Part shown: one piece after another, positions 1 to 64,000 of the stretch
How the letters are laid out: each line of letters starts with the position of its first letter
Numbering within the stretch: position 1 is the first letter of the stretch
Assembly: GCA_965247425.1 (NCBI GenBank)
Contig: OZ252023.1
Span: 488,533-552,532 of the forward strand
DNA: 64,000 bases
Reading direction: 5' to 3'
Source of the DNA: Terriglobia bacterium
GTDB taxonomy: Bacteria; Acidobacteriota; Terriglobia; 20CM-2-55-15
Made by a program: the position numbers and the translations under genes
The notes under the pieces: model-generated
The model's database searches: none
What the model saw: only the letters and a program-made list of their open reading frames with translations
Told to the model about the DNA's origin: nothing

Positions 1-49
1 TGCCGAGCGATAAGGCGTGGTGGTGACGAGATCTTCGGGCACTTTCGAT

Positions 50-98
50 AACGACGTTTGAAGGAAGGCGCTGGCGTTTGCGGCGAACGCGGTGGGCT
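50..98. repeat. Left arm of ~49 bp imperfect inverted repeat
   Basis: aacgacgtttgaaggaaggcgctggcg (50-76) matches the reverse complement of 2467-2493 (aacgacgtttgaacgaagccgctgtcg) with 3 mismatches; similarity continues to gtgggct. Confidence 0.85.
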
Positions 99-317
99 AT
101 GGAGAAAGTACGGGGTTGGGGGTTGAAGTTCTCACGAGTGAGACTCGACCAGCGAGTGTGGCCAGGCGGCGACAATGAATGTATGGCGGCCGATCGTCCG
201 TTTTGGAGAGTTCACCGAGCAGGTCCAGGCCCGATCGGTACGAACTTTTGACATCAAGGCGCACGTGGGCGTTGGCGTGCACCAGCACGTCTGGAAGGCA
301 TGGATTTGGAATCCCTG

Positions 318-1499
318 TTACGACGTGTCTAAAAAGCATTTCGAAGCGAATCTCCATGCGAGTTCGGTCGCAGTGAGCCTCTCGATAACGGTCATCGGGG
401 CATGACAGATTGGACACAGCCAGGCGGAGCTGGTTGACGGGACTTCCTCAGGAGGAGGGACCGGCGCCATTCCCAATAACCGATGACAAAGTTCCATGGA
501 TACGGATCGTTGGGAGTTCGCCATGAAACCGAAGTGCCGGATGCGGACAAAGCCTTTCGGCAGTACGTGGAGCAGGAATCGGCGGATGAACTCGGCGGCG
601 GAAACCGTCATCGTCCTTGCTTTGTTACCGCGAGAGTAATCCCGCCAACGGAATGTGACATGGCTGCCGTCGAAGGAAAGCAATCGATGATTGGAGATGG
701 CGACGCGGTGTGTGTAGCGTCCGAGGTATCGAAGAACCTGTTCGGGGCCGCCGAATGCCGGCTTCGCATAGACGACCCAATCTTGGCGGAATAACGGTCG
801 CAAGAAAGCCGCAAAGTGCTTCGGTTCGGAAAGGTGCTGGATCTGTCCGGCGAAGGTCAGGCTCTTCTTGCGAAAAGCCTTCTGCAATCCGTCAACGAAC
901 TTGCCGCGGAATAGTTTTCCCAGAACCTTCACAGGTAGGAAGAACGGGTATCGCGGATGAATCCAACGCGCACGGCCCGGTGCGATTCCTCCGGCGGGAA
1001 TGACGCAGTGGATGTGAGGATGAAACAGCACGTTCTGACCCCACGTGTGCAGGATGAGGAAGAAGCCGATTCTCGCGCCAAGATGTTTGGGATTTCGAGC
1101 GACCTCCAGAAGAGTCTCGGCCACAGTGCGGAACAGCAGGTTGTAGAGCTCGACCTGGTTCTGTCGGACGAGCGAATGCAATTGGTGCGGCAGGGTGAAC
1201 ACGACATGGAAGTATCGTGTTGCCAGAAGCTCTCGTTCTCTGGCCGCGATCCAACGCTGACGCGCCTGAGCCTGGCATTTGGGACAATGGCGATTACGGC
1301 ATGAGTTATAGGAGAGGACCCGATCGCCACCACATCGTGAGCAGGCATCGATATGACCGCCGAGAGCCGCTGTGCGGCAATGCTGGATGGCGTGCATCAC
1401 CTTGAGCTGCTGGAAATGGATTCGTTTTCGATGGCGGTCGATAAAGTCGTTGCCCGCGGCGCGAAGGATGTCGGCCACCTCCACGGTGGGCCGGGTCAT
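318..1499 (-). CDS. IS91-family rolling-circle (HUH/Y2) transposase
   Basis: Zn-binding C..C...SCRNRHCPKC, HVVFTLP, HPHIH (HUH), YLGRY (YxxxY), LPKGFVRIRHFG. Confidence 0.95.
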   Translation of the reverse strand: MTRPTVEVADILRAAGNDFIDRHRKRIHFQQLKVMHAIQHCRTAALGGHIDACSRCGGDRVLSYNSCRNRHCPKCQAQARQRWIAARERELLATRYFHVVFTLPHQLHSLVRQNQVELYNLLFRTVAETLLEVARNPKHLGARIGFFLILHTWGQNVLFHPHIHCVIPAGGIAPGRARWIHPRYPFFLPVKVLGKLFRGKFVDGLQKAFRKKSLTFAGQIQHLSEPKHFAAFLRPLFRQDWVVYAKPAFGGPEQVLRYLGRYTHRVAISNHRLLSFDGSHVTFRWRDYSRGNKARTMTVSAAEFIRRFLLHVLPKGFVRIRHFGFMANSQRSVSMELCHRLLGMAPVPPPEEVPSTSSAWLCPICHAPMTVIERLTATELAWRFASKCFLDTS

Positions 1500-2392
1500 T
1501 GTTTCTGCTTCCTTCTTTTGGACCGCTTCACCGCATCGAGGCTGGAAACCGCCATGGTCTCCACCGGATTGGTGACCGCCTGCAGGTGACGTCGAGACAG
1601 GTGCAGATAGACGCTGGTGGCTCGCAGGTCCGCGTGACCCATTAACATCTGAATGGTGCGGAGATCGGTGCCATTTTCAAGTAGGTGAGTGGCCCAGCTG
1701 TGACGCAGCGTGTGCGGGGATACGCGTTTCTTGATTCCGGCACGTTTCGCCGCATCGTGTACGGCGGACCACACGCACTTGGGGGTGAGGGGTTTGTCGG
1801 CGCGCCAGTTGTTCACCATGCCCGGAAACAAATAGGTCTTGGGCTTCATCCAACACCAGTATTCTCGTAGCGTCTGCAAGAGCTTTGGTGTCAATGGCAC
1901 GTCGCGATCACGATGACCCTTGCCCTGACGGATGTGGATGATCATGCGCTCGCTATCAACATCCTCGGCCTTCAACCGGATCAACTCGGCTCGGCGCATC
2001 CCGGTGGCGTACAAGGTCATGAGCATCGCGTAATCCAGCAAATTCTTTGCCGAGTCGATCAGTCGTGCGACCTCGTCCTGGCTCAAAACCGTCGGCAATC
2101 GTTTCGGGGTTCTGGGATATGGGAGATCCAGCTTCAGGTATGGACGCCGCAGCGTCTTTACAAAAAAGAACCGCAAGGCGGCAATGTACAAGCCGACAGT
2201 CTTGGCCGCGAGCTTTCGCTCCCGGATCAGATGTAGGTGATACTGCCGCAGGTCTTCCTGACTGAGACGATCGGGGCGCGTGCCAAAATAGCCCGCGAAG
2301 TCTTCAACGACTCGCAGGTAACTTCGGATGGTGATCGGAGAGAAATTACGACGCTGGAGTTCCTCCAGCATCCGTTTACGCAGGTCCGTCAT
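1496..2392 (-). CDS. Tyrosine recombinase/integrase
   Basis: YATGMR, GKG.RDR, HTLRHSWATHLLE, MGH, TSVY catalytic motifs; ATG at 2392 preceded by AAGGAGG; 4-bp overlap with the transposase. Confidence 0.95.
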   Translation of the reverse strand: MTDLRKRMLEELQRRNFSPITIRSYLRVVEDFAGYFGTRPDRLSQEDLRQYHLHLIRERKLAAKTVGLYIAALRFFFVKTLRRPYLKLDLPYPRTPKRLPTVLSQDEVARLIDSAKNLLDYAMLMTLYATGMRRAELIRLKAEDVDSERMIIHIRQGKGHRDRDVPLTPKLLQTLREYWCWMKPKTYLFPGMVNNWRADKPLTPKCVWSAVHDAAKRAGIKKRVSPHTLRHSWATHLLENGTDLRTIQMLMGHADLRATSVYLHLSRRHLQAVTNPVETMAVSSLDAVKRSKRRKQKQ

Positions 2393-2444
2393 GTAGGCCT
2401 CCTTTGAAGCCCACACTCTACAGTTTGCTTAGCACCGTTCGCTC

Positions 2445-2493
2445 AGCCCACGCGTAGCGTCCGCCGCGACAGCGGCTTCGTTCAAACGTCGTT
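2445..2493. repeat. Right arm of imperfect inverted repeat; junction with adhesin gene
   Basis: agcccacgcgt...cagcggcttcgttcaaacgtcgtt is the inverted counterpart of 50-98. Confidence 0.85.
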
Positions 2494-3165
2494 GGAACGA
2501 CTGCCGGCTCCACCTTCCCAGCCACCGCAGGCGCGTTCGGGACCCAGACGTCGGGCGGCCGGGATGCGTTTCTGGCCAAGATTGGTGCGATCAACAGCTC
2601 GCCGGCGGCCACCGACGACGCCTACGAGGTGGATGAAGACAACAGCTTGACCATAGCGACCCCGGGAATTTTGACGAACGACACCGACGACGACGGCGAT
2701 CCGCTCACCGCGGTTCTAGTGACCAATGTGGTGCGGGGCTCGTTGACTCTGAATGCGAACGGATCCTTTACGTATGATCCCGATCCCAATTTCAACGGAG
2801 CGGACGCCTTCACCTACAAGGCAAACGACGGTACCGCAGACAGCAATGTCGCAACGGTTACGATTACGGTGCGACCCGTCAACGATGCCCCCGTGGCTTT
2901 CGATGAAGCGTACACGGTGAACGAGGATGAAGTCCTTGATGTCGCTGTGCCGGGCGTTCTCGCGAACGACACGGACGCCGACCTCGATGCGTTGACTGCC
3001 GTCCTGGCGACCGCCGTCGTCAACGGCACGCTGACTCTGGACGCAGACGGTTCGTTCAGGTACACACCAGACCCTGATTTCTCCGGCGCCGACACCTTCT
3101 CCTACGTGGCCAACGATGGCACAGCCAACAGCGCTTCTGCCACGGTTACGCTCACGGTCGTTCCT

Positions 3166-4049
3166 GTCAACGATCCACCCGTGGGCGTCGACGACGCGTA
3201 CGCGGTCGACGAGGATCAGTCGCTTACGATCGCAGCCCCAGGGTTGTTGGACAACGATACAGATGTGGATGGGGATACCCTGGCTTCGGGCCTGGCGGCT
3301 AATCCGACGAACGGCACGCTCGATCAGCCCGGCGACGGCTCGTTCACATACACGCCGGATCCAGACTTCAACGGCACTGACACATTCCAGTACATTCCGA
3401 GAGACGGTACCGTCGACGGCAACGTCACCACGGTCACGATAACGGTCCGGCCTATCAACGATCCACCGGTCGCCGCGGACGACGCTTATGCCGTGGACGA
3501 GGACGGCACCCTGATTGTCGAGGATGTCCCGGGCGAAGACATACTCGAAAACGATACCGATGTGGAAGGCGATCCCTTGACGGCTACCCTGGTCACATCG
3601 ACGGTGAGCGGTTCGTTGAACCTGAACGCCAACGGCAGTTTCACCTACTCACCGGATCCCGATTTTAACGGCATCGACACGTTCACTTACGTCGCCAACG
3701 ACGGCACCGACAACAGCAACGTCGCCACAGTCACCATTACGATCAACCCGGTCAACGATCCACCCGTGGGCGTCGACGACGCGTACGCGATCGACGAGGA
3801 TCAGTCGCTTACGATCGCAGCCCCAGGGTTGTTGGACAACGATACAGATGTGGATGGGGATACCCTGGCTTCGGGCCTGGCGGCTAATCCGACGAACGGC
3901 ACGCTCGATCAGCCCGGCGACGGCTCGTTCACATACACGCCGGATCCAGACTTCAACGGCACTGACACATTCCAATACATTCCGAGAGACGGTACCGTCG
4001 ATGGCAACGTCACCACGGTCACGATAACGGTCCGGCCTATCAACGATCC
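3166..4049 (+). repeat. Near-identical ~299 bp direct duplication (3166-3464 and 3751-4049) in the adhesin
   Basis: Both copies start gtcaacgatccacccgtgggcgtcgacgac and end cctatcaacgatcc, 585 bp apart. Confidence 0.9.
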
Positions 4050-4906
4050 TCCAAGAACCGTCGACGACATTGCCTTGACGCTGGAGGATTCGCCCACAAC
4101 GATCGACGTCCTGACCAACGACAGCGATCCTGACGGCGATCCGCTGACCGTATTCGCCGTCTCGGTTCCACCCAACGGAACGGTCGTGATCAACCCCGAC
4201 CGCACGGTGACCTACACACCGAATCCCAACTTCGACGGTGCGGATTCCTTCACATACGAGGTCGACGACGGTCAGGGTGGACGCTCCACCGGAAGCGTCG
4301 ACGTCACTGTGACGCCCGTGAACGATCCCCCGATCGCAGTTGACGACAATGCGTCCACACCAGAGGACACTTCCGTCACGATCGAAGTTCTCCTCAACGA
4401 CAGTGACCCGGACGGCGATGCCCTGACGATTACCTCCGTCTCGGCTGCACCGAACGGCGCTGCAGTCATTAACGTGGGAACTGTGATCTATACCCCCAAT
4501 CCCGATTTCAACGGTGCAGACACGTTCACCTACACGATCAGCGACGGTCAGGCATCGGCCACTGCAACCGTCACGGTCGATGTGACGCCGGTCAATGACA
4601 CGCCCGTCGCCCTCGACGACGCTTACTCGGTGAACGAAGATGCGACTCTCAACGTATCGGTTCCCGGTGTCCTGACGAATGATTCCGATGTGGACGGCGA
4701 CGCGTTGACTGCGATCCTGGCCACCGACGTCACCAACGGAACCTTGGCTCTCGCCCCCGACGGTTCGTTCTCTTACACGCCCGATCCGAACTTCGCCGGC
4801 GTCGACGCCTTCTCCTACGTCGCCAACGACGGGACCGACAACAGTAATCCCGCAACGGTTACCATCGACGTCCTACCCATCAACGATCCGCCGATCCTCA
4901 ACCCAG

Positions 4907-6789
4907 ACTCGGCCACAACCGACGAGGATCGGCCAGCGACCCTCGACATTCTGCTGAACGACGTCGATCCTGATGGCGACCCGCTGGATGTCGATCAGTG
5001 TAGTGCCCCCCTCAACGGCAGGATCACGATCAACCCCGACCGAACCATCACTTACACTCCGGATCCTGACTTCAACGGTGAGGATGGCGCCCAGTGTATG
5101 GTCGAGGACGGTCAGGGTGGTTCGGCCACTTCTCTGGTGACCTTCATTGTCACGCCCGTGAACGACCCGCCCGTGGCAGTCGATGACAATTACACCGTCA
5201 ACGAGGATCAGACACTGACGATCCCGGCTCCTGGCGTGCTGGGTAACGATAGCGACGTGGATGGAGACTCCCTGACGGCGGCCGTGCTCAGCTCTACGCC
5301 GCTTGGCGCCTCACTCACTCTCAATTCCGATGGTTCGTTCGTCTACACGCCTCCGACGAATTTCAACGGTAGCCACAGCTTCACCTACATCGCCAGAGAC
5401 GGGATCGCCGACAGCAACAACGCGACATTCACCATCAACGTCATCCCCGTCAACGATCGACCCGTGCCAACCGATGACTCCGCCACAACTGACGAGGATC
5501 GGCCAGTGACCGTCGACATTCTGTTGAACGACGTCGATCCTGACGGCGACCCGCTCAACGTCACCGAGTGCAATCTGCCTCTCCACGGCAGGATCACGAT
5601 CAACCCCGACCGAACCATCACTTACACTCCGGATCCGGACTTCAACGGTGAGGATGGCGCCGAGTGTATGGTCGAGGACGGTCAGGGTGGTTCGGCCACT
5701 TCTCTGGTGACCTTCATTGTCACGCCTGTGAACGACCCGCCCGCGGCAGTCGATGACAATTACACCGTCAACGAGGATCAGACACTGACGATCCCGGCTC
5801 CTGGCGTGCTGGGTAACGATAGCGACGTGGATGGAGACTCCCTGACGGCGGCCGTGCTCAGCTCTACGCCGCTTGGCGCCTCACTCACTCTCAATTCCGA
5901 TGGTTCGTTCGTCTACACGCCTCCGACGGATTTCAACGGCAGCCACAGCTTCACCTACATCGCCAGAGACGGGATCGCCGACAGCAACAACGCGACATTC
6001 ACCATCAACGTCATCCCCGTCAACGATCGACCCGTGCCAACCGATGACTCCGCCACAACTGACGAGGATCGGCCAGTGACCGTCGACATTCTGTTGAACG
6101 ACGTCGATCCTGACGGCGACCCGCTCAACGTCACCGAGTGCAATCTGCCTCTCCACGGCAGGATCACGATCAACCCCGACCGAACCATCACTTACACTCC
6201 GGATCCGGACTTCAACGGTGAGGATGGCGCCGAGTGTATGGTCGAGGACGGTCAGGGTGGTTCGGCCACTTCTCTGGTGACCTTCATTGTCACGCCCGTG
6301 AACGACCCGCCCGTGGCAGTCGATGACAATTACACCGTCAACGAGGATCAGACACTGACGATCCCGGCTCCTGGCGTGCTGGGTAACGATAGCGACGTGG
6401 ATGGAGACTCCCTGACGGCGGCCGTGCTCAGCTCTACGCCGCTTGGCGCCTCACTCACTCTCAATTCCGATGGTTCGTTCGTCTACACGCCTCCGACGAA
6501 TTTCAACGGCAGCCACAGCTTCACCTACATCGCCAGAGACGGAATCGCCGACAGCAACAACGCGACATTCACCATCAACGTCATCCCCGTCAACGATCGA
6601 CCCGTGCCAACCGATGACTCCGCCACAACCGACGAGGATCGGCCAGTGACAGTCGACATTCTGTTGAACGACGTCGATCCTGATGGCGACCCGCTGGATG
6701 TCGATCAGTGTAGTGCCCCCATCAACGGCAGGATCACGATCAACCCCGACCGAACCATCACTTACACCCCGGATCCTGACTTCAACGGT
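4907..6789 (+). repeat. 570-bp tandem repeat, ~3.3 near-identical units (190 aa, two Ig domains each)
   Basis: Shadow ORFs recur at 5303/5873/6443; gacgaggatcggccag at 4921/5491/6061/6631. Confidence 0.92.
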
Positions 6790-9660
6790 AGTGACACCGC
6801 AGACTGCACGGTCATCGACGACCAGGGCGGTTCCGCCACGGCGCTGGTCACCTTCACAGTGACGCCGGTCAACGATCCTCCGGCGGGCGTGCCTGACAGC
6901 TACATCGTCGATGAAGACCAGGCGTTGACCGTTCCCGCTTCCGGTGGCGTCCTGGCCAACGACACCGATGTGGAAGGGGATCCCCTGACGGCCACTCTTG
7001 CGACAAGTGTCGGAAGCGGCACCCTTACCCTGAATGCCGACGGATCGTTCACCTACACCCCGAACCCCGATTTCAACGGCTCCGATACCTTCACCTACGT
7101 TCCCAACGACGGAGCCGTCGACGGGAACATCACCACTGTCACGATTCGCGTCAATCCGGTCAACGATCCCCCGGTCGCAACTGATGACAACGCTTCTACG
7201 GCAGAGGACACTTCCGTCACAATCGACGTGCTGGGAAACGACAGCAATTCTGATGATGATCCCCTGACCATCACCTCGGTCTCGGCTCCTGCCCACGGTA
7301 CCGCCGTAATCCAGGGGACCGGCATTTCTTACACGCCGGATCCCGATTTCAATGGTCAGGACACGTTCTCCTACACGATCAGCGATGGACAGGCATCGGC
7401 GACAGGAAACGTCACGATCGATGTGGCTCCGATCAATGACGCACCCGTCGCCCTCGACGATCCGGCCACCACAGCCGAGGACACGTCGGTGACCATCGAA
7501 GTCCTGATCAACGACAGCGATCCGGAAAACGATCCCATTACTCTGGATTCGGCTTCGAATCCGTCGAATGGAACGGCCTCGATCAATCCCAACGGGACGA
7601 TCCTCTATGCACCGGGTCCGAACTTCCACGGCACGGACAGCTTCGTCTACACGATCAGCGATCCCCAGGGAGAATCCGCCACGGCCACGGTTAATATGAT
7701 CGTCACGCCCGTGAACGACCCGCCGGTCGCCAGCGACGATACGGCAACGACGACCGCGGGTACGGCCGTTGTCATCAACGTCCTCGGCAACGACTCGGAT
7801 GTCGATGGGGACACCTTGAGTATCACGGTCGTTACGGATCCCCCGTCCGGATCGGCAAGCGTCAATACAGACCGCACCGTCACTTACAATCCCGACTCCG
7901 GCTTCACTGGCACCGATGCTTTCTCCTACACCGCTGCCGATGGAAACGGTCTAACTGCGTCTGCAAACGTGACGGTTACGGTCAACGCCGACGGTATCGC
8001 GGTGTCGATCGACATTCGCCCCGGCAACCCGAACAATCGGATCAACCTCCAGTCGAACGGAGTGTTGCCTGTCGCAGTCTTCAGCACCTCCGAATTCGAT
8101 GCAACCACGATCGATCCCGCGACCGTGACGCTGGCGGGAGCGCCGATCAGGGTCCGCGGGAACGGAAGACGACTCGTGCTGCGGATCGACCTCAACAGGG
8201 ACCGCGTCCGCGACCTGCTCACTTTCTTCTCGATACAGGAGCTCGAGCTGACGGTCGCGGATCAGACCGCCGTACTGCGGGGACGAACCACCGATGGAAC
8301 GCGGATCCGCGGTGAAGACTCGGTCCAGGTTTCCGACGGACGGGTTCAGCTCAGGAACACCGTCGTATTCCCGTCACTGCAGTATTCCACGCTGCAGGAT
8401 GCCGTCGATGCGGTCCGGGAAAATGGGACAGTTCGAGTCCTGGCCGGTCGTCATCAAATACATGCACCCGTTTTCATCGAGAGGAACGTGACCATTCTGG
8501 GAGCCGGGTGCGGCGAGTGTCAACAGCCTCGCAATGGGGGCGGTAGCGGTGGTCGACCCGGTAGGAGGAGTACGGAACTTGTAGGACCGACACCAACTAC
8601 CGTCGTTGAAGCGGACCTTGTGATCGGCTTGCTCAACTATACGGGCGGGGCCGGTGGCGGCGGGGTTGGGGAACGCGGTGGTGGTGGTGGCGGAAAGGTC
8701 CGGGACATCATGCTGCGCGGCTTCGATGCCGGCATCGTTGGTCGCGATACCAGACGTCCGCTGTCGATAGAAAACGTCTTCATGGCGGACACGACGCGCG
8801 GCATACTATGGATGGCCCCATCCCCGCTCGCTGTAAATCAAGTGAAGATCAGCGATGTCAGCTGGAATGCCATCTCTCTTGTCGGCGACTCACAATCGAG
8901 CCTACCCTACTCGCTGACCAACCTCATCCTGGACGACATCGGAAACGCCGGCATCTACGTTGTCGACAAGCCTGGCACATGCGACTCGGAACACGCGATA
9001 AAGAACGCAAACATTCAGTCGACGAAATTCGGTGGCATCATCGTCATACGGAGCGGACTCTGCATTCTGGATTCGACAATCCGGTTCAACTTCTTTACTG
9101 GAATCCGAGCGATTGATTCCGCAGTATTTGTGAAAGACACGCTGGTCAGTAATTCCCTGCCGCGAGTCTCCGATAACGCCTACGGCGATGGCATTTTGGT
9201 CATCAGCACCAAAGAACCGCGGTCGACGCTCGCCGTGGTGGACTCCGAAGTCAGACTGAGCTCACGGGCCGGCGTGACAGTCTTCGGCAGCGTGGCCACG
9301 CTCAAAGGATTTGTCGGCGAATGCAATTCATTGGACATCAACAGCGAATCGATATTTCTCGTTGCATCTCCAGACGACCCGGACCAGGAAATCTCACTTG
9401 TCGCCACAGTCGATGATCAGGGCGGCAACATTTGTGGATGCGGGGCAGCCGATCCTCCAACAGGTTGCGTGGCTGTGAGCTCCCAGTTGACGCCGCCGCT
9501 CGCACTCGGCAACCAGCCATGACCGGAACAGAGCTGCTTGCGAAAAAAGGTAAGAGCGGAGCGGATCGGCGGAATAAGCAGGGTCCGACGTCTATGGAGG
9601 CGCGGACAGTGTCGTCGTACGGGCGTTATGTCAACCCGCGCGCGGCCGCAGGCCGTCGGG

Positions 9661-9825
9661 CGGTTGCATCACGCGCTCTCCGGGCCGGGTCGATAACAGA
9701 ATCCTGAGGCTCTCGCTGATATCTTGTTCGGCCACCATCTTCACGCCAAACGCACAGGCGCGCTTCTGGAACTCGGGCGGAAAGCCTCAGCCGATGCCCA
9801 GAAACGCTTTATCCATATCGACCAT
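9661..9825 (-). pseudogene. GPW/gp25 baseplate protein remnant (Afp9-like)
   Basis: Manual translation MVDMDKAFLGIG*GFPPEF...VKMVAEQDISESLRILLSTRPGERVMQP; TGA where Trp is expected, truncated after ERVMQP. Confidence 0.85.
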
Positions 9826-9831
9826 GCCGCA

Positions 9832-10131
9832 CTACCCGCCGATCAACACGGTAGGCGCGCCGACTACGATGCTGCCGCCATGTGCGGTTGTATCGCCCAT
9901 CCTGGCCGCTGGCTTTCCGCCGATCATCACCGTGGCCGAACCTTTGGCGATGGTATCGGGCGGTCCGACGCATACACAGCTATCACCAACCACCGCGGCG
10001 GGCATCTTGACGATCAAAACGGTCGACACCCCGGGTCCTACGACCGGCCCTCCGCCATGCGGGATTGGCGGTATCGCAGGCGTTTGCATCGGACAGGCAT
10101 GCATATCGGTCAACCTGGCTGCTGGTGGCAT
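9832..10131 (-). CDS. PAAR spike-tip protein
   Basis: MPPAARLTDMHACP...PAAVVGD...KPAARMGDTTAHGG. Confidence 0.95.
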   Translation of the reverse strand: MPPAARLTDMHACPMQTPAIPPIPHGGGPVVGPGVSTVLIVKMPAAVVGDSCVCVGPPDTIAKGSATVMIGGKPAARMGDTTAHGGSIVVGAPTVLIGG

Positions 10132-10168
10132 CTTTTTTTTCCTGTATCTAGCTATTCGCGCTTCGCTG

Positions 10169-11962
10169 TCAGTTAATCATTACCATCGCACCTTTGACCG
10201 TGGTCTGTCCTGACGCGGACAGCTCGGCGCTGGCGTTTCCCTTGGCGACAAATCCGACATCGGCTTCGTGATTGACGTTCATCCCCTTAACCGAAACATC
10301 GGCTTTCGAACTCACGTCAATTGCACCCATGGCGTCGATGGTGATTTTGCCCCGGGCGGTGATACTGATGTCCTTGGGGCTGTCGAGCACAATGCCATCG
10401 GGACTTAGCTCGACCTTGTTGTCGTTTTGATCCTGCATCAGTATCGATTTCTCGTCATCGTTTAACACCAGCTCGTTCTCACCCGGGGTGATGATGGTGG
10501 TGATTTTCTTATCCTCGTCAAACTCGATCTTGAGTTCGCTCCTGGTCACTATGGCCTTGGTATTGTTTTCCGCGGTGAGTTCGTAGGGCGGCTTGTTTTT
10601 AGGTCCGTAGAGGCTGCCGAGCACGACCGGGTTGGAGGGATCATTGTTCAAATATCCCAGTATCACTTCATCGCCGATTTCGGGCACAAAAAAGGCACCG
10701 ATTGCGTTCGAGGCATGAAAATTAGCCAGCCTGGCCCAAACGCCTTCGGTTTCCGCCTGCAAGATTGGCAGCTTGACCTGCACCCGGCTTTGTTCACAAG
10801 GATCTTCATCGAGTTTCATCACCACACCGACTTGCAGACCTGCGACGCCGGGTAGCCAACCCGATGCCGACGGCGCTACCAGGTCGCGCTGTTCGGCGAA
10901 CCAGTCCGGCGACATACCGAAGCTGACTTCGCTAACCCAGTTGCCGGACGAAGTGATCTGGTGATTCACCGAGCTGACAAACAGCTTGCCGTTAAAGTGC
11001 TCGCCAACTCCATCGAGCTCGATCAAGGTCCCCGGCGTGGCTTTGACACTGCCCTGAAACTTCATGCGCCCACGAATTCTGGCGAGGCCGGATTTCACCT
11101 GTTGGGCCTCGGCCCAACCCTTTAGCGCCGCTGCTTCGATCTGGCCGGGGGTTTGCATGCCAAAGGTTTTCGGACCCACGATATCGGCCAGTTGCTTCGA
11201 TGTCAGGTCACCCTGGGCATTCAGGACTTTGGGCGGTGCGGTTTGTTTTACAATTTCGAGTTTGGCCGGATCCCAGCTGACGCCATCAACTGCCGTGAAT
11301 TGCGTGCGGACATCGATATCGGCGTGCAATTCCATCAGGTCGTTGCCATAGGTCACCTTTAATACAGCTTCGCCGCTAACCTCCGGTGCCTTAACACTGA
11401 GCTTTGCCGCATCGACACAGACCAGAAAACCGTTCACTTCGGCGCGCGACAGCATAAAATCCCAGTCGCTACAATAATATTGCACCAGTTCCGGGTAGGA
11501 CGTAGACGTCGCGCCTACGTTTGGCGTCAAGCCGTGGTTGTTGATCAGTTTGGTAATAATATCGCTATCTTTAAGATCGACAAAATTGGCATTTTTTCGC
11601 CCGATGGTCATCTTCACTGCCTCATCCCGGCACTCGATCACCAGCCGCGAGTCGTTATCACCGGTAATTGTTATGCCGTGCCTGACGATGATGCCTTTGA
11701 ACAAGGATTCATCCGCGTCGCCGTAACCGGCCTTGATTTCGATCTCGTTGCCCGGTCTGAACGGCTTGCTGTTGCTGAAGGGAAAGTCTTTATCCGGCAT
11801 GTCGCCGTCGAGCAATTCAATCCTGGCGTAGGGGATTTTATTGATGGTTTTAGTCACCGATACCGATACGATCGGTATCGCGTCGTCGATCGGCTGCCCG
11901 TCGGCAATGATACTCAGCATGACGACGGCACTGGTGTTATCCACGGGCGATTCGGGCATCAC
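10169..11962 (-). CDS. vgrG: VgrG spike protein, eCIS (Afp8-like) type
   Basis: INKIPYARI..DGD, QYYCSDWDFMLSRAE.NG, WARLA...GAFFVPEIGDEVILG....P.VLGSLY, C-terminal VKGAMVMIN. Confidence 0.92.
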   Translation of the reverse strand: MMPESPVDNTSAVVMLSIIADGQPIDDAIPIVSVSVTKTINKIPYARIELLDGDMPDKDFPFSNSKPFRPGNEIEIKAGYGDADESLFKGIIVRHGITITGDNDSRLVIECRDEAVKMTIGRKNANFVDLKDSDIITKLINNHGLTPNVGATSTSYPELVQYYCSDWDFMLSRAEVNGFLVCVDAAKLSVKAPEVSGEAVLKVTYGNDLMELHADIDVRTQFTAVDGVSWDPAKLEIVKQTAPPKVLNAQGDLTSKQLADIVGPKTFGMQTPGQIEAAALKGWAEAQQVKSGLARIRGRMKFQGSVKATPGTLIELDGVGEHFNGKLFVSSVNHQITSSGNWVSEVSFGMSPDWFAEQRDLVAPSASGWLPGVAGLQVGVVMKLDEDPCEQSRVQVKLPILQAETEGVWARLANFHASNAIGAFFVPEIGDEVILGYLNNDPSNPVVLGSLYGPKNKPPYELTAENNTKAIVTRSELKIEFDEDKKITTIITPGENELVLNDDEKSILMQDQNDNKVELSPDGIVLDSPKDISITARGKITIDAMGAIDVSSKADVSVKGMNVNHEADVGFVAKGNASAELSASGQTTVKGAMVMIN

Positions 11963-12060
11963 TCACCTCCGCGGTGGAAAATGGAGTTTGCTGCCGGGCT
12001 TGAGATCACGAAAGTCGGTCACTTATTTTCCCTGGCAACTTCCATGTAATAAGAGCTGTT
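11963..12060 (-). pseudogene. C-terminal LysM-like remnant of Afp7-type protein, frameshifted
   Basis: NSSYYMEVARENK / TDFRDLKPGSKLHFPPRR* across a frameshift near 12021, immediately upstream of vgrG. Confidence 0.75.
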
Positions 12061-12065
12061 GCGAC

Positions 12066-12201
12066 ATATATCGTAATTCGATTTCTTCGATCGCCACTTC
12101 ATTCTCGCCCGATTTGAAATCCTCCACCTCCCAATTGACTGGAAAGGCATTCGAGAATCCCAGGCGCGATTCGGGATTTTGTTTTCATCCAGCAAATACA
12201 T
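12066..12201 (-). pseudogene. C-terminal remnant of T4 gp19-like tail tube protein, frameshifted
   Basis: YLLDENKIPNRAW / FSNAFPVNWEVEDFKSGENEVAIEEIELRY resembles the tube C-terminal pattern W...A(Y/F)P..W......N.VAIE..EL.Y. Confidence 0.75.
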
Positions 12202-12281
12202 GTGAAGTAACTTCCACCATCGCATCCTCCTTACCTGTCGCCCCACCCAGACAGGCCTTGTTTCAGATTCCGTGATTTCGC

Positions 12282-13010
12282 CTATTGAATTCTCTCTCTA
12301 GAGTTCATAATGACCGGCATCCGGAACTTCCATGTCTCCCAAAGTTCTGCGTTCTCGATTAGCTCAGTCATGAAGTGAGCGACATTGGAACGGGCGGTAG
12401 GACGGCCCGTGAGGAGTCCCGTGATAGGGGACTCCTTGATGTCGTATGGAGAAATCTCAGCGTTGACCAGCGAGTCTGGACGGACACAGCACCACTCGAT
12501 GTGCTCGTTCTCCTTGGTCACATGTCGGCGCAGATGCCCAGCCGCAGTTTCATTATCCCGATGCGGAGGCAAGGTGTAACGCAAGAACAAAAGGAGTCCC
12601 CGTTCAAACCAGGTCCTCTTCTCTTCGAGATCGGGATTGCGGACCCCAACCGTGTTCATGAGAATGAATCTGGTATGTTTGGGGGGACTATTCTTTTCGA
12701 TCGCGTCACATAGGCGTCGCGTTGCGTCTGTGCAAAGCTTCTTCGGATCTCCAAAGATTCCCTTGAAATCGACGACATGTCCCAGGCACGAGACAACTGC
12801 GTCACAGTGCCTTGCATGCTCTGCCATCTGCTGATCCGTCAAGTCGAGAACACTGGCCTCGATGACCGTTGTGTTTGAGTTTTCCAAGACCTCGGCGGGG
12901 AGTTTGTGAGACGAGCGGACAATAACGCGAATCTTGTGATTCTTGCCCAGCAACTGTGCCACCAGGGACCGCCCTGTCATGCCTGTGGTTCCAACCACCA
13001 ATATGGTCAT
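12282..13010 (-). CDS. NAD(P)-binding oxidoreductase (flavin-reductase/atypical SDR-like)
   Basis: ILVVGTTGMTG Rossmann motif, DAVVSCLG, WCCVRP; ATG 13010 preceded by AGGAGG. Confidence 0.85.
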   Translation of the reverse strand: MTILVVGTTGMTGRSLVAQLLGKNHKIRVIVRSSHKLPAEVLENSNTTVIEASVLDLTDQQMAEHARHCDAVVSCLGHVVDFKGIFGDPKKLCTDATRRLCDAIEKNSPPKHTRFILMNTVGVRNPDLEEKRTWFERGLLLFLRYTLPPHRDNETAAGHLRRHVTKENEHIEWCCVRPDSLVNAEISPYDIKESPITGLLTGRPTARSNVAHFMTELIENAELWETWKFRMPVIMNSRERIQ

Positions 13011-13645
13011 CCGTGGTGTCCTCCTGTGCCTGAGTTTCGCTAGGAGCCCTTCTGTCGCGCAGGCTCCTAGCAGCTTTGTGCATTTCATCCTTGCCCACGA
13101 AGATCACCACGCAGCCAAAAAGCGATTGCTTGTAACATTCCGGGCTCTTGCGCATACCTATTATAGGTGCAGGTTTCTTCGATGGATTTTCACACGATGT
13201 ATCAGCGTTACGCTGCCGACGTCAACAGATTCGTCCTGTACCTGTCAGGAGATGCTTCAGTGGCCGAAGACATCACCTCCGAGGCTTTCGTACAAGCGTG
13301 GACAGCGCCGGCCAATATTCGCACGGCGACCGTGAAAGCATACCTCTTCGCCATTGCCAGGAACGTCTACCTGCAGATGTTGCGCAAAGATTGGCGGCTC
13401 ACCGAGGTAGATGCCCAGATCGTCGATCCAACACCCGACCCTCTGGAGCGGGCGAGCGACTCCGAGGAGCTGGAGCACGTCCTCGAAGATCTTCAGGAGT
13501 TACCGGAGGTCGATCGCGCCGCCCTTCTAATGCGGGTGATTTCGCTACTCTAAATTGGCCCACTTTTGATCGTTTGATTTGGCCCACCCCTGACGACTGA
13601 ACCGGAGAGGCTGTTCCGAACAAAGAGTCGGAATGGAGGGACCCG

Positions 13646-15178
13646 GTGTCAAGGAGATCGAAGGTGGAATTATTTGAAGAGATTCGGCGAGAGCACGAGT
13701 TTGGTGTGGGAACGATCCAGGGTGTGGCCCGGCGGCTGGGGGTGCATCGGCGGATGGTGCGTCAAGCGCTGGGAAACGCCGTGCCGCCGGCGAGGAAGAG
13801 CCCGGAGCGGAAGAGGCCGAGGCTGGAGCCGGTTATGGAATTTATCAACGGGGTGTTGGAGGCGGACAGGCAGGCCCCGCGGAAGCAGCGGCACACCAGT
13901 CACCGGATCTACGAACGGATCCGGATGGAATTTCCGAAACATCCGATTGGGGAATCGACGGTTCGCCGGTATGTCGGGCGGCGGAAGCGGGAGATGGGTT
14001 TCATCCGACAGGAGACGTTCGTGCCGCAAAGCTACGCCTGGGGTCAGGAAGCACAGATCGACTGGTACGAAGCCGTCGCGGAGTTGGATGGCGAACGGCA
14101 GAAGCTCCAGGTTTTCTGTATGCGGAGCATGGGCAGTGGTGGCGCATTCCATCGAGCTTATCCTCGGGCGACACAACAGGCATTCCTGGAGGCTCATGAG
14201 TTGGGTTTCCGCTATTTTGCGGGGGTCTTCGGGGTGCTGCGTTATGACAACCTGACCAGCGCGGTGAAGAAGATTCTGCGGGGATACCGGCGTGTAGAGA
14301 CCGAACGGTTCATCGCGTTTCGGTCGCATTGGAAGTTTCAAGCCGAGTTCTGCACACCCGGCGAGGGCCACGAGAAAGGCGGTGTGGAAGGCGAAGCCGG
14401 ATACTTCCGGCGCAATCACCTGGTACCGGTGCCGAAGGCGAAGGACCTGGCGGATCTGAATGCGCAGCTGCTGGCCGGTTGCCGGGCCGATGAACGGCGC
14501 AAGATCGGCGATCGGGTCCAGACGGTGGGTGAAGGGATGCAGATCGAACAGCCCCATCTGCTCGCGTTATCGACCGAAGGGTTCCCTCTGGCCGAGGACA
14601 GCTTTCCACGAGTCGATGGTAAGGGATGTGTACGGGTGCGTAACAACTTCTACTCCGCCCCCGTCAAGGCCGGGACTGTGGTGCGGGCGAGCGTTTTTCC
14701 GGCCTACGTGGAGGTCTGGCACGATGGCGGATGCGTGGCGCGGCATGAGCGAGGATATGGAAACGGCCAGCACTTCTTCAATCTGGAACATTATCTGGAG
14801 GTGTTGGAGCGGAAGCCGGGCGCGCTGGCCGGGAGCAAGCCTCTGGAGCAATGGCGGCAACAGGGCCGATGGCCGAAAAGCTATGACGAGTTCTGGCAGA
14901 CGTTGATCGATCGCAACGGAAAACAGAATGGGACCCGCGCAATGGTGGAGTTGCTCCTACTGGGCCGGGAACATGGCTATAGCGAGCTGGATTCCGCATT
15001 CCAACAAGCCCTGCGCCTGGGATGCTCCGATGCCGCCGCGGCGCGCTACCTGATGACCGAGGCCCGATTCGACCGGCCGGCGGCGCCGCGACTGGAAGTG
15101 GCCGCACTACGCGCTTATGAGCGGCCCCTGCCGGAGGTGAATACTTACGATGCACTGCTCACTGCGGAGGTGGTCTAG
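13646..15178 (+). CDS. istA: IS21 DDE transposase
   Basis: [25 protein letters not shown]. Confidence 0.97.
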
Positions 15179-15990
15179 TGTCCGCCACAGCCGGCGGGGT
15201 CGAACAGGCGGCGATTCAGCAGTACTGTAAAGCTCTCCGGACGCCCACGATCGGAACGCAGTTTGCGGCCATGGCCGAGCAGGCCCAGCGGGAAGAGCAC
15301 ACCTACACACGGTATCTGGAAGCCTTGCTGGCGATGGAAGTTGAAGAACGCGAACGGAACACCGTGGCCCGGCGGATTCAAGCCGCACGTTTCCCTCGAA
15401 TGAAGACACTCGAGGACTTTGACTTCTCGCGGTCGAAGGTTCCAGCCAACCGGATCCGTGGACTCGCAGACGGTGGCTATTTAGAACACGCCGAACCTGT
15501 CGTCCTGATCGGGGAGTGTGGAACGGGCAAGACGCACCTGGCCACAGGACTGTGCGTGGCCGCTTGTCGGCAGAAGAAGCGGGTTCGCTTTACGACGGCC
15601 GCCGGCTTGATCAACGAGTTGGTCGAGGCCCAACACAACGACCAGTTCCGCCGGGTTCTGGCCCGATGGTTCCGATACGAGTTGATTGCCATCGACGAAG
15701 TCGGCTATGTCCCGATGGCAGACCTCGGCGCCGAACTCCTCTTTCAAGTCATCTCGGATCGAGCCGAGCGGGCGACGGTGATCTTGACAACGAATCTGCC
15801 GTTCTCGGAATGGACCCAGGTGTTTCCCAATGTTCGGCTGTGCAAGGCGTTGCTGGACCGGATAACCGATCGCGCTCACATCATCGAGACCGGAACCGAA
15901 TCCTTCCGGTTTCGGCGCACGTTGGAGAAACGACAGAAACCACGGCATCCGCCTGGAAAGGAGAAACCCGCGAAACAAACCACGTCCTGA
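15178..15990 (+). CDS. istB: IS21 AAA+ helper ATPase
   Basis: GECGTGKT Walker A, IAIDEVGY Walker [16 protein letters not shown]. Confidence 0.97.
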
Positions 15991-16418
15991 GGGTCGGATC
16001 GCCGCGCGGTCGTCGATCCTGGGCGATCCTGGAAACGGAGTTTTTTCCCGAAAGAAAGAAAAAGAACCAAAAAGAAAGAAACGGAGGCCTGTGGAAGATG
16101 ACGCGCTGTGGAAATCCTAAAAACCAGGATTCCCACAGCGCTTGGAAAAGCCTCGCCAAGGGCGCTCGGCTTTCCCACATCTACAACACAGGCCCGACGG
16201 TAATTATCACTACTCGGAATTATTAACAGGAGGGGGTGGGCCAAATCAGACGATCAAAAGTGGGCCAGACCGGGTGGACAAACCCAGCGGGCTCGAGACG
16301 AGCTCTCATACCAGGAGATCGCACACATCCTCGGAATCACATCGGCTTCCGTGAGAGTGAAGGTTCATCGGGCGCGCATCAAACTCAACCAGTTGAGGCA
16401 AGTAAGGAGGATTGAAAA

Positions 16419-16838
16419 ATGAATTTGAGCCGTGATGTAATCGCGGATCTCTGGCTGGTCTACGCTTCCGGAGAGGCCAGTGAAGACACCCAGAAGATCG
16501 TCGAGGACTTTTTCGAGAAGGACCCTGAATTCGCCAGAATTCTCAAACAGGAAGGGAGTAGCCAAATGTTCGATACACCGACACTACCATCGGCAGACCA
16601 GGAGATGCGGGCACTCCATGCCACCCGCAAACGCCTGCGCTCGCAGCGCATCCTGATGGCATTTGCCATCTTCTTCAGCCTTGCGCCCTTGTCGTCCTAC
16701 GGTAACAGCAGCGAGGGACTCGTCTGGATGATGCTGATAGATTCGCCGACCTCAGCCGCCGTCTACTTCGCAATAGGACTGACATTATGGGGCGCCTATT
16801 TTCTACATGCTCGTGGTCTGCGAGTGAAGGGTTTCTGA
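16419..16838 (+). CDS. Putative membrane anti-sigma factor
   Basis: RDVIADLWLVYASGEASEDT.KIVE (zf-HC2-like N-terminus), two hydrophobic helices; ATGA overlap with the sigma stop. Confidence 0.75.
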   Translation: MNLSRDVIADLWLVYASGEASEDTQKIVEDFFEKDPEFARILKQEGSSQMFDTPTLPSADQEMRALHATRKRLRSQRILMAFAIFFSLAPLSSYGNSSEGLVWMMLIDSPTSAAVYFAIGLTLWGAYFLHARGLRVKGF

Positions 16839-17011
16839 GGGTTGCAACAAGAGAGAGACTCTGATGTGTCTTGGACCCGCTGTAACGTCTTCAGTCGTTG
16901 AAAAGCACTCCCTGGTGGTCCAGATGACTGGCACGAGATAGGTTCCAGACAATTCTGAGTTGTCGAGTTTAACCCTCAAGCTGCTCTCAGCTTCCGGCAG
17001 CCAGCAAGTCG

Positions 17012-20000
17012 CTACTCTTCGGTGACAACCAAGATGCCTCGAGTCTCCCGAAGCCGTCCGGAAACAACAAGGCCGTCGACCAATCTGCCAATCCGCTCTT
17101 CAACGTCTTCTCCGAAGCGTGGATAGCCAAACTCCCTCGCGGTCCGAGTGATAAGATCATCTCTCCGCCCTCCATCAATCGCCTCAGCCACGACAAGTAT
17201 TCCGGCTGTGATCTCGCCTTCCGATACCTCATCGATTCGCCTCACGTTGCCGTCGAGGCCGGGCTTACGGGCGACTATCCTTCTGGAAGGAATCACCAGG
17301 AAGGGATTACGGATTTGTCCCGTCTCAGTCGGCGTTTCCCACGCTATGGCACCCTCAAGGACCGCGGCGTCCACCGATGCCTTCACGCGCTCCAGGACCT
17401 TGTCGCCAGTGTCCGCCAAACCCCACCTTTCTTCGATCCGATCCGCTACTTTGTCCACGCGAATCGGCATTTCGATCCGGACTGTTTCGATGATCACTGT
17501 TCGAAGTTTATACGTTCCGGAGACGGCCAGGTCGAAAGACGTATTCACATCGATGTATCGAAGCCCAGCAGATTTGTATGGTCGAAATGAAGGTCCGGGA
17601 TCTTCAGGCTCATCGGTTGGGACAAGCGTGTCGTCAATTAGGTCGCCGGCTTCGGACGGTGGGGGACTGCTGGCTTTGGCGGTTGGGCGATCGAAAACCA
17701 GTCGCTGGGATCTTCCCGTTGCTTGCTCAATCGCACTCTCGATCCGCGCCAACTCAGCCTCGGGGTTGTGGAACCATGCGGTGGACCAGACACGGTGAAT
17801 TTTCCAACCTAGACTCTCGAGAACGGATTGCCTCAGCCAATCTCGATCCCGAGCAGCAGGCGTTCGATGCCAGGTGCCACTGTCGCACTCGATGCCCAGA
17901 ACATAGCGTGTGCCATCCTCCGAAAGCACGCCAACATCGACGAGGGAGCCTGCGACGCCCACCTGGAGATCCGCCGAAAACCCATTCTCCCTGAGTGCGG
18001 CATGTACCGCCTTTTTAAACGGGGATTCGGGTTCCGCGGCCGGGTCAACGCGGACATGCTTCGCGAAGAAATCAATCGGGCTGGCTGCGTACTCGATGTA
18101 GGCACGTAAGAGTCTCGCACCGTCGGACTGGGTCGTGATGTCGGATGGTTTCAGCGAATGGACCACCGTCATGGTCCTTCGGGCCCGGCTGATTGCGACG
18201 TTGAGCAGCCTTCCGCCGCCTTCAGTGCTGATAGTGCCGAATTGATCGGGTGTCGCGCCGCCTGATACCGAAGGACCATATCCGATCGTCAGGATCACGT
18301 GATCCCGCTCATCTCCCTGCACGTTTTGAAGGCTCTTCACGAAAAATGGTTCAGCCAGCTCCCGTGCAAAACAACCATCCAGATGACCCACAGCCTCCCT
18401 GCGGATACTTATGCGCTCTTGAATGAGATCCGACTGCGCCCGCGACAGCGCGACGACACCAAGGCTCTGGCCTTCTCCATATCGGTCCATCAGCTCGAAA
18501 ACGAGATCGACGACCCTCTCCCCTTCAACCGGGTTTACGCCCCGCCCGGGCTCATAACGCCCTTCGGTCACGAACACGTCCCTCAATGCCTTCGAAACTT
18601 GCGCCGGCTGCGGATCCGGAAAAACGAGGAGTGGACGTTTCCCGTAGAACTTGTGGTTGGAGAATTGAATCAACGATTCGCACTTGGAACGGTAATGTAC
18701 CTTCAGGTACTGCACGTTGACGCACCCTCGACCTGCTAACCCAACCATCGCGTCGAGAATACTCTCCACGCCAACCCGAGATTCTTCCTCATCCCCCTCT
18801 TGTTCATTGGACTCATCGGCCTCGGCTCGACGGAAGAAACTGGTGGGAGCTGTTTGAGATCGCCGACAACCACCGCCTGGGAACTCCGCATCATGGCAGG
18901 AAGGGCCTCCGCCGGAGAGATCTGGGAAGCCTCGTCGAAGATAACGGCATCGAAGTAGCCCGGATCGAGAGGCAGGAACTGACTTACTGCCACTGGACTC
19001 ATCATGAAGCAGGGCTTGAAGTCTCCCACCAGCGGCGATTCCTCAAAGAGCTGCCGCAGCGGCATCTGGTGATGCTTTTTCATGAGCTCTCCGTAAAGTA
19101 CCCCGATCTGCACGGCGTCTTGAGCCAGCGAGGGTCGGGCCGGATACCGGCTAAGACATCGATGACGAACCTCCTGTCGCATGGCATAGGGGAACTGTTC
19201 ATCAAGCCGGCGAAACTCATCACGAGTCGTTTCCTGGGCCGCGACCGAGAACTCTCGAAGAGCAGGGTCGACCTCGAACACATGACCTAACCACGCGCTT
19301 GAGACCGCTCGACGGAGTATCCCCGGGACGTTTGCGGAGTCATCCGTGCTCTCTCTAATAGCCGCGACTGTTCCTGCCCCGAACAGCTCGTCTACCCGCG
19401 CGCAGGACCTGCGGTAGTCGATCCAATCCGCCGCCTGGGCTGCGTGTTCCCTCAGGTATCCGATCCAATCGGTCAGCTCATCGAAAGGAGCATCCACCCA
19501 GGATTTCCAGTCGGACTGTTCCGGAACAAAGTATTTTGACAGAGCCTCGGAGAAGTCACTCTTGAGCGACTGCGCCCGCTTCTGGTAGGCGTCCGAAGAT
19601 TCGGGGCGTTCACAGTGCCGCGCCAATTCCGGCGGAACGGTGTCCGCGGTCAACGCTACCAGCTTCTCAGCCCACTCTCGCCGACGGTGTAGCTCATCCC
19701 AAGCCGTCTCATATCCCTGAAACAGCACGCCTAGTGACTTCACCAGTTGCGGAGTGCGCCGATCGAACTCCTTCTCCAGGTCCAGCAATCGAGCGCCACC
19801 CTTGATGTCTCCGAACAACTCTGCGACAGTGCGGGGAGCTGACTCTGCGGGTTTGATGGCACGGATGGTTTCAGCCATGACGTCCAATGGCGGGAGCCCG
19901 GCTTCGACAAGCTCGAACAGCGAGTTCAGTTCGGCAGGAAGAAGCTGATCCCCGAGGTCACCGAGTGAATCTTTGGCGGTCTGCACTCCCAATTTGACAT

Positions 20001-22599
20001 CATCGAGAACCTGTCGAAGTGAATGGGCACGCGTACGATCCGTCAACAACCCCCTCAGTATTTGGAGGTCCCCGCGCCAGGAAGTGACCAGATCAACGGT
20101 CGATCGAACCGCGGTCTCTACACTCTCCCAGTCCGATTCGATCCCGCTGAAACGCGGGCCATACAGATTCGTGATGTTAGCTATGCGGTCGGCCCACATC
20201 CTTCGCATCCGCTGAATCTTCAAGGCTGAATCGATGGAATTGAGCGCGCCTTCAACCGATATGTCGAACGGTCGGTGCATATGCTCCAGAATCGAACGCC
20301 GATCCTTCCAGTATGGGAGTCGGAAAAACCGACGGGCACTCTGATAGTCGGCCCGGTATCGGGCCGCAAGGTTCTCATCGACCCAATCTATAAAGGAATC
20401 ATCGAATGCATTGGCCAGATCTTGCTCGGTCGTGGAGAGCTCCGTCGCCAGGGCCCTGAGGCTGGAAAACTCCGCAAGGACGGCAGAGCCGTCAACGAAC
20501 CAGTCCTCGGGCACTGGACACAAGTCGACTATGGTTGCTCCAACGTGGCATATGTTCCTAATCTCATCCCACGTGTCGCAGGACGACCCGTCGAGGACTT
20601 TTGTTGCTTTTGCTATGACTTCTTGGAGATGCCGGAGGTCGGAGTCGAGCTTGTTCAGAACGGCACACTTTGCGAGAAACTCCTCGGTGGATCGGAGCTC
20701 CCAATCCTCTCCCGCGAGAAGCGCAATGGCTGACGCCTTCTCGGGCTCAAGAATCGCCTGGAGTGTTTCCTCCAAGTTCTCGAAGTCGGGCCATTCGCCA
20801 TCTTCACCAAACAACAACGCAATGCGCCCTTTCAGGTGATTCCGCTCATCGCAGATCTTCTCTGCTGCCTGGACCTGTCCGAGAAAGTCCCGCGCATTAC
20901 CTGGTTCCAGCCACAATCGTAAGATTCCGGGCGCCGACATCATGTGCGTACACAGTTTCGCCAAGCTTTCTCGGCCGACCGCGTTCCGTGGTTCGGGCAA
21001 GCCGAACGCTTGTGCCACGTCCAGGTTGCATCCTCTCAACCGTTCGATGTCGTTCTGAATCTCGACGAGATCTCGTAGGATCTCTTCGCGAATGTTCGAG
21101 TCATCAGTCGTCGTTCGAAGCGGTCGCCAGCGACTGGTCTCGTGTTCACGAAACTCACGCGCCCTCTTTACAAAACCGTCGGCCAGTTCGGTCAGAGCCT
21201 TGTACTGATTGTCATCGAGATCCGAGATCCACTCGCCCTCAAATTCGAACGATGGCAGGTGCCGGACGGCAGCATAGATACCGGACACCTCGTAGACGCT
21301 TCGGCCGAGCGGGTCACGTGGTCCGTGGAGGGCTCTGACGAACTCATTCAGGGTGCGCCGCAAATCCGACAGGTGGTCCAGCCGATCAGGTCTCACGCGG
21401 AGCCCACGCGCGTCGGCGGCCGCCGATTCTCCGAGCTGTTCGTAAACTGCAGCTCGCTTTGCGTAGTTCGAGTGCAATGCCAGACAAAAGATCCCAAGAT
21501 TGCACTCTTCGAGATTTCTCTTTACGGCGTCCAGCGCGGCCCGTTTTTTGCTGACGAACAAGACCCGTTTGCCGTCGGCGATTAACCCAGCGATGATGTT
21601 GGTAATCGTCTGGCTTTTACCCGTTCCCGGAGGCCCATGAATCACCATGTTCTGTCCACTTCGAGAGGCTTCGACCGCTTGAAGTTGACTGAAATCCGCG
21701 TTCATGACGGTGAACTGATCGCGGAGGTCCAGGACATCGTCGAGTCGGCCTCCCGACAACTCCGCGTCGGGGGGGAAGACGGTAGACCCGACTTCCGTCG
21801 ATACTTCCCGTTGTCCTCGAGACGCAGCCATCTCCAGAATGAGGGGATGCGATACACTGTCGGTCCGGAGTCGTTCAAGATCCTGCCACATCGCCAACCT
21901 GTGGTACGCAAAGGTGCTGACATAGATGTCACGGTCCACACTCCATCCAACCCGGCCGCGGATCGAGTTGCGAACCAACCCGAAGTACTCGGCAAAACTC
22001 CCTTCACCCAATTCTGGGATTTCGATACCGAGTTGACTCAATCGGCGGGCTAACGCCGGGTTGGTTTCCGGCTCGTCCGCCTCTCGCCGAAGTTTATAAG
22101 CGTGCTTTTCTGACGGACCGTGGAGCGAACACGGCAGCAACAGTAGTGGCGTCCTGCCTTCGACCTCATCCTCGTCGACCCAGAACACAAATCCCAAGGC
22201 CACGTACAGGACCTTGATTCCCTGTTCGTGGTCCCATTCGTTGTCCTTTTCCTGGAGATTCTTCAGACGTCTCTGCAAATCCAGCGGCGGGCAGTCCGAG
22301 GCGAGATGACCCCGGTCCAGCCACACGTCGGGGTCATCGGGAGAGACATGGCCTTTGTGCTCGGGCGAGAACTGGTACCGCTCCGCATAGTCGAAGCTCA
22401 ACCCCAAGGGTGACGTGAGATCTTTCCAGAGGACATCTGGCTCGGTGTCCACAATCCGAACGGCCAACCTGCCCGGCTTGAAGAACAGGAGTCGGTTCCG
22501 ACGACTCCGATCAAGGAGACTGTTCTGCCATCGGCCGATAGCTTCCGAAATGCCTCCAACTTCAGTGTCGTCCTGGTTTGTCTCGCGGTTCTCAGTCAT
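17012..22599 (-). pseudogene. DUF4011 - SF1 (Upf1/Dna2-like) helicase - Vsr-like nuclease - DUF3320 protein, frameshifted near 18843
   Basis: WQNSLLD.SRRNRLLF, GPPGTGKSQTI, DEASQ, GD.KQLPP, then a frame change to TSFFRR...ESILD, HYRS, QGDERD, NVAISRAR, GIECD, RDRDWLRQ.VLE.LGW.I.RVWS. Confidence 0.88.
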
Positions 22600-23154
22600 T
22601 GAGATCCATGACGCTTCTTGGGTCTTCGGTTTCGTAATTGGGAGTATGGAGGCTCGAATGGAGAATTGCGGACCGGTTTTTCAAAGGAACTCTCGGCCAT
22701 GATTCCTTCCCGCCCCGAGATTTCTGGAAGACACTCCTGCCTGTTGCGTGCGGTTCAATTACCTCGAGGTTCGTAAACGCACAAGACGTCGATCCATTTG
22801 GGTGCCATGGGAACTGCATCAATCGTACCATTCCTCCCGTCGGCATCGATCAAGAAACCCGAGCGGTCCGTACTCATAGAATGAAGCATGGGGACACACT
22901 CAAACGAGCGACTGAACAGAGAGATCACTCTGCTCCAGGACGAAGGCGTCATCGTGAAGTCGGCGCCGGTGAGGAATACATCCTCGAGGTCGCACAACCG
23001 CTCGAGCTGATGGACAACGACCAGCTTACCTGGCTGGGGATCAAGGAGCTACATCGGGAGTTGTGAGGCGAATCAGTCGGGACCCTGAGCTTCTCGCGAT
23101 CGTTGATCCCGTTATCTAGTTTCTGAACAATAACGTCCGACGTTAGGGGAGGAC

Positions 23155-23350
23155 ATGACAATGGCAGGTCGACCGGATTGTCGCGTCTACAGTGGGCCAG
23201 TATTGGCCGTTGCGACTCACCTTAAGCACGTGCTCGATATGAATGGGATCGAATGCGAAGTGCGCGGCGAGTATCTCGCAGCTGAGGTTGGCGAAATTCC
23301 AGTAATCGAAGCGTGGCCTGACCCTACATTGTGGTTGCTGGACATGCCGG
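23155..23350 (+). pseudogene. DUF2007-like small protein, probably degenerate
   Basis: HLKHVLDMNGIECEVRGEYL...GEIP..EAWP...W; frame then runs on into the convergent kinase gene. Confidence 0.45.
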
Positions 23351-23465
23351 CCAAAAATGAGTCCGAGTGTCCGCCCCATGGTGCAGGTTTAATCGGGCAG
23401 CGCGTGCTTGGGAGCATCGAAATCGTGACAAGTGACGATCGTTTGAAGCCTGCCTTAAGCTCTTG

Positions 23466-25407
23466 TCATACGGGTACGGGCTTCGTGGGACCTAACACAT
23501 ACTTGACGGCCAACGTAAGGAATATGGCCGCCAGCAGCACTGTCATGACAAACAATAGCTCTCTCGGGACGACCGGCGCATATCTCTGCTGGACAAGGAC
23601 GATGAACTCCGAATCGGCGACCGGTGCGAAACTGACAACCCAGCGGCCGGTGTAGTCCTCGGCCGACTCGTTATTCAACGACGCTACTGGATCCTGATAG
23701 TCCGTGACGGACCCAGACTCCAGCCCGGCCAGATACTTCCGGGGAAACCATACCGGCTCAATTCGACGTTCGTAAGCCGGATGAAGCAAGATGACAAAGT
23801 CTGAGGCACCTTCGGGGGCCATACCGGTCTCCCCAGCAACCGTATACGAATCTTTGCGTGCAAGAAGCGCCGTGACGAACCCCGGGTCTTCTATGCCCGG
23901 CAGGCCCATCTGCCGACTCGTCGTCACCGTCGCCACAACGACGCCCACATTCTCACCGTTAAGCCGCACCCAGGCGGAGATCCCGAACTTGTACAGGTCG
24001 TCAGAAAGCGCTTTGTACACCTGGGAAACGTAGGTGCCTGGCCCGCTCAATCCTTCAGAGTAGTCGCGACTACTGAAATCGACGCCTTCGGTGTCTCGCG
24101 ACATCTCCGGCCAGCGCGCCAGGATTGCCCCGTCGCGCCCGTCAATCACGAACCAGCTCTCGAACGGAGACAACCCGCTAAGATCGACGCGACTGTTCCC
24201 GGCTTCTTCTATGAACGCCTGGAGAGCGGGTTGATTGCGCTCCATCAGAAGCTCGCCAAGTCGACCGTCCGCGGCAACCGGCGTGATAGCTTGAGTCAAC
24301 TGCCGAAGGCGAATTCCGAGAGTTTCGGCCTGTTGCCGAGCCAGTGTGGCCTGCGCCCAGCGGGGTTCCCCCAGACGATCCGCCACATTCAGACCCACCA
24401 ACGTCAGCAACGCAACCAGCACAGCGGCCAGGCCCAACCCGACAGGATTGCGCCGGCTCCAAAGCCGCAGGCGCTCGGCAAGCTTGGGAGGGTTGGCTTC
24501 GCTCGGTAAATAGGCCAGCCACCGGTCGAGGTCTCTGGCCAGACCTTCGGCCGAGTGGTAACGATTCCGAGGCTGCTTGTCGAGGCACTTCAAGCAAATT
24601 GCTTCCAGCGTGCGATCAATTCGGGGATTCACCTCCCGGGGTGATCTCGGATTCCGCTCCGGATCGCTAACCTGCCGCAATGTTTCCCTAACCGTTTTTC
24701 CCAGAAATGGCGGCTCACCAGTCTGCAACGCATACAAGATCGTCCCAAGCCCATACACGTCACTCAGGGTGGTTAGCTTTTTTCCATTCGCCTGTTCAGG
24801 CGACATGAAACTGGCGGTTCCGACGATCTGTCCGCGCCCGGTCCCCTCCGACGCTGACTCTGCCACCGAATCGCGCTCGAGCTCCGCACCGTCAATCGGC
24901 TTCCCAAGCCCAAAATCGCAGACACACGGGCGGTCGGCCTTGTTCTCATCGGCGTCCAGCAAGATGTTCGAGGGCTTTAAATCACGGTGGAGGATTCGAT
25001 GCTGGTGGGCATGATGAACCGCTCGAGATACATTCACCATCAGCTCTGCGCCGGATCGTGGATCGTCAATGAAACGGAAGATGCTCTTCGAGGCTACCTC
25101 CGGATACGAACTCCATGCTCAAGAAGGGGCGCCCCTTAAAATCCTTGACGTCGAACACCCGTACGACATGGGGATGTTTCAGCTGTGCCATGCTCTGGGC
25201 TTCGAACCGGAAACGTTCCGCCTCTTCAACCGTGACCGTGTCTGCCGACTTGCTCATCTTCAGAGCAACCCAGGTCTTCAGCTTCTGATCATAGGCCTTG
25301 AGCACAACGGCCTGTCCGCCCTCCCCCAGTCGTGTGATTCTCGTGTACCTTGTAAGTTCTGGCGAAGAATCGCTGACGGTCTCTTTCATGACTTTCCTAG
25401 TCCGCAC
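23466..25407 (-). pseudogene. Membrane Ser/Thr kinase with Cache-like extracytoplasmic domain, frameshifted near 25077
   Basis: GEGGQAVV/VALK/HPHVV in 25066-25407; HRDLKPSN, DFG, GTASFMSPE, TM, DFSSRDY, TM in 23466-25040; a 1-nt shift joins them (RFIDDPRSGAELMVNV). Confidence 0.85.
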
Positions 25408-25582
25408 AGGACGAGGAAGCTAGCCGTAAACCAAGTAACTTCAACCCGCGTCCGGAAGTCAAGCGATTGCTGACAAACCAGGAAACTCGCAACGGCTCCT
25501 CGGCATGTTGCCGACCATGCCCACCGGGGCGTCATGTTGCCGGGACGGGTCTGTTGTCCCGAGATTCGAGAATTGCCGGGAT

Positions 25583-25730
25583 TCAATTCACCAACAGATC
25601 GAGCACCTGGCCGTCCTGTCTGAGAAAGCTCAGGGATCCCGACGAAGCCTGTCCGGCTGTGCCGCTGAACTGGACGAACCGGGTGGACCAGCCCCCAGAG
25701 TCCACAATGTGTGGAAAGTAAGCGTCATCT
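25583..25730 (-). pseudogene. 3' remnant of a paralog of the FPHxAD-repeat secreted proteins
   Basis: YFPHIVDSGGWSTRFVQFSGTAGQASSGSLSFLRQDGQVLDLLVN* closely matches the C-terminus of 56408-58777. Confidence 0.8.
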
Positions 25731-25797
25731 TGTGCGTGCTCAAGCCGAGCGGTGGAAGACGGCGTTCCGGTATCAAACAACCCACGTAGCCTGCACC

Positions 25798-26361
25798 TCA
25801 CGGAGCGTACCCTACCCGAGCACGCCGTGCCCACCACCGGGCCATCCACGGCCAGACCAGCAACAACAGAACCCCAAGGACCATCACCATTAACCCCGGG
25901 GGTGCTAAAGCCCCAAGCACAGCCGTGGGCCGGTTGGCCAAGGCATGCACCCCTACCACAACAAACAGATTCCTCGTCCGAAGATAAATCAGGGCAAAGA
26001 AGACGCCGAAGACAAAGGTGCGCAGCAGATCGAACACCAGGGCAGCTCCCTCAATGTCGTTGTACAACCGAATCGGAAGGTGCATGAGCGAAAAGATCGC
26101 CTGAGATAGAATCAACGCTTTGACGAGCGCCCCCCCCCGCGCCGACGTTCTGTCTCCGCGGAACTTTATGTAGAGTTGAGACAGCAGAAAACCGCGAAAG
26201 ACGATCTCCTCGGCCAGGGCATTGCCGAAAAGCTGAGAGATAAGCATCCCCACCAGGGTCAGCGTACCCACTTCGGCCCAGTCCTCATGCAGTCTCAGCG
26301 GTTCACCCTGAAGGACAAACAAAGCCAATAAGGCCCCGTGCATGATGAGCCAGAGGATCAA
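25798..26361 (-). CDS. CPBP (CAAX/Abi) intramembrane glutamic protease, possibly 5'-truncated
   Basis: EEIVFRG, FSLMH, HALAN motifs; TTG start. Confidence 0.8.
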   Translation of the reverse strand: MILWLIMHGALLALFVLQGEPLRLHEDWAEVGTLTLVGMLISQLFGNALAEEIVFRGFLLSQLYIKFRGDRTSARGGALVKALILSQAIFSLMHLPIRLYNDIEGAALVFDLLRTFVFGVFFALIYLRTRNLFVVVGVHALANRPTAVLGALAPPGLMVMVLGVLLLLVWPWMARWWARRARVGYAP

Positions 26362-26654
26362 ACTGTCTCCCCCTTGGCTCTATTTACGCAATCATCTATT
26401 TATCAACTTTCTATATCGTGAATAATCGGCGATAGACCTCCTCGAGTGTCCATTCCATAACGACGAGCACGGAAAAAACGGCTCTTGCGGCCGTTGCACG
26501 AATTGGACATGCAGAAAACCGGGATCGCCGCGCATGCGCGGCACGATGAACGTGCCGTATTGGGAAAGCGGAATGCCAGCGAGAAGTACTGATGCGATTG
26601 TCAACGGAGTCCGGGACCGAGCTCGCCGCCTCAAGTAACCGAGACGATCTGCGT

Positions 26655-29318
26655 TCACTCACTTCGCAATGCTACTGACGGGTCTACCTCGGTCCCGCGC
26701 CGTGCTGGTACGTACACCGAGACCAGCGCGGTGACGGCAAGGAGGAGAGCCACCGAAAGAAACGTGCGCGGGTCAGTCGCCGACACGTTGAAAAGCAATC
26801 CCTGCATCAGCCGAGTCAGCACGAGGGCGCCCAGCAGTCCCGCTGCGAGCCCCATAACCACCAGGCGGATTCCCTCACGCACCACCATCGAGATCACGTC
26901 GTGGCGGTTGGCTCCAAGAGCCATCCGTAATCCCATCTCCTGTGTACGCTCAGCAACGCGGTAGGAAAAGACGCCATAAGTGCCGACGACGGCAATAGCG
27001 ACAGCCAGGGCTGCAAAAAGCGACAGCAGCAGAGCCGTAAACCTCGGGCCCGCGATCGAGGCCGACAGCTTGGTTTCCATCGTCTGGAGTCGATAGATCG
27101 GCTGGTCCGGATCCATGACGGCCACTCGGGATCGCACCGCATTCACCAGCGAATCCGACGGCACCGACGTCCGGAGAACGATCGTCATTCCGCCGAACTG
27201 GAACTGACGTGATGGCAGTATGATTTCCGGTGCGTAACCCTGGTCGAAGCCATAATGGCGGACCGAACCGCTCACGCCCACGATTTCCCGCGGTCTTCCG
27301 TAGAGGACGATATGCTGTCCAAGGGGATCCTCGCCCGGGAAAAACTCCTCGGCCATCGTCTCGTTGATCATCATTACGGACTGCGAATCCGGCCCGTCAA
27401 ATTCAGTGAAGCTGCGGCCCCTGGCGACAGGAATGCCCATGGCGCGAAAATACTCGGCAGTCACGATACGCAGGTTGGCCTGCCGCTCTTCGCCGGGACG
27501 GGGACTTGGCCGTCCTTCGATGACGACTGGAAAATCGAAGTCGATTCCGCCGTCGTCGAGCGGCAGCGCACTGGCGGCCGCCGCAACCTCGACTCCGGGC
27601 AGCGTCTCCAGGTCGTCCAACAGTTCCTCGAAAAACGACGCCTGTGGAGACAGCAGCGGTTCCTCGTCCGGACCGAACGGCCGGTACTGGCTCCCATCGG
27701 TGGGATAGCGGGACGGGTCCAGGAAGATCTGTCCCGCCAGCAAGCCTCCCGGGCGGAACCCATAGTCGATCCGCTGCAGTTCCACGAAGCTTTGAAGCAT
27801 CAGGGCCGCACCGACCAAAACCACCAGAGAGAGAGCCAGTTCAGCCACCACCAGCGCCGCACGGCCACGGAGTTGGCCGCTTTCGGTCCAGCGCCGCGGC
27901 CCCTGCTTGATGGCCCTGGAAAGGTCCGAGCGGGAGGAATGAACCGCGGGTGTCAATCCGAACAGCAATCCCGTCACGATCGACAGGAGGAGCGTGAACC
28001 CCAACATGGACAGGTCGATCTGGACGGTCTCGAGGCGGGGAATCGACTGGGGGCCGAACAGGACCGCCATCCGGATCAGGCCTGCGGCCAGCAGGACTCC
28101 CGACGCGCCTCCAAGGATCGCAAGCACCAGGTTTTCCGTCAGCAACTGTCGGATGATCCGCATGCGGCTGCAACCCAGCGCAATCCGTACGGCGATCTCC
28201 TTCGACCGCGCCGATGACCGCACCATCACCAGGTTCGCCACGTTGGCGCATGTGATCAGCAAAACGAAACCGACGGCGCCCGCCAGAGCCAGAAGGCTCA
28301 GCTTCACGTTCTCGACCATCTGTTCGTGGGCGAGCAGGACCGCTACTTCCGGATTGCTGGTCGGTTCGTCATCCGCGATACCCCGAGAGATGACACCGAG
28401 TTGATCCGCTCCTTCTGCCAGCGACACGCCCGGCCGGAGCTTACCGATCACAGAAAGCGTGTGGGAGACCCGCGACGACAGCTCCCGGGGATTCAGTATC
28501 AACGGCGAATACGTGTCGACGTTGGCGGTGACGGACGGGAAATCGAATCCCGGCTCCATCACGCCGACCACGATATAGGCCCTGTTGCTGAGTTCGACCG
28601 TGCGGCCGACCACCGCGGGATCCGACCCGAAACGCCGCTGCCAGAAGCGATGAGCGAGAACCACGACGGGCTCGTCCCCGGCCAACTCCTGATCGGTAAA
28701 CGTTCGTCCCCGGAGCGGCTCGACATCGAGCACCTCGAAGAGGTTCGCCGTCGACGCCAGAGTCGTCAACTGCTCCGCTTCGCCGGATCCTGTCAGGGCA
28801 AATCTCTCGTATCGGTATGCGGCCAGCCCCTCGAACCTGTCGGCGCCGGCCCCCCAATCCTGGAAGTTCGGGGGTGCCACCGGGTCTCGATCCTTACCCG
28901 CCTGGCTGTTACGCTCCCAAACCACGACCAGGCGATCCGAGTCGTTGTAAGGCAAGGGTTTGAGGAGGACATCGTTCACCATCGTAAACACGGCGGTGTT
29001 TGATCCGATGCCGAGCGCTAACGTCGATACTGCGACCAGAGCATAGGTACGGTTCCGTGCGAGGAGTCGTATACCGCCACGCAGGTCCTGAACGAGATCG
29101 TCAATCCAGCGCGTCACCCAAACCTCCCTTGACTGTTCCTTGATCCGTACCGTGTTCCCGATGCGTCTGCGCGCCTGAAGCTCGGCATCCGCCCGGTTCA
29201 TTCCCTGGTTCATCAGTTCATCTATGTGAAGCGCGACATGTTCCTCGAGCTCCTCGCCGAGCTGACTCTGGCGTTGTCGGCTATTCCACAGGTAACGCGA
29301 GCGGCGGATAAGGTTCAT
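26655..29318 (-). CDS. ADOP-type duplicated MacB/FtsX ABC permease
   Basis: LALGIGSNTAVF, LLITCANVANL, EIAVRIALG, second FtsX half EMGLRMALGA, VDPSVALRSE. Confidence 0.95.
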   Translation of the reverse strand: MNLIRRSRYLWNSRQRQSQLGEELEEHVALHIDELMNQGMNRADAELQARRRIGNTVRIKEQSREVWVTRWIDDLVQDLRGGIRLLARNRTYALVAVSTLALGIGSNTAVFTMVNDVLLKPLPYNDSDRLVVVWERNSQAGKDRDPVAPPNFQDWGAGADRFEGLAAYRYERFALTGSGEAEQLTTLASTANLFEVLDVEPLRGRTFTDQELAGDEPVVVLAHRFWQRRFGSDPAVVGRTVELSNRAYIVVGVMEPGFDFPSVTANVDTYSPLILNPRELSSRVSHTLSVIGKLRPGVSLAEGADQLGVISRGIADDEPTSNPEVAVLLAHEQMVENVKLSLLALAGAVGFVLLITCANVANLVMVRSSARSKEIAVRIALGCSRMRIIRQLLTENLVLAILGGASGVLLAAGLIRMAVLFGPQSIPRLETVQIDLSMLGFTLLLSIVTGLLFGLTPAVHSSRSDLSRAIKQGPRRWTESGQLRGRAALVVAELALSLVVLVGAALMLQSFVELQRIDYGFRPGGLLAGQIFLDPSRYPTDGSQYRPFGPDEEPLLSPQASFFEELLDDLETLPGVEVAAAASALPLDDGGIDFDFPVVIEGRPSPRPGEERQANLRIVTAEYFRAMGIPVARGRSFTEFDGPDSQSVMMINETMAEEFFPGEDPLGQHIVLYGRPREIVGVSGSVRHYGFDQGYAPEIILPSRQFQFGGMTIVLRTSVPSDSLVNAVRSRVAVMDPDQPIYRLQTMETKLSASIAGPRFTALLLSLFAALAVAIAVVGTYGVFSYRVAERTQEMGLRMALGANRHDVISMVVREGIRLVVMGLAAGLLGALVLTRLMQGLLFNVSATDPRTFLSVALLLAVTALVSVYVPARRGTEVDPSVALRSE

Positions 29319-29322
29319 GGCT

Positions 29323-29667
29323 TCATCCCAGGGCCGTCCCCATCGTTTTCGCGATCGCGACTGTGACCGCCCGATACCGTTCGGTTTCCGAGCGAAGGTG
29401 CTTCTTGCCCGCCGCGGTCAGCTTGTAGAAACGCGCACGCCTGTTGTTTGGGGTTTTCTGCCATTCCCCAGCAATGAAGCCGTTCAGTTCCAGTCGCTGC
29501 AGCGCCGGGTAGAGGGTGCCTTCCTCGACCTGAAAGAAGTCGTCGCTTATCTGCTGAAGGAACTTCGTAATCGCATAGCCGTGCATGTGCCCGTGCGTCA
29601 GGGTATTCAGGATCATCATGTCCAGCGTGCCGGGCAACAGCTCGTTTCTGGCCTTTTTCCTTACCAT
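29323..29667 (-). CDS. PadR-family regulator (acidobacterial type)
   Basis: LLPGTLDMMIL..L...HGYAI, VEEGTLYPALQRLE, NNRRARFYKLT; directly upstream of the permease. Confidence 0.93.
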   Translation of the reverse strand: MVRKKARNELLPGTLDMMILNTLTHGHMHGYAITKFLQQISDDFFQVEEGTLYPALQRLELNGFIAGEWQKTPNNRRARFYKLTAAGKKHLRSETERYRAVTVAIAKTMGTALG

Positions 29668-29894
29668 AGATAGACTGAGTATACAGTACAAGGCGCATCG
29701 ACACGTAACGGATTTCTCTTTTCAGTCAGCCGGTCGTCAGTCTCCGTCTGTTTTGCATGGGTTTGTCTGCACTCAAGGTATTTCTGTTTCACGACACGGC
29801 CTTGCTTATAAATCTCACATGCAGTTATATTTGGCCAGATTTTCACGGTTCGTTTCGCAACACTCCTAGTCCGTACATTATCGAGGGAAACAAC

Positions 29895-30623
29895 ATGTCA
29901 CATGTCGCAGATCGGTCCTCTCCACAACTACCTGCGATCAAGCAGATCTATTTGGGCATAAGTCTTGTCATGGTCGCGATCATCGCGGCAGGATTCTGGC
30001 CCAGCTATTTCGGACTGCTATTAAGCAACGAGCTTCAGAAAGAACTGTTCATTCATATGCACGCATTAGTGATGGTGGTTTGGATGATGCTGTTCATTAC
30101 GCAGATTACCCTTGCTGCGACGCGTCGCGTCGCACTGCACCTGAAAGTCGGGCAGTTTGGTATTTTTTGGGGGATGGTTGTCCTGGTGTCAGGAATCGCA
30201 ACCGCTGTTCTCAGATTCGCGACCATGAGAGCGGATGGGTTAGTTGAACCTGCACGGCAATTCGTTATCTGGCCTCTGCTGGATATGGTGATATTTGCGG
30301 CATTTTTTGTGCCTGCGATCCTGTACCGTCGCAAGCCGGAAATTCACAAGCGTCTGATGATCGTCGCGACAACCAATCTCCTGGTTGCAGCGGTCTTTCG
30401 AGCGGTTGGTCTGGATACACTAGTACTGCATCTGGCGTTTGTTCTGTTATGGCTGTCGCCGATTTTCATTGCCATGATCTACGATTTCAAGCGCAAGCGG
30501 CTGATGCACCCGGTCTATGTCACAGGCGCCATTGTGCTGACTGTATCAAGTTTCCGGGACATTGCGGCGACAACCGATATGTGGTTGGCATTTACTCAAT
30601 GGTTGGCGAACGCCGTCGCCTGA
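29895..30623 (+). CDS. Multi-pass membrane protein of unknown function
   Basis: About 7 hydrophobic segments; GFWPSYF, HMHA, HKRLM, HPVY; ATG after GAGGG. Confidence 0.75.
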   Translation: MSHVADRSSPQLPAIKQIYLGISLVMVAIIAAGFWPSYFGLLLSNELQKELFIHMHALVMVVWMMLFITQITLAATRRVALHLKVGQFGIFWGMVVLVSGIATAVLRFATMRADGLVEPARQFVIWPLLDMVIFAAFFVPAILYRRKPEIHKRLMIVATTNLLVAAVFRAVGLDTLVLHLAFVLLWLSPIFIAMIYDFKRKRLMHPVYVTGAIVLTVSSFRDIAATTDMWLAFTQWLANAVA

Positions 30624-30653
30624 TGCGGGAAATCCCCTCAGTCGTGCAAAACC

Positions 30654-31391
30654 ATGGACACGTTCGACAAGGTAGACGGAGTGCGGGCCAGGGTTGTGAT
30701 GGGTGCTGCCGCAGGGATCTGCATCCTGGCGCCCTTGCTCCCTTTTGGTGGAATTATCGGTTATCCGATTCTTCTCTTGTCAACCCTGGCTCACGAGATG
30801 GGGCACGGACTGACGGCGATGCTGGTCGGCCTGGAGTTCGACTCTTTTCGCCTCTACGCTGACGGGTCCGGGGTCGCCCTGATCGGAGGCCGTGCCGGCC
30901 GGTTGAGCCTGGCGGCTACAGCGGCGGGCGGACTCATTGGGCCGGCAGTGGCGGCGGCGCTGTTGTTCTGGTTGTCCTCTCGTCCCCGCCTCGCACAGAT
31001 TGCACTGGTGGCATCCGGAGCGTTCATGCTTGCTGCCTGCGTTCTGGTCATACGCAACGCGTTTGGACTGGCCTTCGTCGGAACTGTGGGCGGAGGCCTG
31101 CTCTATGTGGGTACTCGCCTTGGGACCGGCGCCGCTCAGTTCACTGCCGCGATCCTGGCCGTGCAAATGGCACTCAGTGTTTTTGCGCGGGCGGACTATC
31201 TTTTTACCGAAACTGCGATGACCAGTGCCGGCGCGATGCCTTCCGACGTGGCGCAACTGGCAGATCTACTGTTCTTGCCGTATTGGTTCTGGGGTGTTGT
31301 CTGTGGAGCAATCTCAGTGGGTGTCCTGGTCACCGGCCTGTCCGCGTTCTGGAAACATTCCAGAGGACCGATACCGACATCCGGAAGTTAG
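30654..31391 (+). CDS. M50B-like membrane metallopeptidase
   Basis: HEMGH (HExxH), AGGLIGP, SD near the C-terminus, multiple TM segments. Confidence 0.85.
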   Translation: MDTFDKVDGVRARVVMGAAAGICILAPLLPFGGIIGYPILLLSTLAHEMGHGLTAMLVGLEFDSFRLYADGSGVALIGGRAGRLSLAATAAGGLIGPAVAAALLFWLSSRPRLAQIALVASGAFMLAACVLVIRNAFGLAFVGTVGGGLLYVGTRLGTGAAQFTAAILAVQMALSVFARADYLFTETAMTSAGAMPSDVAQLADLLFLPYWFWGVVCGAISVGVLVTGLSAFWKHSRGPIPTSGS

Positions 31392-32443
31392 ATTGAAATC
31401 CGAATGGGAGCGGGCCTGTGTGTTCCCATGCAGATGACGTGATCGCCCGCTTCGATCTTGTAAGCCCCTCCCGGGTTCAGCAGTGCCTCGTCGCCGCGTT
31501 GGACTCCCAGGACCAGGTACTCCTGTTGTGAAAGATATGCCTGCAGCTCGGAAAAGTTCCAGTTTCTCATGTGTTCAACCGGTGCGATGTAGACCTGTTG
31601 ACCAAATCTGTTGGACATCAGTTCGCTGACGACCGCCTGCGTGCCGGGATCGGAAACCTCCTGAACCAGGAAGGACGATGCAAGACCGGCCACGCAGACC
31701 ACGCTGTTGCATCCGGATCGGCGCATCAGTTCCACACGCTCGGGATCGAGGCATTCGGCGACCGTGAAGACGTCGGAGTTGATCGATTCGATCGTGAGCA
31801 CCGCTGCCAGGGTATGGTTGTCGGCGCTGACGTGGGTTATGTCGGAGGCAAGAACGATGGCATAACGTGCCTTTTCGACGCATGCGCGCCGCAGGACACT
31901 TTCCTTCGATGGCGTGCCCTTGACGAAACGGACATCCAGTTTCTGGAATTCGTTCGGCAGCTCCTCAAGGTGCTCGTCGACCAACACGATCGCGAGGCCC
32001 CGGGTCTTGGAATCCTCCCGCAGCTCCCTGACGATCTCCAGGTTCCGGTCCTTGCTCTGAAAATGGACCAGTAGTACATGTGATTCGACGCTGAGGTCTG
32101 CCATGCCTTTCAACTCCTTTGACCGCGACTCAATCAACGTGGTTGCCATCACCGACAGCAGGTAGCCCAGGATGCCGATGCCGACAAGCATTATCGGCAT
32201 GGCGACCAGGTAGCGACCGTAAGCGGTCGTTGGAAAATAGTCCCCGTATCCCACGGTGGTCATCGTAACGATTGACCACCAAACGGCATCGCTCCAGGAC
32301 AGCTCGGGGTTGACAGCACCCTCGAAATGTTTAAAACCAATCGCGCCCAGAACGACCAGGGCAAAAAACAAGAGAATTACCTTAAGGATTTCGTGTGTTT
32401 CCGGCCTGAAGCGCCGGAAGAAGTCCATGAGCAGCTTGAGCAT
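31388..32443 (-). CDS. Potassium channel with RCK (TrkA-N/C) domains
   Basis: 2 TM with TMTTVGYGD selectivity filter followed by an RCK domain. Confidence 0.93.
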   Translation of the reverse strand: MLKLLMDFFRRFRPETHEILKVILLFFALVVLGAIGFKHFEGAVNPELSWSDAVWWSIVTMTTVGYGDYFPTTAYGRYLVAMPIMLVGIGILGYLLSVMATTLIESRSKELKGMADLSVESHVLLVHFQSKDRNLEIVRELREDSKTRGLAIVLVDEHLEELPNEFQKLDVRFVKGTPSKESVLRRACVEKARYAIVLASDITHVSADNHTLAAVLTIESINSDVFTVAECLDPERVELMRRSGCNSVVCVAGLASSFLVQEVSDPGTQAVVSELMSNRFGQQVYIAPVEHMRNWNFSELQAYLSQQEYLVLGVQRGDEALLNPGGAYKIEAGDHVICMGTHRPAPIRISI

Positions 32444-32736
32444 CGTTATCGAGTCATTCCTTCACTGGTGAACGCCGCGGTTACCAGTACCGCCAGATAT
32501 CTTAGCAGCCTGTGGTCGAACTCTGTAGGGTCGCGCGCAGGGGTATTCGGGTCACAGGCGCGAAATGAGGAGCGGAACGATGCTTTGCATCGTGACCGAC
32601 GAATGACAAAGCCTGAGGCCCGAAGACCCCTGCGCCCTACGGGTTACGACGGCATGGGGCCAGCTGCGGCGTTGCCACTCTCTCCGGACATTGCCCGATG
32701 GGGAGCATCGACGTCGTCCCTGCGCCTTGCATCTAG

Positions 32737-34474
32737 CCCGCATAAATCACCGAAAGGACCAGAAAAGGCCGCCCTGTTTGGCATAAATCGTTTGTCGAGA
32801 ACGGTTCAGAAACCAAACGGAGGCGGCCCTTATGAGTACAGAGTGTAAACAAACCACGTTCGAATTTCACGGACTTCTTCAACGAAAAATGAAGGCGCGT
32901 TTCGACGGCGGCAAGATCACGTCTGACGCTGGAGTTCTGCTGCTGCGTGAAGTCGAAAAGCGGACCGGTTTGATCGATGGATTGGCGGGGTGTTTTAGCG
33001 ATCATCGCGACCAACGGTTGATCGAACACACCGTGAAGGAGCTGTTGGGACAGCGGGTCTACGGGCTGTGCCTGGGATATGAAGACCTGAACGATCACGA
33101 TCAGTTACGGACCGACCCGATGCTTGCGTTGGCGGTGGACAAAGCGGATCCGCTGGGAACGAATCGACGACAGGCCGGCGACTGGGGAAAGGCGTTGGCG
33201 GGCAAGAGCACGCTAAACCGATTGGAGTTGACCGGCGCCGAAGTCGGCGACCAGGAGCGGTACAAGAAGATCGCTATGGATGGGGACAAGATCGATCGTT
33301 GGATGGTCGATGCGTTTGTGGCAGCCCATGACAACACGGCGCCCGAAGAGATCGTTCTGGATCTGGACGCGACCGATGATCCGATCCATGGTCAACAGGA
33401 AGGCCGGTTCTTTCACGGCTACTACCGCAACTACTGCTATCTGCCCTTGTACATCTTCTGTGGAGAGCATCTGTTGTGCGCTCGGCTGCGCCCGTCCAAT
33501 ATCGATGGGGCGGCAGGATCAGTCGATGAATTGGAACGTATCGTCGGCCAGATCCGTCAGAGCTGGCCGGACGTGTCGATCATCATTCGGGCCGATTCCG
33601 GATTCTGCCGGGATGCATTACTGGACTGGTGTGAAACCCACCAGGTCGATTATGTGATGGGGTTGGCCAAGAACGACCGCCTCAAGCGAGAGATCGCTGA
33701 CCAGATGATTCAGGCTGAAGCGGAGTTTCAGACCACTGGGAAATCGGCACGAGTGTTTAAGGATTTCCTGTACCGGACTCGAAAGAGCTGGAGCCGCACT
33801 CGTCGCGTTGTTGGCAAAGCCGAGTTCCTGGCCAAGGGCGCCAATCCCCGATTCGTGGTGACCTCACTGCCACCGGAACGACTCGGAGCCCAAGCGCTCT
33901 ACGAAGATTTCTATTGCGCACGCGGCGACATGGAGAACCGGATCAAAGAACAGCAACTGGATCTATTTGCCGACCGCACCAGTGCGGGAACCATGCGCGC
34001 CAATCAGCTCCGACTGTATCTGTCCTCAGCCGCCTACATGCTTATGCAGGCGTTGCGTCGTCTCGGTCTCAAAGATACCGCGATGGCCCATGCCCAATGC
34101 GGAACCATCCGTCTGAAGCTTCTTAAGATCGGTGCGCGTATCCGCCTCACGGTCCGCAACGTCTGGATCTCGATGTCGGAGGCCTATCCCTATGCCGACG
34201 TCTTTGCTCTCATAGTGAGAAACCTGCAATCAATTCCGCTTCGTTGCTGACGACACCGAACCTTCAGATCCGAAAAACAGCGCCTCTCATCTGCCTCCCG
34301 GCGAGGCCTGCCTGCACTCGCCCATTCATGCCGATCTCCCGCCAAATGTCGCCGTGTCACAGGCTCAAAATCCGCCAATGTCCACGGCTCGCTCACTCTC
34401 AGCTCCAAGTCTCGCCGCAAATCGCTTCTCGTATCCGAACACCGATCGATTCTCCGATTGGTGATCCATCCGGG
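32737..34474 (+). mobile_element. IS1380-family element
   Basis: IR cccgcataaatcacc / ggtgatccatccggg; CTAG duplicated at 32733-36 and 34475-78. Confidence 0.92.
32832..34250 (+). CDS. IS1380 DDE transposase
   Basis: FDGGKITSDAG, LDLDATDD..HG.QE, RADSGF, YCARGDMENRIKE. Confidence 0.96.
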   Translation: MSTECKQTTFEFHGLLQRKMKARFDGGKITSDAGVLLLREVEKRTGLIDGLAGCFSDHRDQRLIEHTVKELLGQRVYGLCLGYEDLNDHDQLRTDPMLALAVDKADPLGTNRRQAGDWGKALAGKSTLNRLELTGAEVGDQERYKKIAMDGDKIDRWMVDAFVAAHDNTAPEEIVLDLDATDDPIHGQQEGRFFHGYYRNYCYLPLYIFCGEHLLCARLRPSNIDGAAGSVDELERIVGQIRQSWPDVSIIIRADSGFCRDALLDWCETHQVDYVMGLAKNDRLKREIADQMIQAEAEFQTTGKSARVFKDFLYRTRKSWSRTRRVVGKAEFLAKGANPRFVVTSLPPERLGAQALYEDFYCARGDMENRIKEQQLDLFADRTSAGTMRANQLRLYLSSAAYMLMQALRRLGLKDTAMAHAQCGTIRLKLLKIGARIRLTVRNVWISMSEAYPYADVFALIVRNLQSIPLRC

Positions 34475-34717
34475 CTAGGCCCATGGCGCTCGTAACGCGA
34501 CCCTACAGAATTCCACCACAGGCTGCTAGTCCACGTCATCCGGATTCGCATCGGTATTGTCGCCTGACCAGGTAGTAACTTTGCATCCTGGCATCCGATT
34601 CTTCACGTTATCTCTGATTCTCGTCCGGCTGAGAAATGGTGTCGCTGTGGAATATTGAGTTATTCTGGTCAGTATGCATGCCGTCGTGTTGAACCTGTTT
34701 TCTAGGGAGCTGAATCG

Positions 34718-35107
34718 TTGGACCTGGTGAACCGCGTGCTCCGACTCCTACGAGCCCAGGTCCGTCCGGACTCGAGCGAACGGGTCCGCGTCGATCCGGA
34801 CCATGGGAGCCAGAGGCACACTCGCGCTCACGTGCCCGGCCAGCGTGGCCGACAGGCCGCGACCCCCGCCCGGGACGTCGATCCAGCTCTGGCTGCGCTC
34901 TATGCCAATCTGGAGGTGGCCTATGGTTCCGACCTTGAGACTGTTCGGAAGGCACGGAACCGGCTGTTGCGGAAATATCACCCGGATCTGCATTCGAAGG
35001 ATCCGGAGAAACGAAAGACCGCCGGGGAACTGACTCGAAGGTTGAACGGTGCTTACGAAACGCTGCGGCAACGGCCCGAGAGCGAGACAAACCGACAGGA
35101 GAACTAA
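34718..35107 (+). CDS. Small J-domain (DnaJ-like) protein
   Basis: C-terminal J domain KYHPD...LNGAYE; TTG start uncertain. Confidence 0.85.
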   Translation: MDLVNRVLRLLRAQVRPDSSERVRVDPDHGSQRHTRAHVPGQRGRQAATPARDVDPALAALYANLEVAYGSDLETVRKARNRLLRKYHPDLHSKDPEKRKTAGELTRRLNGAYETLRQRPESETNRQEN

Positions 35108-35109
35108 AC

Positions 35110-35529
35110 ATGTCCGAGAACCTGGATTTGGTAAAGGGTTATCTGCTCGACATCGATATGAAGATCGTCAGCGAGAATGAGGCCGAGGAGTTGGTCGTCG
35201 TTGAGGATCAGGAGAACGGAATTCAAAACCTGATCATCGACTGCGAGCCACCGATCGTCGTCCTCGAGCAGCTCATCATGGATGTCCCCGAGGATGCCGG
35301 AGATTTCTTCAAACGCCTTTTACAGATGAACCGAACGATGGTACATGGCGCGTTTGTCCTCGACGACGAGGAAGGCACCCGCGTTCTCTTCCGCGACACG
35401 TTGCAACTGGAAAACCTGGATTGCAACGAGTTGGAAGGCTCCATTCGATCGCTGGAGCTTGCCCTGGCCGAAAACGGCTCAGAGTTGCTGGAATATAGTC
35501 ATCGAAAGTCGGGGGGAGCTGAAAAATGA
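35110..35529 (+). CDS. YbjN/CesT-like chaperone-fold protein
   Basis: Acidic 139 aa, LLQMNRTMVHGAFVLD...FRDTLQLENLD.NE; overlaps pspA start. Confidence 0.75.
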   Translation: MSENLDLVKGYLLDIDMKIVSENEAEELVVVEDQENGIQNLIIDCEPPIVVLEQLIMDVPEDAGDFFKRLLQMNRTMVHGAFVLDDEEGTRVLFRDTLQLENLDCNELEGSIRSLELALAENGSELLEYSHRKSGGAEK

Positions 35530-36227
35530 GTTTCTTTCAAAGAATTTTTAAGAACGTGCAGTCCCAGGCGCATTCCGTCGTCGACAAGCTCGAGGACCCG
35601 ATCAAGTTGAGCGAGCAGGGAATTCGCGACCTGAAGAAAGACCTGGGAGGTTCCATGCAGAGTCTGGCGCAGGTCAAAGCGATTGCGATTCGTTTCAAGA
35701 AGGATTCCGACGACCAGAAAAAGCTCGCGAAGGATTACGAGAGAAAAGCGATGCTTCTTCTCCAGAAGATGAAGAGCGGGGATCTGGATCCGGCCGACGC
35801 GGAACGTCTGGCAACCGAGGCTCTGAACAAGAAAGAGAGTGCTGTGCAACGCGCAGGCGTCTTGAAGAAGGATCACGAGCAGCAGAAAGCCATGGGGGAT
35901 CAACTCCAGGCAAAGGTGCAGACTCTGAAAGAAACGATCAGTCGTTACGAGACCGAGCTGGTGACCTTGAAAGCGCGCGCCAAGACCGCCACATCGATGC
36001 GAAAAATCAACCAGCAGTTGTCGAGCGTCGACTCCTCCAGTACGATTGCCCTGCTCGAAAGGATGAAGGACAAAGTGGTGGAGGAGGAGTCGCTTGCCGA
36101 GGCCTACGGGGAAATGGGCGACGCGAGCGTCACCCTGGATCAGGAGATAGACAGAACCCTTGCCGCGCCCAGTTCGGCCGCCACCAGCGATTCGCTGGCG
36201 GAGCTCAAGAAGAAAATGGGCATCTGA
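35526..36227 (+). CDS. pspA: PspA/IM30 (ESCRT-III-like) protein
   Basis: MSFFQRIFK amphipathic start, LEDP, long coiled coil, LKARAK.A, ERMKDKV..EE..AEA, LAELKKKMG. Confidence 0.93.
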   Translation: MSFFQRIFKNVQSQAHSVVDKLEDPIKLSEQGIRDLKKDLGGSMQSLAQVKAIAIRFKKDSDDQKKLAKDYERKAMLLLQKMKSGDLDPADAERLATEALNKKESAVQRAGVLKKDHEQQKAMGDQLQAKVQTLKETISRYETELVTLKARAKTATSMRKINQQLSSVDSSSTIALLERMKDKVVEEESLAEAYGEMGDASVTLDQEIDRTLAAPSSAATSDSLAELKKKMGI

Positions 36228-36267
36228 ACACTTCCGAACGGCCATTGCCGGGACTTGGACGCCCGAC

Positions 36268-37362
36268 CTACGAATCGTTTCCAGCCGCGGGCGCGTCGCC
36301 CTCGAGGAAGAGATAGTACCGGAGATTCGGGTTCGATCCGTCAAACTTCCAGATCCTGGCGTCGAGGATGTAGTGGGTCGCCTGCGGGACGGTGAGCAGG
36401 GGGACAAGTATGGTCAGGACCAGGGAAGGCACCTCGAAATTCAAAGCCATCCCCAGGAAAACTTCGGCGTGCTCCTGCCAGACGAAGAGCTCCCACAAGC
36501 CCTCCTCGGCGTAGGCGAGCACGAACAGGAGGCCGACGAACAGACCGACGCCTGCGGGACGATGAATCGTCCCCCGCCACGATGGGTTGCCGGCCCAGCG
36601 CCGGCGCCCGTAGAGCCACACCAGGGCCATGTACGGAACGCCGTGAGCGACAACGTTCGTCACAGTGAACGCGAAGTCGGAATCGAGAAGAGCGATCCCC
36701 ACATACCAGACGGCTGCCGTCGAGCCCACGATGCCAATCTTGCCCCAGTTCACGGTTCGCGTCTGTGCAAACACCTGTACCTGCAGGGCCGCAAACACAA
36801 GCAGCGAAGCCGCATAGAAAACAACGGCGCCAGTTGCGACCCAAACCGGAAGCTGGACGAAATCCCCTTCAATGAACCACTCGAAGTTTCGAGCCGATGG
36901 ATCCCGGTGCCACAACGCCAGCGGGTAGACCATGGCCGCGTAGATGGCGCACTTGTCCACCAGTGCGGAGCCCGCGGAGCGCTCGCCCGCGCGATGGCGG
37001 TAAACCATGACGAAACCATATTGTTGACGGACGAAATGAAAGACGGCGACGTAGGCCAGGACCCTCCAGAACACCGTGGAACCGACGCTGTACAGAGCGA
37101 CGCCTCCCAGAAAACACGCCAGAGGCGTCGCCAGGTAGAACAGTCTCCTGCGGGCGAATTCGTCAGGTTCGAAATAAGTCCGATACAGCGATGAGTAGAC
37201 ATGCGCCACGTCTACAAAGACAACGAAGATCAGCCAGCCCCAGACCGGAGTCTCCCCGGTCCGCATGGCCGGCAACGCCAGCACCAGCAGGACGGCGGCG
37301 ACCGGAGGGCCGACGATCAGGCCGAGGTCGAAACGGGCAGAGGCAATCCAGTTAGCGCGCAT
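36268..37362 (-). CDS. His-motif multi-pass membrane protein (possible membrane metalloenzyme)
   Basis: DVAHVYSSLYRTY, HFVRQQYG, HGVPY, HYILDARIW among many TM segments. Confidence 0.75.
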   Translation of the reverse strand: MRANWIASARFDLGLIVGPPVAAVLLVLALPAMRTGETPVWGWLIFVVFVDVAHVYSSLYRTYFEPDEFARRRLFYLATPLACFLGGVALYSVGSTVFWRVLAYVAVFHFVRQQYGFVMVYRHRAGERSAGSALVDKCAIYAAMVYPLALWHRDPSARNFEWFIEGDFVQLPVWVATGAVVFYAASLLVFAALQVQVFAQTRTVNWGKIGIVGSTAAVWYVGIALLDSDFAFTVTNVVAHGVPYMALVWLYGRRRWAGNPSWRGTIHRPAGVGLFVGLLFVLAYAEEGLWELFVWQEHAEVFLGMALNFEVPSLVLTILVPLLTVPQATHYILDARIWKFDGSNPNLRYYLFLEGDAPAAGNDS

Positions 37363-37454
37363 ATTGAAGCATTCTGCTCCCGGAAGGCGGTCCTGTGAAG
37401 TGGCTTCCGGAATTGTGTGAAGAAAGTTTCAAACAGGCAGGTTATCATCCAGGA

Positions 37455-39155
37455 ATGTCGTCCTGCACACGCCGAAGCTTCCTTCGCCTCTCCGCAACCA
37501 GCGGCCTCCTGGCGGTCGTCCCTTCGTGCTGGAACTCAACCACTCCGCCTCCGGGAACCTTTGACATTCCGGGGAGCATCGTTGGCGGAAGCCAGCAGAT
37601 AGGGCATCTGCTCCGCGAGCCTCGCCCCCGCGATCGGTTTTCCGAGGAGCCTGAAGCCCATACCTACGACGTTGCCATAGTCGGAGGCGGCGTTTCGGGG
37701 CTGTGCGCGGCGTGGAAGCTGAAGAAGGCCGGGCTGGACGATTTCATCCTGCTCGAACTGGAGCCCCGGCTGGGAGGAACGGCCGCGTCCGGGCGCGCGG
37801 AGAGCACCGAATTCCCCTGGGGGGCCCACTACATCAATGTTCCGCCCGCCGAAGCCGATTGCGTCAAAGAAGTCCTGTTCGACCTCGGAATAATCGAAGG
37901 TTACGATGAGAGCGGACGGCCGAGGGTTGCCGAAGAACATATCCTGCGATGGCCCGCCGAACGCCTCTTCAAGGACGGGAGATGGATTGAATGGGATCTG
38001 CTCCGCGGAGCCTCAGCCGAGGATCGGGAAACCATACTTTCCTTTGAGGACGACATGCTTTCCTGGACCCTGTACCGGGGTTTCGACGGCCGGCGCGCTT
38101 TCGTCCTCCCTCTCAGCTACAGCACCACGGACAACAGGGTTCGCGAACTCGACGAGATTTCCATGGAGACCTACGTTCGCTCCAAAGGATGGAACTCGCC
38201 GAGGTTGGACTGGATGATCAATTACGCTTGCCGGGACGATTACGGGGGCACGATGGCGACCGTGTCGGCCTGGGCCGGCATTCACTACTTCGCGTGCCGC
38301 TACTATGACGAGCGTGTCGCGAACGAGTACCCTTCCGACACCTTGACGTGGCCTGCGGGGAACGGGTTTCTCGTCGATCGCCTGGCCCAGGGCCTGGCGG
38401 ATTCCGAATGCCGGCTGGGATGCGCGGTGCTCCGGATCGACAACGACGGTCCCGTCGTACGGGTCGGTTACTTCGACACCCCCAGCCAGACCTATCGCAG
38501 TCTTTCGGCCCGAACCGTGATCTATGCCTCCAAGCTCCATCCCGCTCCGTTTGTCATCGATGGATTGCCCGGGCCCCAGGTAGCAGCCATCGAATCCTGT
38601 GAATACAGCCCATGGCTGACCGCCAGTGTCCACGTTAGCGAACTGCCCACGAACGCCGAAGTGTCGATCGCGTGGGACAACGTCCTCTACAGCAGCCAAT
38701 CCCTGGGTTACATCGTCGCGGATCATCAGACCCGGACGGAATACAAAGACAAGCCATCGGTCCTGGTTTACTATCTCCCGTTCGTTGCCGATCTCGACCT
38801 GGCCCGTCAGAAGCTGCTCGAAGAAGATCATTCCTACTGGGTCAACCTGATCATGCAGGATCTGCTCGTGGCCCATCCGGACCTGGAACGTGTCGTCACC
38901 CGCATTGACGTCTACCGGTGGGGTCACGCCATGATCCGACCGGGCCCGGGAATCATCTGGGGGCGCGAAAGCTCCCTCCGGCGGGCGCCGTTCGGGAACG
39001 TGTATTTTGCGTCTTGTGACACGACGGGGCTGCCGCTGTTCGAAGAAGCCTCTTTCTCGGGTATCCGGGCGGCCGAACAGGTCCTGGAGCGTCTTGGGAG
39101 GGTTTTCGAACCATCCATCAACGGTCTCCCCGGAGAGAAGGCGGCAGTCCTATGA
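37455..39155 (+). CDS. FAD-dependent amine-oxidase-like oxidoreductase with Tat (lipo)signal
   Basis: TRRSFL twin-arginine, LAVVPSC, IVGGGVSGL dinucleotide motif, WGAHY, DDYG, RWGHAM. Confidence 0.85.
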   Translation: MSSCTRRSFLRLSATSGLLAVVPSCWNSTTPPPGTFDIPGSIVGGSQQIGHLLREPRPRDRFSEEPEAHTYDVAIVGGGVSGLCAAWKLKKAGLDDFILLELEPRLGGTAASGRAESTEFPWGAHYINVPPAEADCVKEVLFDLGIIEGYDESGRPRVAEEHILRWPAERLFKDGRWIEWDLLRGASAEDRETILSFEDDMLSWTLYRGFDGRRAFVLPLSYSTTDNRVRELDEISMETYVRSKGWNSPRLDWMINYACRDDYGGTMATVSAWAGIHYFACRYYDERVANEYPSDTLTWPAGNGFLVDRLAQGLADSECRLGCAVLRIDNDGPVVRVGYFDTPSQTYRSLSARTVIYASKLHPAPFVIDGLPGPQVAAIESCEYSPWLTASVHVSELPTNAEVSIAWDNVLYSSQSLGYIVADHQTRTEYKDKPSVLVYYLPFVADLDLARQKLLEEDHSYWVNLIMQDLLVAHPDLERVVTRIDVYRWGHAMIRPGPGIIWGRESSLRRAPFGNVYFASCDTTGLPLFEEASFSGIRAAEQVLERLGRVFEPSINGLPGEKAAVL

Positions 39156-40744
39156 GCTTCAGCAAGACGCCTGACGACGATCTGGCGCCCACCGATCTGG
39201 AACGAAACGATCCCGGGTCCGACGTCGAAAGCATGTCGAAGCTCGGTCTGTTCCTGATACTCGCATCGGTTTTTGTCGCCGCGGCGTGCGGGATCATCTA
39301 CGAACTGCTGGTCGGAAGTATTTCCTCGTATTTCCTGGGAAACAGTGTCGAGCAATACTCCTTGACCATTGGTTTCTTTCTCTTCGCGATGGGACTGGGT
39401 TCGTGGATTTCCCGGGCTGTTCACGGCAGACTGATCCGCCGGCTGGTTGCCCTCGAAATCTGGCTGGGGTTGTTCGGGGGCCTGACCGTTCCCGCTCTGT
39501 ACCTTGCCTATGCCTATACCGATGTCTATCGGTACGTGATGCTCCTCATCATCATGATCATCGGTACGCTCATCGGGCTGGAAATTCCTCTCCTGACACG
39601 GATCCTGAGACGCCACGGATCGTTACGGACGATTCTGTCAAATGTGCTTTCGGTCGACTACGTCGGTGCCCTGGTCGCGGCTGTTCTGTTCCCGTTTTTT
39701 TGTCTGCCGGTTCTCGGAGCCTTCCATACATCACTTGTCGCCGGCGGCTTGAACGTTCTTGCCGGTTCGGGAATTCTTCTCGCCGTCTGGGGGGAACTCT
39801 CGTCCAGGGATCGGGAAAGACTTTTCCTTCAGGGCCTCCTGGTTGCGGGTGTCCTGGTCGTGTTCGCAATCCAGGCCGAGCCCCTGATGGAGCGGTGGGA
39901 AGACTCCCTCTACGAAGGCCAGGTGGTTTTCAGTACGCAGACGGAGTACCAGCAGATCGTCGTCACGCGCTGGAAAGATGAAACGCGGCTCTTTCTGAAC
40001 GGGCATCTGCAGTTCTCCTCGGTCGACGAATACCGGTATCACGAAGCGCTGGTCCACCCCGCGATGGCGTTCTCGCGAAACCGTGCGCGAGTGCTCGTCA
40101 TCGGTGGCGGAGACGGTCTCGCGGTCCGTGAAATCCTACGGTACAGCGACGTGGAAGAGATCGAACTGGTGGACCTCGACCCGGAGATGACGACTCTGGC
40201 CAGGCGCAACCTTTATTTTACGGATCTGAATCGGAACTCCTTGAGCCACCCGAAGGTCCGTGTGACGATTGAGGATGGTTTTACCTTTCTGCAGAGGGAA
40301 CACGAACCCTATTCGGTCGTGATAATCGATCTGCCGGACCCTCGGGAAGAGGACATCTCAAAACTATTCTCGGTCGACGCGTACCGGCTGATTCGGCGAC
40401 ACCTGGCTCCCGGAGGAGTGGTGCTCACACAGGCGACCAGCCCTTACTACGCCCGCCGGGCCTACTGGTGTATCGGTGAATCGATGGAAGAAGCGGGTTT
40501 CGAGGTGCTCTCTTTTCACGCTTACGTCCCTTCCTTCGGCGAGTGGGGCTTTCACCTGGGGTCTGAAACGCCGATCGATCCCCGTCGTATCCAGCTCATA
40601 CCCGGGCTGCGTTACCTGAACAAGGATTTATTCTTGTCCAGGCTCGATTTTGATGGAGACATGGCCAGGGTCGAGGTCGAAGCCAACACCCTGGAACGGC
40701 CGACTCTGGCGAGGTATTATCGCGAAGACTACGCTCGATGGTAG
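39152..40744 (+). CDS. speE: Membrane-anchored polyamine aminopropyltransferase (spermidine synthase-like)
   Basis: About 7 N-terminal TM segments; LFLNGHLQFSS.DEYRYHEALVHP, VIGGGDG, VDLDP, IIDLPDP. Confidence 0.92.
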   Translation: MSFSKTPDDDLAPTDLERNDPGSDVESMSKLGLFLILASVFVAAACGIIYELLVGSISSYFLGNSVEQYSLTIGFFLFAMGLGSWISRAVHGRLIRRLVALEIWLGLFGGLTVPALYLAYAYTDVYRYVMLLIIMIIGTLIGLEIPLLTRILRRHGSLRTILSNVLSVDYVGALVAAVLFPFFCLPVLGAFHTSLVAGGLNVLAGSGILLAVWGELSSRDRERLFLQGLLVAGVLVVFAIQAEPLMERWEDSLYEGQVVFSTQTEYQQIVVTRWKDETRLFLNGHLQFSSVDEYRYHEALVHPAMAFSRNRARVLVIGGGDGLAVREILRYSDVEEIELVDLDPEMTTLARRNLYFTDLNRNSLSHPKVRVTIEDGFTFLQREHEPYSVVIIDLPDPREEDISKLFSVDAYRLIRRHLAPGGVVLTQATSPYYARRAYWCIGESMEEAGFEVLSFHAYVPSFGEWGFHLGSETPIDPRRIQLIPGLRYLNKDLFLSRLDFDGDMARVEVEANTLERPTLARYYREDYARW

Positions 40745-40755
40745 GGAGATGAACG

Positions 40756-41301
40756 ATGGGATGGAAGAAATGGCTGGGCCGGGAGGAAGCGAAATCCGAC
40801 CCGCTGGTGGACTTCAAGCTGGGTGCCATGAAGGTCGGATACCTGGTGGACTACGATCTGAAAACCTGGGAGGTCACCGGCTACAACACCTATGACTACT
40901 CTGGATTCGAGACCGAAGAATGGGTTCTCGAAACCTCCGACAAGGTCGTCTACCTGGAGCGAGCGGACAGTGAAGGAGAGGTTGTCTGGACGCTGACGGA
41001 AAGTATTTCCATCAATGAGATCTCCGAGGATGTCGTTGAACATACCGTCCGACATCACGATCCGCCCAAAAAGTTAACCCACAACGGGCGGAGCTATAGC
41101 CTGAACGAGAGCGGTGCGGGGATGTTCCATGAAGACGCCAAAGGTCCGGGTAGAGAGTTCATCAGTTGGTCTTACTCGGACGAGTCCGGAAGAAACGTGC
41201 TGTTCGTCACGCAATACGGAGAAAGGGATTTTAAGTCCGTTGTCGGCGAATATGTGGAAGAATATCAATTCCCGAACATCCTGCCGAGTGGGAACGCGTA
41301 G
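40756..41301 (+). CDS. DUF4178-like protein
   Basis: GYLVDYDLKTWEV....YD......EW, Y...ESG.G, SW.Y.D; typical cluster context. Confidence 0.7.
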   Translation: MGWKKWLGREEAKSDPLVDFKLGAMKVGYLVDYDLKTWEVTGYNTYDYSGFETEEWVLETSDKVVYLERADSEGEVVWTLTESISINEISEDVVEHTVRHHDPPKKLTHNGRSYSLNESGAGMFHEDAKGPGREFISWSYSDESGRNVLFVTQYGERDFKSVVGEYVEEYQFPNILPSGNA

Positions 41302-41340
41302 GAACCAACGGGAACTTGAGATGACCCAAGGAGTCTAGGA

Positions 41341-42063
41341 ATGCCCGGCCAGTCAAGAGAGGAGCGAATGATCCGGGTCGTTGCGGTTGTGGCCATCATC
41401 GCGTTGGGCCTCTGGGTGTTCAGCGGCTCTCGCGCACGCCGGGACCCCATTCCGGCGTTGGTGGCCGAGCTTGCACGGTATCCCGAGTATTCGGTCATCG
41501 TGGACGATGTCAACGACGGGTTTCTACGAAACTCCGTGACGCTCCAAAGCAGCTACCGGATCACCGAACCGATCGGCGAGAACCCCGACGAGGGGGAAGC
41601 GGCCCAGTTCGAGGAACGGTTGGACACCTTTTCCATCTCCGACAGGCTGGCGACCCGCTATGAACAGGCCATCGGTATGGTCGTGGCGTCGAAGACCGCG
41701 GACGGCGTCCTGACCGGCTACGCCCAGAGCTACCCTCCCTACTATCAGCATGTGGGCCGTAGCCAATACGGGTATTTTGGTCCCGGCGGTTTCTGGATTT
41801 TTTACGGGCAGTACGCGTTTATGAGCAGGGCGTTGGGTGGGCACCGGATCGGACGTGGAGATTACGACACCTACGTCGGCATGAGGAACCGCGGTCAGTC
41901 GTATTACGGCCCTCAAACAGGAGGGCGACCCACTTTCGGCGCGAACGGTACCGCGACGGCCAGAACCCGGCCGTCTTTCTCCCAGCGGTATCAGGCCAAA
42001 CAGTCCCGTTTCCAGGCCAGAGCCCGCAGTCGGGCAGGGGCGGGGCGCAGCCTGGGAAAATGA
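41341..42063 (+). CDS. Membrane-anchored protein with Gly/Tyr/Arg-rich tail ending in GK
   Basis: N-terminal hydrophobic anchor, PPYYQHVG...YG...GGFWIFYGQYAFM, C-terminal RARSRAGAGRSLGK. Confidence 0.8.
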   Translation: MPGQSREERMIRVVAVVAIIALGLWVFSGSRARRDPIPALVAELARYPEYSVIVDDVNDGFLRNSVTLQSSYRITEPIGENPDEGEAAQFEERLDTFSISDRLATRYEQAIGMVVASKTADGVLTGYAQSYPPYYQHVGRSQYGYFGPGGFWIFYGQYAFMSRALGGHRIGRGDYDTYVGMRNRGQSYYGPQTGGRPTFGANGTATARTRPSFSQRYQAKQSRFQARARSRAGAGRSLGK

Positions 42064-42096
42064 TCTTCGATCGACGGATACAATAGGGATTTCATC

Positions 42097-43104
42097 ATGA
42101 ACAAGCGGCCGGTCATTCTCTCTGTCGTACTTCTGTTAGCCGTTCCGATATTTGCCGGACTGGGACTTACCCTCTCCGCGCAAACTGCCGCACCGCAGCC
42201 GGCACAGGTTTCTCTGACAGATAATCTCTATCTGATCGGCGAATCATTTTTTTATATCCTCGAGGCGTTTGTTCTCTTCTGGATCGCCAAGCTCGCTTAT
42301 TCGGGTCTCTATCGGCGTGTGGATCTGAATGCCGAACTCTTCACCCGGGATAACCAGGCACTCGCAGTCTCCACGGTTGCATATTATTTTGGAATCCTGA
42401 TCGCCTTCGGGGGGGCGATTTCGGGCGAATCGCAAGGTCTCAGCACGGACATCGTGACGATCGGTATCTACGGTCTTTCCGCGATCGTCCTCATGCTCCT
42501 GGCGAGTTACATGTGCGAGAAGATCCTTCTGCCTTCATTCAACAACACCAAAGAGGTGGTCGAAGATCGCAACCTCGGCGTGGGGTTTGTCGAGGCTGGT
42601 GTGTACATCGCCAACGGCCTGATCATTCTCCGGGCCACCGAAGGCGATGCGGGGGGAGCTTCTCCCGCCTCGAGCGCATTCGCCGCGGTGGGCTCCGGCA
42701 TGCTTGTCCTGCTGGCTTTCTGGCTACTCGCCCAGGTGGTGCTCGTGATCGCCGGAAGGCTGTACGAACTGGTGACCCCGTACAACTTTCTTGAAGAACT
42801 GGAGCGAGACAACGCCGCGGTAGGCCTGGCGTTTGCAGGGGCGCTCATCGGTATCGGCAACATCATCAGTCTGGCTATCGGCGGCGATTTCACCGGTTGG
42901 ATGGACAGCCTCACCTTGTTCGTCGTCGACGTCGGGTTTGGCTTCATCATGCTGTTCGTCGTCCATAAATTTACCGACATCCTGCTGGCGCCCGGCGTCA
43001 AGCTTTCCAGCGAGCAGACCCAGGAACATCCAAACATCGGCGCCGGCCTCCTCGAAGCGTTCGGCTATGTGGGCGCCTCGATCCTGATCGTCTGGACCTT
43101 CTAA
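42097..43104 (+). CDS. Duplicated DUF350 membrane protein
   Basis: Repeated helix + N.A/G.G/A motifs (DNQALAV, DRNLGVG, DNAAVGL, PNIGAG). Confidence 0.8.
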   Translation: MNKRPVILSVVLLLAVPIFAGLGLTLSAQTAAPQPAQVSLTDNLYLIGESFFYILEAFVLFWIAKLAYSGLYRRVDLNAELFTRDNQALAVSTVAYYFGILIAFGGAISGESQGLSTDIVTIGIYGLSAIVLMLLASYMCEKILLPSFNNTKEVVEDRNLGVGFVEAGVYIANGLIILRATEGDAGGASPASSAFAAVGSGMLVLLAFWLLAQVVLVIAGRLYELVTPYNFLEELERDNAAVGLAFAGALIGIGNIISLAIGGDFTGWMDSLTLFVVDVGFGFIMLFVVHKFTDILLAPGVKLSSEQTQEHPNIGAGLLEAFGYVGASILIVWTF

Positions 43105-43120
43105 CTATTCGACGCAAAGA

Positions 43121-43198
43121 CGCAGAGGCGCAGAGATCGGAGGGAGATCGTCGGACCTTTAGCCGGGAACAAGAAAACCAGATCTCTGCGCCTTTGCG
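43121..43198. repeat. 18-bp inverted repeat between convergent genes (REP-like; possible terminator)
   Basis: cgcagaggcgcagagatc ... gatctctgcgcctttgcg, 1 mismatch. Confidence 0.65.
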
Positions 43199-43211
43199 CC
43201 GAAAATCCCTC

Positions 43212-43610
43212 TTACCCTGAGTCTGCGGGAGTGCTGGCGCGAGGGGTGCGTGTCAAAGTCCGTACGTCGACTGCTAAAGGAGCTAGCTCTCGAACCAACG
43301 TGTCCATGACGCTGGAAGGGTCGAGAGGGCCGCAAGCGAAGATGTCCAGCGCCAGATATTGCAGCTCGGGATAGGTATGAACGGCGGCATGGGATTCCTC
43401 GAGGAGGACCATCCCCGTAAACCCCGCGCCACGCTCGACGAAGTGATGCTCCACGCTTTTGAGGGAGTGAAAGCCAGCCTGGTCCAGCGCTTTCTTCAGG
43501 GCACGCATGATCCGATCGCCGTCACCGAGGAGGGCCGGCGACAACCCCGTCATGTCGGCAATCAGATGCCGTCCAAGGACTTTTCCACCCGCTTCTCCAG
43601 CTTCTGCCAT
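43212..43610 (-). CDS. speD: S-adenosylmethionine decarboxylase proenzyme
   Basis: GRHLIAD, LLEESHAAVHTYPE (E-S pyruvoyl cleavage site), ALDIFACG. Confidence 0.92.
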   Translation of the reverse strand: MAEAGEAGGKVLGRHLIADMTGLSPALLGDGDRIMRALKKALDQAGFHSLKSVEHHFVERGAGFTGMVLLEESHAAVHTYPELQYLALDIFACGPLDPSSVMDTLVRELAPLAVDVRTLTRTPRASTPADSG

Positions 43611-43632
43611 CCCTTACTTCTTACCACACATA

Positions 43633-43854
43633 GGGTCCGCTCAAGAGTAACTTCGCAGAATTGGCGCCCAGCTTTGCGTCAGATTCGGTCGCGACCGATT
43701 GAGCAGACCGGAGGAATAGCTCGCTATTTCGAGGATCTGCGATTGAGGAGTGGCCGAAGATGAGGTAGTGCTCAAGTTTGAAACTTGATTGAGCACTACC
43801 GAAGATGGCGTGAAGATGGGATGCCAAAATGTGAAGTTATTCTTGAGCGGGCCC
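43633..43854. mobile_element. MITE copy A with nested 37-bp palindrome
   Basis: TIR gggtccgctcaagagtaacttc / gaagttattcttgagcgggccc; highly similar to 58760-58959. Confidence 0.85.
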
Positions 43855-44573
43855 TTAGCGAGCAGTTTCCTACTGCCGCGCCTGAACTTACGATCGAAAG
43901 CCCGGACATTCGGAAGAACGTCAACGCCTACTGACGCGCCACGCTCCAGGATCCGGATGCGCTGCCGCCGTCAAGGCTGCAGGACCAACTCCCGCTTGCT
44001 GAGGCGCTGCTTGAAGTGCCGAGTGAGAATTGCCCGCTAAACGTGCAGGAGGCACCGTCCACTGCAACCGCTCCCGAAGTCGAAAAATTGGCCGATCCCA
44101 GGGCCCCAATCGCACCGGAACCCCCTCCCGGCGCCTGAACGGTGATGGCTCCGTTGGTAACAGTAAGTCGGGTCTGGCCGCTTGTGCCTACGGTGATGCC
44201 GGCCACGGTCGCGGACCCGGAATAGGTGCCGACATAAACACCATCGAATGGCGAAGACGCAGGATCGTCAGGCGGTCCCGATCCCGAGCCGCTCACAAGG
44301 ATCGGCTTGCCACTGGTCACACCGTTGCACGTTGCCGTGACGCTGACCGCCCCTTCGTCAGGTCCCATGGTTAACACACCCGTGTTAGGGTCGATGCTGG
44401 CGACGTTGCTACCAACCGGATTTGAAACGGCGAATCGAGGCGTACATCCGACGACATTACCGTTCGTATCCTTGGCAACAGCCGAGAACTGGACCACGGT
44501 GCCGGGTGAAAGGAAGCCTGTCAGGTCGGGGTTGGAGAATACCTGGACCGTTTCTACTGGGCCTGGGACCACC

Positions 44574-44714
44574 GGCGGATCGGTGGTGGGCGGATCAGTG
44601 GTGGGTGGATCAGTTGTGGGCGGATCCGTGGTGGGTGGATCGGTGGTGGGCGGATCGGTGGTGGGTGGATCGGTGGTGGGCGGATCGGTGGTAGGCGGAT
44701 CGGTGGTGGGTGGT
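44574..44714 (-). repeat. 15-bp tandem repeat encoding (TTDPP)x9 linker
   Basis: ggat recurs every 15 bp from 44577 to 44697 with synonymous variation. Confidence 0.95.
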
Positions 44715-47143
44715 AGGTTTCGAGCCGCCTCCACGATTGGCAGACACGTCGTTTTGTCGGCAAGCAAGGCGCCCGGTCCGGTTTGCTCGATCGGGTTCGG
44801 GGCGACTCCGAGCAGCGCTCCTCGGGCCTTGTCGACTATCTCCACAAATTCGTCCCCCCACCCAAAGCCACCCAAGAGCTTTTTCGTTCCGGCGCCCGTC
44901 ACTTTATCGAGCACCAGGCTGACGGCGCCTTCAGCGGCCAGTTGCCGGATTGGAGTCACATAGTCGACGTCACACGGCTCAAAATCCTGAAACCGATCGC
45001 CAAGAATCCGATCGGTCTGGGTTTCCTGGTGATACACGTAGAGGCCTCCGGCCGCGATGCTCGCGATCAGAATGAGCGGGGCTGCGATTGTCGCAAAAGT
45101 ACCCAAAGCCACACTGCCCCCGACCAATGCGGCGATACCCAGGAGCCCGAGCAGGAATCCACTGAGGGCCGTAAAGTCCCGGACGCCGTCGAGAAGGTCC
45201 TTGCTGGATTTGTCGATACCTACGGTGAGGCCGTGCCCGAAGAGTCCGAAGCCGAGACCCGTTTCTGTTCCGATGGCGGTTTCGAGCGCGGAAGTGCCCA
45301 GCATTCTCCCCGCGTATGCCGAGAAGATCCGGTCCATCAGAGCCAGCACGTCCCTGTCGATAAACACGTCTCCATCATCCCCGCTGCCGAGAGTGACCCG
45401 TTGGACCTGGCCCGTAGCGACAAGTGCGACCTGGTCTCTCAGGGCGAGTAGATCGGCCTGGGTGCTCTCTATGGCTGCTACAACGGAACTGGCGTCGATT
45501 ATCCCGGCTGCGGCCTCCTCAAGGCGTGTCCACTGGGTCGGCGCCTGTCGGGCCAGCAACAGGAGCTGATCGAGGACCTGCAGCGTGACCTGTCCCGGCT
45601 CCCCTTCGGAGGATGGCAACTCTCCGATTAAAAAATTGTCGATCGGACCGAACAGGGCAGATCCACCGGGAAATTCCTGTCTCAAAGAAACCGAAGCCCT
45701 GCCGGAGCCGAGCGTCAGCGATTCCGGGTCGATGAAAAACGGCACAGTCACCCGAACCTCGTCTCCGTCCACGGACCGTACAGGGACATCAATGGACCGT
45801 GACGTCGCGAATTCAAATGTGGCAAACGTTGCGACGGCCGGGTCCAGCCCCTCGGCTCGTAGAACGACGATGTCTCCCGGCGTCGCCGAAAGAGACGTCA
45901 AGTTGAGGGCAGCCGGTGGGACGTCGTCGCCAAGGAGTTTGACCTCGAGGCCCGTACCCGTAGGCGTGGAAAAACTGAGGACTCCTGAGGTCGCAGCGGT
46001 ATTGCCGCCGTCAAACAGGATCAGCTGTGTCGTAAAACCGCCACCGTCCGCCAGATGTGGAAAAACCAACTCTGTGCCCACGGGCGATGCGTTCTCGTCG
46101 ACCGGACTGGTTGTGGCAATGAGAAAATCCTGCCTTTCATTGTAACGTCCGCGAAGACCCGCTACGGCAACTCCCGCAAGAGCATTCGTTGTTATTCGAA
46201 GGATTCCCTGCAATGGTTCCGGCAAGCTTTCGAAGCCATCGATCAGCTTCAGGAACTTGGCCACCTGTCCGTTCGGCAGCACACTGATCTGGGCGCCGAG
46301 TCCGGTGGGTACGCCATCAAGCGTCGTCAAGGCCAGATCCACTGTCGCTGTGGCCGCGCCCGAGTTTGAAAGCACCAGACCGCTCTGGACCGAACCGATT
46401 CCCTGGGCTTCAAAATCGCCGGATGCCTCGGCATAGAGGCGGAAAGCCTTGCCCTCGGCCACCGGAGGTACGCCGGCTTCGGTGACTGTCACGCCCTCCT
46501 GTCGGAACGAAAAGATCACGGCACCCGACGGAGTGAAATTTCCGACGCGGGGCTTGATGCTGACCCATCCGGTACGGGGAGGGAGTCCCAGTCCTCCGCT
46601 CACCAGTCTCCGGGCGCTTCTTGGTGGAATTGAATAGCCGTACGTGTTCAGCGCCACAGGTGTACTGATCGAGTTCGGCAGGCTTGAAGTCGTTACGGTA
46701 TTCGAAAACTTGATCGTGCCTTCCAACGTGAAATCCGTTGGGTTGAACAGAACGACCTGCGTGGTCCAGCCTCCGCCATCTGCAAAGTGGGGGAAGACGA
46801 TGTCCGAGGTGGTAGGCGAGGCCAGATCGGCCACGGGGAGGGTTGTCTGGGTTTGTCCACCCGGTCTGGCCCACTTTTGATCGTCTGATTTGGCCCACCC
46901 CCTCCTGTTAATAATTCCGAGTAGTGATAATTACCGTCGGGCCTGTGTTGTAGATGTGGGAAAGCCGAGCGCCCTTGGCGAGGCTTTTCCAAGCGCTGTG
47001 GGAATCCTGGTTTTTAGGATTTCCACAGCGCGTCATCTTCCACAGGCCTCCGTTTCTTTCTTTTTGGTTCTTTTTCTTTCTTTCGGGAAAAAACTCCGTT
47101 TCCAGGATCGCCCAGGATCGACGACCGCGCGGCGATCCGACCC

Positions 47144-47956
47144 TCAGGACGTGGTTTGTTTCGCGGGTTTCTCCTTTCCAGGCGGATGCCGTGGTTTCTG
47201 TCGTTTCTCCAACGTGCGCCGAAACCGGAAGGATTCGGTTCCGGTCTCGATGATGTGAGCGCGATCGGTTATCCGGTCCAGCAACGCCTTGCACAGCCGA
47301 ACATTGGGAAACACCTGGGTCCATTCCGAGAACGGCAGATTCGTTGTCAAGATCACCGTCGCCCGCTCGGCTCGATCCGAGATGACTTGAAAGAGGAGTT
47401 CGGCGCCGAGGTCTGCCATCGGGACATAGCCGACTTCGTCGATGGCAATCAACTCGTATCGGAACCATCGGGCCAGAACCCGGCGGAACTGGTCGTTGTG
47501 GTGGGCCTCGACCAACTCGTTGATCAAGCCGGCGGCCGTCGTAAAGCGAACCCGCTTCTTCTGCCGACAAGCGGCCACGCACAGTCCTGTGGCCAGGTGC
47601 GTCTTGCCCGTTCCACACTCCCCGATCAGGACGACAGGTTCGGCGTGTTCTAAATAGCCACCGTCTGCGAGTCCACGGATCCGGTTGGCTGGAACCTTCG
47701 ACCGCGAGAAGTCAAAGTCCTCGAGTGTCTTCATTCGAGGGAAACGTGCGGCTTGAATCCGCCGGGCCACGGTGTTCCGTTCGCGTTCTTCAACTTCCAT
47801 CGCCAGCAAGGCTTCCAGATACCGTGTGTAGGTGTGCTCTTCCCGCTGGGCCTGCTCGGCCATGGCCGCAAACTGCGTTCCGATCGTGGGCGTCCGGAGA
47901 GCTTTACAGTACTGCTGAATCGCCGCCTGTTCGACCCCGCCGGCTGTGGCGGACAC
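47144..47956 (-). CDS. istB: IS21 helper ATPase
   Basis: Same as copy 1 except EAQH to EAHH. Confidence 0.97.
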
Positions 47957-49488
47957 TAGACCACCTCCGCAGTGAGCAGTGCATCGTAAGTATTCACCTC
48001 CGGCAGGGGCCGCTCATAAGCGCGTAGTGCGGCCACTTCCAGTCGCGGCGCCGCCGGCCGGTCGAATCGGGCCTCGGTCATCAGGTAGCGCGCCGCGGCG
48101 GCATCGGAGCATCCCAGGCGCAGGGCTTGTTGGAATGCGGAATCCAGCTCGCTATAGCCATGTTCCCGGCCCAGTAGGAGCAACTCCACCATTGCGCGGG
48201 TCCCATTCTGTTTTCCGTTGCGATCGATCAACGTCTGCCAGAACTCGTCATAGCTTTTCGGCCATCGGCCCTGTTGCCGCCATTGCTCCAGAGGCTTGCT
48301 CCCGGCCAGCGCGCCCGGCTTCCGCTCCAACACCTCCAGATAATGTTCCAGATTGAAGAAGTGCTGGCCGTTTCCATATCCTCGCTCATGCCGCGCCACG
48401 CATCCGCCATCGTGCCAGACCTCCACGTAGGCCGGAAAAACGCTCGCCCGCACCACAGTCCCGGCCTTGACGGGGGCGGAGTAGAAGTTGTTACGCACCC
48501 GTACACATCCCTTACCATCGACTCGTGGAAAGCTGTCCTCGGCCAGAGGGAACCCTTCGGTCGATAACGCGAGCAGATGGGGCTGTTCGATCTGCATCCC
48601 TTCACCCACCGTCTGGACCCGATCGCCGATCTTGCGCCGTTCATCGGCACGGCAACCGGCCAGCAGCTGCGCATTCAGATCCGCCAGGTCCTTCGCCTTC
48701 GGCACCGGTACCAGGTGATTGCGCCGGAAGTATCCGGCTTCGCCTTCCACACCGCCTTTCTCGTGGCCCTCGCCGGGTGTGCAGAACTCGGCTTGAAACT
48801 TCCAATGCGACCGAAACGCGATGAACCGTTCGGTCTCTACACGCCGGTATCCCCGCAGAATCTTCTTCACCGCGCTGGTCAGGTTGTCATAACGCAGCAC
48901 CCCGAAGACCCCCGCAAAATAGCGGAAACCCAACTCATGAGCCTCCAGGAATGCCTGTTGTGTCGCCCGAGGATAAGCTCGATGGAATGCGCCACCACTG
49001 CCCATGCTCCGCATACAGAAAACCTGGAGCTTCTGCCGTTCGCCATCCAACTCCGCGACGGCTTCGTACCAGTCGATCTGTGCTTCCTGACCCCAGGCGT
49101 AGCTTTGCGGCACGAACGTCTCCTGTCGGATGAAACCCATCTCCCGCTTCCGCCGCCCGACATACCGGCGAACCGTCGATTCCCCAATCGGATGTTTCGG
49201 AAATTCCATCCGGATCCGTTCGTAGATCCGGTGACTGGTGTGCCGCTGCTTCCGCGGGGCCTGCCTGTCCGCCTCCAACACCCCGTTGATAAATTCCATA
49301 ACCGGCTCCAGCCTCGGCCTCTTCCGCTCCGGGCTCTTCCTCGCCGGCGGCACGGCGTTTCCCAGCGCTTGACGCACCATCCGCCGATGCACCCCCAGCC
49401 GCCGGGCCACACCCTGGATCGTTTCCACACCAAACTCGTGCTCTCGCCGAATCTCTTCAAATAATTCCACCTTCGATCTCCTTGACAC
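47956..49488 (-). CDS. istA: IS21 transposase
   Basis: Same as copy 1 except GVGT to GVET. Confidence 0.97.
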
Positions 49489-50499
49489 CGGGTCCCTCCA
49501 TTCCGACTCTTTGTTCGGAACAGCCTCTCCGGTTCAGTCGTCAGGGGTGGGCCAAATCAAACGATCAAAAGTGGGCCAATTTAGAGTAGCGAAATCAGTT
49601 GTCAGTAGAAAATCCGACCGTTCGTTCACGAACCCGCGCAGCGCAGTCGCCCCGACCGGTAGAGACGATGTAAACGTGAATGTCCCCGTGATGGTCGAGC
49701 CGCCGTCGAACGGAGCCTCATCCAGAAACCGTGCGATCTGGCCGTTCGCCGGGATCGTTGTGCTGCCTTCGGCAAACCGGCCGCCGATTTCGTCAGCGAA
49801 AAAAAAGGAAATCGTGACGAGTTGAGAATTGGGGTTGGCAATCGCAAGCCCTGTCCGTACCGCCCCCTGGACTTCGGCGTAGATTCTCCCGCCCTGAATC
49901 AGCGGGGAGGCGGGCACTGCGGCTTCGGTCACCAGCACTCCGTTCTGCCGGAACGCGAAGATGGCCAACCCCGACGGCACGGAGCTTCCGTCTTGTGACT
50001 CTAGGCGACCATAACCGGTGTTTGCGGATTCCGAAGCTCCCGAAGTGGTGCGGACAAAGCCGCCGAGATTCAGGACCGAGACCGGCGTCGTGGTTTGCGA
50101 CCAGGAAGGCAGACAATCAGCCAGCAGGACCAGAATGAAGCAAGCGCAGTGCGTCAAGCGCATCACCTCACCGTTCCACGGTTGATAACCCACTGCTGTG
50201 CGATCTCGTAATGGGCGAGTGCCATGTGACGCGTGCCTCGCGCGCGCTCCTGCGCCATGCTGTCAGAGATGCGTAAATGATATAGAACGGGGGAGTTGGG
50301 GTCAATCAGGTAACCAGGCCGGCAGCCATTTCGGAAGTCAGGGAGGACGGAGTGTCTGGAAGGGGCTCTGGAAGGGAAAAGGTCGAGGAGGGAGAGGAAT
50401 TTGAAGTGAGGGGTATTTTCGAGAGACAGGTATCCGTAGCGGGTCCAGCCCGGTGATTGGGGTCAGGCAGGCGCGTGGAGACCAGGGAAACGAGTCAGT

Positions 50500-51693
50500 T
50501 CAGCTGGAGTCGGCTGGGGTTGGGGCAGACAGAGCGAGGCGAAGCAAACGAAGAAGCTCGATGGAGGTATGCGGGCGATGGCGCCCGCGATGCAAATGAC
50601 GCAATCGATACAGACGTTCGATCGTGAGAGCCAGGCTTATGAGGAGCCAGTGGAGAAGCAAGCTGTTGGCGTGGTGATGGGGGATATGGGCCATCCCATA
50701 ACGGTTCTTGGCATCGTTGAAACCTTGGTTTTCGACTTCCCAACGACTCTTGGCCATGCGAAATAAAGTGGGCGCTCCCACTTGGTTCATCGAGAAATTG
50801 GTCAGCCAGTAGGCTTCGACCACCGATCCATCGGGTTTCTCTTGCCGGTAGCGGATCACGCGCACGGTCGGCCAGTTCAATCGGCCCCAGGGATCGAAGT
50901 CGTCTGCATCCCAGATTTCCACCCGATCGGCTCCATCCTTGAAAACCCGGGACGGCGGCTGACAAGCAAACCGGCTTTTGGCGGCGTTGAACAAGCTCGG
51001 AAGATTGGCTTTGAGACGGACGATGGTCTTCAATCCCAACTCGTCGGCCAAGTGCAGGAACGGAGCCGACGCATAGCCCCCATCGACAACAACATAATCG
51101 GCAAAACGCGGCCCCAACTGCCCCACCACCCGACGAAGCAGTCGTTGCCCCCCCGACCATTCGCTATCCCCACTACCGTAGGGTTCCACATCGACCGGTA
51201 AAGTGAACCCGGTGCCCACGATGGTGGCCATCACGACGTGGTGTAAGTAGGTGGTCACCTCCCCCTCGGCGTTGCGATGGGGTCGACACCACTGACACCC
51301 GGCCTCACCGACACGCCCCACGGTTGTCCCGTCCAGCGCCAGGCCGATGAATCGGCAATCGTCGAACGCTTTATTGCGCTTGGCCTGCTTGATGGCTGTG
51401 GTCAACGCGCCGCGCGTGAATTCCGGATTCAGCTTCTCGGTAAAATAGCCCAGCGTGTCGTCGCTAAAGCGGAGTCCGATTCCCAAGGCCCGACACGCCG
51501 AGGATCGTGCGAGCGACTCGATGGCCAGGAAGCTCGATTCCCGCAGCAGATACCCGATCACCAGAGACCAGATCAGATGCCCACTTCCGATCTGCGGTCG
51601 CACCCGCCCATCTCCGGGGTGATTCAAATACCCCTTCAGCCGCAAACACTTTCGCGCGTACCGTCGTATCCCTCGTGCCGACGGACCTTTCAC
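50500..51693 (-). CDS. DDE transposase (IS4-like superfamily)
   Basis: ALDGT, VVVDGGY, RWEVENQGFNDAK. Confidence 0.88.
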   Translation of the reverse strand: MKGPSARGIRRYARKCLRLKGYLNHPGDGRVRPQIGSGHLIWSLVIGYLLRESSFLAIESLARSSACRALGIGLRFSDDTLGYFTEKLNPEFTRGALTTAIKQAKRNKAFDDCRFIGLALDGTTVGRVGEAGCQWCRPHRNAEGEVTTYLHHVVMATIVGTGFTLPVDVEPYGSGDSEWSGGQRLLRRVVGQLGPRFADYVVVDGGYASAPFLHLADELGLKTIVRLKANLPSLFNAAKSRFACQPPSRVFKDGADRVEIWDADDFDPWGRLNWPTVRVIRYRQEKPDGSVVEAYWLTNFSMNQVGAPTLFRMAKSRWEVENQGFNDAKNRYGMAHIPHHHANSLLLHWLLISLALTIERLYRLRHLHRGRHRPHTSIELLRLLRLALSAPTPADSS

Positions 51694-52097
51694 CGGCGCT
51701 TCCGCTTCTCACGTTGTTGCTGGCGCTCCAGCACCAACAACTTCGCGTTCGCTGTCAGCACCTCCCGGATCGCATCCTGAAACTCCCGTCCCGCTCCGAC
51801 ACGCTTTTGAATCTCCTCAACCATGGCAGCTGGAACGTGTTCGACATGCTTCTTCCCGTCCATCATGAATGTCCAGGACCAGGATGGGTGCCCTTCACCC
51901 GACACACACCGGCACGTCGGCTTACCGCACCGGGTGTAACTAATCGACACCGAGCCAGGCAGCAAACCGTCGGGTATCTCATGGCGCTCGATCAGGCTGT
52001 ACTTCCGCCGTCGCAGTCGCGACGCAACCGCTCCCTTTACCTGATTCAACTCAAGCCATATCTTTTTCTTCTTCATCTGACGGTATATATACCACAA
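51690..52097 (-). CDS. Small IS-associated Cys/His protein (DUF6788-like); true start probably downstream of 52097
   Basis: LLPGS......RCGKPTCRC..GEGHP; 4-bp overlap with the transposase. Confidence 0.8.
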   Translation of the reverse strand: MWYIYRQMKKKKIWLELNQVKGAVASRLRRRKYSLIERHEIPDGLLPGSVSISYTRCGKPTCRCVSGEGHPSWSWTFMMDGKKHVEHVPAAMVEEIQKRVGAGREFQDAIREVLTANAKLLVLERQQQREKRKRR

Positions 52098-52418
52098 GAT
52101 ACCGCCGACACCATATCGATTTCAACAATGCGAAAATAGAACTTCCTTAACAATGGGTTTGAATTCGACTCAAATGCCCGCTGGCCGGGCCTCATTCAAC
52201 TTCGACCGAGCTGCTCTTCCGAAATGGCTGCCAGGCCGGACCGCCTTCATTTCAAGTGCGCAATATTGGATGTCTAACTGCTATGATGTATACATTGAGT
52301 TATTTCGTAACGACTCGAAGACCCTCCGACGATCTACCGCGCCACTCCTCGGCTTTCAAACCTGTTTTGAGAACACCGAGACCGTGCCGACATCTCGGTT
52401 CAAAATTACAGGACTATC

Positions 52419-53669
52419 ATGCAGAATGACCGATTCGAAGATCTCTCACTAAGCAAACCCATCCTTCGGGCTCTCAACAAAGAAGGATACCTGAAGCCGA
52501 CTCCCATTCAGAAGGCCGCGATTCCCGCGCTGCTCGAGGGCCGTGACTTGCTTGCCAGCGCGCAGACGGGTACCGGCAAGACCGCGGCGTTCGCGGTTCC
52601 GATTCTCGAACTGCTGGCAGAAGATCCGGACTCGACCGGCTTGCGCGCCGTGGTGTTGACGCCCACCCGCGAGCTTGCGCTTCAGGTGGATGAAAGCTTT
52701 CGTGCATATGGACGCTACCTCAAGATGCGGACGGCCGTTGTGCTTGGCGGGGTTGCGTACGGCCCGCAGATCTCTGCCCTCAAGAAGAACCCGGATATTC
52801 TCGTCGCGACGCCCGGCCGTCTGCTCGATCTGATGGAACAGGGCTATATCTCGTTCGAGAAGGTCGAAATGTTTGTGCTCGACGAAGCGGATCGAATGCT
52901 GGACATGGGTTTCATCTATGACGTTCGTCGGATCACCGACCGACTGCCCAGGGAACGGCAAACCATGTTCTTTTCGGCGACGCTTCCACCCGAGGTTGCA
53001 TCACTGGCGTCGGACATGTTGTGGGAGCCGGCCCGGGTGGCTGTCGCGCCGCCGGCCACCGTGCCCGAGGAGATGATTCAGAGAGCGTTATTCGTGTCGA
53101 GAGGCGACAAACTCGACCTGCTGACCGCTCTGTTGGGATTGCAGAAAATCGAGCGAGCCCTGGTCTTTACCCGGACCAAGCACCGCGCCGATCGTGTCGT
53201 CGACCATCTCATGAGGAAGGGAATCAAGGCGGACGCCATCCATTCGAACAAGACACAGAAGGCCCGACAGCGAGCCCTTGCGGCGTTCGACACCGGCAAA
53301 ACGAGAATTCTGGTGGCCACCGATATCGTGGCCCGAGGCATCGACGTCGAAGGTATCACCCACGTTATCAATTACGAGATGCCGAATGATGCAGAGGGCT
53401 ACGTTCACCGGATCGGAAGAACCGCCCGCGCGGGCGCCAGGGGCATGGCGTTGTCGTTTTGCGACGTCGAAGAAGTCGCCCTGCTCAAGAACATCGAAAG
53501 CCTGACCGGTTATCCGATCGAGAAAGTCTCGCGCCATCGTTTCCATTCGAACGCGATCGCAACGCTTTATGGGGTTGACGATCAAGCGGCGGGGGATGCG
53601 CGGAAACCGCCTCTCCGTTCCGCACGCAGCCGAAGCTTCAGCCCCCGTCGGAGGCGTCTCGGCCGGTAG
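52419..53669 (+). CDS. DEAD-box RNA helicase (RhlE-like)
   Basis: PTPIQ, AQTGTGKT, PTRELA, TPGRLLD, DEAD, SAT, ARGID, HRIGRTAR. Confidence 0.97.
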   Translation: MQNDRFEDLSLSKPILRALNKEGYLKPTPIQKAAIPALLEGRDLLASAQTGTGKTAAFAVPILELLAEDPDSTGLRAVVLTPTRELALQVDESFRAYGRYLKMRTAVVLGGVAYGPQISALKKNPDILVATPGRLLDLMEQGYISFEKVEMFVLDEADRMLDMGFIYDVRRITDRLPRERQTMFFSATLPPEVASLASDMLWEPARVAVAPPATVPEEMIQRALFVSRGDKLDLLTALLGLQKIERALVFTRTKHRADRVVDHLMRKGIKADAIHSNKTQKARQRALAAFDTGKTRILVATDIVARGIDVEGITHVINYEMPNDAEGYVHRIGRTARAGARGMALSFCDVEEVALLKNIESLTGYPIEKVSRHRFHSNAIATLYGVDDQAAGDARKPPLRSARSRSFSPRRRRLGR

Positions 53670-53816
53670 GATTTCGCGAAACAGCGCAGGCCCCGGTTGT
53701 AAACAGAAATTCGCCGCTTTCGAGACATTTCTTCAGAACTCGAACTTCCCTGACGTCGGGCGGGTCGTCGCGGCGAATGCCAGCGACCACACGCTGGTAC
53801 CGACCAGCACGTTCAT
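53670..53816 (-). pseudogene. VapC/PIN toxin 5' remnant
   Basis: MNVLVGTSVWSLA / RRDDPPDVREVRVLKKCLESGEFLFTTG; expected Asp is Gly, frameshifted and truncated; RBS GAGGTG. Confidence 0.6.
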
Positions 53817-53946
53817 ATGTGTCCACCTCTATACATGAGGTTACACATACGTTGCCGACCTTCAAAGGGAACTTCGCCAAGCGGATCGACATCTCTATAA
53901 CGAACGGGGGCACAGTCGAAGTCATTGCCGAACGAAACCCAGACGC

Positions 53947-55332
53947 CTATCGATTCGGGCTCCCGGACCTGTCGTTTTCGGTGGTTTTCATCGCCTCCCG
54001 TTTGGCCATCTCCTGATCGTATTCTTCCTGGCTCAGGTAGGTGACGTCGACCCAGGCATGGGCCATTTCGTCGACCGTGCGGTCACCCCATCCGACCCAT
54101 TGCGTGGGGTCCGGGTTGTTGGGGTTGTTTTCCGTGTTGTCGTGCCAGGCCGTGATGACGATTATCGTGCCGGCGGGCAGGAGCGGTGCCGCGTGGTCGG
54201 CATAGATGTAGTTGACGTGCCAGTTCCACTGAAAGTTGGCCACCTGGCTCAGGATTTCGGTCCGCCCGTCCGGGTAGACCGCTTCCATCGTCATGGTCTT
54301 TCCACGCATGTGCATGTGGGGTTGGAAATTTTCCAGCCGTGACGGCCACTTGAGGACGTGGAATTCCTGCGTCACCGAGACTTCACCCGGTGCGATGTCG
54401 AGTCCATTGCGGCCCCGGGCGTCGAACATCTTCAGCCGCGTCCGGTTGGCGGGTTCGTTGTCTTTCTCATAGAACCAGACGCCGATTTCGACATAGCTCT
54501 GTTCCACCCGTTTGCCGATCGCGTGCATGTGGACTTCCCAGCGGATCTTGGAGTCGGGCAGCATCAACTTACCCGCACCGTCGGGGAAAATTTCTCCCCG
54601 CTTGCCCACGGCCCATTCCATGAACAGTCCCGGTCCGCCCATCGATCCACGACTGCTTGTCTGGACGCTTCCCGCGCTCATCTCGGATTCTTCCTCCTGC
54701 TGCTCGAGGAATGCCAGGACGTGGTGGATGATGGCTTTGCCGTCTTTTCCGATCGGCCGGATCTCGATCGCCCGCACCCATCGCTCTTCGGTCAGCCCGG
54801 TTTCGGTTACGGGCCGGAACCACTTGTCCTGAGTCGCTGCGGCGAGCGTGAAGGGTTCCGAGGCGACGACCAGGTCGGGTGTCCCGAACTGCTCCTCGAA
54901 CTGCCAACCATATGGGTCTGGGAACACGGCCGGCGGAGGCATGTCCCGCTCGTCACCGAAAGGGGTGCCATTGTCGACCCACTGTGTGATCGTTCGGACA
55001 TCGAGATCGCTGAGGCCCCGGTCGTTCTTGAACTCCTGGATTCCGACTGTGCGATCGATGTGCCAGGGCGGCATGACGCGGTTTTCGACCTTGGTTCGGA
55101 TTTGCGGGGCGTATAGTCTGACGTCGTCGAACGACATCAAGGACATGGGCGCGATCGAGCCCGGCTGATGACAGACCTGGCAGTTTTCCTGGATGATGGG
55201 TGCGACGTCGCGGGCATATGTCACATCATTCTGAGGCTCCTGGGCCGATGCGGGAGTCACTCCCAGTGTCGATCCGACTGCCAGTGCGAGTACTCCGCCC
55301 CAAATCGCGCTTCCCGCCGTTTTCCTGATCAT
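53947..55332 (-). CDS. Exported c-type heme + copper monooxygenase-like protein
   Basis: Signal peptide, CQVCH, MPPW, HH and HMH motifs, W.WH..Y, DEM. Confidence 0.75.
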   Translation of the reverse strand: MIRKTAGSAIWGGVLALAVGSTLGVTPASAQEPQNDVTYARDVAPIIQENCQVCHQPGSIAPMSLMSFDDVRLYAPQIRTKVENRVMPPWHIDRTVGIQEFKNDRGLSDLDVRTITQWVDNGTPFGDERDMPPPAVFPDPYGWQFEEQFGTPDLVVASEPFTLAAATQDKWFRPVTETGLTEERWVRAIEIRPIGKDGKAIIHHVLAFLEQQEEESEMSAGSVQTSSRGSMGGPGLFMEWAVGKRGEIFPDGAGKLMLPDSKIRWEVHMHAIGKRVEQSYVEIGVWFYEKDNEPANRTRLKMFDARGRNGLDIAPGEVSVTQEFHVLKWPSRLENFQPHMHMRGKTMTMEAVYPDGRTEILSQVANFQWNWHVNYIYADHAAPLLPAGTIIVITAWHDNTENNPNNPDPTQWVGWGDRTVDEMAHAWVDVTYLSQEEYDQEMAKREAMKTTENDRSGSPNR

Positions 55333-55347
55333 GAGTCGCTCCTCTTC

Positions 55348-56197
55348 TTAACGGTTGACCGTCACCTTCACAAACCCATTCGTCCAACAGCATTGGGAGT
55401 GGCCGGCTCCCCGCACACCGGACGCGTCGTTGGCCCGCACCCTCAAAAAAGTATTCTCCCGGCTCGTCGAACATCGCTTCCGTGGTCATCGCGCCCCCGG
55501 CGGCGGGGACTTCGGCGGTTGCTTCAGTGAACGCCACCCCGCCGGGTCCACTGTGCTTGAACCAGGTCAGGGTTACCGGGACATCGGCCCGGCCGGCCCT
55601 GCCGACGCTACCGGATCTCAATCCGTCATCGGTCGCCCAAACCTTCAGCGCCACACCTTCGCCGACCCGGCCGTCCAACCCGGGTCCCATCAATCCGCCC
55701 GGCGCAGCCCCTTCCGGACCGGATTCGGAGAACCGGAGCATGGGTGGCTTGTTTCCCGTAGTGGCCTCCCCTTCGAGAGCGTCGATCTTCCAGTCCGTCT
55801 TGAGGGTGCCCGGTATCCCATATCTCCCGCCGCGGATAGTGAGGGTCCACACCACCTTTCCTCTGCCGAAATCAGCCGGCACCTGGACCCCGAACACGCC
55901 CCAGTGGCGTCTCGGGTTGAACAGGGTTGGCTGCAGTCCGTCGAACCTGGCGGGTTCGATGAAGTTGTCTTTTCCGAGCGGTATGTCGACGGCTTCTTCC
56001 CAGTTTCGATTCATGTAGCCGAACGAAAGCGTGAACGTGCCATCGGGGTTTTCATACCACCCCTCGTAGACGGGCGTCACAGTCAGGCCTCGGGCGCTTG
56101 TGATCCCGAGAGGAGCCTGAGCTGTGGATGGCGCGACCCCGACCGAGGCGACGGCCAGGGTTGTGGCGGCGATCATCAATAAACGCGTGACGCGCAT
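55348..56197 (-). CDS. Exported hypothetical protein with apparent +1 frameshift in the A6 run at 55445-50
   Basis: Signal peptide, VYEGWY.NPDG..FGYMNRN; one fewer T gives EYFLRVRANDASG...QCCWTNGFVKVTVNR* and removes the overlap with the next gene. Confidence 0.75.
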
Positions 56198-56407
56198 CGA
56201 AATTCTCCTCTCTGCGTCTAACGTGGGGGACCGCGTGGAAAGACCTTGTTTACGTCGTGGTTATGACCTTCGTTTTGTATACCGGGAGAAGTCAGGGGTG
56301 TCAAGAGTTACATAGGAGGCACTCCTGGGTTGCGCCCGGAGGTTGTATACAAAGTGGTCCCTGATTCCAAGGGGAATAACAGATCGCTAATGTGTTACAA
56401 AACAGGA

Positions 56408-58777
56408 ATGATCAAGCGCAGCCTCCTGGCGACCTTCGTTTTGCTCGCCTGTAGTTCTGGCGGGTGGACCACAGTCCATGCCCAGTCGGGCACGACGACG
56501 AATCCAGTTGTCCGGATTGACACCGCTGTCGGCACCTTTTCTATAGAGTTGTTCGAATCAACGACGCCGATCACCGTGGCGAACTTCCTCAGGTATGTCG
56601 AGGACGGGGACTATAACGGATCGTATTTCCATCGTGTTGTCCCCGGTTTTATTCTGCAGGGAGGCGGGTTTGGGGTATCCAATGGCTTTGTGACCCCAAT
56701 TCCCACGGACCCTCCGATCTTGAATGAGTTCAATATCTCCAACACTCGGGGAACCGTGGCGATGGCGAAACTGGGAGGTGATCCCAACAGTGCCACCAGC
56801 CAGTGGTTCGTCAATCTCGTCAACAATGCTGCGAATCTCGATGGTCAGAACGGTGGGTTTACCGTGTTTGGAAGGGTAATCGACGATGGTATGGATGTGG
56901 TCGATGCGATCGCCGGGTTGCCGCTGGCCTCGTTCAACGGCGCCGATGTCCCTGTCTTCGCGGGTAACTTGGTGTTCCTGAACACGGTCGCTCTTGTCGT
57001 GACTGAACTGTCCGCGGCGGCGGGGACACCAGATTCCGTTGCTGCCGGATCCTCCACGCTGCTGACGGTCACAGTTACCCCTGGAAGCGGCCCGGCCAGC
57101 AGTGGCATCACCGTCAACGCGGACCTGTCTTCGATCGGGGGAACGTCTTCACAGAGCTTTTTCGACGACGGCACGAACGGGGACGTTACGGCTGGAGACA
57201 ATGTCTTTTCATTCCGTGCGGATATCCCTGTGTCGAGCACGACGGGAACCCAGTCGATATCGGCAACGGCTACCGATGGTCAGACCCGAACCGCCGGCAC
57301 CTCCATCTCACTCACGTTGACACGGGCAATCGGTACGGAACTGTTTTCGATAACGGATCGCGGAGGGACCTCTCTCTCAAGTCGGGGGACGGCCTCAGTC
57401 CCCACTGTAGGCTATGGCCGGATCCGCCCCGACTCCGGAAGAACGACGCCGTCGGGTCTGGGGATCTTCGGTTTTACATCGAACGGCGTTCTGGTTTCCG
57501 AAGCGGGCGTTCCGGCGGCCGCACGCGTACAGTCCGGTCGGATCTTTGCGGAAGTGAATGGTCCCGTCAACACGGGCCTGGCCATCGCGAACCCGAACGA
57601 CACCGAGGCGACGATCTCGTTTTTCTTCACCGACCTGACCGGGACAAATTCTGCTAGCGGCACCTTGACGCTCGGGGCCAATCAGCAGACCGCGAAGTTC
57701 CTCGGCCAGGAGCCGTTCAATGGCGTGGCCCCGGTTTTGGGCACTTTCACGTTCATATCAAACGTTCCGGTCTCGGTAGTCGCTCTTCGAGGGTTCACCA
57801 ACGAACGTTCAGAATTCCTGATCACCACGCTGCCGGTTGCGCCGTTGTCGACCGCATCGTCGGACACGATCTACTTTCCCCACTTTGCCGATGGGCTGGG
57901 GTGGACGACCCAGGTGATCCTGGTCAACCCGACCGACGCGACGATCACCGGCACCCTGCAGTTCCTGGGGCAGGGAAGCGGCACGTCCGCCGCGGAGCCT
58001 CTGACGCTTGTGCTTGACGACGGGGCCTCCGGATCGAGTTTCGTTTACGCCATACCGCCGCGCACGATCAAGCGGTTCACCACCTCAAATCCCCCCGGTG
58101 CGGTGTCGGTAGGATCCGTTCGGGCGACACCGGATACCGGCAGCACGAGCCCATCCGGCGTCGGGGTGTTTTCCCTGAAGTCCGGAGGCATCACAGTTTC
58201 TGAAGCAGGCGTTCCCGCTCTTCCGGTGGGATCGGCATTCCGAGTCTACGTGGAGGCATCCGGAACGGTCGGGCAGGTGGGATCGGTCCGCAGTGGTCTG
58301 GCGGTGACCGACACATCGGGGACGGCGAACACCGTCACGCTGGATCTCACGAATCTGGATGGGTCTAGTGTAACGGCGGCCCAGACGTTGTCGCTCCCGC
58401 CTTCAGGACAGACGGCCAGATTCATCGATGAACTGTTTTCGTTGCCCGCCGATTTTTCGGGAGTGCTCCGGGTGTCCTCGACGTCCGAGGTAGCCATCGT
58501 TGGACTGAGAGGGCGCACGAATCAGCGTGAGGACTTCCTCATCACCACGACACCGCCATCCAGCGAGGTGGGCGCGACCACCAGCGTGGATACGTTCTTC
58601 CCGCATCTGGCGGATTCAGGGGGATGGAAGACCCAGTTCGTCCTGTTCAGCGGCACCGCCGGGCAGACTTCATCCGGAACCCTGAGCTTCATCGATCAAG
58701 CCGGTCAGGTCCTGGACCTGTCGGTGACATCGAGCAGCGTCACATCCGGCAACAACCAAGGGTCCGCTCAAGAATAA
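56408..58777 (+). CDS. Exported cyclophilin-type PPIase fused to a DDG..GD..AGD domain and FPHxAD repeats
   Basis: Signal peptide; FHRVVPGFILQGGG, RGTVAMAK, SATSQWFVNL, FTVFGRV; two FPH(F/L)AD.GW modules. Confidence 0.88.
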   Translation: MIKRSLLATFVLLACSSGGWTTVHAQSGTTTNPVVRIDTAVGTFSIELFESTTPITVANFLRYVEDGDYNGSYFHRVVPGFILQGGGFGVSNGFVTPIPTDPPILNEFNISNTRGTVAMAKLGGDPNSATSQWFVNLVNNAANLDGQNGGFTVFGRVIDDGMDVVDAIAGLPLASFNGADVPVFAGNLVFLNTVALVVTELSAAAGTPDSVAAGSSTLLTVTVTPGSGPASSGITVNADLSSIGGTSSQSFFDDGTNGDVTAGDNVFSFRADIPVSSTTGTQSISATATDGQTRTAGTSISLTLTRAIGTELFSITDRGGTSLSSRGTASVPTVGYGRIRPDSGRTTPSGLGIFGFTSNGVLVSEAGVPAAARVQSGRIFAEVNGPVNTGLAIANPNDTEATISFFFTDLTGTNSASGTLTLGANQQTAKFLGQEPFNGVAPVLGTFTFISNVPVSVVALRGFTNERSEFLITTLPVAPLSTASSDTIYFPHFADGLGWTTQVILVNPTDATITGTLQFLGQGSGTSAAEPLTLVLDDGASGSSFVYAIPPRTIKRFTTSNPPGAVSVGSVRATPDTGSTSPSGVGVFSLKSGGITVSEAGVPALPVGSAFRVYVEASGTVGQVGSVRSGLAVTDTSGTANTVTLDLTNLDGSSVTAAQTLSLPPSGQTARFIDELFSLPADFSGVLRVSSTSEVAIVGLRGRTNQREDFLITTTPPSSEVGATTSVDTFFPHLADSGGWKTQFVLFSGTAGQTSSGTLSFIDQAGQVLDLSVTSSSVTSGNNQGSAQE

Positions 58778-58959
58778 CTTCGCAGAATTGGCGCCCAGAT
58801 TTGCGTCAGATTTGGTCGCGACCGATTGAGCAGACCGGAGGAATAGTTCGGCTATTTCGAGGATCTGCGATTGAGGAGCGGCCGAAGATGGCGCGAAGGT
58901 CCCGCGAAGATGGCGTGAAGATGGGATGCCAAAATGTGAAGTTATTCTTGAGCGGGCCC
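58760..58959. mobile_element. MITE copy B
   Basis: TIR gggtccgctcaagaataacttc / gaagttattcttgagcgggccc; body matches 43633-43854. Confidence 0.85.
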
Positions 58960-59847
58960 TAACTTTCTTGCCGATGTGAAGGTTCGTGACGTCCCGCTCA
59001 ATGGATCGATGAACCGGAGTCGTTCCGCGAGAAGCTGGAGGGGGCGATCCCGGTCCTGTTCTTCCCGGATCACCGGGTAGAGAGGATCTCCGACGATGGG
59101 GAACCCGATCGACGCCATGTGAACGCGGATCTGGTGTTTCTTCCCGGTTTCGGGCCGGATCCGGAACAGTCCTTCGACTCCTTGAAGTTGGAGGAGTTCA
59201 ACTTCCGTGATCGCGTTTGTCGTTCCCTCCACGATCCGCCGGCGAAACCACGGTTCTCCTTCCCCGATCCTGTTTTCTATACGCCATCTCTTACAGTTCA
59301 GGGCGGCGGAAACGTGCCCGACCGCCCGGTAGGTCCTCTCGATCGTCGCCTCGGCGAACAGTTGGTGGTATCGGCCCCGGGTGTCGGGTCGGATGCTGAA
59401 CATCACGACGCCGGCCGTCTCCCTGTCCAGGCGGTGCACTGGCGCCAGCGTCGCCAGTCCGGTGCTCCTCTGCAGGCGGACCAGCAGAGATCGCCGGACA
59501 TGGTCGCCCGAAGGTGTGACCGGCATCCCGTGCGGCTTGTCCGCAACAAGTAGATCCCGGTCCCGGTACAGGATCGTCTCTTCCTCGATCGGTTCGGGTT
59601 CGAATGGGACCTCCTTCCTGTAGAAGACGAAGATGCCGTGGCGGTAAGGAGAATCCTCATCGAAGGGTGTGCCGTTGCTCGACGTAACCAATCGTCGTGC
59701 GACCCGCTGATACCAAGTCTCCGGAGGTATTTGCGGGAAACTTGCAATCACATATTCGAGTATCGTTGCCGGTGGAGATTCCAGCTTGGGAAGGTAGAGA
59801 CGGGATGGCGGCGGCGTTTCCGAATTGTCAGGGTCGTCTGGCATCAC
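58942..59847 (-). CDS. RluA-family pseudouridine synthase
   Basis: DKPHG, HRLDRETAG, TGKKHQIRVHM, GDPLY. Confidence 0.93.
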   Translation of the reverse strand: MMPDDPDNSETPPPSRLYLPKLESPPATILEYVIASFPQIPPETWYQRVARRLVTSSNGTPFDEDSPYRHGIFVFYRKEVPFEPEPIEEETILYRDRDLLVADKPHGMPVTPSGDHVRRSLLVRLQRSTGLATLAPVHRLDRETAGVVMFSIRPDTRGRYHQLFAEATIERTYRAVGHVSAALNCKRWRIENRIGEGEPWFRRRIVEGTTNAITEVELLQLQGVEGLFRIRPETGKKHQIRVHMASIGFPIVGDPLYPVIREEQDRDRPLQLLAERLRFIDPLSGTSRTFTSARKLGPAQE

Positions 59848-60988
59848 GATTACTTCCGGAGACCAGCTTATACTCGAAAAGCCTGCAGTCGAGCGCCCCG
59901 TTGAACAGCGGTGTGCGTTTCGAGGCGCTCAGGCGGATCAATTTCGCCAGTCGAAAGTCGGATGTGAAGATGTAAGCTGTCCAGCCGCTGTATTGTTTTT
60001 TCAGGACGTCTCCCAGCCGGGGATAGAATTCCGCGAGTTGCCGCTGCTCGTCCATTCGGACGCCATAGGGTGGGTTCGTAACGATGATGCCGGCCGAGCC
60101 CGGCGCGGGCATGGCCAGCACATCGGCACGTTTCAGACGGACCCGTTGTTCGATTCCGATGGTAGCCAGGTTGGCCCGTGCCAGTTTGAGCGCCCGGCCA
60201 TCCCGGTCGCTTCCAAAAATGGCCGCTTCGGGTTTTTCTATCCTGCGCTCGAGTGCGGCCTGACGCAGTCCGTGCCACGTGTCCCGGTCGAAGCGTTTGA
60301 GCTTTTCAAATCCAAACCGCCGATTTGCGCCGGGCGCCATGTTGGCTGCGATCATAGCCGCCTCGGTCAGGAACGTGCCGCTCCCGCACATCGGGTCGAG
60401 CAAGGGGGTCTCCGGCTCCCAACCGGCTAGTCGCAAGATGCCGGCCGCGAGATTCTCACGCAGGGGCGCGTCTCCGGTGCCGGCCCTGTAGCCGCGTTTG
60501 AACAGGGCATCGCCCGACGTGTCCAGGTAAAGCGTCAATGTGCTTGCCGTGAGGAAGGCATGGATCCGAACATCGGGGTTGCGCGTGTCGACGTCGGGGC
60601 GTCTGTCGCTGGCTGCGCGAAACGCGTCGCAGACAGCGTCTTTGATCTTCAGTGTGGCGAAATTCAGGCTTTTGAGCGGGCTCCTGATCGCGGCGACGTT
60701 GACTCGGATGCTGCGCGACGGGCTGAACCAGTCCGGCCAGGGTAGCCGACGCGCGGCCTCGTAAATGTCCTGCTCTCCACGATAGTCGGAGTGGCCGACT
60801 CGCCAGAGCACCCGGCTGGCGATACGGCTTTCGAGGTTGACGGTGTAGCAGGTCTGATAAGGGCCGGTGAACAGGACGCCACCGTGAACCGACCGTACAT
60901 CGTTTCCCCCGAGCGTCGCCAGTTCAATGGCAAGCACACCTTCAAGGCCTCGCGGGCAAGGGGCAAAAAAATACTCTGTTTCACTCAC
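59828..60988 (-). CDS. THUMP-domain rRNA guanine methyltransferase (RlmL-like)
   Basis: GLE..LA.EL, KRGYR, APLRENLAA, DPMCGSGT, NPPYG. Confidence 0.93.
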   Translation of the reverse strand: MSETEYFFAPCPRGLEGVLAIELATLGGNDVRSVHGGVLFTGPYQTCYTVNLESRIASRVLWRVGHSDYRGEQDIYEAARRLPWPDWFSPSRSIRVNVAAIRSPLKSLNFATLKIKDAVCDAFRAASDRRPDVDTRNPDVRIHAFLTASTLTLYLDTSGDALFKRGYRAGTGDAPLRENLAAGILRLAGWEPETPLLDPMCGSGTFLTEAAMIAANMAPGANRRFGFEKLKRFDRDTWHGLRQAALERRIEKPEAAIFGSDRDGRALKLARANLATIGIEQRVRLKRADVLAMPAPGSAGIIVTNPPYGVRMDEQRQLAEFYPRLGDVLKKQYSGWTAYIFTSDFRLAKLIRLSASKRTPLFNGALDCRLFEYKLVSGSNRDARRP

Positions 60989-61076
60989 GCGCGAGGTTTA
61001 AATTATGAAGTAGGGAGTAACTGCAGGCGCGTCCGTCGGCGCACCCGCAGTGCGGATTCCATCCATCCTGCAATTC

Positions 61077-62258
61077 TCAGTTTTCGCTCGTTGTCGGTTC
61101 CAGCCGCACGACGGGGGTGATGCCACCACGCCGCGCATCAATCGCCAGGTAGATATAGCCATCCGGTCCCTGACGGATGTCGCGGATACGGCCGAACCCT
61201 TCCAGAAGCGTCTCTTCGGCAACCACCTGACGCCCTTCCAGCGTCAGTCGAGCGATCTGCTGACCTGCGAGCCCACCGACGAAAACACTACCTTTCCACG
61301 CGTCGAACCGATCTCCCGTATAGAACATCAGCCCCGAGGTGGCAATCGAAGGCACCCAGTAGTGGATGGGTTGCTCCATGCCGTCCCGACGCGTGCTGTC
61401 ATGTATGGGAATCCTGTCTTCGCCGTAGTTCACGCCATATCCGATCACGGGCCAGCCGTAGTTGAGTCCCGGACGGATGAGGTTGAACTCGTCGCCGCCC
61501 TGCGGGCCATGTTCGGTTTCCCAGAGGTCGCCGGTCTCGGGGTGGATGGCCAGCCCCTGCAGGTTGCGATGTCCGTAGCTCCAGATTTCAGGGCGCATGC
61601 CGGATTGGCCGACGAACGGATTGTCGTCAGGAACCCGTCCATCGTCGTGCAGGCGAATCACCGTTCCCTGGTGATTACTCCTGTCCTGTGCGGGATGGGA
61701 TTCGAGCACTCCTGCCGGCCGGGCTCCCCGATCTCCCACTGTGATGAACAGATAGCCCTCTCGATCGATCACCAGTTTTGAACCGAAGTGGATATTGCGA
61801 CCGCTCCAGGCCCGCGCCTCGAAGATCTCCTCGACCCCCGTCAATCGATTTCCCTCAAGGTGGCCGCGAATGATCGCCGTCGTGCCGTCGCCTTCCTCAT
61901 TCGGCTTCGAGAAGCTGAGGTACAGAAGCCGGTTGGATTCGAAGTCGGGATGAGGCAGGGCCTCCAGCAGGCCCCCCTGTCCCTGGACACGGACCTCGGG
62001 AACGCCCTCGATCGGATCCGGAAGCAGAATCCCGTCTCGAACGACCCTCAGCCGTCCGGCACGTTCCGTGACCAGCATGTCGCCGTTGGGCAGGAAGGCG
62101 ATCGACCATGGGTGATCGAACCCTTCGGCTACCTTGACCACGCGGTATTCCAGGTGCTCGGACTCAAACAACTGCCCCTGCGCCTGGACAGACGTCGCCA
62201 GTCCGAACACGAACAGGCCTCCGAGCATCTGCTTGGAAAAGGATCTCCACTTCATCAT
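61077..62258 (-). CDS. PQQ-dependent sugar dehydrogenase (GSDH/YliI-like)
   Basis: HPWSIAFLP, GQGGLL, YGHRNLQG, EHGPQGGDE.N, GRIRD. Confidence 0.93.
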   Translation of the reverse strand: MMKWRSFSKQMLGGLFVFGLATSVQAQGQLFESEHLEYRVVKVAEGFDHPWSIAFLPNGDMLVTERAGRLRVVRDGILLPDPIEGVPEVRVQGQGGLLEALPHPDFESNRLLYLSFSKPNEEGDGTTAIIRGHLEGNRLTGVEEIFEARAWSGRNIHFGSKLVIDREGYLFITVGDRGARPAGVLESHPAQDRSNHQGTVIRLHDDGRVPDDNPFVGQSGMRPEIWSYGHRNLQGLAIHPETGDLWETEHGPQGGDEFNLIRPGLNYGWPVIGYGVNYGEDRIPIHDSTRRDGMEQPIHYWVPSIATSGLMFYTGDRFDAWKGSVFVGGLAGQQIARLTLEGRQVVAEETLLEGFGRIRDIRQGPDGYIYLAIDARRGGITPVVRLEPTTSEN

Positions 62259-62421
62259 CGACCTCCTCTGCGCGACGCTTGTAAATGGCCACCACCGTCT
62301 CGGAATCCTCGTTGCCTCATCCGGATCGTGGTGTCTGGTTTAAGTTGAAGGCGCGAGGGGGGACTGTCAAGGACAATAGTCGCCCGTTGCCTCGCTCACC
62401 GGGTCGGCAGGTGGCACGCCG

Positions 62422-62477
62422 CGCCCTGATTGGAGCGTTTGAGACGGGGGCGGGTTCAACCCCTGTCGGGGCGTCCA
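62422..62477 (+). ncRNA. Possible minimal tRNA-like element or tRNA relic
   Basis: 7-bp acceptor-like stem CGCCCTG/CGGGGCG, 5-bp T-arm with TTCAACC loop, T-CCA end; no proper D stem or anticodon arm. Confidence 0.3.
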
Positions 62478-62644
62478 ACCCTTTGGAGAAAACCGATTTA
62501 GTTGAATGACCCTTGTTCTTTTTCGTTCGAGGGAGGCTATAATCCCGGGATCGCCAATCCACGGTCTGGTGTCACCTGGAGCGCGTGACGATTGCTGATG
62601 ACCTTCGGTCGGTGAGTTCTCGCAACAGAAATGGGAGGGAGAAG

Positions 62645-64000
62645 ATGTCGCGACGAATTTTGAACACGGTTCTGGCCATGCTGGTCATTGTCGGCGGGCT
62701 CGCGGTGCTGGTGACACCGGGGTCGAGTCAGAACAGCACGTCCGGCCAAGGTCAGTACGCAGCAAAGCCCAGCACGGCAAACGGCGAGTGGCCCGAGTAC
62801 ACCGCCGATCTGGCGGGAAGCAAGTACTCGCCTCTGGACCAGATCAACGCCGAAAATTTTAACGATCTCGAAGTGGCGTGGAGCTTCAAGACCGACGCCT
62901 TCGGCCCGCGTCCGGAGAACAAGCTGGAAGGGACGCCGCTGATGGTCAAGGGCGTCATCTACACGACCGCCGGGACGCGGCGGGCTGCCGTTGCCCTGGA
63001 TGGGAAGACCGGCGAGTTGCTGTGGATGTACCGGATGGATGAAGGCCGGAGGGCGGATATGGCGCCCCGGAAGCTTTCGGGCCGTGGACTTGCGTATTGG
63101 ACAGACGGACTGGGCGATGAGCTCATCATTCTTGTCACGATTGGTTACAGGATGGTCGCGCTGGATGCGAAGACAGGCATTCCCGTGGATTCGTTCGGCA
63201 GGGACGGCGTCGTGGATCTCAAGCAGGGTGTCATCATCGGCGCAGACAAGCAGGTCGATCTCGTGAACGGCGAAGTCGGTCTCCATTCGACAGCCGCCGT
63301 GGTGGGCAACAAGATCATCGTCGGGTCCTCGATGGCGGAAGGTCTCGGATACCGGTACAGCATCAACGCCAAGGGTCTCGTCCGAGCGTTCGACGCCCAG
63401 AGTGGCGACCTGCTGTGGGGCTTCGATGGCGTTCCGGGTCCGGGACAGTTCGGGAATGACACCTGGGAGGGTGGTTCCTGGGAGTGGACCGGCAACAACG
63501 GGGTCTGGACCGAGATTACTGTCGATGAGGAAGCCGGGATTGCGTACCTGCCGATCGAAACGCCGACGATCGACGAGTACGGAGGCAACCGTCTGGGAGA
63601 CAATCTTTTCGCCGAGACTCTCGTTGCGGTCGATCTGGAGACCGGCCGGCGGCTTTGGCACTTCCAATTGGTGCACCATCCGATATGGGATCACGATATC
63701 TCCGCGGCGCCCCTGCTGATGGACGTGACGATCGACGGGCGCGAGCGCAAGGTCGTCGCGCAGCCAGGCAAACAGGGGTGGCTCTACGTGTTTGACCGGA
63801 TCACAGGAGAACCGATCTGGCCTATTCCTGAAGTCGCGGTTCCACAGACCGACGTTCCCGGCGAAAAGACGGCCGCAACGCAGCCGATGCCGACCAAGCC
63901 TCCGCCGTTTTCCCGCACGCACCTTGCCCGGGAAGACGTGATCGACTTCACGCCGGAGCTGCGGGCCCAAGCACTGGAGAACCTCGCAAAGTATCGTTGG
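62645..64000 (+). CDS. PQQ beta-propeller quinoprotein (glucose dehydrogenase-like), runs off window
   Basis: Manual translation: signal peptide, GEWPEY, YSPLDQIN..N..DLEVAW, EGTPLMV, WHFQLVHHPIWDHD; absent from ORF track because it is open-ended. Confidence 0.92.
   Translation, partial: MSRRILNTVLAMLVIVGGLAVLVTPGSSQNSTSGQGQYAAKPSTANGEWPEYTADLAGSKYSPLDQINAENFNDLEVAWSFKTDAFGPRPENKLEGTPLMVKGVIYTTAGTRRAAVALDGKTGELLWMYRMDEGRRADMAPRKLSGRGLAYWTDGLGDELIILVTIGYRMVALDAKTGIPVDSFGRDGVVDLKQGVIIGADKQVDLVNGEVGLHSTAAVVGNKIIVGSSMAEGLGYRYSINAKGLVRAFDAQSGDLLWGFDGVPGPGQFGNDTWEGGSWEWTGNNGVWTEITVDEEAGIAYLPIETPTIDEYGGNRLGDNLFAETLVAVDLETGRRLWHFQLVHHPIWDHDISAAPLLMDVTIDGRERKVVAQPGKQGWLYVFDRITGEPIWPIPEVAVPQTDVPGEKTAATQPMPTKPPPFSRTHLAREDVIDFTPELRAQALENLAKYRW

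Follow-up and report, generated by a model that had tools for sequence, protein, structure and literature searches.

An intact PspA-linked gene cluster in a Terriglobia bacterium couples a membrane-bound aminopropyltransferase-like enzyme to a predicted exported amine oxidase

Eleven genes lie between positions 31388 and 43610 of the window (the whole 64,000-nucleotide stretch of Terriglobia bacterium DNA analysed here), and these end points are borne out for all eleven open reading frames (ORFs). Their lengths are in line with those of their relatives, so none looks broken, and the gene families named in the original prediction were confirmed by domain or profile matches. The plus strand carries two units, J-CesT-PspA and AmOx-SpeE-DUF4178-GK-DUF350, while the genes for a K+ channel, a conserved-His membrane protein (HisTM) and SpeD occupy the minus strand, and the cluster is therefore not a single operon. 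The cluster is real and intact, and links PspA and the proteins that assist it to an aminopropyl-transferring enzyme of the membrane (TM-SpeE) and an exported amine oxidase. The remainder of the window had been described as full of pseudogenes, which is an overstatement: non-overlapping ORFs at least 100 aa long, 46 in number, account for 91.6% of its length, full-length domain matches exist for most of the large ones, broken genes are few (a helicase that is split and a kinase truncated at its N-terminus), and insertion sequence (IS) elements are abundant. One such element was missing from the earlier gene list of the interval, which otherwise stands: an IS1380-family insertion (32503..34528, plus strand) that does not belong to the system. 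This element has 33-nt inverted ends (32503-32535 and 34496-34528) that are 94% complementary, a possible 4-bp CTAG target duplication and an intact 472-aa transposase (32832-34250, plus strand; DDE_Tnp_1_4, 521 bits; NF033539 transpos_IS1380, 401 bits). It lies in the promoter region between the channel and J genes. Two identical IS21 copies bound a 30.6-kb segment, but each has its own target duplication (CGGG and GTTGT), so that no inversion or composite movement is indicated.

The first plus-strand unit opens with a small J-domain protein of 129 aa with a TTG start (34718..35107; PF00226, 32.9 bits against a cut-off of 27.8), the start position being consistent with its homologues and the layout consisting of an N-terminal amphipathic helix, a disordered linker and a C-terminal J domain with the HPD motif. 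The family of such ~120-aa proteins comprises 212 representative clusters at E ≤ 1e-10, and a profile of its first 17 columns scores 19.1 bits against the N-terminus of the PspA encoded in the window, which ranks first among 1159 Met-initiated segments there (runner-up, 4.5). Only one of 17302 background segments in the loci surveyed below reaches 19.1 bits, and the top background matches are the N-termini of the PspA of locus L037 and of the DUF4178 proteins of L032 and L037. The N-terminal helices of both the J protein and PspA are amphipathic, the hydrophobic moment of the former (0.75) being attained by 31 of 2000 shuffles. By its profile score, then, the J helix resembles PspA's own, a likeness that could alternatively stem from convergent amphipathic design. 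The J gene is followed by that of a CesT/Tir-like (YbjN superfamily), chaperone-like protein of 139 aa (35110..35529, plus strand; PF22550 CesT_Tir_1, 167 bits; YbjN, 27 bits), with 4109 relatives of which the top 120 are 75-99% identical, and its stop codon overlaps by four bases with the start of pspA (35526..36227, plus strand). The 233-aa product of the latter is an ESCRT-III-like PspA/IM30 protein (PF04012 PspA_IM30, 152 bits, residues 3-230) that aligns with solved Vipp1/PspA chains from residue 1.

The second plus-strand unit begins with a protein of the flavin amine oxidase superfamily (37455..39155; PF01593 Amino_oxidase, 73 bits, residues 100-564), whose ORF opens with GTG at 37395 and whose probable start is the ATG at 37455. 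It carries a twin-arginine (Tat) motif, RRSFL, in which the arginine pair is invariant (22 of 22 aligned homologues), and the motif is found in 36 of 43 locus ORFs, often with a Cys after it; from this invariance the oxidase is predicted to work outside the cytoplasm, after export across the cytoplasmic membrane, fully folded, to its outer face. Its PDB matches, among them polyamine oxidase, spermine oxidase and SpdH, are confined to the FAD-binding segment, and ‘amine’ should therefore be read as a superfamily-level label. HisTM (36268..37362, minus strand), a multi-pass membrane protein of 364 aa and the oxidase's partner in other genomes, belongs to an unnamed family of at least 4499 relatives, with no Pfam match even at E ≤ 10, no NCBIfam match and no match to PDB sequences. 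It had been called ‘His-rich’, but its composition does not bear this out (8 His in 364 residues, 2.2%) and conserved-His is the right description, five His being invariant and two more nearly so across 34 sequences. Among the best 80 of at least 590 TM-SpeE matches, it follows the oxidase in 12 of the 28 loci with enough flank.

TM-SpeE itself (39152..40744, plus strand; 530 aa) joins a membrane part of about seven transmembrane (TM) segments to a SpeE-like aminopropyltransferase domain (NF002956, PRK03612, 613.5 bits against 472); a hydropathy script, on which the TM counts and sidedness of all cluster proteins are based, found seven hydrophobic segments. In its residues, the SpeE-like domain keeps the motifs expected of an active aminopropyltransferase for donor binding and for the catalytic Asp, with GGGDG and DLPDP invariant and VDLD and EDGF conserved, and many residues of the TM part are likewise invariant, four of them charged (E102, E144, R150 and D169). 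SpeD (43212..43610, minus strand), a class 1b pyruvoyl S-adenosylmethionine decarboxylase (AdoMetDC) of 132 aa (PF02675 AdoMet_dc, 100 bits; TIGR03330, 97.3 bits against 75.65), is encoded convergently with the DUF350 gene and retains the ESH...HT.PE...CG stretch when aligned to T. maritima AdoMetDC 1tlu. A similar combination of TM-fused aminopropyltransferase, speD and DUF350 characterizes the membrane-protein/SpdSyn fusions of Li et al. from 2019, which reportedly cluster with AdoMetDC and DUF350, for which a non-putrescine acceptor is reported to have been proposed, and which reportedly did not substitute for speE in an E. coli mutant, their hosts being reported to lack spermidine. Given its strong PRK03612 match and a score of 37.7 bits, under the 40-bit cut-off, for the NCBIfam family ‘fused MFS/spermidine synthase’, TM-SpeE may represent a different fusion lineage.

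Might these enzymes simply serve ordinary polyamine metabolism, the product being spermidine or some longer polyamine that the cell uses or exports, with the oxidase in catabolism or back-conversion and PspA as a loose stress-island association? The NF002956 match is to an equivalog named ‘polyamine aminopropyltransferase’ with canonical residues in place, the catalytic domain is nearest to solved polyamine, agmatine and thermospermine aminopropyltransferases (PDB 7xif, 1uir/3anx and 6bq2), and SpeD exceeds the AdoMetDC cut-off. The equivalog match and the canonical residues would also suit simple spermidine or thermospermine synthesis. We nonetheless think this unlikely, given the high conservation of the TM domain, the predicted export of the oxidase, the behaviour reported for the Li et al. 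fusions and a persistent linkage of TM-SpeE to DUF350 and DUF4178 that spans at least 15 phyla among the best 80 of at least 590 matches.

Four further proteins complete the cluster. The DUF4178 protein (40756..41301, plus strand; 181 aa; PF13785, 69 bits) has no TM segment. It is followed by a GK-tailed, membrane-anchored protein (41341..42063, plus strand; 240 aa); its aromatic/Gly core is conserved and its tail is basic and rich in G, Y, R and K. This protein has no match in a Pfam search but is 41-48% identical to the genes at the same position in three Latescibacterota loci (L001-L003); these have L-x-x-C after the signal, whereas in the window protein a Ser replaces the lipobox Cys. The DUF350 protein (42097..43104, plus strand; 335 aa; PF03994, 157 bits in two stretches) has nine hydrophobic segments, read as a signal-like segment and eight TM segments. 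Finally, a two-TM K+ channel of 351 aa with a cytoplasmic RCK domain (31388..32443, minus strand; Ion_trans_2, 61 bits; TrkA_N, 42 bits; Slo-like_RCK, 40 bits) shows the TVGYGD filter and is divergent from the J-CesT-PspA unit.

The original prediction had put forward a neighbourhood survey from TM-SpeE and DUF4178, and ours covers the best 80 of at least 590 TM-SpeE matches, a sample neither random nor complete, to which all counts in this paragraph and the next refer. Within 6 kb of TM-SpeE we found DUF350 in 64 loci, SpeD in 42, the oxidase in 41, DUF4178 in 36 and HisTM in 15; for the 41 loci flanked by 5 kb or more on each side, the numbers were 34, 27, 26, 20 and 9, respectively. Loci L001-L003 are colinear with the window (J-CesT-PspA-AmOx-TMSpeE-DUF4178-GK-DUF350) at 37-61% identity of components, although no SpeD or HisTM occurs within 10 kb, and L059 holds a tightly packed, co-directional operon, SpeD-DUF4178-small-DUF350-TMSpeE-AmOx-HisTM. 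The predicted functional linkage of the cluster genes is thus upheld by this colinearity and by the recurrent neighbours. IS-driven rearrangement in an IS-rich region could in principle have brought unrelated genes together, as the IS1380 inside the interval, the IS21-bounded segment and the three opposite-strand genes might suggest, but such chance juxtaposition is already largely refuted by the colinearity and the survey: even the minus-strand gene types recur beside TM-SpeE (the channel in 4 of 80 loci, SpeD and HisTM as above), and the IS21 copies each have a target duplication of their own. We regard it as very improbable.

Coupling to PspA and to the channel fared less well. PspA is an exception beside TM-SpeE (5 of 80 loci; 3 of the 41 with full flanks), although it is kept in L001-L003, and Band-7 often stands in its stead (15 of 80: L027 and 14 others); the membrane scaffold is interchangeable, PspA or Band-7, as also described by Ravi et al. 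(2024, mSystems, PMC11237479). J, CesT-like and GK genes occur in only 3 of 80 loci, all of one clade. The channel's 4 loci reach only ~30% identity; it follows DUF350 in L001 and L002 (30% identity between the window channel and the one ending the L001 cluster), and in L037 its place is filled by another ion-channel family, Ion_trans. As a reading of such loci, a membrane system for anti-phage defence or abortive infection seems far-fetched: the original prediction did propose phage challenge, a TIR-NACHT gene follows the oxidase in L027, and a helicase/REase pseudogene and a VgrG-like gene are among the window neighbours, but the core is metabolic and PADLOC, run on 14 proteins, returned no relevant match, its only matches being at fold level, to the two enzymes.

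That similar neighbourhoods had been noted without a demonstrated function, as the original prediction held, is correct: according to Ravi et al. (PMC11237479), the cluster type is known from comparative genomics and its function was never put to experiment. Their ‘second major group’ (for example, Shewanella oneidensis AAN56744-AAN56747) shares with the window the CesT/Tir-like-PspA dyad, a 7TM-spermidine-synthase-like protein, an 8-TM DUF350, DUF4178 and, at the matching position, a membrane/lipoprotein-like protein; judged by position only, the GK-tailed protein probably corresponds to the lipoprotein ‘Ctha_1186’ in the operon they published. The window lacks the RHH regulator of that group and adds a J gene in front, the oxidase between PspA and SpeE, HisTM, SpeD and the RCK channel. 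With the ‘third group’ (E. coli yjfIJKLMC-like) and its variants, including a Band-7 form that has AdoMet decarboxylase and polyamine oxidase, it has in common a PspA dyad or Band-7, DUF350, a ligand-gated K+ channel, AdoMetDC and polyamine oxidase, but Pfam and NCBIfam matches revealed no ATP-grasp glutathionylspermidine-synthetase-like ligase, DUF1190 or DUF2491; moreover, the window has PspA together with oxidase and SpeD, which the same account places in dyad-less variants. Phenotypes (biofilm, rhamnolipid and virulence) are on record for just one such dyad, BacA/BacB of Pseudomonas aeruginosa (PMC10948618), where the gene for BacA (YjfI/DUF2170, with a CesT/Tir fold in its crystal structure) lies, as in the window, directly upstream of a PspA homologue, BacB. 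BacA is however DUF2170 and the window protein CesT_Tir_1/YbjN, the bac operon is said by its authors to lack a spermidine-synthase-like gene, and for no member of the SpeE-linked cluster does an experiment exist, as both papers state. For the J protein, the nearest likeness is Chlamydomonas HSP70B-CDJ2-CGE1, which assembles and disassembles VIPP1 (PMC12798727; bioRxiv 10.1101/2025.08.22.671721), a dedicated J-domain co-chaperone passing a PspA/IM30-family polymer to Hsp70; the window protein is ~120 aa, bacterial, encoded with pspA and equipped with a PspA-like N-terminal helix, the comparison with CDJ2 covers the J domain, and an action on PspA is putative.

What, then, do the enzymes do together? 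The original prediction pictured an aminopropyl write/erase pathway at the membrane, coupled to PspA repair and K+ flux. Read as a reversible mark, SpeD and SpeE would put aminopropyl groups on a membrane component, from which the amine oxidase would take them off again, and the mark would set the membrane charge, PspA repair and K+ flux being the outputs. This reading draws on the same linkage data as a one-way pathway, polyamine oxidases cutting at secondary amines are among the members of the flavin amine oxidase superfamily, and Ravi et al. (PMC11237479), citing Li et al. (2019), proposed monitoring of ‘aminopropylation of other substrates’. It sits poorly, however, with the predicted Tat export, which would put writer and eraser on opposite membrane faces, and with the co-directional, tight packing of oxidase and transferase in most loci (among the best 80 of at least 590), where the pair would be a SAM-consuming futile cycle unless flipping were regulated; no regulator was found in the cluster among Pfam and NCBIfam matches. 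We consider the scheme, charge tuning included, improbable. Since transfer from decarboxylated SAM must be cytoplasmic, the oxidase would act at the outer face and the two genes are packed co-directionally, a one-way, inside-to-outside pathway fits no less well than a pair of antagonists.

We put at about even chances a one-way aminopropyl pathway that is embedded in the membrane and comes with a dedicated module for membrane protection. By its family, SpeD makes decarboxylated SAM in the cytoplasm; the transferase would aminopropylate an amine acceptor at the inner membrane face, for which an amine of the envelope (a lipid head group, or a long polyamine that is exported) seems to us likelier than bulk cytosolic putrescine; and the conserved 7-TM domain, probably with DUF350, would pass or present the product to the outer face, to be oxidised there by the exported flavoprotein and HisTM, the latter as electron acceptor or second enzyme. 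DUF4178 and the GK-tailed protein may be non-catalytic subunits on the two membrane faces. PspA would form an ESCRT-III-like coat shielding the membrane around this machine, held assembly-competent by the CesT-like protein, while the J protein, located by its PspA-like helix, would recruit DnaK for PspA assembly and disassembly, much as CDJ2-HSP70B acts on VIPP1, and K+ movement through the RCK channel could balance charge or osmolarity. Over the published cluster type, what is new here is the putative twin-arginine export signal of the oxidase, the unnamed conserved-His membrane family and the small J-protein family.

The interval from 31388 to 43610 holds twelve genes, which are intact, as the original prediction had stated, and all match their homologues in length; the prediction had counted eleven, overlooking an IS1380-family element (32503–34528; transposase of 472 aa, 33-nt inverted ends). 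The interval opens with a minus-strand RCK K+ channel gene (31388–32443), whose product combines a pore helix bearing a TVGYGD filter with an RCK/TrkA domain. Two plus-strand units, set by gaps or overlaps of a few bases, make up most of the remainder: the first encodes a J-domain protein (34718–35107; 129 aa, TTG start), a CesT_Tir_1/YbjN protein (35110–35529; ‘CesT-like’ below) and PspA (35526–36227), and the second a flavin amine-oxidase-superfamily protein (ORF 37395–39155, probable start 37455), a 7-TM/SpeE fusion (TM-SpeE; 39152–40744), a DUF4178 protein (40756–41301), a membrane-anchored protein that combines an aromatic/Gly core with a basic tail (‘GK-tailed’; 41341–42063) and a double DUF350 protein (42097–43104). 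The minus strand carries, between the two units, a 364-aa multi-pass membrane protein without family (the conserved-His protein; 36268–37362) and, beyond the second, SpeD (43212–43610). The IS1380 element lies between the divergent channel and J genes, ending ∼190 bases ahead of the J start, and interrupts no gene; it may affect the channel and J promoters, and a palindromic CTAG at both of its junctions may represent a 4-bp target duplication. A scan for promoters and terminators found signal no higher than in shuffled sequence.

The surrounding window, described in the original prediction as full of pseudogenes, is IS-rich rather than gene-poor: 46 non-overlapping ORFs of at least 100 aa cover 91.6% of it, and most of the large ORFs have complete domain matches. 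Two 100% identical 2751-nt IS21-family copies (IstA/IstB), inverted relative to each other at 13537–16287 and 46847–49597, bracket 30.6 kb that includes the cluster. A composite transposon formed from these copies was considered and rejected because each has its own target duplication (flanking direct repeats CGGG and GTTGT), which indicates independent insertions with no inversion since. A minus-strand helicase/nuclease (DUF4011-AAA_11 / AAA_12-MTES_1575 REase-DUF3320; 17012–22599), split into two ORFs (1287 and 585 aa) that overlap, appears to be a pseudogene with a frameshift, and a minus-strand Ser/Thr protein kinase ORF (23466–25040), whose Pfam match starts at profile position 105, is probably truncated at its N-terminus. 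The window also encodes an IS91-type transposase and a tyrosine recombinase (318–2416), a 2297-aa surface protein with 19 Big_9/cadherin-like repeats (2629–9522), a VgrG-like (Phage_base_V/GPD) ORF (10169–11962) and, on the minus strand, a 968-aa protein without family that has a run of PPTTD repeats and starts 12 bases from the right IS21 end (43928–46834). Rfam and tRNA scans of the window returned nothing.

Clusters of this kind are already in the literature. In the parts of their paper that concern them, Ravi et al. (2024; PMC11237479) describe a dyad of a CesT/Tir-like protein and PspA accompanied by a 7TM-fused spermine/spermidine-synthase-like gene, an 8-TM DUF350 protein, the lipoprotein Ctha_1186 and DUF4178, as well as a related group with a ligand-gated K+ channel and variants that have no dyad but carry Band-7, AdoMet decarboxylase and polyamine oxidase genes. 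In their proposal, for which they cite Li et al. (2019), polyamines or ‘aminopropylation of other substrates’ would be monitored by membrane dynamics based on PspA, and the BacA paper (PMC10948618), in its passages on these operons, states that experimental data for them do not exist; as far as these portions of the two papers go, they bear out the earlier statement that similar neighbourhoods had been noted with no demonstrated function. The window fits the published definition in having the dyad, TM-SpeE, an 8TM DUF350 protein and DUF4178, with the lipoprotein recognizable only by position and by its relatives. The GK-tailed protein of the window lacks the lipobox Cys, having a Ser where three Latescibacterota loci (L001–L003) have the Cys of a lipobox-like L-x-x-C motif; its anchor is probably an uncleaved signal segment and not a lipid. 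Literature searches retrieved only Ravi et al. (2024) for DUF4178 and nothing relevant for DUF350 together with an aminopropyltransferase. Since the kind of cluster has been reported, what we offer is not a new system but a model that is sharper and can be tested.

To ask whether the grouping exceeds chance, 25 TM-SpeE proteins were aligned and, from at least 590 loci that matched in species-representative genomes, the best 80 were taken, a sample that leans to the best tblastn scores and is neither random nor complete; six-frame ORFs of these loci were compared with the window proteins by phmmer and then by iterated profiles, and TM topology came from a simple script. The expected co-occurrence was found for one part of the cluster: within 6 kb of TM-SpeE (in brackets, the 41 loci flanked by 5 kb or more on each side), DUF350 recurs in 64 of 80 loci (34 of 41), SpeD in 42 (27), the oxidase in 41 (26) and DUF4178 in 36 (20). 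It was rare for PspA (5 of 80; 3 of 41), the K+ channel (4; 2) or the J, CesT-like and GK-tailed proteins (3 each; 1 each), while Band-7 and the conserved-His protein were each found in 15 of 80 (10 and 9 of 41, respectively). The arrangement seen most often is a tight, co-directional SpeD-DUF4178-(small or second DUF4178 protein)-DUF350-TMSpeE-oxidase-(conserved-His protein) array, as in locus L059, whose long DUF4178 protein has no similarity in its C-terminal half to the GK-tailed protein. Acidobacteriota often have a Band-7/zinc-ribbon gene ahead of the operon (for example, L027), and this interchange of PspA and Band-7 argues for a membrane stress, either caused by the enzyme core or met by it, against which any scaffold can serve as a buffer. 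In the Firmicutes locus L037 an Ion_trans channel, of another family, occupies the post-SpeE position, which favours a functional connection with cation flux over an accident of inheritance.

The nearest TM-SpeE loci among these best 80 of at least 590 matches in species representatives are the Latescibacterota ones, at 57% identity. From J to DUF350, L001–L003 share the gene order of the window, and an RCK channel closes L001 and L002; identities to the window proteins range from 30% (channel) to ∼60% (PspA, DUF350), and neither SpeD nor a conserved-His gene occurs within 10 kb in these three loci. Such colinearity contradicts a chance juxtaposition of unrelated genes, which we regard as highly implausible. 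In L001 the channel is followed by an ORF with weak likeness to PilZ and by an MprF-type LPG_synthase_TM gene (14729–16475). The TM-SpeE sequences, 79 in all after two of the 80 loci were dropped for matches under 400 residues, fall into two supported clades (SH-aLRT 99 each) in a quick maximum-likelihood tree. The window groups with its Latescibacterota kin (support 100) in the first clade (25 rows), which also takes in all loci linked to PspA; the second (54 rows) comprises the SpeD-oxidase type. Among 81 loci (the 80 and itself), the window alone combines the PspA type with both SpeD and the conserved-His gene. A role for the cluster in defence seems very improbable, the cluster proteins having no relevant match in PADLOC.

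TM-SpeE matches NF002956/PRK03612 over its whole length (613.5 bits against a curated cut-off of 472; residues 27–529) and falls below the 40-bit cut-off of the fused MFS/spermidine synthase family NF037959 (37.7 bits). Across the 25 aligned sequences, the GGGDG (G318–G322) that binds decarboxylated SAM (dcSAM) and the catalytic D393 and D396-P397 of the DLPDP motif, all of which align to 7xif, are invariant, as are dozens of TM residues including E102, E144, R150 and D169; among solved structures, those of agmatine/long-polyamine and thermospermine synthases come closest to the catalytic domain. Judged by these residues, the transferase looks active and its TM domain appears not to be a mere anchor. 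Plasmid or megaplasmid records with relatives of TM-SpeE number 188, of which 120 are from Ralstonia (41–45% identity for the records listed, mostly full-length) and one, from Ensifer, carries no annotation; neither the window DNA nor the conserved-His protein had a match in the plasmid collection. Plain polyamine synthesis and catabolism by these enzymes strikes us as unlikely; Li et al., in 2019, reportedly found that TM-SpeE fusions fail to complement an E. coli speE mutant, and their hosts are said to be without spermidine. SpeD is a class 1b AdoMet decarboxylase by profile and site (TIGR03330, 97.3 bits versus 75.65; Glu-Ser self-processing site, with ‘EESH’ aligned to ‘SESH’ of 1tlu), an assignment that does not separate it residue by residue from the SpeD-derived arginine and ornithine decarboxylases described in portions of PMC10407285.

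The oxidase has a full-length PF01593 match (73.4 bits versus 19.8; residues 100–564) and FAD-binding glycines (G77, G79, G82) that are invariant. Its N-terminus reads TRRSFLRL, followed by a hydrophobic stretch and a Cys; the twin arginines R6 and R7 are invariant in 22/22 aligned homologues, a looser motif is present in 36/43 ORFs from the loci, and the protein is accordingly marked by its signal as a predicted Tat export substrate. Because the dcSAM donor is cytoplasmic and the oxidase is exported, transfer and oxidation would take place on opposite faces of the membrane. This placement, and the usual co-transcription of transferase and oxidase, tell against the reversible cycle of the original prediction, in which SpeD and SpeE write an aminopropyl mark that the amine oxidase erases, coupled to PspA and K+ flux, and which we now consider doubtful. 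The oxidase does not show the specific likeness expected of a polyamine oxidase proper: in single-sequence and profile PDB searches, similarity to solved polyamine and spermine oxidases covered only the ∼60 N-terminal FAD-binding residues, with no specific similarity beyond them. In the Bryobacterales locus L027 the oxidase is followed by a TIR-NACHT STAND protein (12980–15331).

The conserved-His protein has at least 4499 relatives and no Pfam or NCBIfam match, even at E ≤ 10; its profile found only spurious terpene synthase matches among PDB sequences (E 0.15 or worse). Five His and several Asp, Glu, Arg and Trp residues are invariant in the family, and the conserved His, which a hydropathy script and our reading place close to the ends of helices on both faces, would be compatible with a site for haem or metal. 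The gene comes next after the oxidase in 12 of the 28 loci with enough flank. Kinship with TM-SpeE was rejected (hhalign probability 0.2% against the TM-SpeE alignment), and blast found no internal repeat (E 9.9 or worse). In the Corallococcus locus L036, an SDR epimerase and an OtsA-OtsB trehalose synthase fusion lie around the conserved-His gene (15708–20136).

PspA matches PF04012 at full length (151.9 bits versus a gathering threshold of 33.9; residues 3–230) and resembles solved PspA/Vipp1 chains (among them 8qbw, 6zvr and 7o3w; E 5e-18 to 2e-16), with similarity that begins at the N-terminal helix (query residues 1–203/231); its N-terminus is amphipathic, with a moment of 0.56 that was equalled in 14 of 2000 shuffles. 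The CesT-like protein matches PF22550 (167.2 bits; profile positions 1–130 of 131) and YbjN (27.3 bits versus 22), has its nearest named relatives in Acidobacteria single-cell genomes (80–83% identity), and found nothing relevant among PDB sequences at E ≤ 1 when searched as a profile. The J protein (PF00226, 32.9 bits versus 27.8) has an HPD motif (Y87-H88-P89-D90) invariant in 28 sequences, and its TTG start restores the conserved N-terminus of a family of ∼120-aa proteins (212 representative clusters at E ≤ 1e-10, many aligned from residue 1) with a common plan: an N-terminal helix with an invariant Arg, a variable linker and a C-terminal J domain.

Here we observe a likeness, statistical rather than structural, between that J helix and the N-terminus of PspA: a 17-column J-helix profile scores the latter at 19.1 bits, first of 1159 Met-initiated windows in the whole window (next, 4.5), a score matched by one of 17302 background windows from the loci. 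The best background windows come from L037 (the N-termini of its PspA and its DUF4178 protein) and from L032 (the DUF4178 N-terminus). The PspA N-termini of L001–L003 are all among the top 16 of 17302, and the L069 PspA N-terminus gives no match. Amphipathic character is common to the J and PspA helices. In the Firmicutes loci L032 (3282–3809) and L037 (7937–8467), the DUF4178 N-terminus has the PspA-like helix motif of the J family and PspA (21.3 and 16.6 bits, respectively). The action of HSP70B-CDJ2-CGE1 on VIPP1, as presented in sections of PMC12798727, is a precedent for J/Hsp70 remodelling of a PspA-family polymer. The terms ‘DnaJ’, ‘J-domain’ and ‘J domain’ are absent from the main text of Ravi et al. 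(2024; PMC11237479), whose supplements may list J-domain or oxidase neighbours.

We propose that the cluster encodes an aminopropyl pathway that runs from inside to outside, at a membrane protected by PspA that J and DnaK remodel, a mechanism for which we see the case as evenly balanced. Going by family-level assignments, SpeD would supply dcSAM, the fusion enzyme would be a competent aminopropyltransferase and the flavoprotein would be exported. An acceptor may be aminopropylated at the inner face and handed across by the TM domain and DUF350, and the product may then be oxidized outside by the flavoprotein with the conserved-His protein; DUF4178, in the cytoplasm, and the GK-tailed protein, anchored and outward-facing, would be accessory subunits. 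PspA, held by the CesT-like protein, would coat and protect the membrane at the enzyme machine, the J protein, targeted by its PspA-like helix, would bring DnaK to remodel PspA by analogy with HSP70B-CDJ2-CGE1, and the RCK channel would balance charge.

A bolder joint reading, which we advance as speculative and rather improbable as a whole, takes J as a dedicated PspA disassemblase adaptor, the neighbouring enzymes as a trans-membrane pathway rather than polyamine metabolism, and the conserved-His protein as a member of a new family of membrane redox or hydrolytic enzymes. J would carry a copy of the PspA N-terminal amphipathic helix and so go wherever PspA goes, whether to stressed membrane, to the PspA polymer or to the CesT-like protein, recruiting DnaK as the ATP-driven motor otherwise missing for PspA; an envelope amine would be aminopropylated inside and oxidized outside, possibly to a reactive aminoaldehyde. 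Two open questions are touched by the cluster. The first is what role thousands of bacterial AdoMet decarboxylase and membrane-fused SpeE-like genes play if spermidine is not their product, for which the exported flavoprotein and the conserved-His family would mark the product as one handled on the outer face of the membrane. The second is how bacterial ESCRT-III-like PspA polymers are disassembled without a Vps4-type ATPase, for which an operon-encoded J protein with a PspA-like targeting helix points to DnaK.
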